Source of the DNA: Macrostomum lignano
Taxonomy: Eukaryota
NCBI GenBank assembly: GCA_002269645.1
Contig: NIVC01001813.1
Coordinates: 1 to 64,000 of the forward strand
Reading direction: 5' to 3'
Length of the DNA: 64,000 nucleotides
Part shown: one piece after another, positions 1 through 64,000 of the stretch
Numbering within the stretch: the first letter of the stretch is position 1
Layout of the letters: each line of letters opens with the position of its first letter
Notes under the pieces: model-generated
What the model was told of the DNA's origin: nothing
Seen by the model: only the letters and a program-made list of their open reading frames with translations
Databases searched by the model: none
Translations under genes and position numbers: made by a program

Positions 1-370
1 TGGAGGGCGGAGCTGATGGGGGCGGTAGCGGCGGAGCTTTTGGAGGGGCGGAGCTGATGGGGCGTTAGGAGCGGAGCTGATGGGGGCGGTAGGGGCGGAG
101 CTGATGGAGGTGGATCGAAGGGCGGAGTTGATGGAGGATGGTTTTTCTATTTATTCGACCGATTGAAGTATACACAACGTGTACGTGTATTCGAGCTACG
201 CTGGTAGTGTAGTTGTTTGTCTAGTATAGTTTATACATGTGTATACTGTAATGTACATGTAGTCTCACAATCTCATCAAAAGCTAGACATTTTATTTCTT
301 TGGTTAGTAATCGTGGGGATATTAGATCCACATGCAGCTATCGTCATTCGGTGAAGTTATGAACCCAGTC
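1..370. mobile_element. Left arm (truncated by window start) of a foldback-like inverted repeat with GC-rich internal subrepeats
   Basis: 121-180 is the exact reverse complement of 3713-3772. 339-370 matches 3680-3711 inverted (29/32). 1-120 is the reverse complement of the CATCAGCTCCGCCCC-type subrepeats at 3765-4290. Confidence 0.7.
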
Positions 371-374
371 CAGC

Positions 375-1460
375 TCGACCCAGTTGCACAGATTCTCAAT
401 TGGATTGCCAGTCCATGGTGCGGATGTTGTTCTCAGCAAGCTTCGGATCGTTGTCCTGCTGAAACTGCAGCGCATCTACAGCCTCTGTCCATGATGCCCT
501 CAATGCGAGTTATTGGCCCAGGTCCAGCTCTGGAGAATGCAGCCCACACCATGACATTGCCATCTACATGCTTCATGGAACCAACGGGGCACCTGGAATC
601 GAATTCCTCACCAGCTCGGTGGCGCACATACCGGCGACCATCAGAACCAGTGCGGGAAAATTTGCTCTCATCACTCCAGATGACCTTGGCCCCAGTCCTG
701 GGGTGTAGAGCTTGCATGTTGCTTCGCCCAGTTCAAGCGCCGCTTCCGGTTTTTGTCGGAGATGAATGGCTTCTTCCTAGCAATGCGGCCATGCAGTCCG
801 GCAGCTACCAGACGGCGGCGGACAGTCATGGGGTGCAGCTGGACACCAAAAGTTTACGGCTGATGTCCACAGCGGTTAGCCGACGGTTGGACTCGGGCAT
901 TCGCACAATTCGTCGATCCAGTCGGTGGTCAGTTTTCGGTGCCCTGCCAGGTCTTGAGCCACAGTCTGTTTTGCCAGTGCTGCTGTGGCGCCTGAGTGCT
1001 TGCTGGACGCACGTTTTCTGCGTACGTGACTTTGGCACGCTGGGAAACTCCTTGGTCGAACAGGGCCCTGATTTTCCTACACGATTCAGGCGATAGAGCT
1101 TTGCCTTTCCCATTCTAGGAGAGTTCGAGATCATTTTTGCTTGGAGTTGTATTGAACTTGATGTTTTGGACTTTGGAATCAGCAGGGGCCCCACTGTTGT
1201 AGCACCTACCTTTTAGCCCAATTAATTAAGTGGTCTTATTACTGTGTGACTTATCATATTCGATTGTGAGATAAGGACTTCAATTAAACAGACTCAATTG
1301 TGAGTAATTACACAACACATAACTATAATTTTACTGATTGATACCACGGTTATCTATAACTGATTAGATTAAATGCTTCCGCAATCTGTGAAGGTTATGA
1401 AACTATAAAAGTTCGAATTTGTGTTAGGTGGTCTTAATTCATTGTGCGCCACTTTATGTA
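375..1460 (-). mobile_element. Decayed Tc1/mariner element: 5' end plus frameshifted transposase lacking its C-terminus
   Basis: ATG at 1113 (MGKAK..), HTH region (GKTDCGSRPGRAPKTDHRLDRRIVR), catalytic VIWSDESKF and VMVWAAFS motifs (ORF 433-717), and an NPIENL remnant near 385-405. A terminal repeat ends in TA at 1459-1460, and its core GTGGTCTTA recurs at 1230 (IR/DR style). Frameshifts and a deletion are present. Confidence 0.85.
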
Positions 1461-1654
1461 TAATGTTGCTGAGTACTTTCAAGGCTCAATCCAATTACAT
1501 GTACCATGTCGGAGAGGCCGTCTAAATATGGCTAAAATTACACACTAAAAATAAAGCCTGAGAATTTGCATTTACATTGAGATAAGTAGTAGACCTTGGA
1601 ACTGGTTAACAGGCCTCAAAACGAGGCAAGTGTTTTAAATTGAAACTAAACTGA

Positions 1655-3050
1655 TTGATGGGTTTCGACCTTCGGGCTCCTTGTTAGGGAAGCCTTCGGG
1701 CCTCAGGCTCAGAAATAAATCAATTAGAGACCTGGCCCCCCACTCCTGTCAGATGGTCAGCCCCATGGTAGCTTGATCGTGTGGCGAGCAGTCTAGGTCC
1801 TATAGCTAAGAGAGGGACAGCGAGAGACGAGCAGGGAGAATTTTGAAAGTAGAAATTAGCTAATCCGCAGATCAACTAACTTGCTGCCACCAGCCCGTGC
1901 GCCCTGGCTCACCACACCGGGACTCTCGAAATCGGGCTTCCGACTAGAAGGGGCTTTGCACTTACCTGCCAACTAGTGTCTTTTTGCTGTCAATCTCGAA
2001 GTCATAGCCGATGATAAGGGACACTGCTGGGACTAGATCGCGTTGGCCATGCAGGTACAGAGGGGACTTGTGCAGGGGATTCTTGCGGTGGCGAGTCTAT
2101 GGGGTAGCTACATGTACTATTACATTGCTAAATACGAAGATATGTACTTTTAGCCTTCAACGCGCCAACTAGCCTCTCATAGCGCTGATGATAGGCTAAC
2201 TCGAACCTCAGAGACCGCATGATTCATTTACCCGAGCCGCTTGGCTACCCTAGAGTGCACAAAGTACATCTCTGGCGCCGATTCTGCACTTTTGGCAGTT
2301 TTGCTCACTGATTTGTTAGATTGGTCGACTGAGAACTGCCTTGCCATTGGTCCACTGTGACCGGCGCCTACTAGCTTAGCTACTCATCTGAGCCATCGGC
2401 GAACAAAGAAATAAAGCCGACAAAGATAACTGTTAGATTTAACCTTCTCCTTAATTCACTTCACACTTTAGATTGAATTGGAGTCTTAGACTACTGCTGG
2501 CAGTATTATTACTAGTATGGCCAGACATTATATCTAGTATAGATTCTATGACAATTTGCAGAAAAAAGATAAAAATGCCCCTTGCCCACTGTTAGTAGGC
2601 TAGTAAGTTTCGAGCCCATGTGCTAGCGCGGGATTTGGGAAAAAGTGCGTCCTCATCATGATACTGAAATTGAGCATGAAAAAGCTCATTGAGCATCATT
2701 TTCTCTATAATGCAGCTGCTATCTCACGGGAGCTGCAAACACAGCTTTTAAATTGGGCTGAGTAGCTGATTGGGCCGCCTTGTTTCCACGGCGCCTCCGG
2801 TGTGCAGGGAATACAGGTAGCTGCATGGTTTGGTGAGCCGGGGCGCACGGACTGGTGGCAGCGGGTTAGTTAATCCGCGGTTAGCTAATCTCTACCTTTC
2901 AAATTCTCCCTGCTTGTCTCTCGACTCGCTGTCTTCCCTTAGCTATAGGACCTTGCTGCTCGCCACACAATCCAGCTACCACGGGGCTGACCATCTGACA
3001 GGAGTGAGAAGCCAGAGTTCTAAGTGATTCATTTCTGAGTTCTGAGGCCC
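1655..3050 (-). mobile_element. Decayed Penelope-like retroelement remnant with an inverted terminal-repeat pair
   Basis: Minus-strand remnants read FQYHDE (2652-2669) then MGSKLTSLL (2593-2619), resembling the PLE RT Q..G..MGS.L motif. GIY-YIG-like CNST..HRKNPLHKSPLYLH lies at about 2049-2130. An imperfect inverted repeat links about 1700-1915 and 2828-3050 (e.g. 1746-1772 vs 2975-3001). Confidence 0.5.
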
Positions 3051-3066
3051 AGAGCTACAGGCTTAA

Positions 3067-3213
3067 AAAGGCCGAACCCATCAGAATGTTGCGGAGCTGC
3101 GTCATGCCATTGAAAACGCTTGGCAGCAGCTTCCCCAGGACTTTCTGCGCCGCCTCATCTTGGGGATGCCCCGCAGAGTCGCCGCACTTCAGCGTGCGAG
3201 GGATCGTTCTTAA
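3067..3213 (+). pseudogene. Tc1-family transposase C-terminal fragment
   Basis: Translates KGRTHQNVAELRHAIENAWQQLPQDFLRRLILGMPRRVAALQRARDRS*, matching the Tc1 C-terminal pattern EL..AI..AW....L..LI.SMPRR..A. Confidence 0.75.
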
Positions 3214-3679
3214 GCATTTGTGATTCTAACTGCATATTGCAAAAAAATAATTGTGTTGATTTTGCTCGACTGACGTTATTATTGATTCACTCGCGGCGAC
3301 TTATTTGCGAAACTCGAGGGTTGAATTGTGAGTGAGAAGTCCTCCCTCCCACAAGTCCACCTCTACCGGCCTCCCCCTCCATAAGCTCCGTCCCTATAAG
3401 CTTCGACTGTCTCTGCACTGTCTCTCAATCTTGCGAGTGACGCAACTTATAGCTATACGCCACAAGACGACCTGGGTTGAGGAATGAAGTGGGGGAAGGG
3501 GATCGCGGTGTGCGAGAGTTGGACGGATTAAAGCTACGCCTCAGTTTTCTCGTATCTTTTATTTCAGAATAGTCCAAGCTAGAAGCTAGCTCACTGGCGC
3601 ATAGAGTGGCGGCTTTTTTCAATGTTGCTTTGTCAGTGGGGATTCTCAACTTGACTGACAAGATACGAGTATTTTGTAT

Positions 3680-4300
3680 GACTGGGTTCAAAACTTGACT
3701 GAATGACGATATACGTTGTGTATACTTCAATCGGTCGAATAAATAGAAAAACCATCCTCCATCAACTCCGCCCCTTCGACCCCCCTCCATCAGCTCCGCC
3801 CCTCCAAAAGCTCCGCCGCTACCGCCCCCATCAGCTCCGCCCCTACCGCCCCCATCAGCTCCGCCCCTACCGCCCCCATCAGCTCCGCTCCTACCGCCCC
3901 CATCAGCTCCGCCCCTCCAAAAGCTCCGCCGCTACCGCCCCCATCAGCTCCGCCCCTACCGCCCCCCATCAGCTCCGCCCCTACCGCCCCCCATCAGCTC
4001 CGCTCCTACCGCCCCCATCAGCTCCGCCCCTCCAAAAGCTCCGCCGCTACCGCCCCATCAGCTCCGCCCTACCGCCCCCCATCAGCTCCGCTCCTACCGC
4101 CCCATCAGCTCCGCCCCTCCAAAAGCTCCGCCGCTACCGCCCCCCATCAGCTCCGCTCCTACCGCCCCCATCAGCTCCGCCCCTCCAAAAGCTCCGCCGC
4201 TACCGCCCCCATCAGCTCCGCCCCTCCAAAAGCTCCGCCGCTACCGCCCCCCATCAGCTCCGCCCCTCCAAAAGGTCCGCCCCAACGCCTCCCTTCATCA
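3680..4300. mobile_element. Right arm of the foldback-like inverted repeat, with GC-rich tandem subrepeats
   Basis: Inverted copy of 1-180 and 339-370, followed by about 500 bp of CATCAGCTCCGCCCCT/CCAAAAGCTCCGCCGCTACCGCC modules. Confidence 0.7.
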
Positions 4301-5384
4301 GCTCCTCTACGACAAAGTAATGGTTAAACACAGCGTGCAGCTCTAAGACAGCGAATATACAGTTATCAACAAATCATTCTCTAGGAAACTTGATCGACAC
4401 AAATAATTGGCACCAGTATTGCTTTCGACTACGTTAACGAGACGCGCCAATTCAAATAGGACGCCATACGAGATCTTTGCGAGTATTGCAAGACAACAGT
4501 GGCAGAAAAAGACTAGAGTGGGAAGTGAGTTGCTTGCTTCCTATTCAGGTTAGTATTTTGCGTTGGTCTAACTTGAGCCTGGGGCACAGACTGTGGTCAG
4601 GGAAAGAGCAGGGAAAGTGGAAGTAGGAAAAGTGACTCCAATTTTATTTACGTACCAAGATTTCCTTGGTTCTATCCGCGATCCGAAGATCAAATATACT
4701 AAGTCTGCGGAGCTCAGTCTGCTTTCCATATACTCGTACCTTTGCTTGAGGAGCATTTGGATCAGTGAGGAGTCTGGCTAAAGTCTCGTTTCGATTGCCA
4801 AAAGCGATACAGTATTACATTACAATGTATTTCAAGCGATTAAACTGGTCAATGGGCTATAAGTTGCATTCAGCAACAGATTCATATTGAGGCCACACAA
4901 TGTGACATTATTGGCACAATGTTACGTCAATAAATGCAGAAGTATTGTATATAGTTGTAATACAGAAAAGCGACAATAGTTAGATAATGACATTGGAAAT
5001 TGAATTTCGCGATAGTATTACACCAACGCCACACGGCATTAACGCCGAACGAAAATGCACGGACTTGAAAGTAAACGATTTGCTTGGTTGCGTCGGAATT
5101 AAATCAGTAAATCAGTAAGAAGCATACGCTTTTTAAATTGCGAGTACCCGGTATGCACCATCACAGTTCGCAGCTGGGCAAATTATTCTGAAGAGAAGAA
5201 GAATTACGATTTTATTAGCAGAGCTACGAGAAGGGGAGCCGCCGGGGGAGGAGGGGCTAGGGAAAGAGGAGGGTATAAAAGGCTATTTAAGAACACTGTA
5301 GCAGACGGGTTATGCATGACACAGTAAGTAAAACAGAGAGGAGGGAAGAGCGTAACGAAGGGATAACCAAGGAGAGTAGAGGGT

Positions 5385-6292
5385 GGGCGCTGGAGTGGAG
5401 GAGAGGGAGGGCGCTGGAGTGGAGGAGAGGGAGGGCGCTGGAGTGGAGGAGAGGGAGGGCGCTGGAGTGGAGGAGAGGGAGGGCGCTGGAGTGGAGGAGA
5501 GGGAGGGCGCTGGAGTGGAGGAGAGGGAGGGCGCTGGAGTGGAGGAGAGGGAGGGCGCTGGAGTGGAGGAGAGGGAGGGCGCTGGAGTGGAGGAGAGGGA
5601 GGGCGCTGGAGTGGAGGAGAGGGAGGGCGCTGGAGTGGAGGAGAGGGAGGGCGCTGGAGTGGAGGAGAGGGAGGGCGCTGGAGTGGAGGAGAGGGAGGGC
5701 GCTGGAGTGGAGGAGAGGGAGGGCGCTGGAGTGGAGGAGAGGGAGGGCGCTGGAGTGGAGGAGAGGGAGGGCGCTGGAGTGGAGGAGAGGGAGGGCGCTG
5801 GAGTGGAGGAGAGGGAGGGCGCTGGAGTGGAGGAGAGGGAGGGCGCTGGAGTGGAGGAGAGGGAGGGCGCTGGAGTGGAGGAGAGGGAGGGCGCTGGAGT
5901 GGAAGAGAGGGAGGGCGCTGGAGTGGAGGAGAGGGAGGGCGCTGGAGTGGAGGAGAGGGAGGGCGCTGGAGTGGAGGAGAGGGAGGGCGCTGGAGTGGAG
6001 GAGAGAGAGGGCCCTGGAGTGGAGGAGAGGGAGGGCGCTGGAGTGGAGGAGAGGGAGGGCGCTGGAGTGGAGGAGAGGGAGGGCGCTGGAGTGGAGGAGA
6101 GGGAGGGCGCTGGAGTGGAGGAGAGGGAGGGCGCTGGAGTGGAGGAGAGGGAGGGCGCTGGAGTGGAGGAGAGGGAGGGCGCTGGAGTGGAGGAGAGGGA
6201 GGGCGCTGGAGTGGAGAGAGAGGGCCCTGGAGTGGAGGAGAGGGAGGGCGCTGGAGTGGAGGAGAGGGAGGGCGCTGGAGTGGAGGAGAGGG
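5385..6292. repeat. 24-bp purine-rich minisatellite (GCGCTGGAGTGGAGGAGAGGGAGG)n, about 38 copies, with a purine-rich tail to about 6900
   Basis: Directly visible and near-perfect. It explains ORFs 5204-6949, 5287-6723, 5312-6295 and 5383-6378. Confidence 0.95.
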
Positions 6293-7199
6293 TAGGGGCT
6301 GATGGGAGAAGAGGGTGGGCGCTGGAGGGGAGTAGAGGATGGGGGCTGGAAAGTAAAGGAAGAGAGGGTAGGGGCTAGAGAGGGGGAGGCGCTGGAGGTG
6401 GAAAGAGGGAATAGTAGAGGCTGGATAGGGAAAAGTATAACGCGGGAAGGATAGGAAAAGCAGGAGGGTATGGAGAGTATAGGGAGGGCATAGAGGGTAC
6501 AGGGAGTCCATGGGTGGGTATAGAAAAAGTATGGAGGGTATGGAGGGTATGGAGAGGTTATAAGGAGAGTATAGGGATGGTATGGAGGGTATAGGGATGG
6601 TATTGAGGGTATAGGAATGGTATGGAGGGTATAGGGATGGTATGGAGGGTATATGGAGGGTAAGAATGGGTATAGAAGGGTATGGAGGGTATAGGGAGAG
6701 TATTGAGGGTATATGGAAGGCATAGAGGGTAGAATGGGAAGGAATGGAAGGGTAGAATGGGAGGGAATGGAGGGGGTAGAATGTGAGGGAATGGAAGGGT
6801 AGAATGGGAGGGAATGGTGGGGGTAGAATGGGAGGGAATGGAGGGGTAGAATGGGAAGGAATGGAAGGGTAGAACGGGAGGGAAAGGTGGGGTAGAATGG
6901 GAGACACAGAAAAACTGCTTACTAGAACAAATATAATATTAAAGTACACCTTGCAACATTTTTGTTAGCATTAGCTAGATAGAGGCACCTGGAAAAGAGT
7001 TGGCAATATCCAACTATAACTTATTGAACTTAAGGTAGTTAAATAGTTCCATATTTTCTAGCTCTATAGTTTCGCCTTTTTGAAAGGTGCTTGAAATGCT
7101 GAATTCAATTTTCCAATTTGAAATCCATTTCTAGATTTTGAATTGCCTTGGGTTTATAGCTTAAAACCCAAGGGTGAAAAGATTGAAGGGCAGGATGGC

Positions 7200-7375
7200 G
7201 GAAATTGGGGGATGGGCAGGATAGGAAGGAATTGGGGGGTGGGCAGGATAGGAGGGAATTGGGGGGTGGGCAAGATAGGAGGGAATTGGGGGGTGGGCAG
7301 GATAGGAGGGAATTGGGGGGGTGGGCAGGATAGGAGGGAATTGGGGATAGGCAGGATAGGAGGGAATTGGGGAGG
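7200..7375. repeat. 27-bp G-rich tandem repeat (GGGCAGGATAGGAGGGAATTGGGGGGT)n
   Basis: About 6 visible copies. Confidence 0.9.
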
Positions 7376-7664
7376 GCAAAGATGGGAGATAATTGAGAAG
7401 CATGATATAAAGGAATTAAGAGAGGGAAAAAGTAAAAATATAATGATTGAGAGAACAGACATAGGTAGAGGATAGGCAGACTAGAGTAGATATGCCTAGG
7501 CTAAATGCAATATAAGTATATAACTAGCAATCTTCGCCCCCGTTGGGGGACATCTGGATAGAATCTCTGTTCTCTACAAGTAACAAAAAGATAGCCAAAA
7601 AAGCCTTCACAAAGACGACAGACAAACTGCTCAAATAAAGTGTAATGCAAAAAGAAATCATCCC

Positions 7665-7765
7665 AAGACAGCAAGCATCCCCCAAATAGCAAGCATCCCC
7701 CAGATTGCAAGCATCCCCCAGATAGCAAGCATCCCCAGATAGCAAGCATCCCCAAATAGTAAGCA
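7665..7765. repeat. 18-19-bp tandem repeat (AGCAAGCATCCCCCAGAT)n
   Basis: About 5 visible copies. Confidence 0.85.
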
Positions 7766-7879
7766 TCCACCATACAATAAGTACCCGGTAGCTAGTGCTA
7801 CAATTTCCTTAGCTCTATAGTGGCTCCTTTAACATTGGCATGACGCTTACTTTTACGTTTGAAATTGTGTAAATTTTAT

Positions 7880-9710
7880 GTTTGACATGGTGGCTCCTAA
7901 ATGTTTGACATGGTGGCTCTTTTATGTTCGACATGGTGGCTCTTTAATGTTCGACATGGTGGCTCTTTAATGTTAGACATGGTGGCTCTTTAATGTTCGA
8001 CATGGTGGCTCTATAATGTTAGACATGGTGGCTCTTTAATGTTAGACACGGTGGCTCTTTAATGTTCGACATGGTGGCTCTTTAATGTTCGACATGGTGG
8101 CTGTTTAATGTTAGACATGATGGCTCTTTAATGTTTGACATTGCGGCTCTTTAATATTTGACATGGTGGCTCTTTTATGTTGGACATGGTGGTTCTTTTA
8201 TGTTCTACATGGTGGCTCTTTTATGCTTGACATGGTGGCTCTTTAATGTTTGACATGATGGCTCTTTTATGTTCGACATGGTGGCTCTTCTATGCTTGAC
8301 ATGGTGGCTCTTTACTGTTTGACATGGAGTCACATATATGTTCGACATGGTGGCTCTTTAATGTTCGACATGGTGGCTTTTTAATGTTAGACATGGTGGC
8401 TCTTTAATGTTAGACATGGTGGCTCTTTAATATTCGACATGGTGGCTCTTTAATGTTAGACATGGTGGCTCTTTAATATTCGACATGGTGGCTCTATAAT
8501 GTTAGACATAGTGGCTCTTTAATGTTCGACATGGTGGCTCTATAATGTTAGACATGGTGGCTCTTTAATATTCGACATGGTGGCTCTTTAATGTTTGACA
8601 TTGAGGCTCTTTAATGTTTGACATGGTGGCTCTTTTATGTTGGACATGGTGGTTCTTTTATGTTCGACATGGTGGCTCTTTTATGTTTGACATGGTGGCT
8701 CCTTACTGTTTGACCTGGATTCACATATATGTTTGACATGGTGGCTCTTTTATGTTCGACATGGTGGCTCTTTTATGCTTGACATGGTGGCTCTTTACTG
8801 ATTGACATGGAGTCACATATATGTTTGACATGGTGGCTCTTTTATGTTTGACATGGTGGCTCTTTTATGTTTGACATGGTGGCTCTTTTATGTTTGACAT
8901 GGTGGCTCTTTAATGTTAGACATAGTGGCTCTTTAATGTTCGACATGGTGGCTCTTTAATGTTAGACATGGTGGCTCTTTAATATTCGACATGGTGGCTC
9001 TTTAATGTTAGACATAGTGGCTCTTTAATGTTCGACATGGTGGCTCTATAATGTTAGACATGGTGGCTCTTTAATATTCGACATGGTGGCTCTTTAATGT
9101 TTGACATTGAGGCTCTTTAATGTTTGACATGGTGGCTCTTTTATGTTGGACATGGTGGTTCTTTTATGTTCGACATGGTGGCTCTTTTATGTTTGACATG
9201 GTGGCTCTTTACTGTTTGACCTGGATTCACATATATGTTTGACATGGTGGCTCTTTTATGTTTGACATGGTGGCTTTTTTATGTTTTACATGGTGGCTCT
9301 TTAATGTTAGACATGGTGGCTCTTTAATATTCGACATGGTGGCTCTTTAATGTTTGACATTGAGGCTCTTTAATGTTTGACATGGTGGCTCTTTTATGTT
9401 GGACATGGTGGTTCTTTTATGTTCGACATGGTGGCTCTTTTATGTTTGACATGGTGGCTCTTTACTGTTTGACCTGGATTCACATATATGTTTGACATGG
9501 TGGCTCTTTTATGTTTGACATGGTGGCTTTTTTATGTTTTACATGGTGGCTCTTTAATGTTAGACATGGTGGCTCTTTAATGTTCGACATGGTGGCTCTT
9601 TAATGTTCGACATGGTGGCTCTTTAATGGTCGACATGATGGCTCTTTAATGTTCGACATGGTGGCTCTTTAATGTTTGACATGGTGGCTCTTTAATGTTT
9701 GACATTGTGC
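7880..9710. repeat. 23-bp minisatellite (GACATGGTGGCTCTTTAATGTTN)n with higher-order blocks
   Basis: About 80 copies. Variant units containing TCACATATATG recur near 8330, 8720, 8810, 9225 and 9480. Confidence 0.95.
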
Positions 9711-9769
9711 TTTTTTGTGTTTAGCATTTGTGTTTTTAAGGTTTTTGAATAAAAAAATCTTTTTGCACT

Positions 9770-9830
9770 ACTAAGATTCGAACCCAGGTCGCTGCATTAG
9801 CATTCCAGTCTGTTCGCATCTATGCTATCT
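9770..9830 (-). mobile_element. tRNA-derived SINE head (Pol III A/B boxes)
   Basis: Minus strand has TAGCATAG (A-box-like, 9820-9827) and GGGTTCGAATC (B box, 9775-9785). It does not fold into a full cloverleaf and shares CAGCGACC.GG with the 28575-28630 head. Confidence 0.55.
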
Positions 9831-9839
9831 CTTGTCAAT

Positions 9840-10315
9840 TGGAATACGTGAATTGTGGCCCTTATAATTAAATTCTTATAGCAAATCGGTTAGAGTAAAA
9901 AGTTATGACATAATCAATTTCTCAGTCAGCCAATATCAGTGTCAATTTAAGTTGGCAATATTGTTACGCAATTTAAATCAAGTTTTGTGTGCATTTGTTC
10001 GGCACTGTTTTCAACTGGTTGTGATGTAATCTTTATCACAATTGGAATTCAGTCAGTCAGTTTTTTCTCTAGCATTCTTACAATGCATTTCAGGTCGAAA
10101 GAGCTGCTTGACCTTTGCAAAAAAGCATGTTTTTCGAATATTTAATCCCTTTAATATTGAGCAATTTCTTAGCCAAGATGCATGTACCGTCCCAGGAAAA
10201 TTTCTGATCGAATGGTGCAAGTTTGAAGAAAATCGGTTGAGCCATTTTTTCTGAAATCTATCGCATACCTACCTACCTACCTACCCACAGACAACTCATT
10301 TTTAGTATATAGGAT
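9840..10315 (+). mobile_element. Helentron/DINE-1-like non-autonomous element remnant
   Basis: The 3' part reads CAAGTTTGAAGAAAATCGGTTGAGCC..., then a (TACC)n microsatellite, ending TTTTTAGTATATAGGAT. This layout resembles DINE/HINE-type elements. The 5' boundary is uncertain. Confidence 0.45.
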
Positions 10316-12011
10316 TCATATGACAATAAATATAAAGTAAATACACAACTGAACTAATATTAATTAATTTATTCATTAGGAAGGTTATTGGCTTCTTTTT
10401 CTTTTTCTATAGCTAGGCCTATACATTTCATAATATTGGCCTACAACAATTATTAGATTGTTAGACAAGAAGCATAAAATATAATAGGGTCTAAAATAGC
10501 TAGCCTATTTTAGACCATATACATTTTATAGACTAATAATTTAGTAGGCCTACTCTTAATAGCTATAGGCCTATTACTAAAATAAAATAACATAGCTAGC
10601 TACCTATCATAGGCCTAAAATTGACAAGGCCTTTTGTGTTTCTTTTCATGGTACAAGTATAGAGTGATATTAAAATAAAGAATACAACTAAGAGCTAAAA
10701 AATTATACTAAATACCTGGCAATAAAGAAGAAAAACAAAGTAGATTAAAGCAGAATGCAGTACAAAATGGCCCACATATTGATAAGAAGGCCAATATAAG
10801 GCCAATAACTGGGTGAGCCAAGGCCACCTAGCTAGCTAGCCATCAAGCTTTTACTTTTTTTTAAGCCAATTAATATCTGCCTGCAACAGGACCATTTCAT
10901 CCTTATTGTCATTGTCAAGAGGTCCAAGTAGCTAGTTTATTTTACAATCATTAACCTCCTAATTAAATTTCATTCAGTCATGTCATACATGGCTTTTTGT
11001 GCAAGCTAGGGCGACACATTTCCAAAGTTTTCGACTCTAGACACAAACTGCTTTATTAGTCTAGGTCTTGAATTCATACATACTAACACAATGCCCTATA
11101 GGCTATACTAATTAAATATGTCGAGCCATTATAATATTGGTTGTGCGTAGGCTTTTGAATTGCGCGCCATAACTGCCCAATACAAGTATATACAGTCCGC
11201 TTTTAATCAGAAGGAAAGCATGTTATGCTGGCAGTCGACATGCCATCTACCCTATCTAATCGTAGAAAACGTTTACCTTTTCTACCGATTAAATCCATGC
11301 TGGTCGGGTGTGTCAACGCAGTATTTGATTGCAAGGAAAACTATTTGTTGTAAGAGTAATGGAATAAATATCTTTAATTATTATTATAAATATTGTTATT
11401 ATTTTTTATATTCTCGTTTTGATTATTAAATTATATTATTATTACTTTATTAATATTATTATTAATATCACTTATTATTCACTGAATTTTATATTTCAAA
11501 TTAAAAAAACTAAATTTAATAAAAGCTTTGAAGCTTAACAGAAAACGCATTTTTAGTGTCTTCAGTTATAGTCCAATTTGTTTTAATGTGTAGCGCTGCA
11601 GGGCGGTGCGGGGCGTGTTTTAGGGAGACCCCCAGCCAAGTGTGATGATCACAATTCACACGAGTTACATCTGTCTGAGGTCAAGCTACTCAATTGTTTT
11701 TGGTATTTAGTGAAGTAAAATTGATTAGATTTAAAGGCTTTTCTTTTATAATTAGGCTTAGCCTAGCCCTATTAAATTGATTGGTTATTGACTTAGGCCC
11801 ATACTACTTAGTGTTGGCTAGAAAACCCAGAAATTTTCCTTAGCCCCTTGCATTTATTGATGTTGTATAGCCTAGGCCTAGTAAGGGTTGAACATCAGCT
11901 TTGGCATTAGCATAGGCCTAGTCTATGAATTGTCTTAATCGCCCTGGCCTGGTACACCTAAAGCCAAATAGAAATAGTCTAAATAGAGAATTGAGATGAA
12001 AAATATTTAAT

Positions 12012-15000
12012 ATGGGCCAGGTGTTCAGTAATAAAGGTGATTATTTTGATAGAAATAAAAGCTATGCTTTTCACATTTTAAGGGTAAGTAACCTTCCTCT
12101 TAGGCTTAGGCTAAATTGATAAGAGTTAGGCCTAGGCCTATGACTTGTTTTTAAACTCTTAATTAGGCTTAGGGCCTAGCCTAGGGCCTAGTAATACTAA
12201 TAGCCCTATATTGTTATTAGGCCTGAACAACATGATGAAAAATGAATATGAATCTTTGATTTAAAATCAGTGAGTTTGATTGTTTGAAATCAATATTTAT
12301 AATATAAACTTTAAAACTTAACATTTTAATAGCAATTTTATATTGCTATATAAGCCTATAGGCCTAGCCCTATTAGCCTTAAAATGTCTTAGTCTAGACC
12401 TAGACCATAATAAGAATCCTACCTAGGCTGTCCTAGGTAAGGCTAGGCTAGGCTAGGTTAGGTCTAAAATTATAAGATAGGCCCTAAGCCTAGGTCTAAT
12501 AGTAATTAGTAATAAATAATAACATAAGTATCAAATTACAAAGCTCATACCTCAATCAATAAAATAATTTTTGATTTTATTGGTTTGTATTTTTATTTAT
12601 ATAATTTTTTCTCTATCTGCTATTTTTTTATTTTACTACCTTTTTTATTATATATTTTGTTTATTTGAACTTTAATTAAGTCTTAGGCCTATATTAATTC
12701 TTTAATTAATCTTTACTACAAATTGTTTTTTGATCTCAACATTTTGTTTTATATAATATGGTCATGATATGGCTCTATTAATTAAATACTAATTTGTAAG
12801 ATTCCCTATTGAAATAGGTTTAAAAAACCTATGGATATGCAATATGTGGTCTAAATCTAATAGAGATGCTCATTTAATAAATAATAGAGAAATGAAAGCC
12901 AAAATCAATATATAAGTAAATTATTGTTATAGCTAATGCGTTTCAACACAAACAGTCATTTTCAAGGCTTGCACTCATGATTTACAATTCTGTATATTTA
13001 AATAAATAAAGAAAAATGAAAACTGTATAGGGCAATAGATAAATGGGTTTAGTCTAGTTGATAATTATACACTAAAAGACAAAAATAAATTAAATTATTA
13101 AACAGAACAAACACAGCTAACAATATTGGCAGGAAAAGAGCCACATACCCATACCAAGCCTAAATCAATTACTAGCAATGCCATCATGATTGCTAGCATA
13201 AATGTCTATATCAATTGCAGCCTCCTTGGAGGCTGGTATCAGACCTTTATCAGAATAAGGCAATAGAAGCTCATCAGTATTGCTGCCTTGCTTTTGCATT
13301 CAAGGAGCTTGTCTGTGGCCCAACTCTAGCTCCACTTGTTATTGGTTAAGTTGAAGGTATAGTTGATCTAGTAGGAGTTTGAGTGTCAATTACCTTTTCT
13401 TCCATTACAAATCAAAATAATGCTCATTGATTATTTTTTATGTAACCAAGTCTACTAATATCATTATATCATATCATTAGGACTTTAATTTATTTTGTTT
13501 TTAAGTTGCAAACCAGACTACAGTAGCAGCAGACAAAGTACAATCAATAGATCAAGGAGAGTAAAAATTAAAATGGCTGATTAAAACTTGCAGTTTTATA
13601 TGCATTTGTGATATGAAATTCTCTGTTATTATGATTCACACAAAATATTCAAAGTAGTATCAGGTTAGATTTTTCAAAAAAAGTAATTTTAATTTTAGTT
13701 AAAGGCCTATTGGCATCTTGTATAAATTTTTGATAGGCCTGTTTCATAATTTAAGATTTACCTTTAGGCTTTAGACTAAGGACTTTTACAAGTATAATGA
13801 AAAAAATGATCAATTAATTAAACACTGCCTATTTTTATCATAGTTAGCTTAAATTTATTATTAATTCTTAATACTGTAGGTGCAGCACAACTCTCCTGCA
13901 AAGCAAGCTGGTCTTCAGCCATATTTCGACTTTATACTAGCTATTAATGGGCAGCATGTGGTAAGGAGCTTTGTGTTCTTGCTTTTATTGACCTTTAAAT
14001 TTGTAGACCTTTGGCGTCTGCGGTGCCAAAATAAATGCTTGCCTTCGGCGCCAAAATAAGTGCCTGTGCGGCGCCAAAATGGATGCTTGGCTTTGCGCCA
14101 AAATGAGTGCCTGTCTGTGGCGCCTAAATGGATGCTTGCCTTCAGCGCCAAAATAAGTGCCTGTGCGGCGCCAAAATGGATGCTTGCCTTCGGTGCCAAA
14201 ATAAGTGCCTGTGCGGCGCCAAAATGGATGCTTGGCTTTGCGCCAAAATGAGTGCCTGTCTGTGGCGCCTAAATGGATGCTTGCCTTCAGCGCCAAAATA
14301 AGTGCCTGTCTGTGGCGCCTAAATGGATGCTTGCCTTCAGCGCCAAATTAAGTGCCTGTCTGTGGCGCCTAAATGGATGCTTGCCTTCAGCGCCAAATTA
14401 AGTGCCTGTGCGGCGCCAAAATGGATGCTTGCCTTCGGCGCCAAAATAAGTGCCTGTGCGGCGCCAAAATGGATGCTTGCCTTCGGTGCCAAAATAAGTG
14501 CCTGTGCGGCGCCAAAATTGATGCTTGCCCTCGGCGCCAAAATAACTGCCTGTCTGCGGCGCCAAAATGGATGCTTGCCTTCGGTGCCAAAATAAGTGCC
14601 TGTCTGTGGCGCCAAAATGGATGCTTGGCTTCGGCGCCAAAATGAGTGCCTGTTTGTGGCGCCAAAATGGATGCTTGGCTTCGGTGCCAAAATGAGTGCC
14701 TGTCTGTGGCGCCTAAATGGATGCTTGCCTTCAGCGCCAAAATGAGTGTCTGTCTGTGGCGCCAAAATGGATGCTTGGCTTCGGCGCCAAAATGAGTGCC
14801 TGTCTGTGGCGCCTAAATGGATGCTTGCCTTCAGCGCCAAAATGAGTGGTTTTCCATAATAGATCCTTCGTGCAAAATTGAACTTCTCTTAGTCTAGCAA
14901 AATATCTTCACCTGCAGACACCGGAACGGCAGCTGCACTCATTGCTGAGGCCGACTTCTCAAGCTCTGTCCTCAGTTGACCTCACCGTGTACAGCAGTAA

Positions 15001-15484
15001 GCAGCGCACGGTCCGCCAGGTTCACATTGACCTGGCCTCTGGCTCGGAGCCTGGCAGCGGCCAGTGGGGCGGCCAGGGCCTCCTTGGCGTCAGCGTGCGT
15101 CTGTGCTGCAGCACCGGCCAGCCGGCCTTGGCCTGGCGCGTGCTGGACGTGGCGCCAGGCTCCCCGGCCAGTGTGGCCGGCCTGCGCCCCGACAGCGACT
15201 TCATTGTTGGCGGGGCCGCTGTCGTGGACTGCGATGCCGCCGACTGCAGAACAGGCTCCGCTCCGCTGCACACGCACGAGGACCTGTTCGAGCTGATCGA
15301 ATCTCACGCAGCTGCCCAGTCCGCGCTGCAGCTGCACGTCTACTGTAGCAGCACTGAGCAGTTCCGCCTGCTGACCGTCAGGCCCGACCCCAACTGGGGC
15401 GGCGACGGCGCTCTGGGCTGCGGACTGGGCTACGGATATCTGCACCAGATTCCCGATGGCGGGGCAGCCTCTGAGTGCAGCTGA
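12012..15484 (+). CDS. GORASP: Golgi reassembly-stacking protein (GRASP55/65 family), about 239 aa; exons 12012-12083, 13880-13960, 14918-15484
   Basis: Exon 1 MGQVFS..YAFHILR|gtaagt; exon 2 VQHNSPAKQAGLQPYFDFILAING|gtaagg; exon 3 contains WGGQGLLGVSVR, WRVLDVAPGSPASVAGLRP and WGGDGALGCGLGYGYLHQIP. These match the tandem GRASP PDZ domains. Both introns are phase 0 GT-AG. Confidence 0.9.
14010..14845. repeat. About 48-bp dimeric tandem repeat rich in GGCGCCAAAA, in GORASP intron 2
   Basis: Alternating GGCGCCAAAATGGATGCTTGCCTTC and GGCGCCAAAATAAGTGCCTGTGC subunits. Confidence 0.93.
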
Positions 15485-15544
15485 TCAGGTTGGAGTTCTT
15501 GCTTCGGCTCAGTGCTAATCCGGGTCCTTCAGCGGCCGTCCTAT

Positions 15545-16812
15545 CTCCCGTTTAGATCCTTCAGTGGGCATTCTATCCCCCTGCTAGAGCCTTCAGTGGC
15601 CATTCCATCCCCCATTTAGATCCTTCAGTGGGCATTCTATCCCCCAGCTAAAGCCTTCAGTGGCCATTTTATCCCCCATCTAAAGCCTTTATTGGGAATT
15701 CTATCACCCATCTAAAACCTTCAGTGGGCATTCTATCCCCTATCTAAATCCTTCAGTGGGCATTTTATCCCCCAGCTAAAGCCTTCAGTAGGCATTCTAT
15801 CCCCCATCTAAATCCTTCAGTGGGCATTCTATCCCCCATCTAAAACCTTCAGTGGGCATTCTATCCCCCAGCTAAAGCCTTCAGTGGGCATTCTATCCCC
15901 CAGCTAAATCCTTCAGTGGGCATTCTATTCCCCAGCTAAAGCCTTCAGTGGGCATTCTATCCCCCAGCTAAATCCTTCAGTGGGCATTCTATCCCCCAGC
16001 TAAATCCTTCAGTGGGCATTCTATCCCCATCTAAATCCTTCATTGGGAATTCTATCCCCATCTAAATCCTTCATTGGGAATTCTATCCCCCATCTAAATC
16101 CTTCATTGGGAATTCTATCCCCCATCTAAATCCTTCATTGGGAATTCTATCCCCCAGCTAAATCCTTCAGTGGGCATTCTATCCCCATCTAAATCCTTCA
16201 GTGGGCATTCTATCCCCCATCTAAATCCTTCATTGGGAATTCTATCCCCCATCTAAATCCTTCATTGGGAATTCTATCCCCCAGCTAAATCCTTCAGTGG
16301 GCATTCTATCCCCATCTAAATCCTTCAGTGGGCATTCTATCCCCATCTAAATCCTTCAGTGGGCATTCTATCCCCCAGCTAAATCCTTCAGTGGGCATTC
16401 TATCCCCCATCTAAATCCTTCATTGGGAATTCTATCCCCCATCTAAATCCTTCATTGGGAATTCTATCCCCCATCTAAATCCTTCATTGGGAATTCTATC
16501 CCCCAGCTAAATCCTTCAGTGGGCATTCTATCCCCCATCTAAATCCTTCAGTGGGCATTCTATCCCCCATCTAAATCCTTCATTGGGAATTCTATCCCCC
16601 ATCTAAATCCTTCATTGGGAATTCTATCCCCCATCTAAATCCTTCATTGGGAATTCTATCCCCCAGCTAAATCCTTCAGTGGGCATTCTATCCCCCATCT
16701 AAATCCTTCATTGGGAATTCTATCCCCCATCTAAATCCTTCATTGGGAATTCTATCCCCCATCTAAATCCTTCATTGGGAATTCTATCCCCCAGCTAAAT
16801 CCTTCAGTGGGC
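15545..16812. repeat. 31-32-bp minisatellite (TAAATCCTTCAGTGGGCATTCTATCCCCCATC)n, just 3' of GORASP
   Basis: About 40 copies, more degenerate at the 5' end. Confidence 0.95.
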
Positions 16813-19800
16813 AGGATACCCTTCAAATGATGTATAAGCAATTAGTGATCGCTTTGAGCCCGCACAAAAACGCACTGCAATATCGGGATTTGCACTGTAG
16901 ACCATCTTGCCAGCTTCAAACCAATTGCAGCTGTCAGGTTGTTACTCAATGCCAGTGCTATAGCAGTAAAGCTTTCGATAGCTCCCGACTGACAGAAGAG
17001 CTCAAACAAAATTCTTAGGGTCGGGTTTAACGCAAGCTGACAGAGGAGTTTTACTGACTCATTGATCCCAATGCCCGCACTGCTTGTACTGGCTTGGTCA
17101 GTTTAGCCAATGCAGCTGACTTTGCAGTCCCTATCGGTGCAATATAATCTTTTCTACAGCCGTTTCTGATAGCTCCCGACAGAAGCGCGCCTTTGGCAAC
17201 TGACCAGTGCGGCTGTTGGGTTTAACAGAAACTGACATTACTGCTGGCTTTGCCTACTTCTAGTAGAGTTTGCCGCTTTTAAATTTTAATCAGATATCAA
17301 ACCGATGGATTTCTCGGGGCTGAGAATAGTCTACTCATCAGTAGTCTGGTGCAGTTCATATTATTATTTTGGAAATTGACTTCCCATGGTCTGTTTTGCC
17401 AATTACAGCCTGAGCCAGTCCGACAGACCTCCACTTCGAACTCTGCATCGATTTGAAACTGATTTTTGACCTGCTGCTTGTTCATACAGCTGGTGTGCTA
17501 AAATTTCAACTCATTTTTTTACTATTTTTATACTGCTGATTTTACAAAATTGTGTGAAGTGCCCTTTTTGACAAAATTTTACTTTGATAAATATACATCG
17601 ATACAAATAGTTGTCTTTATTGCATATTTACTGAGAAACTGTGTAAAAATCTGGTTCATCAGGCATCGAGTTGTTGCTATAATAATAATTGATTACACCT
17701 GTCCTAATGGCCAGATATGCAACCAACAGCTGAGCCGCAGCTATTGCGCGGCGCATCTGAAGGCTGCGTACGGCCTTTCAGTCAGGAGTCCGATGTTCTA
17801 ACCATTGGGCTATAAATAAGCTATTATAATGCCTTGCTATAATCATCCAGCTTCCTCTGTTGGCCCATCATCTGTTATCCCGGGTGCAGCTTGGCCTGGC
17901 ATCTGCAGTTGTCGATCTGGTCCGAGTCGAAGCGAGAAGTATGCGCAGCGCGTCTGTGTAATCTGATCGGCTGTCTTTGCTCAATCAGCTGATCGATCAT
18001 CGCCACTTTAGTCTTGTCACAACGACTACTACATATTCCTTTAGTGTCTACAAGTGTTAAAAGTACATCTGTATCTTTCCTGCGCTTGACCAATCGAGTG
18101 CAAGCAACGGCCAATTGGCTTTGCTTGCTGAGAGGAGCGTTTCGTTGACGGCTCGTGTTGTCAAATACAGCCGAGGCCTGCTGAAATGCGACCGGCTGTA
18201 GCTAATGCTAACATGGCCTGTTCGTCCGGCTGGCGGCCTCGGTCCGCGTCCTTCCGAGTCGGCGGCGCGACCGACTCGCGCACACTGCGTACTGAAATTG
18301 GAGGCTCGACTGCCGCCGCTGTGTATGCCTCCGTGCCTCAGCTGTCTCGGGTTGTCTCGCCAGAAGGCCGCTCCTGTCAGCTGTGTCAGTTTGAGCAGGA
18401 TGAAGGTACATGCGTCTTGTTTAAGCAATTTCTGTCCGTAAACATGCTTGAAATTTTTAACTACATCTTCGTGTACAGCATCCTGCCACCCGCGGAACTT
18501 CCATGAATGATAAGTGCCGTTAAATGCCTAAAATATAGTGGCTACTTAAGTGCTTAACTATTAGACTGAACACTGAAGAAATCTGAAGTTAAAGAGCTGT
18601 TATTCTTCTTTCAACAGCCGGGTCCTTGATCTTGGGTTCCGTCCAAACAACATGTAAAGCAGGACGCTGCACTCGCAAATCTTGGGCAAGTGTTTTTGGA
18701 GGCCGGTTTTCGATGCAGCATGCAAGAGAAAGAGATAAGGAAGTTTTCAGCTTTTGCTCGTATAGCTCAAAATTCAAAATACTTCACCTGGACTTCTGGA
18801 TTCCAAATGAGACAAGTTTTTTGAGAGAAGGGCAACAGGAGCTGAGGAACACTGAGACCTGACGAGTCCCCCTGAGGCCCTGAGCGTCATAACTTCGATG
18901 GATTTTTGTTGGTCACTAGGGGCTAACGGAATGGGCTGGAACGCATCTACTTCCACGCTGCATCCGCCAGACAATGCCACCTGTAGCTGAGTCAAAGCGC
19001 TGAATAAGGTTTCGCAATAGACTAATCAAGGACCATTGTAGTATAACAGGTCGTAAAAATCAAAGGTCGTGTAAATTTTGGAGGACTACTTCCCGAGAAA
19101 ATCCTACTGCGAATTAAGATAGGAAAAAATCATTTTTTATTAGATTGATCTGGGGCAGTGAAGGTTACAATTTGTCAAATTTAGCTGTGTAAACTTAGAG
19201 TTTCATTTTTGGTAAGCCATTATTGCAGGTATAATTCCATTTCAATGCATATTACAAAGTTCGGGCCACATCCGCTCGTACATTGCACAGTTTTTGCTTG
19301 TAACTTTTGGGCTTATGAAATAAAAAGAAAACAATATGAAAATGAAACTTTAACTACACAGCTACATGTAAATTAAATAGCCACAACAGAGTAACATACT
19401 GTGGATGCTAAATTAAAAGAAGGAACTTGGCTTGCTTTCCGGTCTCGGTTAAAGCATTTCATAAAAAAATAGTTTGGTAGACTTGCATGCATCTCGGCCT
19501 AAGCACAGGTTTCTACATGCTTTTACTTTGCAATTTGGAAGTTCAGAAAGTGAGATATTGAGAATTTAAGGGCAAATAAAAATTGAAATTTTCTGCTCTC
19601 TCAAAATTTTGTGCCATTTTCCTGGCACAAAATTGGCACGATTTGAGTGTCGATGGGCATTACAAATGCAATCACCAGTCCGATCATATTCAACGCTTCA
19701 GTCAAAGGATTCACTCGAGGGAGTGTCTGCTCTGCCGCTCTCATTCCCACTAGCGCATGGGGCCTTAGCGACAGCTTGAGCACACATATGCACGCTTTTT

Positions 19801-20489
19801 TAATTGGATTTGTCAGCATTCCGTGCTGTGGTCATTTCCACAATTCGTTGGAATTCCCACTTGTAAAATGGCTTGAATAGAAGCATGAAACATGCGATTG
19901 CTGGCTTCATGGACTGTTAAAGCGAATGGACACCTGCACGCATGAAGGGTGTAAAATTGAAAGGGTTCGGCTTGAAGCATTTCGCAGTAAGTAACTAAAA
20001 TGCACAGCAAATGAATAGTATGAGCGTAAACAAAAAGTAAACGAGAAGTGTCCGGTTTGTAGTTTAACAATGAGGCCGATGCACTCAAAGCGTCTACGGT
20101 TGATGGTAATAAACTTTTTCGGTCACTTAAATCTACAAACTCTACCTAGTAACCGGAATTCTGACATTTTTGGCCACTCGCGGGTCAACTTACAACTGGC
20201 AACTTTTTCGTCTACTTTTAATATGAATCATACAGTGAGTGCATAGTACAGACTATAAGACGCAAAAATTTCGGCTCATGGTCGCCATGCACGGTCAGGT
20301 TAACTTCTTATACAGGTTTCTTCGAATCTTACCTGAAATATACATAGCTTGACATGTAATTCTCATAGAAATCAAATTACGAGTACTGGGTAAATTCTCG
20401 TAATCCGCCTATCAGTGGCCGGAAAATTCCGACCCTCGGTCCGTTGAAACTTCACAATAGCAACCCGGCCCGCTCAATGTTTATTTCTC

Positions 20490-21180
20490 TTCTCAGTGCT
20501 CCTCTCTAATCTCCTCTCTCTTCTCTCCTCTCTTCTCTCTTCTCCTCTCCTCTACTATCCTCTCCTCTACTATCCTCTCCTCTCCTCTCCTCCCTTCTCC
20601 TCTCTTCTCCTCTCTACTCTCCTCTCCTCTCCTCTCTCCTTTCCTCTCCTCTCCTCTTCTCTCTTCTCTCCTCTCCTCTCCTCTCTCCTTTCCTCTCCTC
20701 TCCTCTTCTCTTTTCTCTCCTCTACTCTCCTCTCTTCTCTCATCTCCTCTCCTCTCTCCTTTCCTCTCCTCTCCTCACCTCTCTCATCTCCTCTCCTCTC
20801 TCCTTTCCTCTCCTCTCCTCTCCTCTCCTCTCATCTCCTCTCCTTTCCTCTCCTCTCCTCTTCTCTCTTCTCTCCTCTCCTCTCCTCTCCCTCCTATCTC
20901 TTCTCTTTTCTCTCCTCTACTCTTCTCTCATCTCCTCTCCTCTCTCCTTTCCTCTCTTCACCTCTCTCATCTCCTCTCTCCTTTCCTTTCCTCTCCTCTT
21001 TCCTCTCCTCTCCTCTTTCCTCTCCTCTCCTCTTCTATCCTCTCTTCTATCCTCTCCTCTCTCCTCTCCTCTCCTCTCCTCTCCTCTCCTCTCTCCTCTT
21101 ATCTTGTCCTTCCTTTCCTTCTCCTCTCCTCGCCTCTACTTTCTCCTACGCTCATATAATTCTCTGCTCTATCCTCTCTC
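20490..21180. repeat. (CTCCT)n-like polypyrimidine low-complexity tract
   Basis: Directly visible. It explains ORF 20496-21275. Confidence 0.95.
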
Positions 21181-21549
21181 CCTTCTCTTGCCTGCAGTCA
21201 GGGACTACTGGGCGCGTTTTGCTTACGGGGGCCCAGCGAAGCAAACCCAGAAGGGCAGTCATTGCGCCACGCTAGCTTCTCAATCTGGCCCTTAAGGTGA
21301 AATGCTAACCAATGCACTGAAAGCACTAGGCTTATGCACATTCGATAAAAACTGTAGTGGAATGGAGATTGAGAACAACATGAACTATTATATCAGCTGA
21401 TACCCCCCTTAGCTTCCAAGACTCAGAAAAGCCAGAGCCCAAAACCAGTCGACACTTGTTTAAAATTCAAAAAGGGCACTTGCTGGATCATGCTAAAAAG
21501 TGGGGGCTCCAGCCCCCCGTACCCCCACCCCCCCGGTACCGACACCCCT

Positions 21550-21715
21550 GCCTCCTCTCCTCTCCTCTCCTCTCCTCTCCTCTCCTCTCCTCTCCTCTCC
21601 TCTCCTCTCCTCTCCTCTCCTCTCTTCTCCTCTCTCCTTTTCTCTCCTCTCTTCTCCTCTCTCCTCTTCTCTCCTCCTCTCTTCTCCTCTCTTCTCCTCT
21701 CCCCTCCTCCATTCC
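21550..21715. repeat. (CTCCT)n microsatellite
   Basis: Directly visible. Confidence 0.93.
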
Positions 21716-21861
21716 TCCGGCCCGCAGTCATGCTCTAAGGTATTTTTTCGACCCTGAGCCCTAGATTTTCTAAGAATTCTTTCAATATTACACTCGTATT
21801 TGAGAAGCTCCACCATTGTCTGTCGAGCAGTACTCAATGAATTCTCCCCGCCTCTGTGACA

Positions 21862-22359
21862 GCCACGGCTTCCGGAATTTCACCAGACGACGACCAGCTG
21901 GTGACGCTGATTGACAGCGGCGGCGGCGGCAGCGGCCTGCTTCAAGGCAGCCGGCACTCGCTGCACGGCCTGGCGGAGCCATGCGAACGGCACCCTCGCC
22001 AGTTCCAGCCGCAGCCGGGCAATGCGAATCGCACAACCTACCTGATCGTGTCCGTGCTCACCGCTGTGTTCATCAACCTGCCGTTCGGCCTGGCTGCCCT
22101 GGCCTGCTCAGTCCGCTCGCACTCGGAGCTGGTCACGGCGCTGGCGATGCAGCAGCAGCTGATCCTTCAAGAGCAGCAGCGCGGCCGCAGCTCGCAGGAC
22201 TCGGCTGGGCGAGCTCACCAGCAGAGGCGACGCCTCCGACGAGCTCGACTGTTGGGCAGAGCGGCTCTGTGCGTGAGCCTCACTGGCATTGTCGTGAGCA
22301 TGACAACCGTCATCGCTATGTTCACGAGCGGCCTGATTAAGTCCACCCTCTATAGCTGA
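21862..22359 (+). CDS. CD225/dispanin (IFITM/PRRT-like) membrane protein, terminal exon; start exon not identified
   Basis: TYLIVSVLTAVFINLPFGLAALACSVRS...RARLLGRAALCVSLTGIVVSMTTVIAMF matches the CD225 layout (intramembrane helix, G..A...S, loop, A...R.A, C-terminal TM). There is an in-frame TGA at 21838 and no in-frame ATG upstream of the domain. A pyrimidine-rich acceptor ...ctctgtgacag ends at 21861. Confidence 0.7.
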   Translation, partial: ATASGISPDDDQLVTLIDSGGGGSGLLQGSRHSLHGLAEPCERHPRQFQPQPGNANRTTYLIVSVLTAVFINLPFGLAALACSVRSHSELVTALAMQQQLILQEQQRGRSSQDSAGRAHQQRRRLRRARLLGRAALCVSLTGIVVSMTTVIAMFTSGLIKSTLYS

Positions 22360-23244
22360 ACAGGCCTGGATATCAACATCAGCCTAGACTCGTTTGTCAA
22401 AGAATGTCTCAAGAAAGCCATGATGCTGAAGCGGGAAATTTAGGCATAAAAAACATTTCATAAACTTTCTTGCCAGCCTGTTATGCGTTTGAAATTCTGC
22501 GCGATGCGACTATTCTCTAATTCAATTTAACACTGTGTTGTAAAGTTTACGTCCTACTATCAATAGTATAAATCGGTCTGTAATCGAAAATTTTTATTGT
22601 TGCAAATAATGGTGCATCAAATTTGCATCTTTGAGAATCGGAGAGAGATTAGGCGATGCTTGAGTCTCCCAAAATTTTTAGATTGCCCGAAGCACCCTCA
22701 CCCCTCCGTGTCTTGGCTTCCTAGGTTTCAATGCTCAGTTGAGTAGCGACTGTCTCAGAAGGAGTGTCTGACTGCCAACTTGAGACAAAGCTACAATAAA
22801 GTCCTTATCTAAATCATCAAGTATTACTCAAGAATCCATAAGTTGTCCTGAGATCTTGCAGCGAGCCCAGTTTGTAACTCTGCATAATAGAGAGCTTAAT
22901 GCAGTGGCAGTTCTGAAGCTTTCCATGCGTTTACAATTGCAAAATTTTCTAAGTGGGAACCATCCTGTTGAAGGTTCCGCAGCTTGCTTCGGAAAATTTT
23001 GGTGCGCGCTCAGACAAGGACTTCTAGATAATAGGATTATCTAGAAGTCCTTGGCTCAGGCACACAAGGCTGTCAATATAAGGCAAGTAGCACATGGGTT
23101 CTGCTCGACAACCCTCTCGTGAATTCGGTGCATTATGCTAAAACCCAACATTATTGGTGTATTGTATCAACAAGGGTCGCCGCTAGAAATAATTTCGTCG
23201 AGATAGCATTAAATGCTACCAATTTTGTGTTGCCGAAGTATAAA

Positions 23245-24183
23245 TACAAGGCTTACTGGGAGAATTGCTGAGATGTCGAGGCTTACTGGGACTGGGAGAA
23301 TTGCTGAGATGTTGAGGCTTACTGGGAGAATTGCTGAGATGTCGAGGCTTACTGGGAGAATTGCTGAGATGTCGAGGCTTACTGGGACTGGGAGAATTGC
23401 TGAGATGTTGAGGCTTACTGGGAGAATTGCTGAGATGTCGAGGCTTACTGGGAGAATTGCTGAGATGTCGAGGCTTACTGGGAGAATTGCTGAGATGTCG
23501 AGGCTTACTGGGAGAATTGCTGAGATGTCGAGGCTTACTGGGACTGGGAGAATTGCTGAGATGTCGAGGCTTACTGGGAGAATTGCTGAGATGTCGAGGC
23601 TTACTGGGAGAATTGCTGAGATGTCGAGGCTTACTGGGACTGGGAGAATTGCTGAGATGTTGAGGCTTACTGGGAGAATTGCTGAGATGTCGAGGCTTAC
23701 TGGGAGAATTGCTGAGATGTCGAGGCTTACTGGGAGAATTGCTGAGATGTCGAGGCTTACTGGGACTGGGAGAATTGCTGAGATGTCGAGACTTACTGGG
23801 AGAATTGCTGAGATGTCGAGGCTTACTGGGAGAATTGCTGAGATGTCGAGGCTTACTGGGACTGGGAGAATTGCTGAGATGTCGAGACTTACTGGGACTG
23901 GGAGAACTGCTGAGATGTCGAGGTTTACTGGGAGAATTGCTGAGATGTCGAGGCTTACTGGGACTGGGAGAACTGCTGAGATGTCGAGGCTTACTGGGAC
24001 TGGGAAAATTGCTGAGATGTCGAGGTTTATTGGGAGAATTGCTGAGATGTCGAGGCTTACTGGGACTGGGAGAACTGCTGAGATGTCGAGGCTTATTGGG
24101 AGAATTGCTGAGATGTCGAGGCTTACTGGGAGAACTGCTGAGATGTCGAGGCTTACTGGGAGAACTGCTGAGATGTCGAGGCT
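23245..24183. repeat. 30-bp minisatellite (GCTTACTGGGAGAATTGCTGAGATGTCGAG)n with 36-bp variant units (+ACTGGG)
   Basis: About 29 copies. It explains ORFs 23213-24364, 23427 and 23679. Confidence 0.95.
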
Positions 24184-24509
24184 TGCATCTGTCCTGTCAA
24201 CTCAACCTGTCGCTAAATCTATTTTTAGTCTGCCAAGTTTGAGCCTTGCAACTGGAGCAGCCAAGAAGTCTGTGAGCGGCGCTGTCTCTCCGACGCCACC
24301 CATAAGAATAAAGACAAATAGTCAGTCATCAATTTGCTCATCCACAATTCACGTTTTTCCCTAGTTGCAAACTTTAGATTTGGTTACTGCGATTGACCTG
24401 TGTGAGTCGCACAGAATAGGGTAAGCTATATTGTACCGAGTACACTGACTCTTGAGTATGAATTGTTCTGCAGTGTAAGACTTGTGGCATTACAATATGG
24501 CTCGCCATC

Positions 24510-24860
24510 ATAAACCCGAAATATCACAAACCCGAAAACTAAAATAGCATTGAGAGTTGCTAGCACTTTCGGAATTATGATTTTTCGGATTTATAATATT
24601 TCGGGTTCATAATGGAAAGTGATTTTTTGGAGTTGTGATATTTCGGCTTTGCGATATTTCGGGTTTGTGATATTTCGGGTTTGTTATATTTCGGGTTTGT
24701 TATATTTCGGGTTTGCGATATTTTGGGTTTGTGATATTTCGGGTTTGTGATATTTCGGGTTTGTGATATTTCGGGTTTGCGATATTTTGGGTTTGTGATA
24801 TTTCGGGTTTGCGATATTTCGTTCATAATGGAAAGCTTTTTGGACTTGTGATATTTCGGG
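24510..24860. repeat. 16-bp tandem repeat (ATATTTCGGGTTTGTG)n with an inverted partner at 24510-24537; probable DNA-transposon subterminal array
   Basis: Array at about 24590-24860, with AAACCCGAAATATCACAAACCCGAAA upstream in the opposite orientation. Confidence 0.75.
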
Positions 24861-24933
24861 CTTATGATGCCCGCCATTGCCACAATTACATTTGTGAAGT
24901 GATTGGTTTGTTCCAACGATCGCTTGTCCTGCC

Positions 24934-25759
24934 TCAGCCGTGCACTTTCGTCCAGATTGAACTCGCCTCGCTGGCGACCTCGCTGGGCACAGCGGCGAAT
25001 CTCATGAGGCGGCACATTCGGCTGGACTGCACGAAGGCGCAGGCGAGGCAGTCCGGGCTGCGGTGGCAGGCGGCCGCGCACTCGATGGCGTTGGCGGTTT
25101 TCAGACTGGCCAGGGTGGCGTTTGATGAGGCTGGCGGGTCAATCATCTTGTTGAAGATGCCAGCGGCTGACACTGGGGATTTGGATGAAGCAGAATCTTT
25201 TCCGCATAGATACCCATACGCTCGTATCATATAACTAAATCTGTGGAAGTCAGTCAATCAGTCCGCGTGTATTCATGCGCTCACCAGGAGACGGCTTATC
25301 CGAAGTTGGATCTGCTGTCGGAGTCGCATAGACATTCTCGTAGACGGAGTTCCGGGCCCCGCCGCCGCATTTCTCAGCAGAGTTTCCGGTGCACGGGAAG
25401 CTGCACTGCGACTCCGCCGCGGTGCCGTACAGTCCGTACTCGTTGTCGCAGCTGCAGTCGTGATAGTTCTGCAGAGCGAAGTAGCGGAAGCTGCCCAGCG
25501 AGCAGATGTGGCTGCACAGAGCCACCGTCAGGTCGGACATTCGCTTTACAAAAGCCTGGACAGAGTTCACCGTGTACTCTCCGATGCTGCTCATGCCAGA
25601 CAGGCCGTCCAGGTCGCGGACTCCGAGCGGGTTGTCCACATAGCAGCCGATGTAGCTGGTGGAGGCCACGGTGCTGGCTTCGAGAGCGGCGGCCGAGGTG
25701 AACACCGCCACCAGCTTTAGCAGCAGCGATGTGGCTAGCAGCTGTCTCAGGGCGGTCAT
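24934..25759 (-). CDS. Secreted WSC-domain protein with a downstream PAN/apple-like module; exons 25285-25759 and probably 24934-25220
   Basis: Signal peptide MTALRQLLATSLLLKLVAVFTSAAA; WSC cysteine pattern YIGCY..CSHIC..YFALQ..CSCDN..C..PCTGN..CGG; phase-1 donor G|GTGAGC at 25284; second exon with PAN-like CAAAC..C...F...CRL. The acceptor choice is ambiguous (see findings). Confidence 0.8.
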
Positions 25760-26029
25760 ACTCACGTATCAGAAGATTTCAAGAGTTAAAATATGACTCA
25801 ACAAGCTTTGAGAATTTTTAACCATTCCGTCTTAAACTAAATCTCTCTGTCTGAAGGCATCTTAAGCAGAGGGCTGATTGAGCTCTCAGCCAATCGCAGA
25901 GTGGGAGAGAGGAGAGTTAGAGAGGGGACTGGAAGATTCGTCTCGGTTTCATCAAAACTGAGCACCTTTAAAGATGCGAGAATAGCTAGGTTTCGATACT
26001 ATCGATTGTTGGCGTCATTTAACATGTTA

Positions 26030-26600
26030 CCATTTCATTTGCAGTTTACCATTTCATCTGCAGTTTACCATTTCATCTGCAGTTTACCATTTCATCTGCA
26101 GTTTATACCATTTCATCTGCAGTTTACAATTTCATCTGCAGTTTACAATTTCATCTGCAGTTTACCATTTCATTTGCAGTTTACCATTTCATTTGCAGTT
26201 TACCATTTCATCTGCAGTTTACCATTTCATCTGCAGTTTACCATTTCATCTGCAGTTTATACCATTTCATCTGCAGTTTACAATTTCATCTGCAGTTTAC
26301 AATTTCATCTGCAGTTTACCATTTCATCTGCAGTTTACCATTTCATCTGCAGTTTACCATTTCATCTGCAGTTTATACCATTTCATCTACAGTTTACCAT
26401 TTCATCTGCAGTTTACCATTTCATCTGCAGTTTACCATTTCATCTGCAGTTTACTATTTCATTTGCAGTTTACCATTTCATCTGCAGTTTATACCATTTC
26501 ATCTGCAGTTTACCATTTAATCTGCAGTTTACCATTTCATCTGCAGTTTATACCATTTCATCTACAGTTTACCATTTCATCTGCAGTTTACAATCTGCAG
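26030..26600. repeat. 19/21-bp minisatellite (TTACCATTTCATCTGCAGT)n
   Basis: About 29 copies. It explains ORFs 25901-26608 and 26193-26708. Confidence 0.95.
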
Positions 26601-27801
26601 CTGAATGAATGCAGCTGCGCCACTACTCGCTCTCAGCATCGCGACGCTAATGTCCAGTTAGGCAGCATTCTGAGCCGCGTCTCGAAGTCGGCCAGCTTCC
26701 TCACCTGATCGGCCGGAAGAAGGCGCCGTAGAGCAGCCAGGTCACGTGACTGCCGGAGGACCGCGGCTCCTCGAAGCATCGTTGCACAGCCAGCAGACAG
26801 CGGCTGGCCGCCAATTTCACCACGGAAACAGCGAAGCGCTAGATGTGAGATCAGGGTCACCAATTCGGATGCCAGGGTCACTGCACCATGCACCCAAGAA
26901 CATCTTAAGAACATCTACTTGAGAAGTCCTTGCATGCACCCCGCGACCAGTGTACATGTACCTCGTACTCATAATGTTATTGTCGGCAAAGCGCAACATG
27001 TGTCGTGAACATGCATGTACACAATTATGCAGACTGAATTTTTTGTACATGTACATGTAGCGGATCGTCAGGTAGGCCACCAAGGGCATAGTCAAATAAT
27101 GTTGGTTAGTTGTGGAGTTCGGTATAGATGAAAACCCAAAAATACGAGCGTACTTACAAGGAGCAGGCGAAGCCTTCATGGAAGAGTTTTGATAATTTTT
27201 CCAAGCCTGAGATTTCAAACAAGGCATCGCATGCAAAAAAGTCGATCCATGCTAACTTCCTCCCCGAACCAAGCCAAGGACCACTAAAAAAAGTTACCGC
27301 GGTAATTGCAACCCCCCAGAGCCCCACCAGGGCTGATCCGCGGGAAGCTAGCTCTTTCCCCCGTTTAATTAACAACTTTAACAATTGCAACACTAGACGA
27401 TACAACGGAAACATCTAGTGGTCCTTGAACCAAGCTTTAGACTAAATATATATTTTGGAAACCGTAATTTTTAGCTTTTCCTGCCACCAAAATTAACAAT
27501 TTTCTTTAACAAAAGAAAATGTTAGTTCATTAGTTTTTTTTATTCTTCGTGTTTGCATCGTATATTTTTGCAACTTTAAAAAATTAAACAAAAACAAACA
27601 ATATTTTTGCATATATTTGGCAAAAATAAGCTAGTAATCTACTAAATCAAAATTTTTAACTTATGAGTCTATATAATTTTTATTAATAAGTTTAATAAAA
27701 AAAATTAGTAATAGAGTTTAGCCTGTATTTTAACTTTGTGTATAAAAAACGATAATTAGTATAGAGCTGATTCGAAAACGTCAAACTCGACGTATATCTA
27801 G

Positions 27802-28061
27802 AGGCTTTTCATATTACCGATTCCAGAATCAGAATCGGTTCGGATCTTCCAAGAAAAACAGCAGTATAACTATTTAATTCTGTTGAATGTTTGATTGCCT
27901 TAACAACCTCACTTAGCACAATTTTTCGCTTTCTTCTTGGCGATTGTCATTCAATAATAAAAACTTTATAGCACGTATCTCCCTCTAGTTATGGAGACAA
28001 AAAGTTATACTTCACAAATTGGTTCTGGTTCTGGAACCAGAACAAGCAATATGAAAAGGCC
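27802..28061. mobile_element. About 260-bp MITE with imperfect terminal inverted repeats (possibly PIF/Harbinger-like)
   Basis: Left AGGCTTTTCATATT..TTCCAGAATCAGAATC (27802-27836) versus right GGTTCTGGTTCTGGAA..AATATGAAAAGGCC (28021-28061). The family assignment is a guess. Confidence 0.55.
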
Positions 28062-28287
28062 CCTATTCGACACTAGACGTACGACATAGACAGTATCAAA
28101 TACTATGTACATCAAATACTATATGCATCATTTTTTAGCACAAGTGGTAAAGTAAATCATGTCGTCTTTAAATTTAAAACACTGCTGCTATTTTGTTTTT
28201 AAGATTATTTATTTGATATATCAAGCACAAGGTAACTATTTCGTATTTATTTGGCTTTGCCTTTAACCCTAGGAAGTATTTGAAGGC

Positions 28288-28632
28288 CATTTTTTTATTA
28301 GAGGCAGGGGGGTTGTGTGCACCCTGGCACAAGGCACAATGTTCACATAGGCGACATAGGCACACAACTGGCGAGAGGCATTACTGCCCATTCCGCCGAC
28401 TCCCTTAGCAGGCACACAAGCGCGCAGATATGTACGCAGGCACACACTCACACAGGAGTGTACAGTGGCATATACACTTTACTGCGCCTTGGGGGGTTGG
28501 CTCTCAAGGCCGTTAATTGCACAAGCAGAGCCAAGCCGAGATTCCAATTCTGCCCCAAATTAATGTGACTGCACTTGGAATCAAGCCTGGGTCGCTGGCA
28601 CACCAGAGCCTGCGATAGACTGCTGGGCTACA
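28288..28632 (-). mobile_element. tRNA-derived SINE, full-length-looking copy with A-rich tail
   Basis: Minus strand has TAGCCCAGCAG (A-box-like) and GGCTTGATTCC (B-box-like) at about 28575-28630, and the tail CCTCTAATAAAAAAA. The body is closely similar to 63776-64000. Confidence 0.75.
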
Positions 28633-29572
28633 GCCCCCAATTTCAAGGCCATATATTACATTTAAAAGTATTTAGAATGCACCTTCATTTCCATTTTTAA
28701 TTATTATTTATTTTAGGTTTTGACTTGCTTACTATTCCAATTTTTACTGCTTGATAAAATATTTTTTGATTCTTGAGTAAGTCCTGGAGTCAATTTAAAT
28801 TTTAATCATCATCTGCTCAACTCTAGCCTCTAGGTACAAGATACTAAACTCAATAAATTTTGTACTCACTATACAGGCTTTTCTAGGCATTGTTTAGCCT
28901 AATTTTAGTATTATAATGAAATGATAAATGATATGATATAATATTGATAAATATGATATGACAAATGATATAAGTGTAGGGACTGATAATTGGCAGTTGT
29001 TATTTATTATTATTATAGTGACTATATAAACTATAAAAAATACTTCAAAGATATTTCAATTCCTAATTTAATTACATTAAAATTATTTCATTTGTATTTT
29101 AGACTTATAATATTTTCATTTAGTATATTAGAAGATAAGCAACTTGATAAATATCAAGAAATCAAGAAATGTATATTTTTTGTTTGTTTGCTGAAATTTA
29201 CTCTAAAGTTTTTAATTTGTCCTTGGACCTTCCTAGCACCCTAGTCTATTCTTTATATTCCCCTTTGTCTTCTTTTTGGTATGCCTATATTATATGCTTT
29301 GCTTAGCCATAACAAGAGCCAGTTAGCATGACTTGCTATTTTCCTATTCAGTAAAGTGAGAAAAGGTAGTGGCCTTATTGCCTATAGATATAGGCTATCA
29401 AGTTACATTTGTTTTGCTTTAATATAAATTAGAAAATAAAAAATAATAAGCAAATTTATTCAATTATCTTCATCTTACTGCTCCAATCATGTGATTGTGC
29501 AAGAACTTGATTGGACTTGACTATCCAAAGTCTTGAGTCTGACTGACTTTTATAGGCCTGTGCCAAAGCACA

Positions 29573-32500
29573 ATGTCTGGCACTCATGGACTGTCAAGTC
29601 AGCTTGACAGAGAAATTCCAAACTGTTCTGACTCTCAGCAGCTGGGAACTGGCGATGGGAACTGGAAGAAGAGGTCAGTAAATACCAGTATATTCATAGT
29701 TACATCATTTTCATTATATTATAAGTTTTCTCTTCTCTCCAGGATTCGAACCCCTGTCCACCCACTTAGACAATGGTTGCTGATACCAATGGGCTATTTT
29801 AATCTGAGTCTGTCAGAATTTATTTCCATCTGACTGGGTCTCGAACCCCCGTCCTTCCGGGTGGAGGTCAAGCGCGGTTGGCAGTAGGCCATGCAAATCC
29901 CCAGTCGTTCAGAGTTGCAGCCGCACTATAAACTATTAATTTGTTTTCGCCACCTTAAAGACGGCAACTGCAGCGCCTGCGACAAGCGGCGGACGCCGAA
30001 GAAGACGAGCTGAAACGGCGCGAGGCCGCCCTCGCTCTGCGCCGTCAACGGCTGCTGGAAGCCACTGAGGGCTTGCAAAGGCAGCAGCAGCGGATGCGCA
30101 GCCTGTCGGATGTTGCCAGCGCCAGGAGCGACAATGCTGAGCACTGGGAGCTTTGTGAGCCTGTCTCAGTGCCTGTCTGCTGTTTTAGTGTCTGCCTGTC
30201 CTAGTGTGTGTCTGCCTGTCCTAGTGTGTGTCTGCCTGTCCTAGTGTGTGCCTGCCTGTCCTAGTGTGTGTCTGCCTGTCCTAGTGTGTGTCTGCCTGTC
30301 CTAGTGTGTGTCTGCCTGTCATACTGTGTGTCTGGCTGTCCTAGTGTGTGTCTGCCTGTCCTAGTGTGTGTCTGCCTGTCCTAGTGTGTGTCTGCCTGTC
30401 ATACTGTGTGTCTGGCTGTCCTAGTTTCTGTCTGCCTGTCTGTCTGTCTGTTTAATTCCCATAGTTTTTCAGTTTCCCCAATCCCCACAATTTCGCAGGG
30501 CAACCCAACAACTTAAATTCGGTTGGCCTGTTAAATGCCGGTCGCCTGGAAGACACGTGGCGCCTACTTAAAGTAGCGCCCCCGGTTGCTAAGGCATCTA
30601 CAAGGCGACAGCGGCAGCGCAGTCGCGGTCATTCACCTAAACAGCAGCAGCAGCGGAGGGCGCACTCCTCCGCGCCTACTCGAGTCGAAGCGGTCAGTTT
30701 TGCCGAGAAATATCGACCGAAAAAAATGCACAAAACCCGCTGTTGCCAGGGACGCGGCTTGCTTGGCAACAGTACACCTGTTGACAGTGGCAATGATTGG
30801 GTCGGTCTGCGCGACTGGGAAACTCAGCAGACAGCGCTGGCTCGCGTTGCTATGGAAACGGCAGTCAATAGCAGCGCAGCATTGATAAAGCCGGTTACCA
30901 TGGAAACTAAAGTTAAACCAGTGCAAACTAAGCCTCTTGCAGTGGCAGCTGATAAACGTTTCAGAGCCAAACAGATCACCTTTGCAACTGAGAACGCTGA
31001 GCCTGAAAATAAAACGGACTTTGAGCCCCCCGTTTCCATGGTGATTGAGTACAAGCCGCTGTCACCGAGTTCTCAGGCTGAGGCTCAAGATGCCGATGAG
31101 TCTGCGCCGGTGACCGTCCAGCCGCTCAGTTCGGTACCTGCGGTATCGACCGTTGCTGACGAGGCCTCAGCTGATGCGCCCGATGAGGCGCCTGACGATG
31201 CAGCCCGGGACCTCAGCAGCTCCATAGAAACCGCGGCTGCTGCGCTTGCTAAGCTGCCAACAGGCTCGAACTCGAAGCCGTCTCCAGTGTACACAACTGT
31301 CCCGCTGCCGGTTGCTAAGGCTGTTGCTGCATTCGATCCGCAACCGGCTGAAATTGGATTGGTTAAGCAGCAGCCCGTTGGCATAGCAACCAGGGAAGCG
31401 GAAACTGCCGCTCCGCCGGAGCGCAGGCGCAGCATTCTGAGGACCCCCGGCCGGCAGCAGCGCAAGAGCGTCCGGTTCGCCGACTCGGCGCTCGTCTCCA
31501 GCAGCCGGAGTCCGGGCTCCAGCGTGCGGTCTCCGGTTGTTGCCGATGCTCGCGATGGTGATGATGAAGCTGATGGTGATGTTGAGCAGTGGGATGCTGC
31601 GCCCACGAGTTCTCCGTTGATCCCGCCGCCGCCGCCTCCGCTGCAGCGGCCTCAGAGCCAGCAACAGCGGCAGTCAGCATCGCAACCGTCTCGCAGCCTC
31701 CTGATGCGGCGCCGACTGCTGGAAGCGAACATCCCGATGCTCACCGAGCAGCGGCCGGCCGCCTCCGCCATCCTGCTGGCCGAGCGGCGCCGCTTCCTGA
31801 CCGTCGGCCAGGCGGCGTCGCCGAGTCCGCCGAGTTCGGGTCCAGGTGAGCCGCAGCCAGCCGTGCGGGTGGTGCACCATCACTTCGGGCACCGGCCTGC
31901 GGGGCTCCGGCAGCAGCAGCAGCAGCAGCACTTCCACTCCGTCAGCTCGCATCAGCAGCGAAGGCAAGCGACTGCGGCTATCGCGAGGAAGCTGGAGGAC
32001 TCCACTGTGGCCGGGTCTGCCGGCTCCATCGTGTTTCCTGGTGGGTGCTCACCATTGCTGTTGTTTTAAATCTTGAAACCGTACCTCACCGCCCTGAACC
32101 CGTAGCTCACAGCCCTGAACCCATAGCTCAAAGCCCTGAACCCGTAGCTCAAAGCCCTGAACCCTTATCTCAAAGCCCTGAACCCGTAGCTCAAAGCCCT
32201 GAACCCTTATCTCAAAGCCCTGAACCCGTAGCTCAAAGCCCTGAACCCGTAGCTCAAAGCCCTGAACCCGTAGCTCAAAGCCCTGAACCCGTAGCTCAAA
32301 GCCCTGAACCCATAGCTCAAAGCCCTGAACCCGTAGCTCAAAGCCCTGAACCCGTAGCTCAAAGCCCTGAACCCGTAGCTCAAAGCCCTGAACCCGTAGC
32401 TCAAAGCCCTGAACCCGTAGCTCAAAGCCCTGAACCCGTAGCTCAAAGCCCTGAACCCATAGCTCAAAGCCCTGAACCCGTAGCTCAAAGCCCTGGACCC

Positions 32501-34271
32501 TTATCTCAAAGCCCTGAACCCATAGCTCAAAGCCCTGAACCCGTAGCTCAAAGCCCTGGACCCTTATCTCAAAGCCCTGAACCCATAGCTCAAAGCCCTG
32601 AACCCATAGCTCAAAGCCCTGAGCCCATATCTCAAAGCCCTGAACCCGTAGCTCAAAGCCCTGAACCCATAGCTCAAAGCCCTGAACCCTTATCTGAAAG
32701 CCCAGAAACTGTAGCTCAGTCCCAGCCCACTCTCCCATCAAATGCTCAAACTTTGTTTCTGCTCAGCCAGCATAAACTCAAACTCGAATCCCAACTCGGA
32801 TTGCTCACCGAACTCGCAGCCCCACAGCCGCAGAAGGAATTTCTCAGGGTATCGAATTTCAGTCCAAGTGATGCCGGCGACTCCAGCGGTAAAATGCCAA
32901 GTCCTGGAAGGCTTGCTGAAAAAATCAATAACTGCTTTGTGTGCCTGCAAAGTTAGACTAATTCAGTCTTTAGTCTCCTAGCCGGCTGTGTAAACTGTCT
33001 GCTTATGCGATTTCTTCAATGTTTAATCTTCATTTTATTGTCGGTGGGATAATATCCCAATCCATATTATCACAATCCATCCCAATCCACACCCAGTGGG
33101 ATAATATCCCAATCTACACCCAATGGGATCATATCCCAACCCACACCCAGCGGGATCATATCCCAATAATCCACAGCCAGTGGGATAATATCCCAAAAAT
33201 TCACACCCAGTGGGATAATATCCCAAAAATTCACACCCAGTGGGATAATATCCCAATCCACACATAGCGGGATAATATCCCAATCCACACCCAGCGGGAT
33301 CATATCCCAATAATCCACAGCCAGTAGGATAATATCCCAATAATCCACACCCAGTGGGATAATATCCCAAAAATTCACACCCAGTGGGATAATATCCCAA
33401 TAATCCACAGCCAGTGGGATACTATCCCAATCGAAAGCCAGATTCTTCAGTGGATTAACACTAATTCAAAAAAGAAACATGGGAATATTGTGACGTGTTC
33501 TAATCGTTAATCCGAACTTTTTCTGTCTTAAAAATTATAATTCTACATTTGCTCTTTAGTGCTTTTAGTCAAAACTATGTACTTGTAGAAAAAAATACTA
33601 TAATTCGCGTAATATCTATAATCACTTAAAATATACAGTAATAGTATTTCTAAATTATTGATTCCTTCGTAATGATCCAATTTGTGCAATCGGAAGCTAC
33701 CTGTAAAATTTGGGATTTCATCAGTCATTCCTCCTTCCCTGCAGGCCTGTCACCCTCGGCCAGCCCACGCAGCGCGCAGTCGCTGAGCCTTTCGCATCCC
33801 AGCATCCGGGTTCTGCATCAGCGAGAGCCCGCCGCCGCTGTTCGGGGTGAGTCTGTCCTTCCTTTCATCTCCCACATCTCACACCCTTCCCATTCCCTTC
33901 ATCTCACACCCTTCCCATTCACTTCATCTCACACCCTTCCTTCTTTCCATCTCACACACTTCCCACTCCCACATCTCCCATCCTTCATCTTACACCCTTC
34001 CCATTCCCTTCATCTCACACCTTTCCCATTCACTTCATCGCCCACCCTTCCATTCCCTTCATCTCACACCCTTTATTTCCTTCATCTCACACCCTTCTTT
34101 CCATCTCACACTCTTCATTCCCTTTATCTTACACCCTTCCCATTCAATTCATCTCACACCTTCCATTCCCTTCATCTCACAGCCTTCTTATTCCCTTCAT
34201 CTCACACCTGCATCATGATCCCCTGTTGAATTGCAGCCGGCGCACCTCCGGCGGAGCTGTGCAATTTCTAA
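29573..34271 (+). CDS. Uncharacterised coiled-coil plus long disordered protein with PP1-docking motifs; exons 29573-29673, 29961-30154, 30499-32069 (or spliced at 32040 to 33745-33846 and 34237-34271)
   Basis: The phases chain consistently (2, then 1) through GT-AG sites. Exon 2 encodes RQLQRLRQAADAEEDELKRREAALALRRQRLLE. Exon 3 is open from 30499 into ORF 30726-32069. The optional downstream exons are phase-1 compatible but less certain. No family recognised. Confidence 0.6.
29735..29895 (-). mobile_element. Two degenerate tRNA-derived SINE heads in intron 1
   Basis: Minus strand reads TAGCCCATTGGTA...GGGGTTCGAATCC (about 29740-29795) and TGGCCTACTG...GGGGTTCGAGACC (about 29837-29893). Neither folds as a full tRNA. 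Confidence 0.45.
30190..30450. repeat. 20-bp intronic tandem repeat (CTAGTGTGTGTCTGCCTGTC)n
   Basis: About 12 copies, filling intron 2 of the 29573 gene. Confidence 0.93.
30585..31390. promoter_or_regulatory. Exonic cluster of RFX X-box motifs
   Basis: GTTGCTATGGAAAC 30846-30859, GTTACCATGGAAAC 30894-30907, GTTTCCATGGTGAT 31032-31045 and GTTGGCATAGCAAC 31377-31390, plus weaker matches at 30585, 30742, 30757, 30975, 31218 and 31311. Function is not demonstrated. Confidence 0.55.
32085..32700. repeat. 21-bp minisatellite (CCCTGAACCCGTAGCTCAAAG)n
   Basis: About 29 copies. It explains the SPEPVAQ-repeat ORF 32045-32956. Confidence 0.95.
33045..33430. repeat. About 27-30-bp tandem repeat whose unit contains the hairpin TGGGAT-AAT-ATCCCA
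   Basis: About 13 copies, each carrying a 6-bp inverted repeat. Confidence 0.9.
33870..34210. repeat. About 25-bp degenerate pyrimidine-rich tandem repeat (CCTTCCCATTCCCTTCATCTCACAC)n
   Basis: Fills the putative intron 33847-34236. Confidence 0.85.
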
Positions 34272-35307
34272 GAAACAAAAAATTCGCTCGTCAGCCTTTC
34301 AGTCCGAGAGAATTTCTTTTCTGCGCTAATTTTTAATTTTCTAAGATTTTTTTTGTACTTTACACTTTCCCTATTCTGTCCTGTATTATCCTGTAACAAT
34401 AGTCGATGACCGCCGCCTCCTGCTTTGATACTCGAATTTCTTTGCCTCACACACTGGCTGTGACCGCCTCTGGTTTTAATTCTCCTAGTTTAGTGCAAGT
34501 CGAATTATCATATCTCCCGATCTTCCTGTAATCTGATATCTAAAAGCAAACTGCTGACTGCTACTGCCGTTTTGATTTCATAGAGAAGCCACCTCTACCA
34601 GCCATCCTATCAGGTTTATTGCTTGCATCGAATTTTCCAATTTTATTTCCGCCTAATTTGCTTTTTTTCTTGAGCTTAGATTAAAAGCCGCCTTTTCTAC
34701 AGAGATTTTTCCAGTGTTTTGCTGCATTTTCTGCTATTTTGATAAACTGCCTGTCCTCTTTGCTTTGCGCTCTCTACAACTGTTCGTTTTGATATCCTTA
34801 ACAGCAAATTGCTTTGTAGTTCGCAGTTTAGTGCTCCTTTAAACTCACAGATGTCACGGGCTTTGGAAACAAAAGCTTTTCATTCGATGTACACGTGTTT
34901 CTAAAAATAGAACGCAACTTATCATTCGGTGTACACGTGTTTCTAAAAATAGAACGCACTGTTCTGCTCTCTCTGTTCAAGTCGCTTGTTTCTAAAAATA
35001 GAACCTGTGGAATTCCATATCAATGTACACATTCTGCTATAAATAGAACAACCTTGACAATAATTTTTGAAGACTGTTTATTTTATAAGGAAACCATATT
35101 TCTTCTTACATGTTTCCTATTGGTTAAAATTAATAATGGTTAACAACGCGGTTAGTAAGCATCCACTGTTATAAAAAATACAAATTTGATGCTTGTTTGA
35201 TATTCTTTAGCCTTCAAATACAAATTCTTGATAGATTTTTTAGATAAAGATTTTTGCTTTCTAATTCTTTTGCTTTCTGACGATATTTTAAGTTCGCTGG
35301 AATGAAC

Positions 35308-35627
35308 TCATGTGACCAGAACCCCTGCGTATCACGTGACCTACAGTCGCTTGCTTTAGATTTGACTCACTTGTAATTAATCACGTGACAAATATCCAAT
35401 AGAGCACGTATAGAAGTTTAATTAGTCACGTGACTAGAACCCAAACAGAGTTTTGTTAAAAAATCTTATTGGTCACGTGACTAGAACTCACTGCGTATCA
35501 CGTGACCTAGCGTCCCTATTTTAGAATTGTTTGCAGATTTTAATTTAGTCACGTGATTTTTTAACTCTCTTGTAATCTGTTTGGTCCCCTGTCCAGTCTG
35601 GGTCAGCAATCCAGGCAGTCACGTGAC
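35308..35627. promoter_or_regulatory. Cluster of TCACGTGA (CLEAR/USF-type E-box) motifs upstream of BBIP1
   Basis: TCACGTGA at 35332, 35381, 35426, 35473, 35498, 35549 and 35619, plus TCATGTGAC at 35308. Three copies are full GTCACGTGAC palindromes. Confidence 0.6.
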
Positions 35628-35697
35628 TGTGCGCGTGTCTCTTATCTTCAATCGCCACCTGATTCATGACAAACATAGCGCCCCGGCCTCTCATGCA

Positions 35698-35949
35698 ATG
35701 ATGGCCAGCAGCACGCAGCAGCAGCAGCAGCAGCAGTTGTCGCAGAAAGACGCTCTGAAGCCGGTCCTGCCGCAGCACGGAATGCTGTTCCAGGAGCACA
35801 TTCCCTCCGCTGTGCTGTGCAAGCCCAAGCTGCTGCCATTGAAGTCTTTCACCCTTGAACGGCTGGAGTTGCTGCAGAGAGACGCGGAGGAGACTGTGAA
35901 ACGGCTGCAGCTCGAGGAGACTGGAGGCGGGCCCAGCGATGGCCGGTGA
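35698..35949 (+). CDS. BBIP1: BBSome-interacting protein 1 (BBIP10/BBS18), 83 aa, single coding exon
   Basis: VLPQHGMLFQEHIPSAVLCKPKLLPLKSFTLERLELLQR matches the BBIP1 signature VLP..G.LF.E....VLCKPKLLPLKS.TLE.LE. First ATG at 35698. Confidence 0.9.
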   Translation: MMASSTQQQQQQQLSQKDALKPVLPQHGMLFQEHIPSAVLCKPKLLPLKSFTLERLELLQRDAEETVKRLQLEETGGGPSDGR

Positions 35950-36635
35950 CAGACTGGGCTGTCAGCTTTCACATGCCAAAAATAGACTGCAATACTGCAA
36001 TAATGCTACTAGTGGCTAGTTCTGTTAGTAGTATATTAAAAACAAGTTCAAGTCCAGCTTTATCATTCCGGCACATTATATTCTGCTGATATTTTTCATT
36101 CGTGAGCACTCCACTTATTGAGAACGGCACTAACTGAAAATAAATATTCCTGTTCATTTTGCTAAATATTGTACATTATTAGGCGTTGTGACTTTCTAAT
36201 ATGTTTTTCTGCATTTGAGAAAATTTGTCCGAATATTAGAGAACTTGTTTCCAATTTAGTTTGTGGGTCTGTTGGCACTGCCATTCGCTCACACGGGGTG
36301 TTCAGTTGTTTTGACAGTCTCATCGATAGACATGTACACAATTTTTACCATGATGTTGGCACTCAACACAAACACCAAGCCATTTTTTGAACAAGTCCCA
36401 AATTAAATTGTATGGCTGCGTACCGAATCGAACTTTGGTTAGCATTTTTCTACGAGCAACCAACCAACCAATCGAGCAACGATACCCTACATGCAAATTT
36501 GATCAACTGGGGCAGTAAGACAGGCGCTAAGTCTACTCACAGCTGTGTACATTGCAGTCACGTGACCCACGTCGCGCCGGTACATTGCGTCAGTAAAATT
36601 GAGCAATTAGACCAACCAAAGCAATCCTTGGGCAG

Positions 36636-36852
36636 GCCCCGTGGAGTCGCCCCCTCCCTAAAGTGTACAGTGGCCCCGCGGAGTCGCCCTCACCCTAAAG
36701 TGTACAGTGGCCCCGCGGAGTCGCCCCCACCCCAAAGTGTACAGTGGCCCCGCGGAGTCGCCCCCACCCCAAAGTGTACAATGGCCCTGCGGAGTCGCCC
36801 CCACCCCAAAGTGTACAGTGGCCCCGCGGAGTCGCCCCCACCTCAAAGTGTA
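36636..36852. repeat. 37-bp tandem repeat (GGCCCCGCGGAGTCGCCCCCACCCCAAAGTGTACAGT)n
   Basis: About 6 contiguous copies with no spacers. Confidence 0.93.
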
Positions 36853-37086
36853 CACTGATACTTCGCCCTTTTCGCGCATTGCATTGCAGCCTAAATGTAG
36901 TTAATGTTGATCGAATTTTATACACTGGTACAATTTATGATCAATGGTCACACCAGTCGAAGCCATCTCCTGGTAGTCCAAGAGAGTGACCTGTGTGGGA
37001 TGTCTTGGCGCCTCTAGTCGACCGGTTCGATAAGTTATCGCAGCTTTACTTCCCGTGGGTCAGCGCTGCAAACCGTCGAGTCTCGA

Positions 37087-40414
<3,328 letters not shown>

Positions 40415-40424
40415 GGCTGCGGAC

Positions 40425-40438
40425 TGACAGACAGACAC

Positions 40439-40469
<31 letters not shown>

Positions 40470-40533
40470 CACAGACAGTCAGACAGACAGACAGACAGAC
40501 AGACAGACAGTCAGGCAGCAGACAGACAGACAC

Positions 40534-40569
<36 letters not shown>

Positions 40570-40592
40570 TCAGGCAGCAGACAGACAGACAC

Positions 40593-40628
<36 letters not shown>

Positions 40629-40643
40629 CAGACAGACAGACAC

Positions 40644-40726
<83 letters not shown>

Positions 40727-40750
40727 GTCAGGCAGCAGACAGACAGACAC

Positions 40751-40790
<40 letters not shown>

Positions 40791-40805
40791 CAGACAGACA
40801 GACAC

Positions 40806-40876
<71 letters not shown>

Positions 40877-40913
40877 CACAGACAGACAGACAGACAGACA
40901 CACAGACAGACAC

Positions 40914-40944
<31 letters not shown>

Positions 40945-40975
40945 CACAGACAGACAGACAGACACACAGACAGAT
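40425..40975. repeat. (GACA)n microsatellite with recurring CACA/GGCAGCA interruptions
   Basis: Directly visible just after the NHL gene stop codon. Confidence 0.97.
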
Positions 40976-41216
40976 TTACAGTCGCAGGAAGTCCCAGCCT
41001 GGCATTCTTATTTTAATAATTATGAAATCACAAAATCCGCAATGCATGGCCCCTTGCGCATGAGCTGTGCCATCTTCCATTAATGCCACTTGGCCTTTTA
41101 TCATAGAATTAATCAAATATTCTCTGCCTTATTCGAATGTTTAAAGAAGATTGTTTAAATGCATGCTGTCTTATCCTAGTTACGAATGCTTGTTAACAGT
41201 TTTTTAGCACTGCGCT

Positions 41217-42843
41217 TTAACCATGAGCGGGCGGATGGCCCGATTTCCTCAGAAACTGCAGAAAGGTCTTTGTGCCACCTGACTGTCGGTAGATCACCCA
41301 CGAGTTCCGCACAAGAATCGCAAGAAGATGAAATCCCAGCTTGTGGAACCAGCGCATGCTCTTTCGGTTCGCGAGATACGGGTGCATTGAGGCGTCCAAA
41401 TGGTCAATCCCACCCATACTGGAAGAATAGGCAAGCACGCTAGCAGGCTTTTGCACCACCTGCATTGCACCACCGCGACGGTTGCGTTGAACCTGAATGC
41501 ATTCTGCCTTGCCCGCCGTGTCCAGCAAATACAGGGTCTTGGTGCCGCTTTGCTTCCTGTCGACAAATTTACACGCTAAGAGGTCACCTGAACATGCGAA
41601 TGCAGATGAAGTTGGGTGGATGTTGACAGCCTGCAAATCAGCCGGAATGCCGCGATCCTTCCGCACCGTCCCGGTCAGCAGCGTATCGTGTTGCAGCATC
41701 CAATCGGCCAGCCGGCGTGATGTAAACCAACTATCAGTGAACACATGATGTCCGAGATGGAGGAGACCGCGGCACAGCTCTGCCACAACTCTCTCGCTCA
41801 TACTCAAGCCTTGACATCCGAGTCGTTCACCAAACTGTTGATTAACCTCAGGAGACGTGTGTATGACGAAGTTCCATAAATATGAACTCTCAGTCTCGCA
41901 AAGGCAGTACAGCTTTATGCCATACTTGCTTCGCTTCGACGGGATATATTGCTTGAAAGCAACTCTCCCTTTATAAAGCACTAGCGTCTCATCAATTGAA
42001 AGTCGCTGTCGGGGCATGTAGTTATTGCTGCAGAGGTGCCTCACTCGATCGAGAAAGGGCTCTATCTTTGCCAATGGACCAGCACCTAAATCCTCGGAGC
42101 AGTCGTAGAAACGGAGACACGACGGAGCTGCTTAAATCGGTCTCTTGATAGAGAGAAAGGCTTGGAAAGAAACGGGCAGTGAAAGATCAGGTCGGTTGAC
42201 CAGTAGCTGGCTATTTCTGGCTTCTTGTCGACTCCCATGAGCAGCACAATGTCCACCAACTTTCGAGCTTCATTAGTGGAGCAATCACGCCAGTTTAACA
42301 CCAGCTTCGGTACAGCATCCTGAGTCTCTGCCTCCTGAAAGATCTTCCAAGCTTTTGCGTTGGTCCATCGGCTAATATCTTCAAACAGTTGATCCGTCAG
42401 AAATAGCTTCAGGAAAGCTTCTTCGTTTTCATCCGCAGCATGTGGAGAATGCCAATCAGGTCGTGCACCGGGGGTACCGAGGAATTAAGGCAAGGCTGAT
42501 GGTCGATTATCAGTGTCAGCTTGAACCATGTGCCACTCACCAACGTGTTCGACTCCTGGGTTCTCTACCTCATCTTCAAACTCATCAACGGCCTCGTCAG
42601 CAGTTGAGTAATAGCTAGACGAATCAGCTGACTCCGGTTTTGTTGATAAAGGATTAGTTTGAATGGATCTTGGAAACTCTATGCTAGAACTCTATGGAAT
42701 GCATTTGACTTTAACAGCTCCCGACGTCTACGGGTGTGAAAGTTAGACTAAGAAAATTTGTCTAATTTGTCTATGGCCCGATTTCGGACCAAGCAGTCGG
42801 GAACGGGTATGCTAGCAGGCAAAGGCAGTCTTGTAGTGGTTAA
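41217..42843 (-). mobile_element. Decayed piggyBac transposon (DDD transposase, frameshifted, C-terminal CRD missing)
   Basis: SIDETLVLYKGRVAFKQYIPSKRSKYGIK, VFTDSWFTS and MGGIDHLD (ORF 41217-42074). Upstream pieces read FLKLFLTDQLFEDISRWTNAKA and YWSTD..SRDRF, with a frameshift near 42115 and a stop near 42484. TTAA at 41217-41220; candidate other TTAA at 42840-42843. Confidence 0.9.
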
Positions 42844-43425
42844 TCGGAGGTGCAAAGAAATAAGCATTGCATTATTTCTGTGAAAGTACAGCATGTTTCG
42901 GCGCTCAATAAGAATGTTATTTGACGAGCTAGTATATTTGCTTTAGTGCGTATATAATCATTAATTTTATTAGCATATAAACATTATTTAAATACAAAGC
43001 ATTGAAGCAGTTTATTTTTACAAAAGTGCTTCAGATTTACTTCTGAATTTCTGTCAGGTTAGCGAGTTCTTTTGTTAATCTCTTGTTAATCTCTTGTTAA
43101 TCTCTTGTTAATCTCTTGTTAATTTAGGCATATATACGCTCGTATGGCTTGGGAATAAACAATAAAAATATTAATAATGTGAAGCTGCACATCGAACCCG
43201 CGGGCACTTCTTCATTGTCGGCATGCACTGACTGTACTCCCTACATTGACAATGCCGTGGAGTTGCTGATCCTTAAGTCCTTTCGAGAATGTTAATATGC
43301 CTTAAACCTAGTCTTCGATTCTCCAATAGATAGCGCACCGTTTTTAAGAAGTTGCCATGAGCACTCATAAAAGTGCATTTATTTATTTACACGAAGTTTT
43401 GCGACCGAGTTTCTCAGTCACCTAC

Positions 43426-45736
43426 TCAGCCTTCGGTCTCGTCAACAACCGTAGCCAGCGAGTCTTTGTTCGGGGCTTCTTCCACGACCCGCGGCAGAGG
43501 CGGCGGCGCGGTGGCTTTCTTGAACACGTCGCAGCCGCCGCGCTCTCCGGCGGACTCGTCGGCCGAGGATGACGAAGCCGAAGACGGATCGGCGATGGTG
43601 GCGCGCCTGAACCGAAGGCCGTTCCGGGACTCCAACTCGACGCCTTGGTCTCTGGGCTCGCAGCTGTGCAGCTTGAGCACGCCGCTCAGGTCCTGCTGCG
43701 AATGGTCCAGGCCTTTGCAGTCGCGGTACAAAGTCCACAGCCGGTGCACGATCTCCGAGCAGACGATGTCGCCGCAGTTCAAGGCGATCATTTTCAGCAC
43801 AAAGGTGCCGTCCTGTCGCAGAAAGGTGCGGCAGAAGGCCTGCACGTACTCGTTCTTCTTGGTCTCCTGGTAGTTATCGGACAGCTTGAGCATCCGGTTG
43901 ACGAAGTGGTTGCCGCAGCTGGTGTGGCAGACTCTGAACAGCCAGGTCGCCAGGCTGATGACTGTCGCAACCGAGACGAACACGAACCAGAACCAGAGGA
44001 AGATGTAGATCTTCTCGTTGATCATGTTCACCGGCAGGATGCACTGCGCGAACTGCCAGTTGGCGCCGACAGCGGATTTCACCAGCACTGCGCAGCAGCC
44101 GATCCTCGGGAAGATTTTGCTCACCTGCCAGTCCCGGCCGTGAGAAATGTCCCACAGCAGCTGGGCGCCAAGGAAGTCGTAGCGCTTCGACTCAATGCCG
44201 AGGAATTTGCGCATCAGGCCCAGCTGGCTGAGCACGTTGGTCAGGTAGACAATCTTGATGAGCAGGTAGCTGAGGATGAGCCAGCTGCCCGACGCTTTGG
44301 CGGGCATGGCAACAGAGAGCGCGCGCCAGGCCTTCGCAAAGGCGTTCCGCATCTTGTCCGGACCTCGGAGAGACCTGCGGGTCGCGGAGATTGCTCCGTC
44401 TGATAATTACATGGATAAACCCTCTGTCACAACTTCAATAGCTGTTGTGACCCTTTGTCCCGATTCCACTGGACTGTTGTGACCCTTTGTCCCGATTCCA
44501 CTGGACTGTTGTGACCCTTTGTCCCGATTCCACTGGACTGTTGTGACCCTTTGTCCCGATTCCACTGGACTGTTGTGACCCTTTGTCCCGATTCCACTGG
44601 ACTGTTGTGACCCTGTGTCCCGATTCCACTGGACTGTTGTGACCCTTTGTCCCGATCCCACTGGACTGTTGTGACCCTTTGTCTCAATTCCACTGGACTG
44701 TTGTGACCCTTTGTCCCAATTCCACTGGACTGTTGTGACCCTTTGTCCCGATTCCACTGGACTGTTGTGACCCTTTGTCCCGATTCCACTGGACTGTTGT
44801 GACCCTTTGTCTCAATTCCACTGGACTGTTGTGACCCTTTGTCCCAATTCCACTGGACTGTTGTGACCCTTTGTCCCAATTCCACTGGACTGTTGTGACC
44901 CTTTGTCCCGATTCCACTGGACTGTTGTAACCCTTTGTCCCGATTCCACTGGACTGTTGTGACCCTTTGTCCCAATTCCACTGGACTGTTGTGACCCTTT
45001 GTCCCGATTCCACTGGACTGTTGTGACCCTTTGTCCCGATTCCACTGGACTGTTGTGACCCTTTGTCCCAATTCCACTGGACTGTTGTGACCCTTTGTCC
45101 CAATTCCACTGGACTGTTGTGACCCTTTGTCCCGATTCCACTGGACTGTTGTGACCCTTTGTCCCAACTGCAGAGTTTCTAAGTCACAAAAGTCACGCAC
45201 TTTGCGCAGTTCTTGCGCATCATCTGATGCAACATCCGGCTAGCGTGGTTCACCATCTTCTCGTGCCGTTCCCCAGTCTCCCTGGCAGCGTCCCTGACAA
45301 CACGGACCACGTGACCAACGTCCGTGCCGGCCCTATCGTAGCTGATGACGTTCCAGAGCAGCCTGGGCAGGTAGAACAGCACGGCCTGCACCGCCAGCAC
45401 GATGGGCACCCACTGGTAGTAGACGATCTTATCGCCCGCGTAGGCCGACACTCCACCGTCGTGCAAGTCGGCGTACAACGAGAAGTTCACTGGGTGCACC
45501 GCGTAGGTGCCCTCCGTCCAGCAGTAGCTGTTCACGTACTCCAGCTGGTTCTCCACCGTGAAGCCGATCGGGGTGGGCACGAAGCAGGCCACGGGCTCCA
45601 GGAAGTAGGTCTTCATGGTCACCAGGCTGCAGAGCACCGTGAGCAGGCAGCTGGTCCACTTGTAGCTCAGCTCGTCTGCGAAGTCTTCAACTCCGATGTA
45701 GTTGACGATGTCCATCTTGCGGAATTGCTCCAGCAT
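43426..45736 (-). CDS. inx: Innexin (gap-junction protein) copy 1, about 494 aa; exons 45201-45736 and 43426-44374
   Basis: [68 protein letters not shown] and [10 protein letters not shown]. The phase-2 join AA|GTGCGT ... ccgcag|G keeps the frame. Confidence 0.93.
44440..45170. repeat. 32-bp minisatellite (GACTGTTGTGACCCTTTGTCCCGATTCCACTG)n filling the innexin-1 intron
   Basis: About 23 copies. Confidence 0.95.
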
Positions 45737-45779
45737 TCCCTCTGGACCCGCCTGTTATTGTTGGTTGGGGCGGAATTTA

Positions 45780-46795
45780 ATAACCCACAGCAGATGAGGA
45801 TTAACCCACAGCCAGATGAGGATTAACCCGTGAGTACATGATGAACCCACAGCCAGATGAGGATTAACCCGTGAGTACATGATGAACCCACAGCCAGATG
45901 AGGATTAACCCACAGCCAGGTGGGGACATGATTAACCCACAGCCAGATGAGGATTAACCCACAGCCAGATGAGGATTAACCCACAGCCAGATGAGGATTA
46001 ACCCACAGCCAGATGAGGATTAACCCACAGCCAGATGAGGATTAACCCACAGCCAGATGAGGATTAACCCACAGCCAGGTGAGGATTAACCCACAGCCAG
46101 ATGAGGATTAACCCACAGCCAGATGAGGATTAACCCACAGCCAGATGAGGATTAACCCACAGCCAGATGAGGATTAACCCACAGCCAGATGAGGATTAAC
46201 CCACAGCCAGATGAGGATTAACTTACAGCCAGATGAGGATTAACCCACAGCCAGATGAGGATTAACCCACAGCCAGATGAGGATTAACCCACAGCCAGAT
46301 GAGGATTAACCCACAGCCAGATGAGGATTAACCCACAGCCAGATGAGGATTAACCCACAGCCAGATGAGTATTAACCCACAGCCAGATGAGGATTAACCC
46401 ACAGCCAGGTGGGGACATGATTAACCCACAGCCAGATGAGGATTAACCAACAGCCAGAAGAGGATTAACCCACAGCCAGGTGAGTACATGATTAACCCAC
46501 AGCCAGGTGAGTACATGATTAACCCACAACCAGGTGAGTGCATGATTAACCCACAGCCAGGTGAAGATTAACCCGTGAGTACATGATGAACCCACAGCCA
46601 AATAAGGATTAACCCACAGCCAGGTGAAGATTAACCCGTGAGTACATGATGAACCCACAGCCAAATAAGGATTAACCCGCAGCCAAATAAGGATTAACCC
46701 ACAGCCAGGTGAGTACATGGTTAACCCACAGCCAGGTGAGGACATGATTAACCCACAGCCAGGTGAGGATTAACCTACAGCCAGGTGAGCACACA
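45780..46795. repeat. 22-bp minisatellite (GGATTAACCCACAGCCAGATGA)n in the probable 5'UTR intron of innexin 1
   Basis: About 45 copies, between a minus-strand donor GTAAGT (46805-46810) and an acceptor near 45752. Confidence 0.95.
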
Positions 46796-48459
46796 GTTAA
46801 GATTAACTTACTGATTCCTCATTATCAGACCCCATACTGGCTGCCCAGCAAGCAGTTTGGCGACTTTGGAAAACTGCCGAGCAGATCGAATAATTCGAAC
46901 TCGAGATTCGACACAAATGAAAAATGCGAACTCAGAACCGGCTCGATCAGGCAAACCGCAAGGCTCGCCTTTCTCTTCTTCTCTTCTCTCTCTGCCTCTT
47001 GAGCTCGCGGCAGGGCAAGCCCAGTCTGCTTCCACGCAAATTTGCTTTTGTGGGCAGCCAATTTTGGCATTGTGTACTCGCAGCATTTTTTATTATTTGG
47101 CCAATGCAACACCGCGCTGCTGAGATGCTCTCAGAACTCTTCATCTCATCTCTTTCCCTTTCTAACTGCTGTTACCTCTCTCTCTCTCTCCTCTTCTGAG
47201 ACCGCGGCTTGCGCTCAGCTCGCCCTGACGTGAAACTGCGACCCAAACGACTTGCCAACCAAAATTATTGCTTATACCCAGATTTCCATATCTGCCACAG
47301 GCTACTCGCAAGTAGAGAATAGATGGGAGATTTCCTAAACATATTCGAGCATATCATCGAGAGCTTAACTCCGCTTTACTTGTAGAAAATCCCACAAATG
47401 CTCTAACTATCCTATCTACTGACATTTCTAGAACTGAAACTACTAATAGTAGAGTAAAAGCAAATCTCAGTTACCCGTTTATGCAGTCGATTCCCCGGCT
47501 CATCAATGTCTACGGAAAGAGGTAAAAATGACATTGATGAAGGCCCTGGGGTCTTTTATATATTGGTAAATTAATTTCCATAGAAAACAGTTCTGGTTAA
47601 AAAATCGGTTCGGTAGCAGTGGAAATATTTACAGAAAGAATAACAATTTCGATTGAGGTAGCGAACACAAAGCTACTCGTAAGTAGTACAGCAGAAAAAT
47701 CACAACGGCGCACAACAGACAGCTGGGCTAACACAAAAATCAAAACGTGTATTGCACTTGGCAATAATTTTTTTTCATGTTGGATATTGCTTATACATGT
47801 AAAATCAACAACTGGACTTTGTAGCTTGGAGCAAAGCTAACTAATTAATTAGTTAATTAGTTAATTAGTTAATTAGTAGGCACGCAGATTATGCGCACTT
47901 TATTGCTCACTAGGTGAGACCCACAACTCGTGAAATTGCGGCTAACATTTGATGGCTTATTGAATACAGTAACTGCTTCGCGTGAGAGTTTTCGAATTCG
48001 AATAATGAGCACAGAAACGCCAAATAGCAACACGTACGAGCTTACTACTATTAGTATAGTAATTTCCAATACAGTAGGCACAACAAAAATTATGAAAATT
48101 ACAACAGCTTAGAAATCTATGCGATTTCTGTCGCATAGACAGAGCCTGAATGAATACTACTTGTCATCATCATCACATACTACTTTCAAGTAGTTTGCTA
48201 CGCGTGCACAGAAAAAATGACTAGAATAAGTATATGTTATCGGGTGCAGACTTGCTGATAAACACGGGTTGTGCATTCAGTGTGCAATTGGATTCAAGCG
48301 CTCGCTGGCTGAGAATGTACAATGCACGGACAGTGAATGTAAATTGCACGGACAGTGAATGTAAATTGCACGGACAGTGAATGTACATTGCATGCACAGC
48401 CAGTGTACATGTATACTTAATAAACAAAAAAGAAACTATTCCTTTCAATCCATTCTGTA

Positions 48460-49485
48460 ATCATGTTGACTCTGCACTGCCCATTCTGTAATCATGTGAC
48501 TCTACACTGCCCATTCTGTAATCATGTGACTCTACACTGCTCATTCTGTAATCATGTGACTCTACACTGCTCATTCTGTAATCATGTGACTCTACACTGC
48601 TCATTCTGTAATCATCTGACTCTACACAGCTCATTCTGTAATCATGTGACTCTACACTGCTCATTCTGTAATCATGTGACTCTACACTGCTCATTCTGTA
48701 ATCATGTGACTCTACACTGCTCATTCTGTAATCATGTGACTCTACACAGCTCATTCTGTAATCATGTGACTCTACACTGCTCATTCTGTAATCATGTGAC
48801 TCTACACTGCTCATTCTGTAATCATGTGACTCTACACTGCTCATTCTGTAATCATGTGACTCTACACTGCTCATTCTGTAATCATCTGACTCTACACAGC
48901 TCATTCTGTAATCATGTGACTCTACACTGCTCATTCTGTAATCATGTGACTCTACACTGCTCATTCTGTAATCATCTGACTCTACACAGCTCATTCTGTA
49001 ATCATGTGACTCTACACTGCTCATTCTGTAATCATGTGACTCTACACTGCTCATTCTGTAATCATCTGACTCTACACAGCTCATTCTGTAATCATGTGAC
49101 TCTACACTGCTCATTCTGTAATCATGTGACTCTACACTGCTCATTCTGTAATCATCTGACTCTACACTGCTCATTCTGTAATCATGTGACTCTACACTGC
49201 TCATTCTGTAATCATGTGACTCTACACTGCTCATTCTGTAATCATCTGACTCTACACTGCTCATTCTGTAATCATCTGACTCTACACAGCTCATTCTGTA
49301 ATCATGTGACTCTACACTGCTCATTCTGTAATCATGTGACTCTACACTGCTCATTCTGTAATCATCTGACTCTACACTGCTCATTCTGTAATCATGTGAC
49401 TCTACACTGCTCATTCTGTAATCATGTGACTCTACACTGCCCATTCTGTAATCATCTGACTCTACACTGCCCATTCTGTAATAAT
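48460..49485. repeat. 30-bp minisatellite (TCATTCTGTAATCATGTGACTCTACACTGC)n between the two innexins
   Basis: About 34 near-perfect copies starting just after the innexin-2 stop codon. Confidence 0.97.
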
Positions 49486-49533
49486 ACTGCTTTTGCCACT
49501 GGGTCTCCAAAGCCAGTCAAAGATGCTTTGATT

Positions 49534-52500
49534 TCAAACGGGTGCCTCGTAGGTCGCCGACTTCTTGCGCGCTCCGCCGATGGCCGCCTCCACCGTCACC
49601 GTGGTGGCCGACGGCCGCTGTCGCGTTTCGCCGCCGCTTGCCGGGTGCGAGACAAATCGCTGAAGCGCCGGGGGCGACTTCTCGAACTCGGCAACGGGAG
49701 CTGGCGGCTGCTGCTGCTCAAGCAGACGCTTCTCAGTCTCTTCCGCCTCGGCCTCGGGCTCCGGCGGCACGCAGACGACGCCCTCTGGCGCCGGCGGCTC
49801 GCCGTAGCGTCTTCGTCGATAAACCGACCAGAGGTTCTGCACCACCTCCGAGCAGATCACGTCGCCGGAGTTGAGCGCAATCATCCTCAGCAGGAAGGTG
49901 CCGTCCTGACGCAGGAAGTCGCGGACGAACCGGTGCAGGTCGCGCTTGTCCACGCCACCGCCGCGGCCGTCCCAGGTGTCCGTCATTTGCAGGTAGCGCT
50001 TGACAAAGCCCGCCCGCCGCCTGATCTGCACAAGGCGCCAGACCCACATCGGGACGCTGAACACGGTGACAATGGCCACGCCGAGCACCCAGAACCACAG
50101 GAACACGTAGATCTTCTCGTTGATCATGTTGATCGGCAGGGTGCACTGCGAGAACACGAAGTTGCCGCCGCTCGACAGTCGGTAGAAGACGGCACAGGCG
50201 CCAACCCTGGGGAACACCATCGTCTGCGTCCAGTCGCGGCCTCGGCGAAGGTTCTGAAAGACGGCGGCGCCGTACGCGAAGTAGGTGGAGTTGAAGCCCA
50301 GGAAGGCGTGCATGAAGTACAGCTGGCCGATCGCGTTGGCGGTGTAGCACAGCTTCATCGCAAAGTAGATGAAGATCAGCCAGTTGCCGAGCCGGCGCGA
50401 TGGCAGCAGGAAATGGCGCTGAATCCTGCGCTGCAGCTTCTGCGCCAGCGTCAGCTTGGAGAGCTGGGAAGGGGGGGGGGGCAGTTCGTTGAGCAAATCT
50501 CTGGGAATTAGGGTCTGCTAGCAGTCTTAGTCCCATTTGGGCTAAGAAGAAATTGAAGAAATGTTTTTTTTAAAAACTATGAAAAGTATGTTACGAGTAA
50601 AACGCCTTGCATAGTCACTAAAGTCTAAAGCAGAAATAACAATATCCCTAATAGCGAGCTTTTCTGATTAAGATTCCAAATGACCCAAGGATTCCCTGTC
50701 AGCAATTCCCTGCGATCCCTGGTATCTCAGCAATTCCCCATGGCCCTTGGTGTCTTAGCAATTCCCTGTGATCCCTGGCATCTCAGCAATTCCCCATGGC
50801 CCTTGGTGTCTTAGCAATTCCCTGTGATCCCTGGCATCTCAGCAATTCCCCATGGCCCTTGGTGTCTTAGCAATTCCCTGTGATCCCTGGCATCTCAGCA
50901 ATTCCCCATGGCCCTTGTTGTCTTAGCAATTCCCTGTGATCCCTGGCATCTCAGCAATTCCCCATGGCCCTTGGTGTCTTAGCAATTCCCCATGATCCTT
51001 GACATCTCAGCCATTCCCCATAATCCTTGACATCTCAGCAATTCCCCATGATCCTTGGTATTTCAGCAATTCCCCATGAGCCTTAGCATCTTAGCAACTC
51101 TTCTTGATCCTTTTATTTGAATTTTATCTACGCTTGTAATTCTAACAAATTTTGGCTACTTTTTATCGATTTTATGAATGTTTCAAATTCTTATTTTATT
51201 TAAATCACGGATAGTATTGTTTATAATGCCTCATCATTTCCGGGTTGGCAAGAATTTTCTCGCTCGCAAGTTGGCTAACTCTAAGCATTGGCAAATTTTG
51301 CAAATGGAAGTCTAACAGTTCTGCTTGTTGTTCATTAGGCAAATGTTCTCTTTGACCGAACTTACACATCCTGTTTTATCTATTTTCAGCTATGTCTCTT
51401 TCCTACGCAAATAATATATTTGCAATTTATTTTCTATAATTCTATCGATCTATTATTGTACAATTTGATATTTGATCTTATTTTGATTTTGGCGCCACTT
51501 CAACGCCGCGGAAAATATTTTAGCGCCATTTTAGCGCCGCTGGATTAGTGGATTTTAGTGCCAAGACCCAGTCTAATACAGCGCCTCCATTCGCCAGCCC
51601 AGCAGCCTCACCCCAGAGTGCTCGCTCCTCTCCAGCTTCTCATTCTGAAAGAGCATCTGCTCCAGCCGTTTGCACACGTGCTGCACCAGCTTGGCGTGCT
51701 TCTCGGAGTCCGAGGTAACCGCATCGTTGGCCGCCCGGATGATGTGGCCGACATCCGTGCCAGCTCTGTTGTAGCTCATCATGCTCCACAGCACCTTGGG
51801 CAGGTAGAATAGCAGGGATTGAAGGCCCAGCACGAACGGCACCCATTGGTAGTAGATTATCCGCCTGTCCTCGTACTTGGCTATCGGGTCTTTCAAAGTG
51901 TTGTCGATGTGGAACTCGGACAGAGGCACCGCGAATGTGCCTGAAAGTTGTGTATTATAATCATAATTCATATGCCTAGTTGTCTATCTATCCCTGTGTC
52001 CACTCCCCAGTTACTTATCTATCCCCGTGTCTATACACCCAGACTCTTATCTATCCCCGGGAGCGCTGTGTCTGCACCCAGGCTCTTATCTATCCCTGTG
52101 TCCACTCCCCAGTTACTTATCTATCCCTGTGTCTATACACCCAGACTCTTATCTATCCCTGTGTCCACTCCTTAGTTACTCATCTATCCCTGTGTCCACT
52201 CCCCAGTTACTCATCTATCCCTGTGTCCACTCCCCAGTTACTTATCTATCCCTGTGTCCACTCCCCAGTTACTCATCTATCCCTGTGTCCACTCCCCAGT
52301 TACTTATCTATCCCTGTGTCTATACACCCAGACTCTTATCTATCCCTGTGTCCACTCCCCAGTTACTCATCTATCCCTGTGTCCACTCCCCAGTATCCCA
52401 CATCTATCCCTGTGTCCACTCCCCAGTATCCCACATCTATCCCTGTGTCCACTCCCCAGTATCCCACATCTATCCCTGTGTCTATACACCCAGACTCTTA

Positions 52501-53955
52501 TCTATCCCCGGGAGCGCTGTGTCTGCACCCAGGCTCTTATCTATCCCTGTGTCCACTCCCCAGTTACTTATCTATCCCTGTGTCTATACACCCAGACTCT
52601 TATCTATCCCTGTGTCCACTCCTTAGTTACTCATCTATCCCTGTGTCCACTCCCCAGTTACTCATCTATCCCTGTGTCCACTCCCCAGTTACTTATCTAT
52701 CCCTGTGTCTATACACCCAGACTCTTATCTATCCCTGTGTCCACTCCCCAGTTACTCATCTATCCCTGTGTCCACTCCCCAGTATCCCACATCTATCCCT
52801 GTGTCCACTCCCCAGTATCCCACATCTATCCCTGTGTCCACTCCCCAGTATCCCACATCTATCCCTGTGTCCACTCCCCAGTATCCCACATCTATCCCTG
52901 TGTCCACTCCCCAGTATCCCACATCTATCCCTGTGTCCACTCCCCAGTATCCCACATCTATCCCTGTGTCCACTCCCCAGTATCCCACATCTATCCCTGT
53001 GTCCACTCCCCAGTATCCCACATCTATCCCTGTGTCTATACACCCAGACTCTTATCTATCCCTGTGTCTACATCCCAGACTCTTATCTACCCCTGTGTCT
53101 GCACCCCAGACTCTTATCTATCCCTGTGTCTACACCCCAGACTCTTATCTATCCCTGTGTCTACACCCTAGACTCTTATCTATCCCTGTGTCTACATCCC
53201 AGACTCTTATCTATCCCAGACTTGTCTACACTCTATGGACACCCAGACTCTTGTCTACACTTGTGTCTACACCCCAGACTCTTATCTATCCCTGTGTCTA
53301 CATCCCAGACTCTTATCTATCCCAGACTTGTCTACACTCTATGGACACCCAGACTCTTGTCTACACTTGTGTCTACACCCCAGACTCTTATCTATCCCTG
53401 TGTCTACATCCCAGACTCTTATCTATCCCAGACTTGTCTACACTCTATGGACACCCAGACTCTTGTCTACACTTGTGTCTACACCCCAGACTCTTATCTA
53501 TCCCTGTGTCTACACCCCAGACTTTTATGCTTTATCCATGACTGCATCTACACCCAGCTTTTACCCCTTGGCCTTTGGTAGCTGGCTTACTTGTATCTTG
53601 TTTTCATTTTTCGGTCTTAATAAACTTGATAATATCTTCTACTTGCATTCCATGATATTTAAACTTAAACCATTAAAAATAATATAAAAAATTGACAATC
53701 AGATTGGCACAATTTACCTTCGGTCCAACAATAATTATTCACGTATTGCTCCTGCCCGCTATGCGAGCCAACTTCGTTTGGTATGTAGCAAGCCACCGGC
53801 GACAGAACATAAGTCTTTAGCGTGACAGTTGTACAGCAGGCCAACAGCAATACAACAGTGACTTGGAAATTGAGTCGATCAGAAAAGTCTTCTACTCCTG
53901 TGTAGGTGACTTGCTGGAATTTGCGAAACTTTTCAAATATATCAGCGGCTACCAT
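49534..53955 (-). CDS. inx: Innexin (gap-junction protein) copy 2, about 498 aa; exons 53718-53955, 51612-51940, 49534-50463
   Basis: [37 protein letters not shown]|[21 protein letters not shown]..|..[41 protein letters not shown] junctions in phases 1 and 0 total 1497 nt. Confidence 0.95.
50695..51100. repeat. 56-bp dimeric tandem repeat (two 28-bp AGCAATTCCC.. subunits) in innexin-2 intron 2
   Basis: Alternating subunits are visible. Confidence 0.9.
51985..53525. repeat. Composite about 30-bp minisatellite (TCTATCCCTGTGTCCACTCCCCAG.. / ..TACACCCCAGACTCTTA..) in innexin-2 intron 1
   Basis: Several related unit types occur in blocks. It explains ORFs 51980-53687. Confidence 0.93.
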
Positions 53956-55354
53956 TTTAATAAAGAATTATTTCACTGGCTGTGTTGATCAGCAAGCTGG
54001 CATCTATCCCTATCCACTATCCTTCAGGCTTTAGCGAATTGTATTTACGACATGGATTATATTCTCCTTGGTAGTTTACGCCTGTACGTTGTCATGTGCT
54101 TTCCTTCGTTGTCCTCGCCACCCCCGTCCGTACTGCTCCACTCACTCCAGTTCCTCTCTCTTCGATCCAGAGTGGGCGGAAGGGTAGCGCTATTGGTAAA
54201 GCGAGGAAGGAGAGGGCTGAGAGGCGAGGACGAAAGACGACAGCCTAGGGAGTGTGAACTAATGTACATAGCCAATGTACATTAGCTCTTGCCAAAGTCA
54301 TTCCGCCCCAACCCCCTACCCCTCCAATTTCAGGACGCTTCTCTATTTGCCTCCCCCATCTGCAGGCTGCTCCGCTCCGCCACCGCCATGCCCTACCCCC
54401 CCAAATATTCCTATGTACATTAGGCGAGACAGACATTTTTGATAAGGATTATCTTTCAAGAGACCTTAACTTCAAGTGGGCCGGCCACCCACCAAGATTA
54501 GACTATATTACAAGCAAGCAAGCAAGATTTTCATTTTTAGTACATAGGATATAAGGCTTGGCTAAATGTATAGAATAAAAATATAATTTAGTTAAGGCTA
54601 TAATTAATCAAAATAAATGTGACAATATAATTTGCGCGCCTTGCCGCAAATTGGTCAGGTATGCAATGCGCATCAGTGGGCTGCATAAGGGACGTGCAGG
54701 GCCGGAGAAAAATGCTGATTCATTTCTCTGATCACTCGCATGAGCATCACTGTTGGCTCGTCACTTTCACAAAACTCCGATAGGCGTAGCGTAGGCGATA
54801 AGATTTTCAGAGATTAAAGACTTTGCATACTAAAACTTTCACTCCTGCATGGAAGTGAATTGAGAAAAGACTGTGTATTGGTGCTTTAAATTTAATTTTA
54901 TTGTATAATTATTATTTACTGCATAATTTGTCAGATAATTGACAAGTGGGCAAGTCACTTGTGTTAAATCTAATAAGTGAAATAACGAAGGCAGGCTATT
55001 CAAGTAAAAACATTATGTTAACATTATTAGAACTCCCCGAATATACTAAATGCCTATCAATCAAACGTCCCTAACAAATTCAATATCCAAAATTCCAAAG
55101 CAGTCTATGGGTCAAAGCTGCCAGAGCTTTGAAGTCCGCCTGAGTCGTTAGGCCTCGAGCCTGTACTAGGCCAAGCGCTTAAGAGACCCATAGCTACAGC
55201 TGTGGCCACTCATTATAATAAGTTAGGAAGGATTGTTGCAGCCGCTGATTCTGCCAAGGAAATTCAACGCTTTGATTAAATTATTAATTTTCTAATCGCC
55301 TTCCTCAATAACCGGATAACAACTGCTGCAGACTATTAAAAGCACTAAGGACGC

Positions 55355-58300
55355 ATGGAGACTGAAACCCTTGGCAGCTCGTGCGATGCCTGCGGCAAAG
55401 GCTGCCGCGGCTACAGGCCGCACACCTGGAGGGCGCTGTGCATTGAGTGCCAGTGCGCCAAGGCCAGTCACCTCATCTACGCCCCGGAGACGCCCAACCT
55501 GCTCAAGCGGCTGGGCTACAGCGACACCAGCCCGTTCATGAACGTGGTCGAGGAGCAGCTGAAGATCGCCGAGTCGGTCGGCTACGTGTGCTCACCGCTC
55601 GGCCTTGAGAAGACTCAAATAGTTGAGTTCGCCAAGTACGTGGATCCCTCCGTGCTGCCGAGAATTCGCGACCGCAGCGCCTGCCTTGAACGGCTTCGGC
55701 GAGTCCACAAACAGGTGAGAGAGTCTGCTTGGAGTGGCTGCTGTTGCTGCTGATCAATTTCTGCTCCTGGGAGAATTTCTGGGCATGGTCATTCAGTCAG
55801 ACCCATTGCTACCCCATTTCCGTTCATTCAACGAGACCCACTGCTACCCCATTTCTGCCCATTCAGTAGCTTGTAAGACCCACTGCTACCCCATCTCCGA
55901 TAATTCAGTGAGACCAACTACTTCCGGTCATTCAGTGTATCCAGAAATCAGTTCTCCTATGAATATCAGTATATCACAAAACTACTATGAGTAGCATGGC
56001 AAAATACTTGACAATTTTTACTTTCAACCGACTGGCCCAACCGCCCAAACATCCAGGTGCCACCGCAGGACGTGCTCCAGACGGCCTGCAAGTCACTGGA
56101 GAACTCGCAGAAGAATCAGTTCGAGCGACTCAAAGACCGGCGCAACCGGAAGGCGCTCGGTCTCGCCGAGGTGCACCAGGTGAGCAATGAGGACGCCAAG
56201 AAGAGCTGCCACGGCTGCGGCGAGAGAATCGTGAAGCCAGGCAAGAATGTCCAGGGCGACAGCGACCGCTTCGTGCTGAAGGCCTCCCACGCCGAGGGCA
56301 TGCTGTGGCACCCATCTTGCTTCCAGTGCGCCGAGTGTAAGGACCATCTGGTGGACTTTTTCTATTGCTGGAGCGCCGACAAGAACGACATTTTGTGCGT
56401 GCGGGACTTTAACCAGAGCCTGCGCTCGCGCTGTCCCGCCTGCGACGAGGTGAGAGCACTGTTAAGATTGGGAGGGCAGTAGGGAGATTCGAGGGGCAGT
56501 GAGGAGATTGGGAAGGCAGTGGGGAGATCTGGAGGGCAGTGAGGAGATTGGGAGGGCAGTGGAGAGATTGGGAGGGCAGTGGAGATATTGGGAGGGCAGT
56601 GGGGATATTGGGAGGGCAGTGGGGAGATTGGGAGGACAGTGGGGAGATTGGGAGGGCAGTGAGGATATTGGGAGGGCAGTGAGGAGATTGGGAGGGCAGT
56701 GAGGAGATTGGGAGGGCAGTGGGGAGATTTGGAGGGCAGTGAGGAGATTGGGAAGGCAGTGGGGAGATCTGGAGGGCAGTGAGGAGATTGGGAGGGCAGT
56801 GGAGAGATTGGGAGGGCAGTGGGGATATTGGGAGGGCAGTGGGGATATTGGGAGGACAGTGGGGAGATTGGGAGGACAGTGGGGAGATTGGGAGGGCAGT
56901 GAGGAGATTGGGAGGGCAGTGAGGAGATTGGGAGGGCAGTGAGGAGATTGGGAGGGCAGTGGGGAGATTTGGAGGGCAGTGAGGAGATTGGGAAGGCAGT
57001 GGGGAGATCTGGAGGGCAGTGAGGAGATTGGGAGGACAGTGGGGAGATTGGGAGGGCAGTGAGGAGATCTGGAGGGCAGTGAGGAGATTGGGAAGGCAGT
57101 GGGGAGATCTAGAGGGCAGTGAGGAGATTCGAGGGGCAGTGAGGAGATTGGGAAGGCAGTGGGGAGATCTGGAGGGCAGTGAGGAGATTGGGAGGACAGT
57201 GGGGAGATTGGGAGGGCAGTGAGGAGATCTGGAGGGCAGTGAGGAGATTGGGAAGGCAGTGGGGAGATCTGGAGGGCAGTGAGGAGATTGAGAGGGCAGT
57301 GAGGAGATTGGGAAGGCAGTAAGGATATTGGGAGGACAGTGGGGAGATTGGGAGGGCAGTGGGGAGATTGGGAGGGCAGTGATGAGATTGGGAGGGCAGT
57401 GAGGAGATTGGGAGGGCAGTGAGGAGATTGGGAGGACAGTGAGGAGATTGGGAGAGCAGTGAGGAGATTGGGAGGGCAGTGAGGAGATTGGGAAGGCAGT
57501 GGGGATATTGGGAGGACAGTGGGGAGATTGGGAGGGCAGTGGGGAGATTGGGAGGGCAGTGAGGAGATTGGGAGGGCAGTGGGGAGATTGGGAGGGCAGT
57601 GAGGAGATTGGGAGGGCAGTGGGGAGATTGGGAGGGCAGTGGGGAGATTGGGAGGGCAGTGGGGAGATTGGGAGGGCAGTGAGGAGATTGGGAGGGCAGT
57701 GAGGAGATTGGGAGGGCAGTGAGGAGATTGGGAAGGCAGTAAGGATATTGGGAGGACAGTGGGGAGATTGGGAGGGCAGTGGGGAGATTGGGAGGGCAGT
57801 GAGGAGATTGGGAGGGCAGTGAGGAGATTGGGAGGGCAGTGAGGAGATTGGGAGGACAGTGAGGAGATTGGGAGAGCAGTGAGGAGATTGGGAGGGCAGT
57901 GAGGAGATTGGGAAGGCAGTGGGGATATTGGGAGGACAGTGGGGAGATTGGGAGGGCAGTGGGGAGATTGGGAGGGCAGTGAGGAGATTGGGAGGGCAGT
58001 GGGGAGATTGGGAGGGCAGTGAGGAGATTGGGAGGGCAGTGGGGAGATTGGGAGGGCAGTGGGGAGATTGGGAGGGCAGTGGGGAGATTGGGAGGGCAGT
58101 GAGGAGATTGGGAGGGCAGTGAGGAGATTGGGAGGGCAGTGAGGAGATTGGGAAGGCAGTAAGGATATTGGGAGGACAGTGGGGAGATTGGGAGGGCAGT
58201 GGGGAGATTGGGAGGGCAGTGGGGAGATTGGGAGGGCAGTGAGGAGATTGGGAGAGCAGTGAGGAGATTGGGAGGACAGTGAGGAGATTGGGAGAGCAGT

Positions 58301-61300
58301 GAGGAGATTGGGAGGGCAGTGAGGAGATTGGGAAGGCAGTGGGGATATTGGGAGGACAGTGGGGAGATTGGGAGGGCAGTGGGGAGATTGGGAGGGCAGT
58401 GAGGAGATTGGGAGGGCAGTGGGGAGATTGGGAGGGCAGTGGGGAGATTGGGAGGGCAGTGGGGAGATTGGGAGGGCAGTGAGGAGATTGGGAGGGCAGT
58501 GAGGAGATTGGGAGGGCAGTGAGGAGATTGGGAGGGCAGTGAGGAGATTGGGAGGGCAGTGAGGAGATTGGGAGGGCAGTGGGGAGATTGGGAGGGCAGT
58601 GAGGAGATTGGGAGGGCAGTGAGGAGATTGGGAGGGCAGTGGGGAGATTGGGAGGGCAGTGGGGAGATTGGGAGGACAGTGGGGAGATTGGGAGGGCAGT
58701 GGGGAGATTGGGAGGGCAGTGAGGAGATTGGGAGGGCAGTGGGGAGATTGGGAGGGCAGTGAGGAGATTGGGAGGGCAGTGGGGAGATTGGGAGGGCAGT
58801 GGGGAGATTGGGAGGGCAGTGGGGAGATTGGGAGGGCAGTGAGGAGATTGGGAGGGCAGTGGGGAGATTGGGAGGGCAGTGAGGAGATTGGGAGGGCAGT
58901 GAGGAGATTGGGAGGGCAGTGGGGAGATTGGGAGGGCAGTGGGGAGATTGGGAGGGCAGTGAGGAGATTGGGAGGGCAGTGAGGAGATTGGGAGGGCAGT
59001 GAGGAGATTGGGAGGACAGTGAGGAGATTGGGAGAGCAGTGAGGAGATTGGGAGGGCAGTGAGGAGATTGGGAAGGCAGTGGGGATATTGGGAGGACAGT
59101 GGGGAGATTGGGAGGGCAGTGGGGAGATTGGGAGGGCAGTGAGGAGATTGGGAGGGCAGTGGGGAGATTGGGAGGGCAGTGAGGAGATTGGGAGGGCAGT
59201 GGGGAGATTGGGAGGGCAGTGGGGAGATTGGGAGGGCAGTGGGGAGATTCGAGGGGCAGTGAGGAGATTGGGAAGGCAGTGGGGAGATCTGGAGGGCAGT
59301 GAGGAGATTGGGAAGGCAGTAAGGATATTGGGAGGACAGTGGGGAGATTGGGAGGGCAGTGGGGAGATTGGGAGGGCAGTGGGGAGATTGGGAGGGCAGT
59401 GAGGAGATTGGGAGAGCAGTGAGGAGATTGGGAGGACAGTGAGGAGATTGGGAGAGCAGTGAGGAGATTGGGAGGGCAGTGAGGAGATTGGGAAGGCAGT
59501 GGGGATATTGGGAGGACAGTGAGGAGATTGGGAGAGCAGTGAGGAGATTGGGAGGGCAGTGAGGAGATTGGGAAGGCAGTGGGGATATTGGGAGGACAGT
59601 GGGGAGATTGGGAGGGCAGTGGGGAGATTGGGAGGGCAGTGAGGAGATTGGGAGGGCAGTGGGGAGATTGGGAGGGCAGTGAGGAGATTGGGAGGGCAGT
59701 GGGGAGATTGGGAGGGCAGTGGGGAGATTGGGAGGGCAGTGGGGAGATTGGGAGGGCAGTGAGGAGATTGGGAGGGCAGTGAGGAGATTGGGAGGGCAGT
59801 GAGGAGATTGGGAAGGCAGTAAGGATATTGGGAGGACAGTGGGGAGATTGGGAGGGCAGTGGGGAGATTGGGAGGGCAGTGGGGAGATTGGGAGGGCAGT
59901 GAGGAGATTGGGAGAGCAGTGAGGAGATTGGGAGGACAGTGAGGAGATTGGGAGAGCAGTGAGGAGATTGGGAGGGCAGTGAGGAGATTGGGAAGGCAGT
60001 GGGGATATTGGGAGGACAGTGGGGAGATTGGGAGGGCAGTGGGGAGATTGGGAGGGCAGTGAGGAGATTGGGAGGGCAGTGGGGAGATTGGGAGGGCAGT
60101 GGGGAGATTGGGAGGGCAGTGGGGAGATTGGGAGGGCAGTGAGGAGATTGGGAGGGCAGTGAGGAGATTGGGAGGGCAGTGAGGAGATTGGGAGGGCAGT
60201 GAGGAGATTGGGAGGGCAGTGAGGAGATTGGGAGGGCAGTGGGGAGATTGGGAGGGCAGTGAGGAGATTGGGAGGGCAGTGAGGAGATTGGGAAGGCAGT
60301 GGGGATATTGGGAGGACAGTGAGGAGATTGGGAGAGCAGTGAGGAGATTGGGAGGGCAGTGAGGAGATTGGGAAGGCAGTGGGGATATTGGGAGGACAGT
60401 GGGGAGATTGGGAGGGCAGTGGGGAGATTGGGAGGGCAGTGAGGAGATTGGGAGGGCAGTGGGGAGATTGGGAGGGCAGTGAGGAGATTGGGAGGGCAGT
60501 GGGAGATTGGGAGGGCAGTGGGGAGATTGGGAGGGCAGTGGGGAGATTGGGAGGGCAGTGAGGAGATTGGGAGGGCAGTGAGGAGATTGGGAGGGCAGTG
60601 AGGAGATTGGGAAGGCAGTAAGGATATTGGGAGGACAGTGGGGAGATTGGGAGGGCAGTGGGGAGATTGGGAGGGCAGTGGGGAGATTGGGAGGGCAGTG
60701 AGGAGATTGGGAGAGCAGTGAGGAGATTGGGAGGACAGTGAGGAGATTGGGAGAGCAGTGAGGAGATTGGGAGGGCAGTGAGGAGATTGGGAAGGCAGTG
60801 GGGATATTGGGAGGACAGTGGGGAGATTGGGAGGGCAGTGGGGAGATTGGGAGGGCAGTGAGGAGATTGGGAGGGCAGTGGGGAGATTGGGAGGGCAGTG
60901 GGGAGATTGGGAGGGCAGTGGGGAGATTGGGAGGGCAGTGAGGAGATTGGGAGGGCAGTGAGGAGATTGGGAGGGCAGTGAGGAGATTGGGAGGGCAGTG
61001 AGGAGATTGGGAGGGCAGTGAGGAGATTGGGAGGGCAGTGGGGAGATTGGGAGGGCAGTGAGGAGATTGGGAGGGCAGTGAGGAGATTGGGAGGGCAGTG
61101 GGGAGATTGGGAGGGCAGTGGGGAGATTGGGAGGACAGTGGGGAGATTGGGAGGGCAGTGGGGAGATTGGGAGGGCAGTGAGGAGATTGGGAGGGCAGTG
61201 GGGAGATTGGGAGGGCAGTGAGGAGATTGGGAGGGCAGTGGGGAGATTGGGAGGGCAGTGGGGAGATTGGGAGGGCAGTGGGGAGATTGGGAGGGCAGTG

Positions 61301-63642
61301 AGGAGATTGGGAGGGCAGTGGGAGATTGGGAGGGCAGTGAGGAGATTGGGAGGGCAGTGAGGAGATTGGGAGGGCAGTGGGGAGATTGGGAGGGCAGTGG
61401 GGAGATTGGGAGGGCAGTGAGGAGATTGGGAGGGCAGTGAGGAGATTGGGAGGGCAGTGAGGAGATTGGGAGGACAGTGAGGAGATTGGGAGAGCAGTGA
61501 GGAGATTGGGAGGGCAGTGAGGAGATTGGGAAGGCAGTGGGGATATTGGGAGGACAGTGGGGAGATTGGGAGGGCAGTGGGGAGATTGGGAGGGCAGTGA
61601 GGAGATTGGGAGGGCAGTGGGGAGATTGGGAGGGCAGTGAGGAGATTGGGAGGGCAGTGGGGAGATTGGGAGGGCAGTGGGGAGATTGGGAGGGCAGTGG
61701 GGAGATTCGAGGGCAGTGAGGAGATTGGGAAGGCAGTGGGGAGATCTGGAGGGCAGTGAGGAGATTGGGAAGGCAGTAAGGATATTGGGAGGACAGTGGG
61801 GAGATTGGGAGGGCAGTGGGGAGATTGGGAGGGCAGTGAGGAGATTGGGAGGGCAGTGAGGAGATTGGGAGAGCAGTGAGGAGATTGGGAGGACAGTGAG
61901 GAGATTGGGAGAGCAGTGAGGAGATTGGGAGGGCAGTGAGGAGATTGGGAAGGCAGTGGGGATATTGGGAGGACAGTGGGGAGATTGGGAGGGCAGTGGG
62001 GAGATTGGGAGGGCAGTGAGGAGATTGGGAGGGCAGTGGGGAGATTGGGAGGGCAGTGGGGAGATTGGGAGGGCAGTGGGGAGATTGGGAGGGCAGTGAG
62101 GAGATTGGGAGGGCAGTGAGGAGATTGGGAGGGCAGTGAGGAGATTGGGAGGGCAGTGAGGAGATTGGGAGGGCAGTGAGGAGATTGGGAGGGCAGTGGG
62201 GAGATTGGGAGGGCAGTGAGGAGATTGGGAGGGCAGTGAGGAGATTGGGAGGGCAGTGGGGAGATTGGGAGGGCAGTGGGGAGATTGGGAGGACAGTGGG
62301 GAGATTGGGAGGACAGTGGGGAGATTGGGAGGACAGTGAGGAGATTGGGAGGACAGTGGGGAGATTGGGAGGGCAGTGAGGAGATCTGGAGGGCAGTGAG
62401 GAGATTGGGAGGGCAGTGAGGAGATTGGGAGGGCAGTGGGGAGATTTGGAGAGCAGTGACTCGCTCGTCTCGAACTTGCATCGGGAGGATCTAAGAAACG
62501 CACTCTCCCCATCGATTCAAGCTCATCTTCTCGGTGGAGCTGACCCGCTCCATGGAGGGCGACCATCACACGGGCCACTTCGCCTGCTCGAACTGCGACA
62601 AGTCGCTCACAGGGCATCGGTACATTCTGCGCGAGGAGAAACCGTTTTGCATTCAGTGCTACGAGGACATCTTTGCCAACACCTGCGAACAGTGCAAGGA
62701 CAAAATAGGCTGCGATTCTAAGGTGAGAGGCTGTGGTCAGTTTCTAAGTTCATGAGTTAATGAGTTTTGTGAGTCCGTGAGTGGGTGAGTTTGTGAGCTC
62801 AGACTGCCCCCCCCCCATGAAACCCACCGCACCCGCAGGACCTGTCCTACAAGGACCGCCACTGGCACGAGCGCTGTTTTAAGTGCAGCTCCTGCAGCAC
62901 CAGCCTGGTTGACAAGCCATTTGCCACCAAGGAGGAGGCTCTGTTCTGTTCTGACTGTCACGACGAGAAGTTCGCCGCCCGCTGCGACGGTTGCAGCAAG
63001 GTGAGATTGACATTGGCGCTTTACCTGCAGACTATCAGTGCCACGAGTTAAGCGGCATCTGCCAGCAGCAAAGATGTATAGAATGCCATGTGCTGAGATG
63101 TCAAAACTTATGGGGGAATTGCTGTGGCTCATGGGAAGGGTTGCTCAGATGCCAAGGGTCCATTGGGAGTTTTTGGTAGACCAAGGATTAAAGGGATAGT
63201 TAGGGTTCAGCCATGGCAGCTGCGACTCAAGGTCAGAGCATCACCACGGCCAGATCCTCCAACAACCCGCAGGTGTTTCGCGCCGGCATGCGCAAGTACG
63301 AGTACCGCGGCAAGCAGTGGCACGAAGAGTGCTTCCTCTGCCTGGAGTGCCGCCTGCCCATCGGCACCAAGTCCTTCATCCCGCGCGACCAGGACGTCTG
63401 CTGCGTGCCCTGCTACGAGGAGAAGTACGCGCAGCGCTGCTCCAAGTGCACTCAGGTGATTAAACGGGGAGGAGTCACCTACAAAGGCGATCCGTACCAC
63501 AAGGAGTGCCTGGTGTGCGCCAATTGCACCACCCAGCTGGCGGGGGTGAAGTTCACCAGCAAGGACGAGAAGCCCTACTGCGCCGAGTGCTACGGGCAGC
63601 TGTTTGCTAAGAAGTGCTGCAGGTGCACCCAGCCAATAACTG
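55355..63642 (+). CDS. PET + multi-LIM protein (LIMPETin / Limpet / LIM-9 type), 3'-incomplete; exons 55355-55714, 56057-56449, 62522-62722, 62839-63000, 63273-63642
   Basis: Testin/Prickle-like Cys-rich N-terminus (C..C.GY.PH.WR..C..C.C) and a PET domain (..KQVPPQD). LIM1 WHPSCFQCAEC..LVD is followed by FHL2-like LIMs (HFACSNCD.SLTGHRYILREEKPFC, DLSYKDRHWHERCFKC, KQWHEECF, GGVTYKGDPYHKECLVC). All junctions are GT-AG and frame-consistent. The last exon or exons lie beyond 64000. Confidence 0.93.
56465..62458. repeat. About 6-kb G-rich 20-bp minisatellite (GGGAGGGCAGTGRGGAGATT)n filling LIMPETin intron 2
   Basis: About 300 copies with recurring variant blocks. It explains the 2051-aa and 1790-aa antisense ORFs. 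Confidence 0.98.
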
Positions 63643-63775
63643 GTGAGTATCACGCGTGCTTATGCATGTTAAGGCTTGTATAATTTTCTAGTTGGAGTCG
63701 CTAGTCGAGTGTTGCCAGCGGATTTTTCACCGGCGCTGCAGGTAAGCATAGTACGTCGTGTACTTTGTACAGTAG

Positions 63776-64000
63776 TTTTTTTTATTAGAGGCAGGGGGGT
63801 TGGTGCACCCTGGCGCACTTTATGCGACATAGGCACACAACCGGCGAGAGGCATTATTGCCCATTCCGCCGACTCCTCTGAGCAGGCATACAAGCGCGCG
63901 GATACGTACGCAGGCACACACTCACACAGGAGTGTACAGCGGCCCAAACTTTATATTATCGTTAGGCATGTACACTTCACTGCGCCTTGGGGGGTTGGCC
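63776..64000 (-). mobile_element. Second copy (3' part) of the tRNA-derived SINE, in a LIMPETin intron
   Basis: Closely matches 28290-28500 (TTTTTTATTAGAGGCAGGGGGG..GGCGAGAGGCATTA..GGCACACACTCACACAGGAGTGTACAG). Confidence 0.8.

Follow-up and report, generated by a model that had tools for sequence, protein, structure and literature searches.

A cluster of X-box-like palindromes in a predicted coding exon of a Macrostomum lignano orphan gene

Background

The X-box is a 13-15 bp imperfect palindrome, and the targets regulated through it by RFX/DAF-19 in C. elegans include xbx-1, bbs-1/2/5/7/8/9 and osm-5. The validated C. elegans X-boxes are non-coding, mostly single, and usually located 60-300 bp upstream of the ATG, with the entire set spanning positions -60 to -767. 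As to transcription-factor sites within coding sequence, Birnbaum et al. 2012 and Stergachis et al. 2013 reportedly described coding exons that act as enhancers or carry such sites ("eExons" and "duons"), and these cases are said to combine ChIP or DNase data with reporter assays and to concern conserved vertebrate exons.

Genes with several X-boxes have been described in different lineages: C. elegans F25B4.2 has two, of which the proximal one activates and the distal one represses, the RFX-regulated yeast genes RNR2/3/4 combine strong sites with weak ones, and human MAP1A possesses two X-boxes in exon 1, with RFX1 acting as a repressor (PMC3245922). Human DCDC2, a ciliary gene, has a single promoter X-box, characterized with an EMSA probe whose core is GTTGCTATGGAAAC (PMC5024701).

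Here we describe a group of X-box-like 14-mers found in the window, i.e. the whole 64-kb stretch of M. lignano DNA analysed. They have the 14-bp imperfect palindrome in common with the canonical ciliary X-box, and site 2 is the xbx-1 site itself; the difference is that four sites, accompanied by half-sites, are located in frame in a coding exon, downstream of the ATG of the host gene. Like F25B4.2, RNR2/3/4 and MAP1A, the locus exhibits several unequal X-boxes per gene, which in MAP1A are likewise exonic; however, none of these is described in PMC3245922 as an in-frame coding set, and the sites reported here are putative ones recognized by their sequence. Site 1 is identical to that of DCDC2, but here it codes for VAMET in an orphan gene. 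The features common to this locus and the eExons or duons are putative transcription-factor sites in translated sequence and a bias of codon choice due to the DNA motif, whereas the differences are that our case is built from sequence statistics and concerns a lineage-specific exon with unusual codon usage. The phrase "undescribed dual-coding regulatory system", used in the original prediction, is overstated, since both exonic transcription-factor sites and genes with multiple X-boxes are already known kinds.

The host gene and its third exon

The coding range of the host gene was reconstructed in this analysis as six exons (Table 1). The splice junctions of exon 3, read from the sequence, agree with the models P0001, P0183 and P0184, the exon is free of stop codons over ~514 codons, and it is included in the transcript-based NCBI models PAA63781.1 and PAA76459.1. 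Applied to a second genomic copy of the locus (L004), the six-exon model reproduces PAA76459.1 exactly. The open frame and the transcript-based gene models place the X-boxes within predicted translated sequence. Of the earlier description of this exon as open and disordered, the first half is borne out; the second is not confirmed, deriving from composition only, with 62% disorder-promoting residues, near the Uversky boundary.

Analysis of the host protein revealed no Pfam domain. No homologs outside M. lignano were found either by a word-indexed search or by an exhaustive HMMER search of 1.84 billion representative proteins, the only matches being models of this locus in M. lignano. As possible diverged paralogs, P0003 and P0004 were considered and rejected, because they are frameshifted or fused models. 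ARAGORN detected no tRNA-derived element in intron 1. No papers mentioning the locus tags Mlig011083, Mlig000618 or Mlig008514 were found, and no expression or RNAi results.

The codon usage of exon 3 is heterogeneous: GC3 is 0.53 in the 5' block and 0.78 beyond a change point at 31413 (2*dLL = 33.6), which lies 23 bp past X-box 4, while values of 0.75-0.88 were obtained for eight further ORFs in the window. Throughout the low-GC3 block, codon position 1 has a higher GC content than positions 2 and 3, like in real coding sequence.

Strong and weak sites

All four strong 14-bp sites of the original prediction are present, starting at 30846, 30894, 31032 and 31377, with spacings of 48, 138 and 345 bp between successive sites. 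We scored them with a position weight matrix (PWM) made from 30 functionally validated C. elegans X-boxes; under the same matrix the validated set ranges from 7.2 to 21.8 bits, with a median of 18.6 and a 10th percentile of 16.9 bits. X-boxes 1 and 2 exceed the median of the validated set and X-box 3 falls just below its 10th percentile. The sites at 30846 and 30894 match the refined consensus GTHNYYATRRNAAC, the one at 31032 matches the looser consensus RTHNYYWTRRNRAC and not the refined one, and the one at 31377 matches neither (G in position 5). In X-box 3 the left half and the center are good and the right half is poor; in X-box 4 the right half is the good one. By consensus and score, two of the four would thus qualify as X-boxes and two are borderline. 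Two identities corroborate the motif as a genuine X-box at the level of sequence: the reverse complement of X-box 2, GTTTCCATGGTAAC, is the validated C. elegans xbx-1 X-box, and X-box 1 agrees base for base with the core of the human DCDC2 X-box EMSA probe.

Table 1. Coordinates of the analysed features (positions in the 64-kb window; mismatches of X-boxes 1-4 are counted against GTTNCCATGGNAAC)
Feature	Position	Strand	Remarks
Host gene, coding range	29573..34271	+	orphan; reconstructed in this analysis
Host exons	29573-29673, 29961-30154, 30499-32040, 32820-32888, 33745-33846, 34237-34271	+	
Host exon 3 (NCBI BOX15_Mlig011083g1 in this copy)	30499..32040	+	holds all four strong sites
Low-GC3 block of exon 3	30499..31413	+	contains every strong site; GC3 0.53
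Weak site GTTGCTAAGGCATC (PVAKA)	30585..30598	.	3 mismatches, 10.8 bits
Half-site inverted pair GTTGCC ... GGCAAC	30742..30770	.	17 bp apart; inverted repeat I7
X-box 1 GTTGCTATGGAAAC	30846..30859	.	codes V-A-M-E-T, phase 0; 1 mismatch; 21.1 bits
X-box 2 GTTACCATGGAAAC	30894..30907	.	codes V-T-M-E-T, phase 0; 0 mismatches; 20.9 bits
Weak site ATCACCTTTGCAAC	30975..30988	.	9.8 bits
X-box 3 GTTTCCATGGTGAT	31032..31045	.	codes V-S-M-V-I, phase 0; 2 mismatches; 16.4 bits
Weak site AGCTCCATAGAAAC ("SIET" of the original prediction)	31218..31231	.	9.5 bits
X-box 4 GTTGGCATAGCAAC	31377..31390	.	codes V-G-I-A-T, phase 0; 2 mismatches; 16.1 bits
Weak site GTCAGCATCGCAAC	31673..31686	.	3 mismatches, 11.5 bits; beyond the range of the original prediction
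BBIP1 (BBSome subunit), single coding exon	35695..35949	+	PF14777 BBIP10, E=6.7e-23

A PWM scan of the 64 kb identified these four as the only sites of at least 14 bits, the next best elsewhere scoring 13.1 bits, which agrees with the earlier statement that no comparable cluster was noticed elsewhere in the window. An X-box-like sequence, GTTACCGCGGTAAT at 27293, was dropped with a PWM score below 8 bits. Relative to the host ATG (29573), the strong sites lie 1273-1817 bp downstream, and relative to that of BBIP1 (35695) they lie 4305-4849 bp upstream, i.e. away from the promoter-proximal position (within ~500 bp upstream of the target ATG) seen in the validated nematode set.

Weaker sites start at 30585, 30742, 30757, 30975, 31218 and 31673, which fits the approximately six partial ones noted before, each of them weak on its own (weak sites being defined by 3 mismatches or 8-12 PWM bits). 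Those at 30742 and 30757 have 3 mismatches each (10.8 bits for the latter), and both are in phase 1, i.e. off the phase of the strong sites. The word CGGTTGCTAAGGC of the weak site at 30585 is found again at 31309 (repeat family D2/D6). The low-GC3 block contains 8 half-sites of the GTTGCY/RGCAAC type vs 3.7 expected from synonymous shuffling (P=0.011), and half-sites are present in other codon phases too (30499, 30742).

Clustering and codon choice

Five sites with at most 2 mismatches exist in the 64-kb window, where 2.49 would be expected, and four of the five fall inside 545 bp; the window total is thus ordinary and the signal resides in the clustering. Permutation of codon order within the exon gives 0.04 expected sites with at most 2 mismatches (4 observed) and 0.34 with at most 3 mismatches (7 observed), and the observed counts were reached in 0 of 5000 permutations. 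If the protein is kept fixed and only synonymous codons are shuffled, the expectations rise to 1.73 (4 observed, P=0.005) and 3.4 (7 observed, P=0.002) in a region that had been picked for its visible motif; overall, synonymous shuffles yield ~1.7-2 strong sites, with P values of 0.005-0.02. With PWM scores in place of mismatches, synonymous shuffling gives P=0.0008 for the number of sites of at least 10 bits and P<0.0002 for the summed score of the top four. The comparison of a PWM scan with codon-shuffled controls, set as a test in the original prediction, was thus passed, as codon choice adds matches beyond those dictated by the peptide. These shuffles support, with modest strength, a shaping of the synonymous sites by the DNA motif; their P values are modest, and the motif had been seen before the region was selected.

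Among the 4096 palindromes of the same architecture, the X-box is equaled or beaten in the exon by CAG/GCN low-complexity ones only. The codons of X-box 4 are the closest X-box match possible for its peptide, as reasoned from the genetic code. By hand count, Val-Ala dipeptides in the block are encoded by GTT-GCT in five of six cases, yet GTT and GCT each make up less than half of their codon family there.

Palindrome, peptide pattern or repeat

The flanks of the four strong sites have 4-10 of 28 bases in common, where chance predicts 7, and their cores align in the inverted orientation as well as, or better than, in the direct one (X-box 4 agrees with X-box 1 in 12 of 14 positions inverted and in 10 of 14 direct). 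The unrelated flanks and the equal inverted match indicate that the conserved unit is the DNA palindrome, and the peptides VAMET, VSMVI and VGIAT have little in common. Such a palindromic unit would be expected of a dimeric DNA-binding protein and not of a peptide motif. TRF found no tandem repeats in 30451-31553, which, together with the chance-level flanks, bears out the earlier remark that the intervening sequence is not a tandem repeat. A decayed tandem or peptide repeat was rejected because of the chance-level flanks, the irregular spacing, the equally good inverted orientation and the lack of a TRF array. The readings of the palindromes as STAT6-type TTCN4GAA elements or as a Kozak context were also discarded, as only one or two sites fit.

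The original prediction placed the sites mostly in one codon phase, and indeed all four strong ones are in phase 0, which would happen by chance once in 27 if the phase were free. A Pro codon precedes three of the four, and the Pro-Val dipeptide occurs 8 times in the block vs 2.2 expected. The shared phase and the preceding Pro are hints of a peptide-level pattern.

BBIP1, the second copy and other loci

BBIP1, which had been noted 4.3 kb away, is confirmed by its PF14777 match, and its ATG follows the end of X-box 4 by 4305 bp. Its 5' flank contains seven TCACGTGA palindromes, which are kept in the second copy, and no X-box is present in this flank or within 4 kb of the gene. The NCBI locus tags assign the host gene and BBIP1 to differently named transcriptional units (Mlig000618g1 and Mlig008514g3, respectively). 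In the UniProt model P0003 the host gene is merged with BBIP1 and with the gene that follows, and the junction implied by this model lacks an AG acceptor. A host-BBIP1 operon with co-transcription was considered and is unsupported, given the different unit prefixes and the junction of the fused model. We found no X-box within 10 kb of BBIP1 in millipede, tortoise and salmon louse, and no X-box cluster within 10 kb upstream of BBIP1 in three older paralogous loci of the same genome. Taken together, the link between the cluster and BBIP1 is weak.

The second copy, L004, was located via the BBIP1 cluster member P0062. All four strong sites are identical in it (at 4648, 4696, 4834 and 5179); its divergence of ~1.2% (1.0-1.7%) predicts ~0.7 changes over the 56 bp of the four sites and none is seen, so at this distance the comparison has no power regarding conservation. 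Exons and introns have diverged to an equal extent, hence no constraint is seen in this comparison. The weak site at 30585 is not kept in L004, due to a synonymous GTT -> GTC change. The older BBIP1 paralogous loci (L001-L003) have only BBIP1 and an innexin in common with the window, and both the host gene and the X-box cluster are absent from them; hence they are of no use for testing the conservation of the exon. X-box-like sites of 16-20 bits were found in other coding exons of M. lignano, at 14023 (innexin, "LLPSQR") and 19362 in L001. None of the best 120 of 1664 matches to BBS5 was from M. lignano. Capitella BBS5 has a 20.5-bit intronic X-box and none in a proximal position, a suggestive precedent.

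Discussion

The reading we favor, with a probability of about 0.45, is that the cluster represents genuine RFX-type X-boxes, kept at the DNA level, in translated sequence, namely exon 3 of an orphan gene specific to Macrostomum; the sites probably serve the host gene. The cluster would comprise two palindromes of the high-affinity type at a distance of 48 bp, together with two degenerate ones and a number of half-sites, with RFX dimers predicted to occupy the two strong sites, and to bind the rest more weakly, in ciliated cells. The exon would then act as an intragenic RFX-responsive module, an enhancer or internal promoter, possibly a repressive element. The likeliest target may be the host gene, as the sites lie directly upstream of its GC3-rich 3' part, with BBIP1 less likely. 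The palindromes appear to have been taken up in the cheapest phase, GTT-NCC-ATG-GNA-ACN, i.e. Val-(Ser/Pro/Thr/Ala)-Met-(Val/Ala/Glu/Gly)-Thr, in which the motif would be carried by small common residues. The low GC3 of the block would be consistent with regulatory DNA on which a younger coding sequence was superimposed.

This reading is favored by the fact that the window has no other matches of at least 14 bits, and by the identity of two of the sites to proven RFX sites, one from a nematode and one from human. The clustering is far above that expected from composition, and codon choice contributes matches beyond the peptide. Against it are the position of the sites 1.3-1.8 kb downstream of the host ATG, unlike in the validated nematode X-boxes, the lack of a known cilia link of the host gene, the loss of one weak site in L004, the occurrence of X-box-like sequences by plain coding in other exons, and the modest P values of the synonymous shuffles in a region selected for a visible motif. 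The dual-use interpretation of the exon put forward originally is thus partly supported, as regards the X-box sequence and the codon bias, and is weak as regards BBIP1.

A competing explanation, which we regard as rather doubtful, is a protein-level or compositional coincidence, in which Pro-Val-x-Met/Ile-x-Thr is repeated in a low-complexity region rich in Ala, Val, Pro and Thr and the resemblance to the X-box is a by-product. The common phase with Val as the first codon and the excess of Pro-Val agree with it, random synonymous codons already yield 1.7-2 sites, so that the order of the amino acids accounts for most of the signal, and the sites in L001 (14023 and 19362) illustrate that matches of 16-20 bits can arise accidentally in coding exons. 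However, a coincidence would require some arbitrary peptide motif to match a known 12-base palindrome and, in two cases, experimentally validated sites; moreover, the peptides are heterogeneous, yet at the DNA level a single palindrome fits in either orientation, the codon choice is biased toward the motif, and amino-acid composition predicts only 0.04 sites. The cluster could alternatively be a relic, i.e. a formerly non-coding group of X-boxes, possibly from local amplification in this minisatellite-rich genome, through which a young ORF now reads while the sites are unused. We consider this unlikely, as the two best sites have remained perfect or nearly so, an argument against prolonged decay, position 1 has the highest GC across the block as in coding sequence, and the flanks retain no unit-to-unit likeness; its merits are the sharp step in GC3 just past X-box 4, which sets the block apart from the rest of the exon and from the neighboring ORFs, the orphan status of the host gene and its absence from the older paralogous loci, the homotypic motif cluster likewise present in the BBIP1 flank, and a genome with ~15% simple and tandem repeats.

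That the exon serves BBIP1, located 4.3 kb downstream and on the same strand, as a distal RFX enhancer appears more unlikely still. BBIP1 is a BBSome subunit and has no X-box within 4 kb, the BBS genes of C. elegans are classic targets of RFX, and the fused model P0003 hints at read-through transcripts; on the other side stand the separate, promoter-like flank of BBIP1 with its seven boxes conserved in the second copy, the different transcriptional-unit names, the missing AG acceptor, the three older paralogous loci without a cluster, the BBIP1 loci of three other animals without an X-box, and a literature search that gave no paper linking BBIP1 to RFX. A role at the RNA level, with mutually complementary palindrome copies forming long-range mRNA stems, is very improbable: although the predicted fold contains a stem between sites 2 and 3 (11 nt of full complementarity at a distance of 124 nt) and has a z-score of -2.24, with 6 of 200 shuffles folding equally well, this z-score is weak, any two copies of a palindrome pair automatically, and such a role would give no reason why the sites resemble the X-box consensus.

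To return to RFX-type sites kept at the DNA level, we also envisage a more specific, rather conjectural scenario, in which an RFX-driven internal promoter or enhancer, represented by the homotypic X-box cluster, was overprinted by the frame of a young, lineage-specific gene, so that selection on the palindromes fixes V-x-M-x-T and its codons. The low GC3 and the sharp boundary at 31413 would then show where old regulatory DNA meets an older coding core.

RNAi works in M. lignano. Transgenesis has been established (Wudarski et al. 2017), and reporters with synonymous mutations are feasible in this species, so that the exon, if this overprinting scenario is true, would be a natural case, open to direct testing, in which regulatory code constrains coding sequence. 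The strengths of the case are a long and highly specific motif, its four copies, a measurable bias in codon choice and a young orphan gene. If RFX does not bind, the locus would serve as a warning of how closely uncommon peptide words, read in frame, can resemble a strong regulatory motif. If RFX occupies the sites, the exon would be a natural case of unusual clarity for in-frame transcription-factor sites in coding sequence; RFX targets of flatworms would then not need to obey the nematode rule of one X-box by the start codon, and a lineage-specific gene might join the ciliary program.

X-box sites in exon 3 of an orphan gene

The window, part of the genome of the flatworm Macrostomum lignano, was scanned with a weight matrix built from 30 fourteen-base X-boxes that had been validated by mutagenesis or DAF-19 dependence (listed in PMC3245922), and which themselves score 7.2-21.8 bits (median 18.6). 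Exactly four positions reach at least 14 bits, all of them in exon 3 of a single gene and all in codon phase 0; the next best score is 13.1. The original prediction of four strong X-boxes, mostly in a shared codon phase, with no comparable cluster noticed elsewhere in the window, is thereby borne out; mismatches to GTTNCCATGGNAAC number 1, 0, 2 and 2 in sites 1 to 4. Read in reverse complement, site 2 equals the validated xbx-1 X-box, and site 1 equals the core of an EMSA probe for the human DCDC2 X-box. Judged by sequence, two of the sites would qualify as X-boxes and two are borderline; the cluster is not promoter-proximal. Half-sites of the type GTTGCY/RGCAAC occur 10 times within 30499-31544, and a high count of GTTGCT elsewhere in the window stems from one minisatellite at 38.8-39.3 kb.

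Features of the locus (window positions; single numbers are starts)
Feature	Position	Strand	Remarks
Host gene, six exons	29573-29673, 29961-30154, 30499-32040, 32820-32888, 33745-33846, 34237-34271	+	
Exon 3 of host gene	30499-32040	+	carries X-box cluster
Site 1	30846		VAMET; 1 mismatch, 21.1 bits
Site 2	30894		VTMET; 0 mismatches, 20.9 bits
Site 3	31032		VSMVI; 2 mismatches, 16.4 bits
Site 4	31377		VGIAT; 2 mismatches, 16.1 bits
Weaker X-box-like sites	30585, 30757, 30975, 31218, 31673		8-12 bits
Inverted GTTGCC/GGCAAC half-site pair	30742-30770		
BBIP1	35695-35949		PF14777, E=6.7e-23
piggyBac-type transposase ORF	41217-42074	-	PF13843, E=2.8e-44; between BBIP1-side genes and innexin cluster
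Innexin gene cluster	43426-51971	-	downstream of BBIP1; syntenic with paralogous BBIP1 loci

A word-indexed search matches the product of exon 3 to UniRef entries of M. lignano at 95-97% identity, and exact NCBI models were found on assembly GCA_002269645.1. The six-exon model, rebuilt on the second genomic copy of the locus (L004, NIVC01000819.1, found via the BBIP1 cluster member P0062), is exactly PAA76459.1 (BOX15_Mlig000618g1). The window copy's own model, PAA63781.1 (BOX15_Mlig011083g1), has 443 aa vs 673 aa, being shortened by a frameshifting gap near 31506-31526. A 21-bp in-frame indel, with a patch of substitutions after it, separates the two copies at 31506-31540; a direct repeat prone to indels may be behind this, or an artefact of annotation. 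The gene contains no Pfam domains, and neither the word-indexed search nor exhaustive HMMER scanning across 1.84 billion representative proteins found homologs outside M. lignano; by these searches it is an orphan. The introns to either side of exon 3 are occupied by minisatellites with periods of 20-30 bp (30188-30440, 32074-32718, 33084-33432 and 33875-34209). Minisatellite arrays dominate the mechanical ORF list of the window, and a very large one near its end (about 56.4-62.6 kb) is open in two frames, for up to 2051 codons.

Chance, peptide and palindrome

The window as a whole holds 5 sites with at most 2 mismatches vs 2.49 expected from dinucleotide shuffles, which is unremarkable; the unusual part is the clustering of 4/5 within 545 bp. 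This cluster withstands codon-shuffled controls over 30585-31391, set beforehand as a possible refutation. Permuting codon order, with composition and codon usage kept, yields 0.04 sites at <=2 mismatches vs 4 observed and 0.34 at <=3 mismatches vs 7 observed, and 0/5000 permutations attain the observed counts. With the protein fixed and only synonymous codons shuffled, the expectations rise to 1.73 (P=0.005) and 3.4 (P=0.002), respectively; for matrix scores P is 0.024 at >=12 bits, 0.0008 at >=10 bits, and <0.0002 both at >=8 bits and for the sum of the top four scores. The excess grows if codons are instead sampled according to the usage of eight further ORFs in the window. The signal thus lies mostly in amino-acid order, with codon choice contributing about two-fold more. 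Of the 4096 possible palindromes with this architecture, each counted in the exon, only low-complexity ones of the CAG/GCN type equal or exceed the X-box.

Since so much of the signal resides in the peptide, the resemblance might be a coincidence at the level of peptide or composition. The single codon phase of the strong sites speaks for this, as does the Pro codon preceding 3/4 of them (Pro-Val occurs 8 times in the block vs 2.2 expected). X-box mimics also arise in ordinary coding sequence: in L001, one of the older BBIP1 paralogue loci, minus-strand exons carry a 16.3-bit site at 14023 and a 20.2-bit site at 19362, the former encoding the conserved segment LLPSQR of an innexin; the same sites are present in L002 (13909/19807) and L003 (13915). 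Outside the cluster, X-box-like sites with <=1 mismatch are commoner than base composition predicts, with 2 vs about 0.2 expected across some 85 kb of M. lignano sequence. The preference for phase 0 can be explained simply by the genetic code: this phase demands no more than Val, Met and Thr with a small residue in each gap, whereas phase 1 demands His-Gly-Asn after Phe/Ser/Tyr/Cys, and phase 2 demands Pro-Trp. A palindrome at the DNA level is favored by several further observations: the flanks of the four sites have 4-10/28 bases in common (chance 7) vs 8-12/14 in the cores; two pairs of sites align better inverted than direct (12/14 vs 10/14); VAMET, VSMVI and VGIAT have little resemblance as peptides; and by hand count GTT-GCT encodes 5/6 Val-Ala dipeptides in the block, where each codon is in the minority or nearly so. 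The intervening sequence, as originally predicted, is not a tandem repeat, for we found no array around the sites and their spacings are irregular (48, 138 and 345 bp). The identities to the xbx-1 and DCDC2 sites also favor a DNA-level motif. Coincidence is a rather unlikely explanation.

Codon composition and comparison of copies

GC3 is 0.53 in 30499-31413 vs 0.78 from 31413 on (2*dLL = 33.6), and the change point is sharp, falling inside exon 3, 23 bp past the last X-box. The block is unlike every one of the eight other ORFs (0.75-0.88), and its GC content is higher at codon position 1 than at positions 2 and 3, a coding-type pattern; this fits a young or unusually constrained coding sequence. 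Its composition also invites the speculation that an older regulatory stretch bearing X-boxes is now read through by the orphan ORF. That the cluster is a non-functional relic we regard as distinctly unlikely. All four strong sites are identical, base for base, in L004, but this retention has no power as a conservation test, because the copies differ by only 1.0-1.7%, equally in introns and exons, with ~0.7 changes expected in the 56 bp of sites. The low-GC3 block shows 11 substitutions, synonymous and non-synonymous in similar numbers, and a synonymous change has removed the GTT of the weak site at 30585 in L004.

BBIP1 as a possible target

BBIP1 does begin, as originally predicted, 4.3 kb past the cluster (4305 bp after the last X-box). 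Its own 5' flank, however, lacks an X-box and contains seven of the nine TCACGTGA palindromes in the whole window (35332-35626), mostly GTCACGTGAC or ATCACGTGAC, within 360 bp directly upstream of the ATG. The palindrome reads as an E-box/CLEAR-like word; its cluster is kept in L004 (9661-9949) and is missing from the older loci L001-L003. The latter share BBIP1 (75% identical protein) and innexin with the window, and have neither a homolog of the host gene, nor the gene at 37087-38786, nor an X-box cluster upstream of BBIP1.

The UniProt model P0003, from an older assembly, joins frameshifted pieces of three genes: the host gene, BBIP1 and the one next downstream. Read-through and precursor transcripts are common in M. 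lignano, a trans-splicing species, and the fusion could represent these or an annotation error; against a shared transcript, an AG acceptor is missing at the implied junction. In the NCBI locus tags the transcriptional-unit prefix of the host gene (Mlig000618g1) also differs from that of BBIP1 (Mlig008514g3), under the naming scheme set out in PMC5730564. In millipede, tortoise and salmon louse no X-box of >=13 bits lies within 10 kb on either side of BBIP1, and our literature search returned no paper connecting BBIP1 with RFX. For these reasons BBIP1 is the less likely target, and a role of the exon as its enhancer specifically appears improbable. The original interpretation is partly supported, as regards X-box sequence and codon bias beyond the peptide, and is weakened as regards BBIP1.

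Proposed role and known systems

We favor, with a probability of roughly 0.45, the tentative reading that the sites are of genuine RFX type, kept at the level of DNA and put to local use. What is directly observed is that two sites match proven RFX sites exactly, that the four cluster and that codon choice is biased; beyond this we infer that the two strong palindromes, 48 bp apart, would be occupied by RFX dimers, with weaker occupancy of the remaining sites, and exon 3 would thereby act as an intragenic RFX-responsive module. The cluster adjoins, on the upstream side, the GC3-rich 3' part of the host gene, a position that suggests an enhancer or internal promoter of that gene. The stretch of protein encoded by the GC3-rich part begins with RRRSILRTPGRQQRKSVRF (31422-31478), including RRRS, a putative basophilic kinase site, and KSVRF (31464-31478), a putative docking motif of the RVxF type for protein phosphatase 1. 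By analogy with MAP1A exon 1 and yeast RNR genes, in which X-boxes are repressive (PMC3245922), the exonic sites might instead repress.

A position within the gene has a parallel in Capitella teleta, where BBS5 (L008) has no X-box near its start and carries a 20.5-bit one in an intron, at 8739, 3.7 kb past the ATG; the adjacent DDX23-type helicase gene contains a 17.7-bit site (3066). By such scores, a ciliary gene of a spiralian can carry X-boxes within its body. Already described (PMC3245922) are the X-box as such, genes that have more than one, and exonic X-boxes (MAP1A). The M. lignano locus stands out by its four copies in frame, by a host gene restricted to one lineage and by its aberrant codon usage. 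Transcription-factor sites within coding exons are likewise a described kind. If real, the locus would join these known kinds, namely multi-X-box genes, exonic X-boxes, and coding exons with transcription-factor sites.
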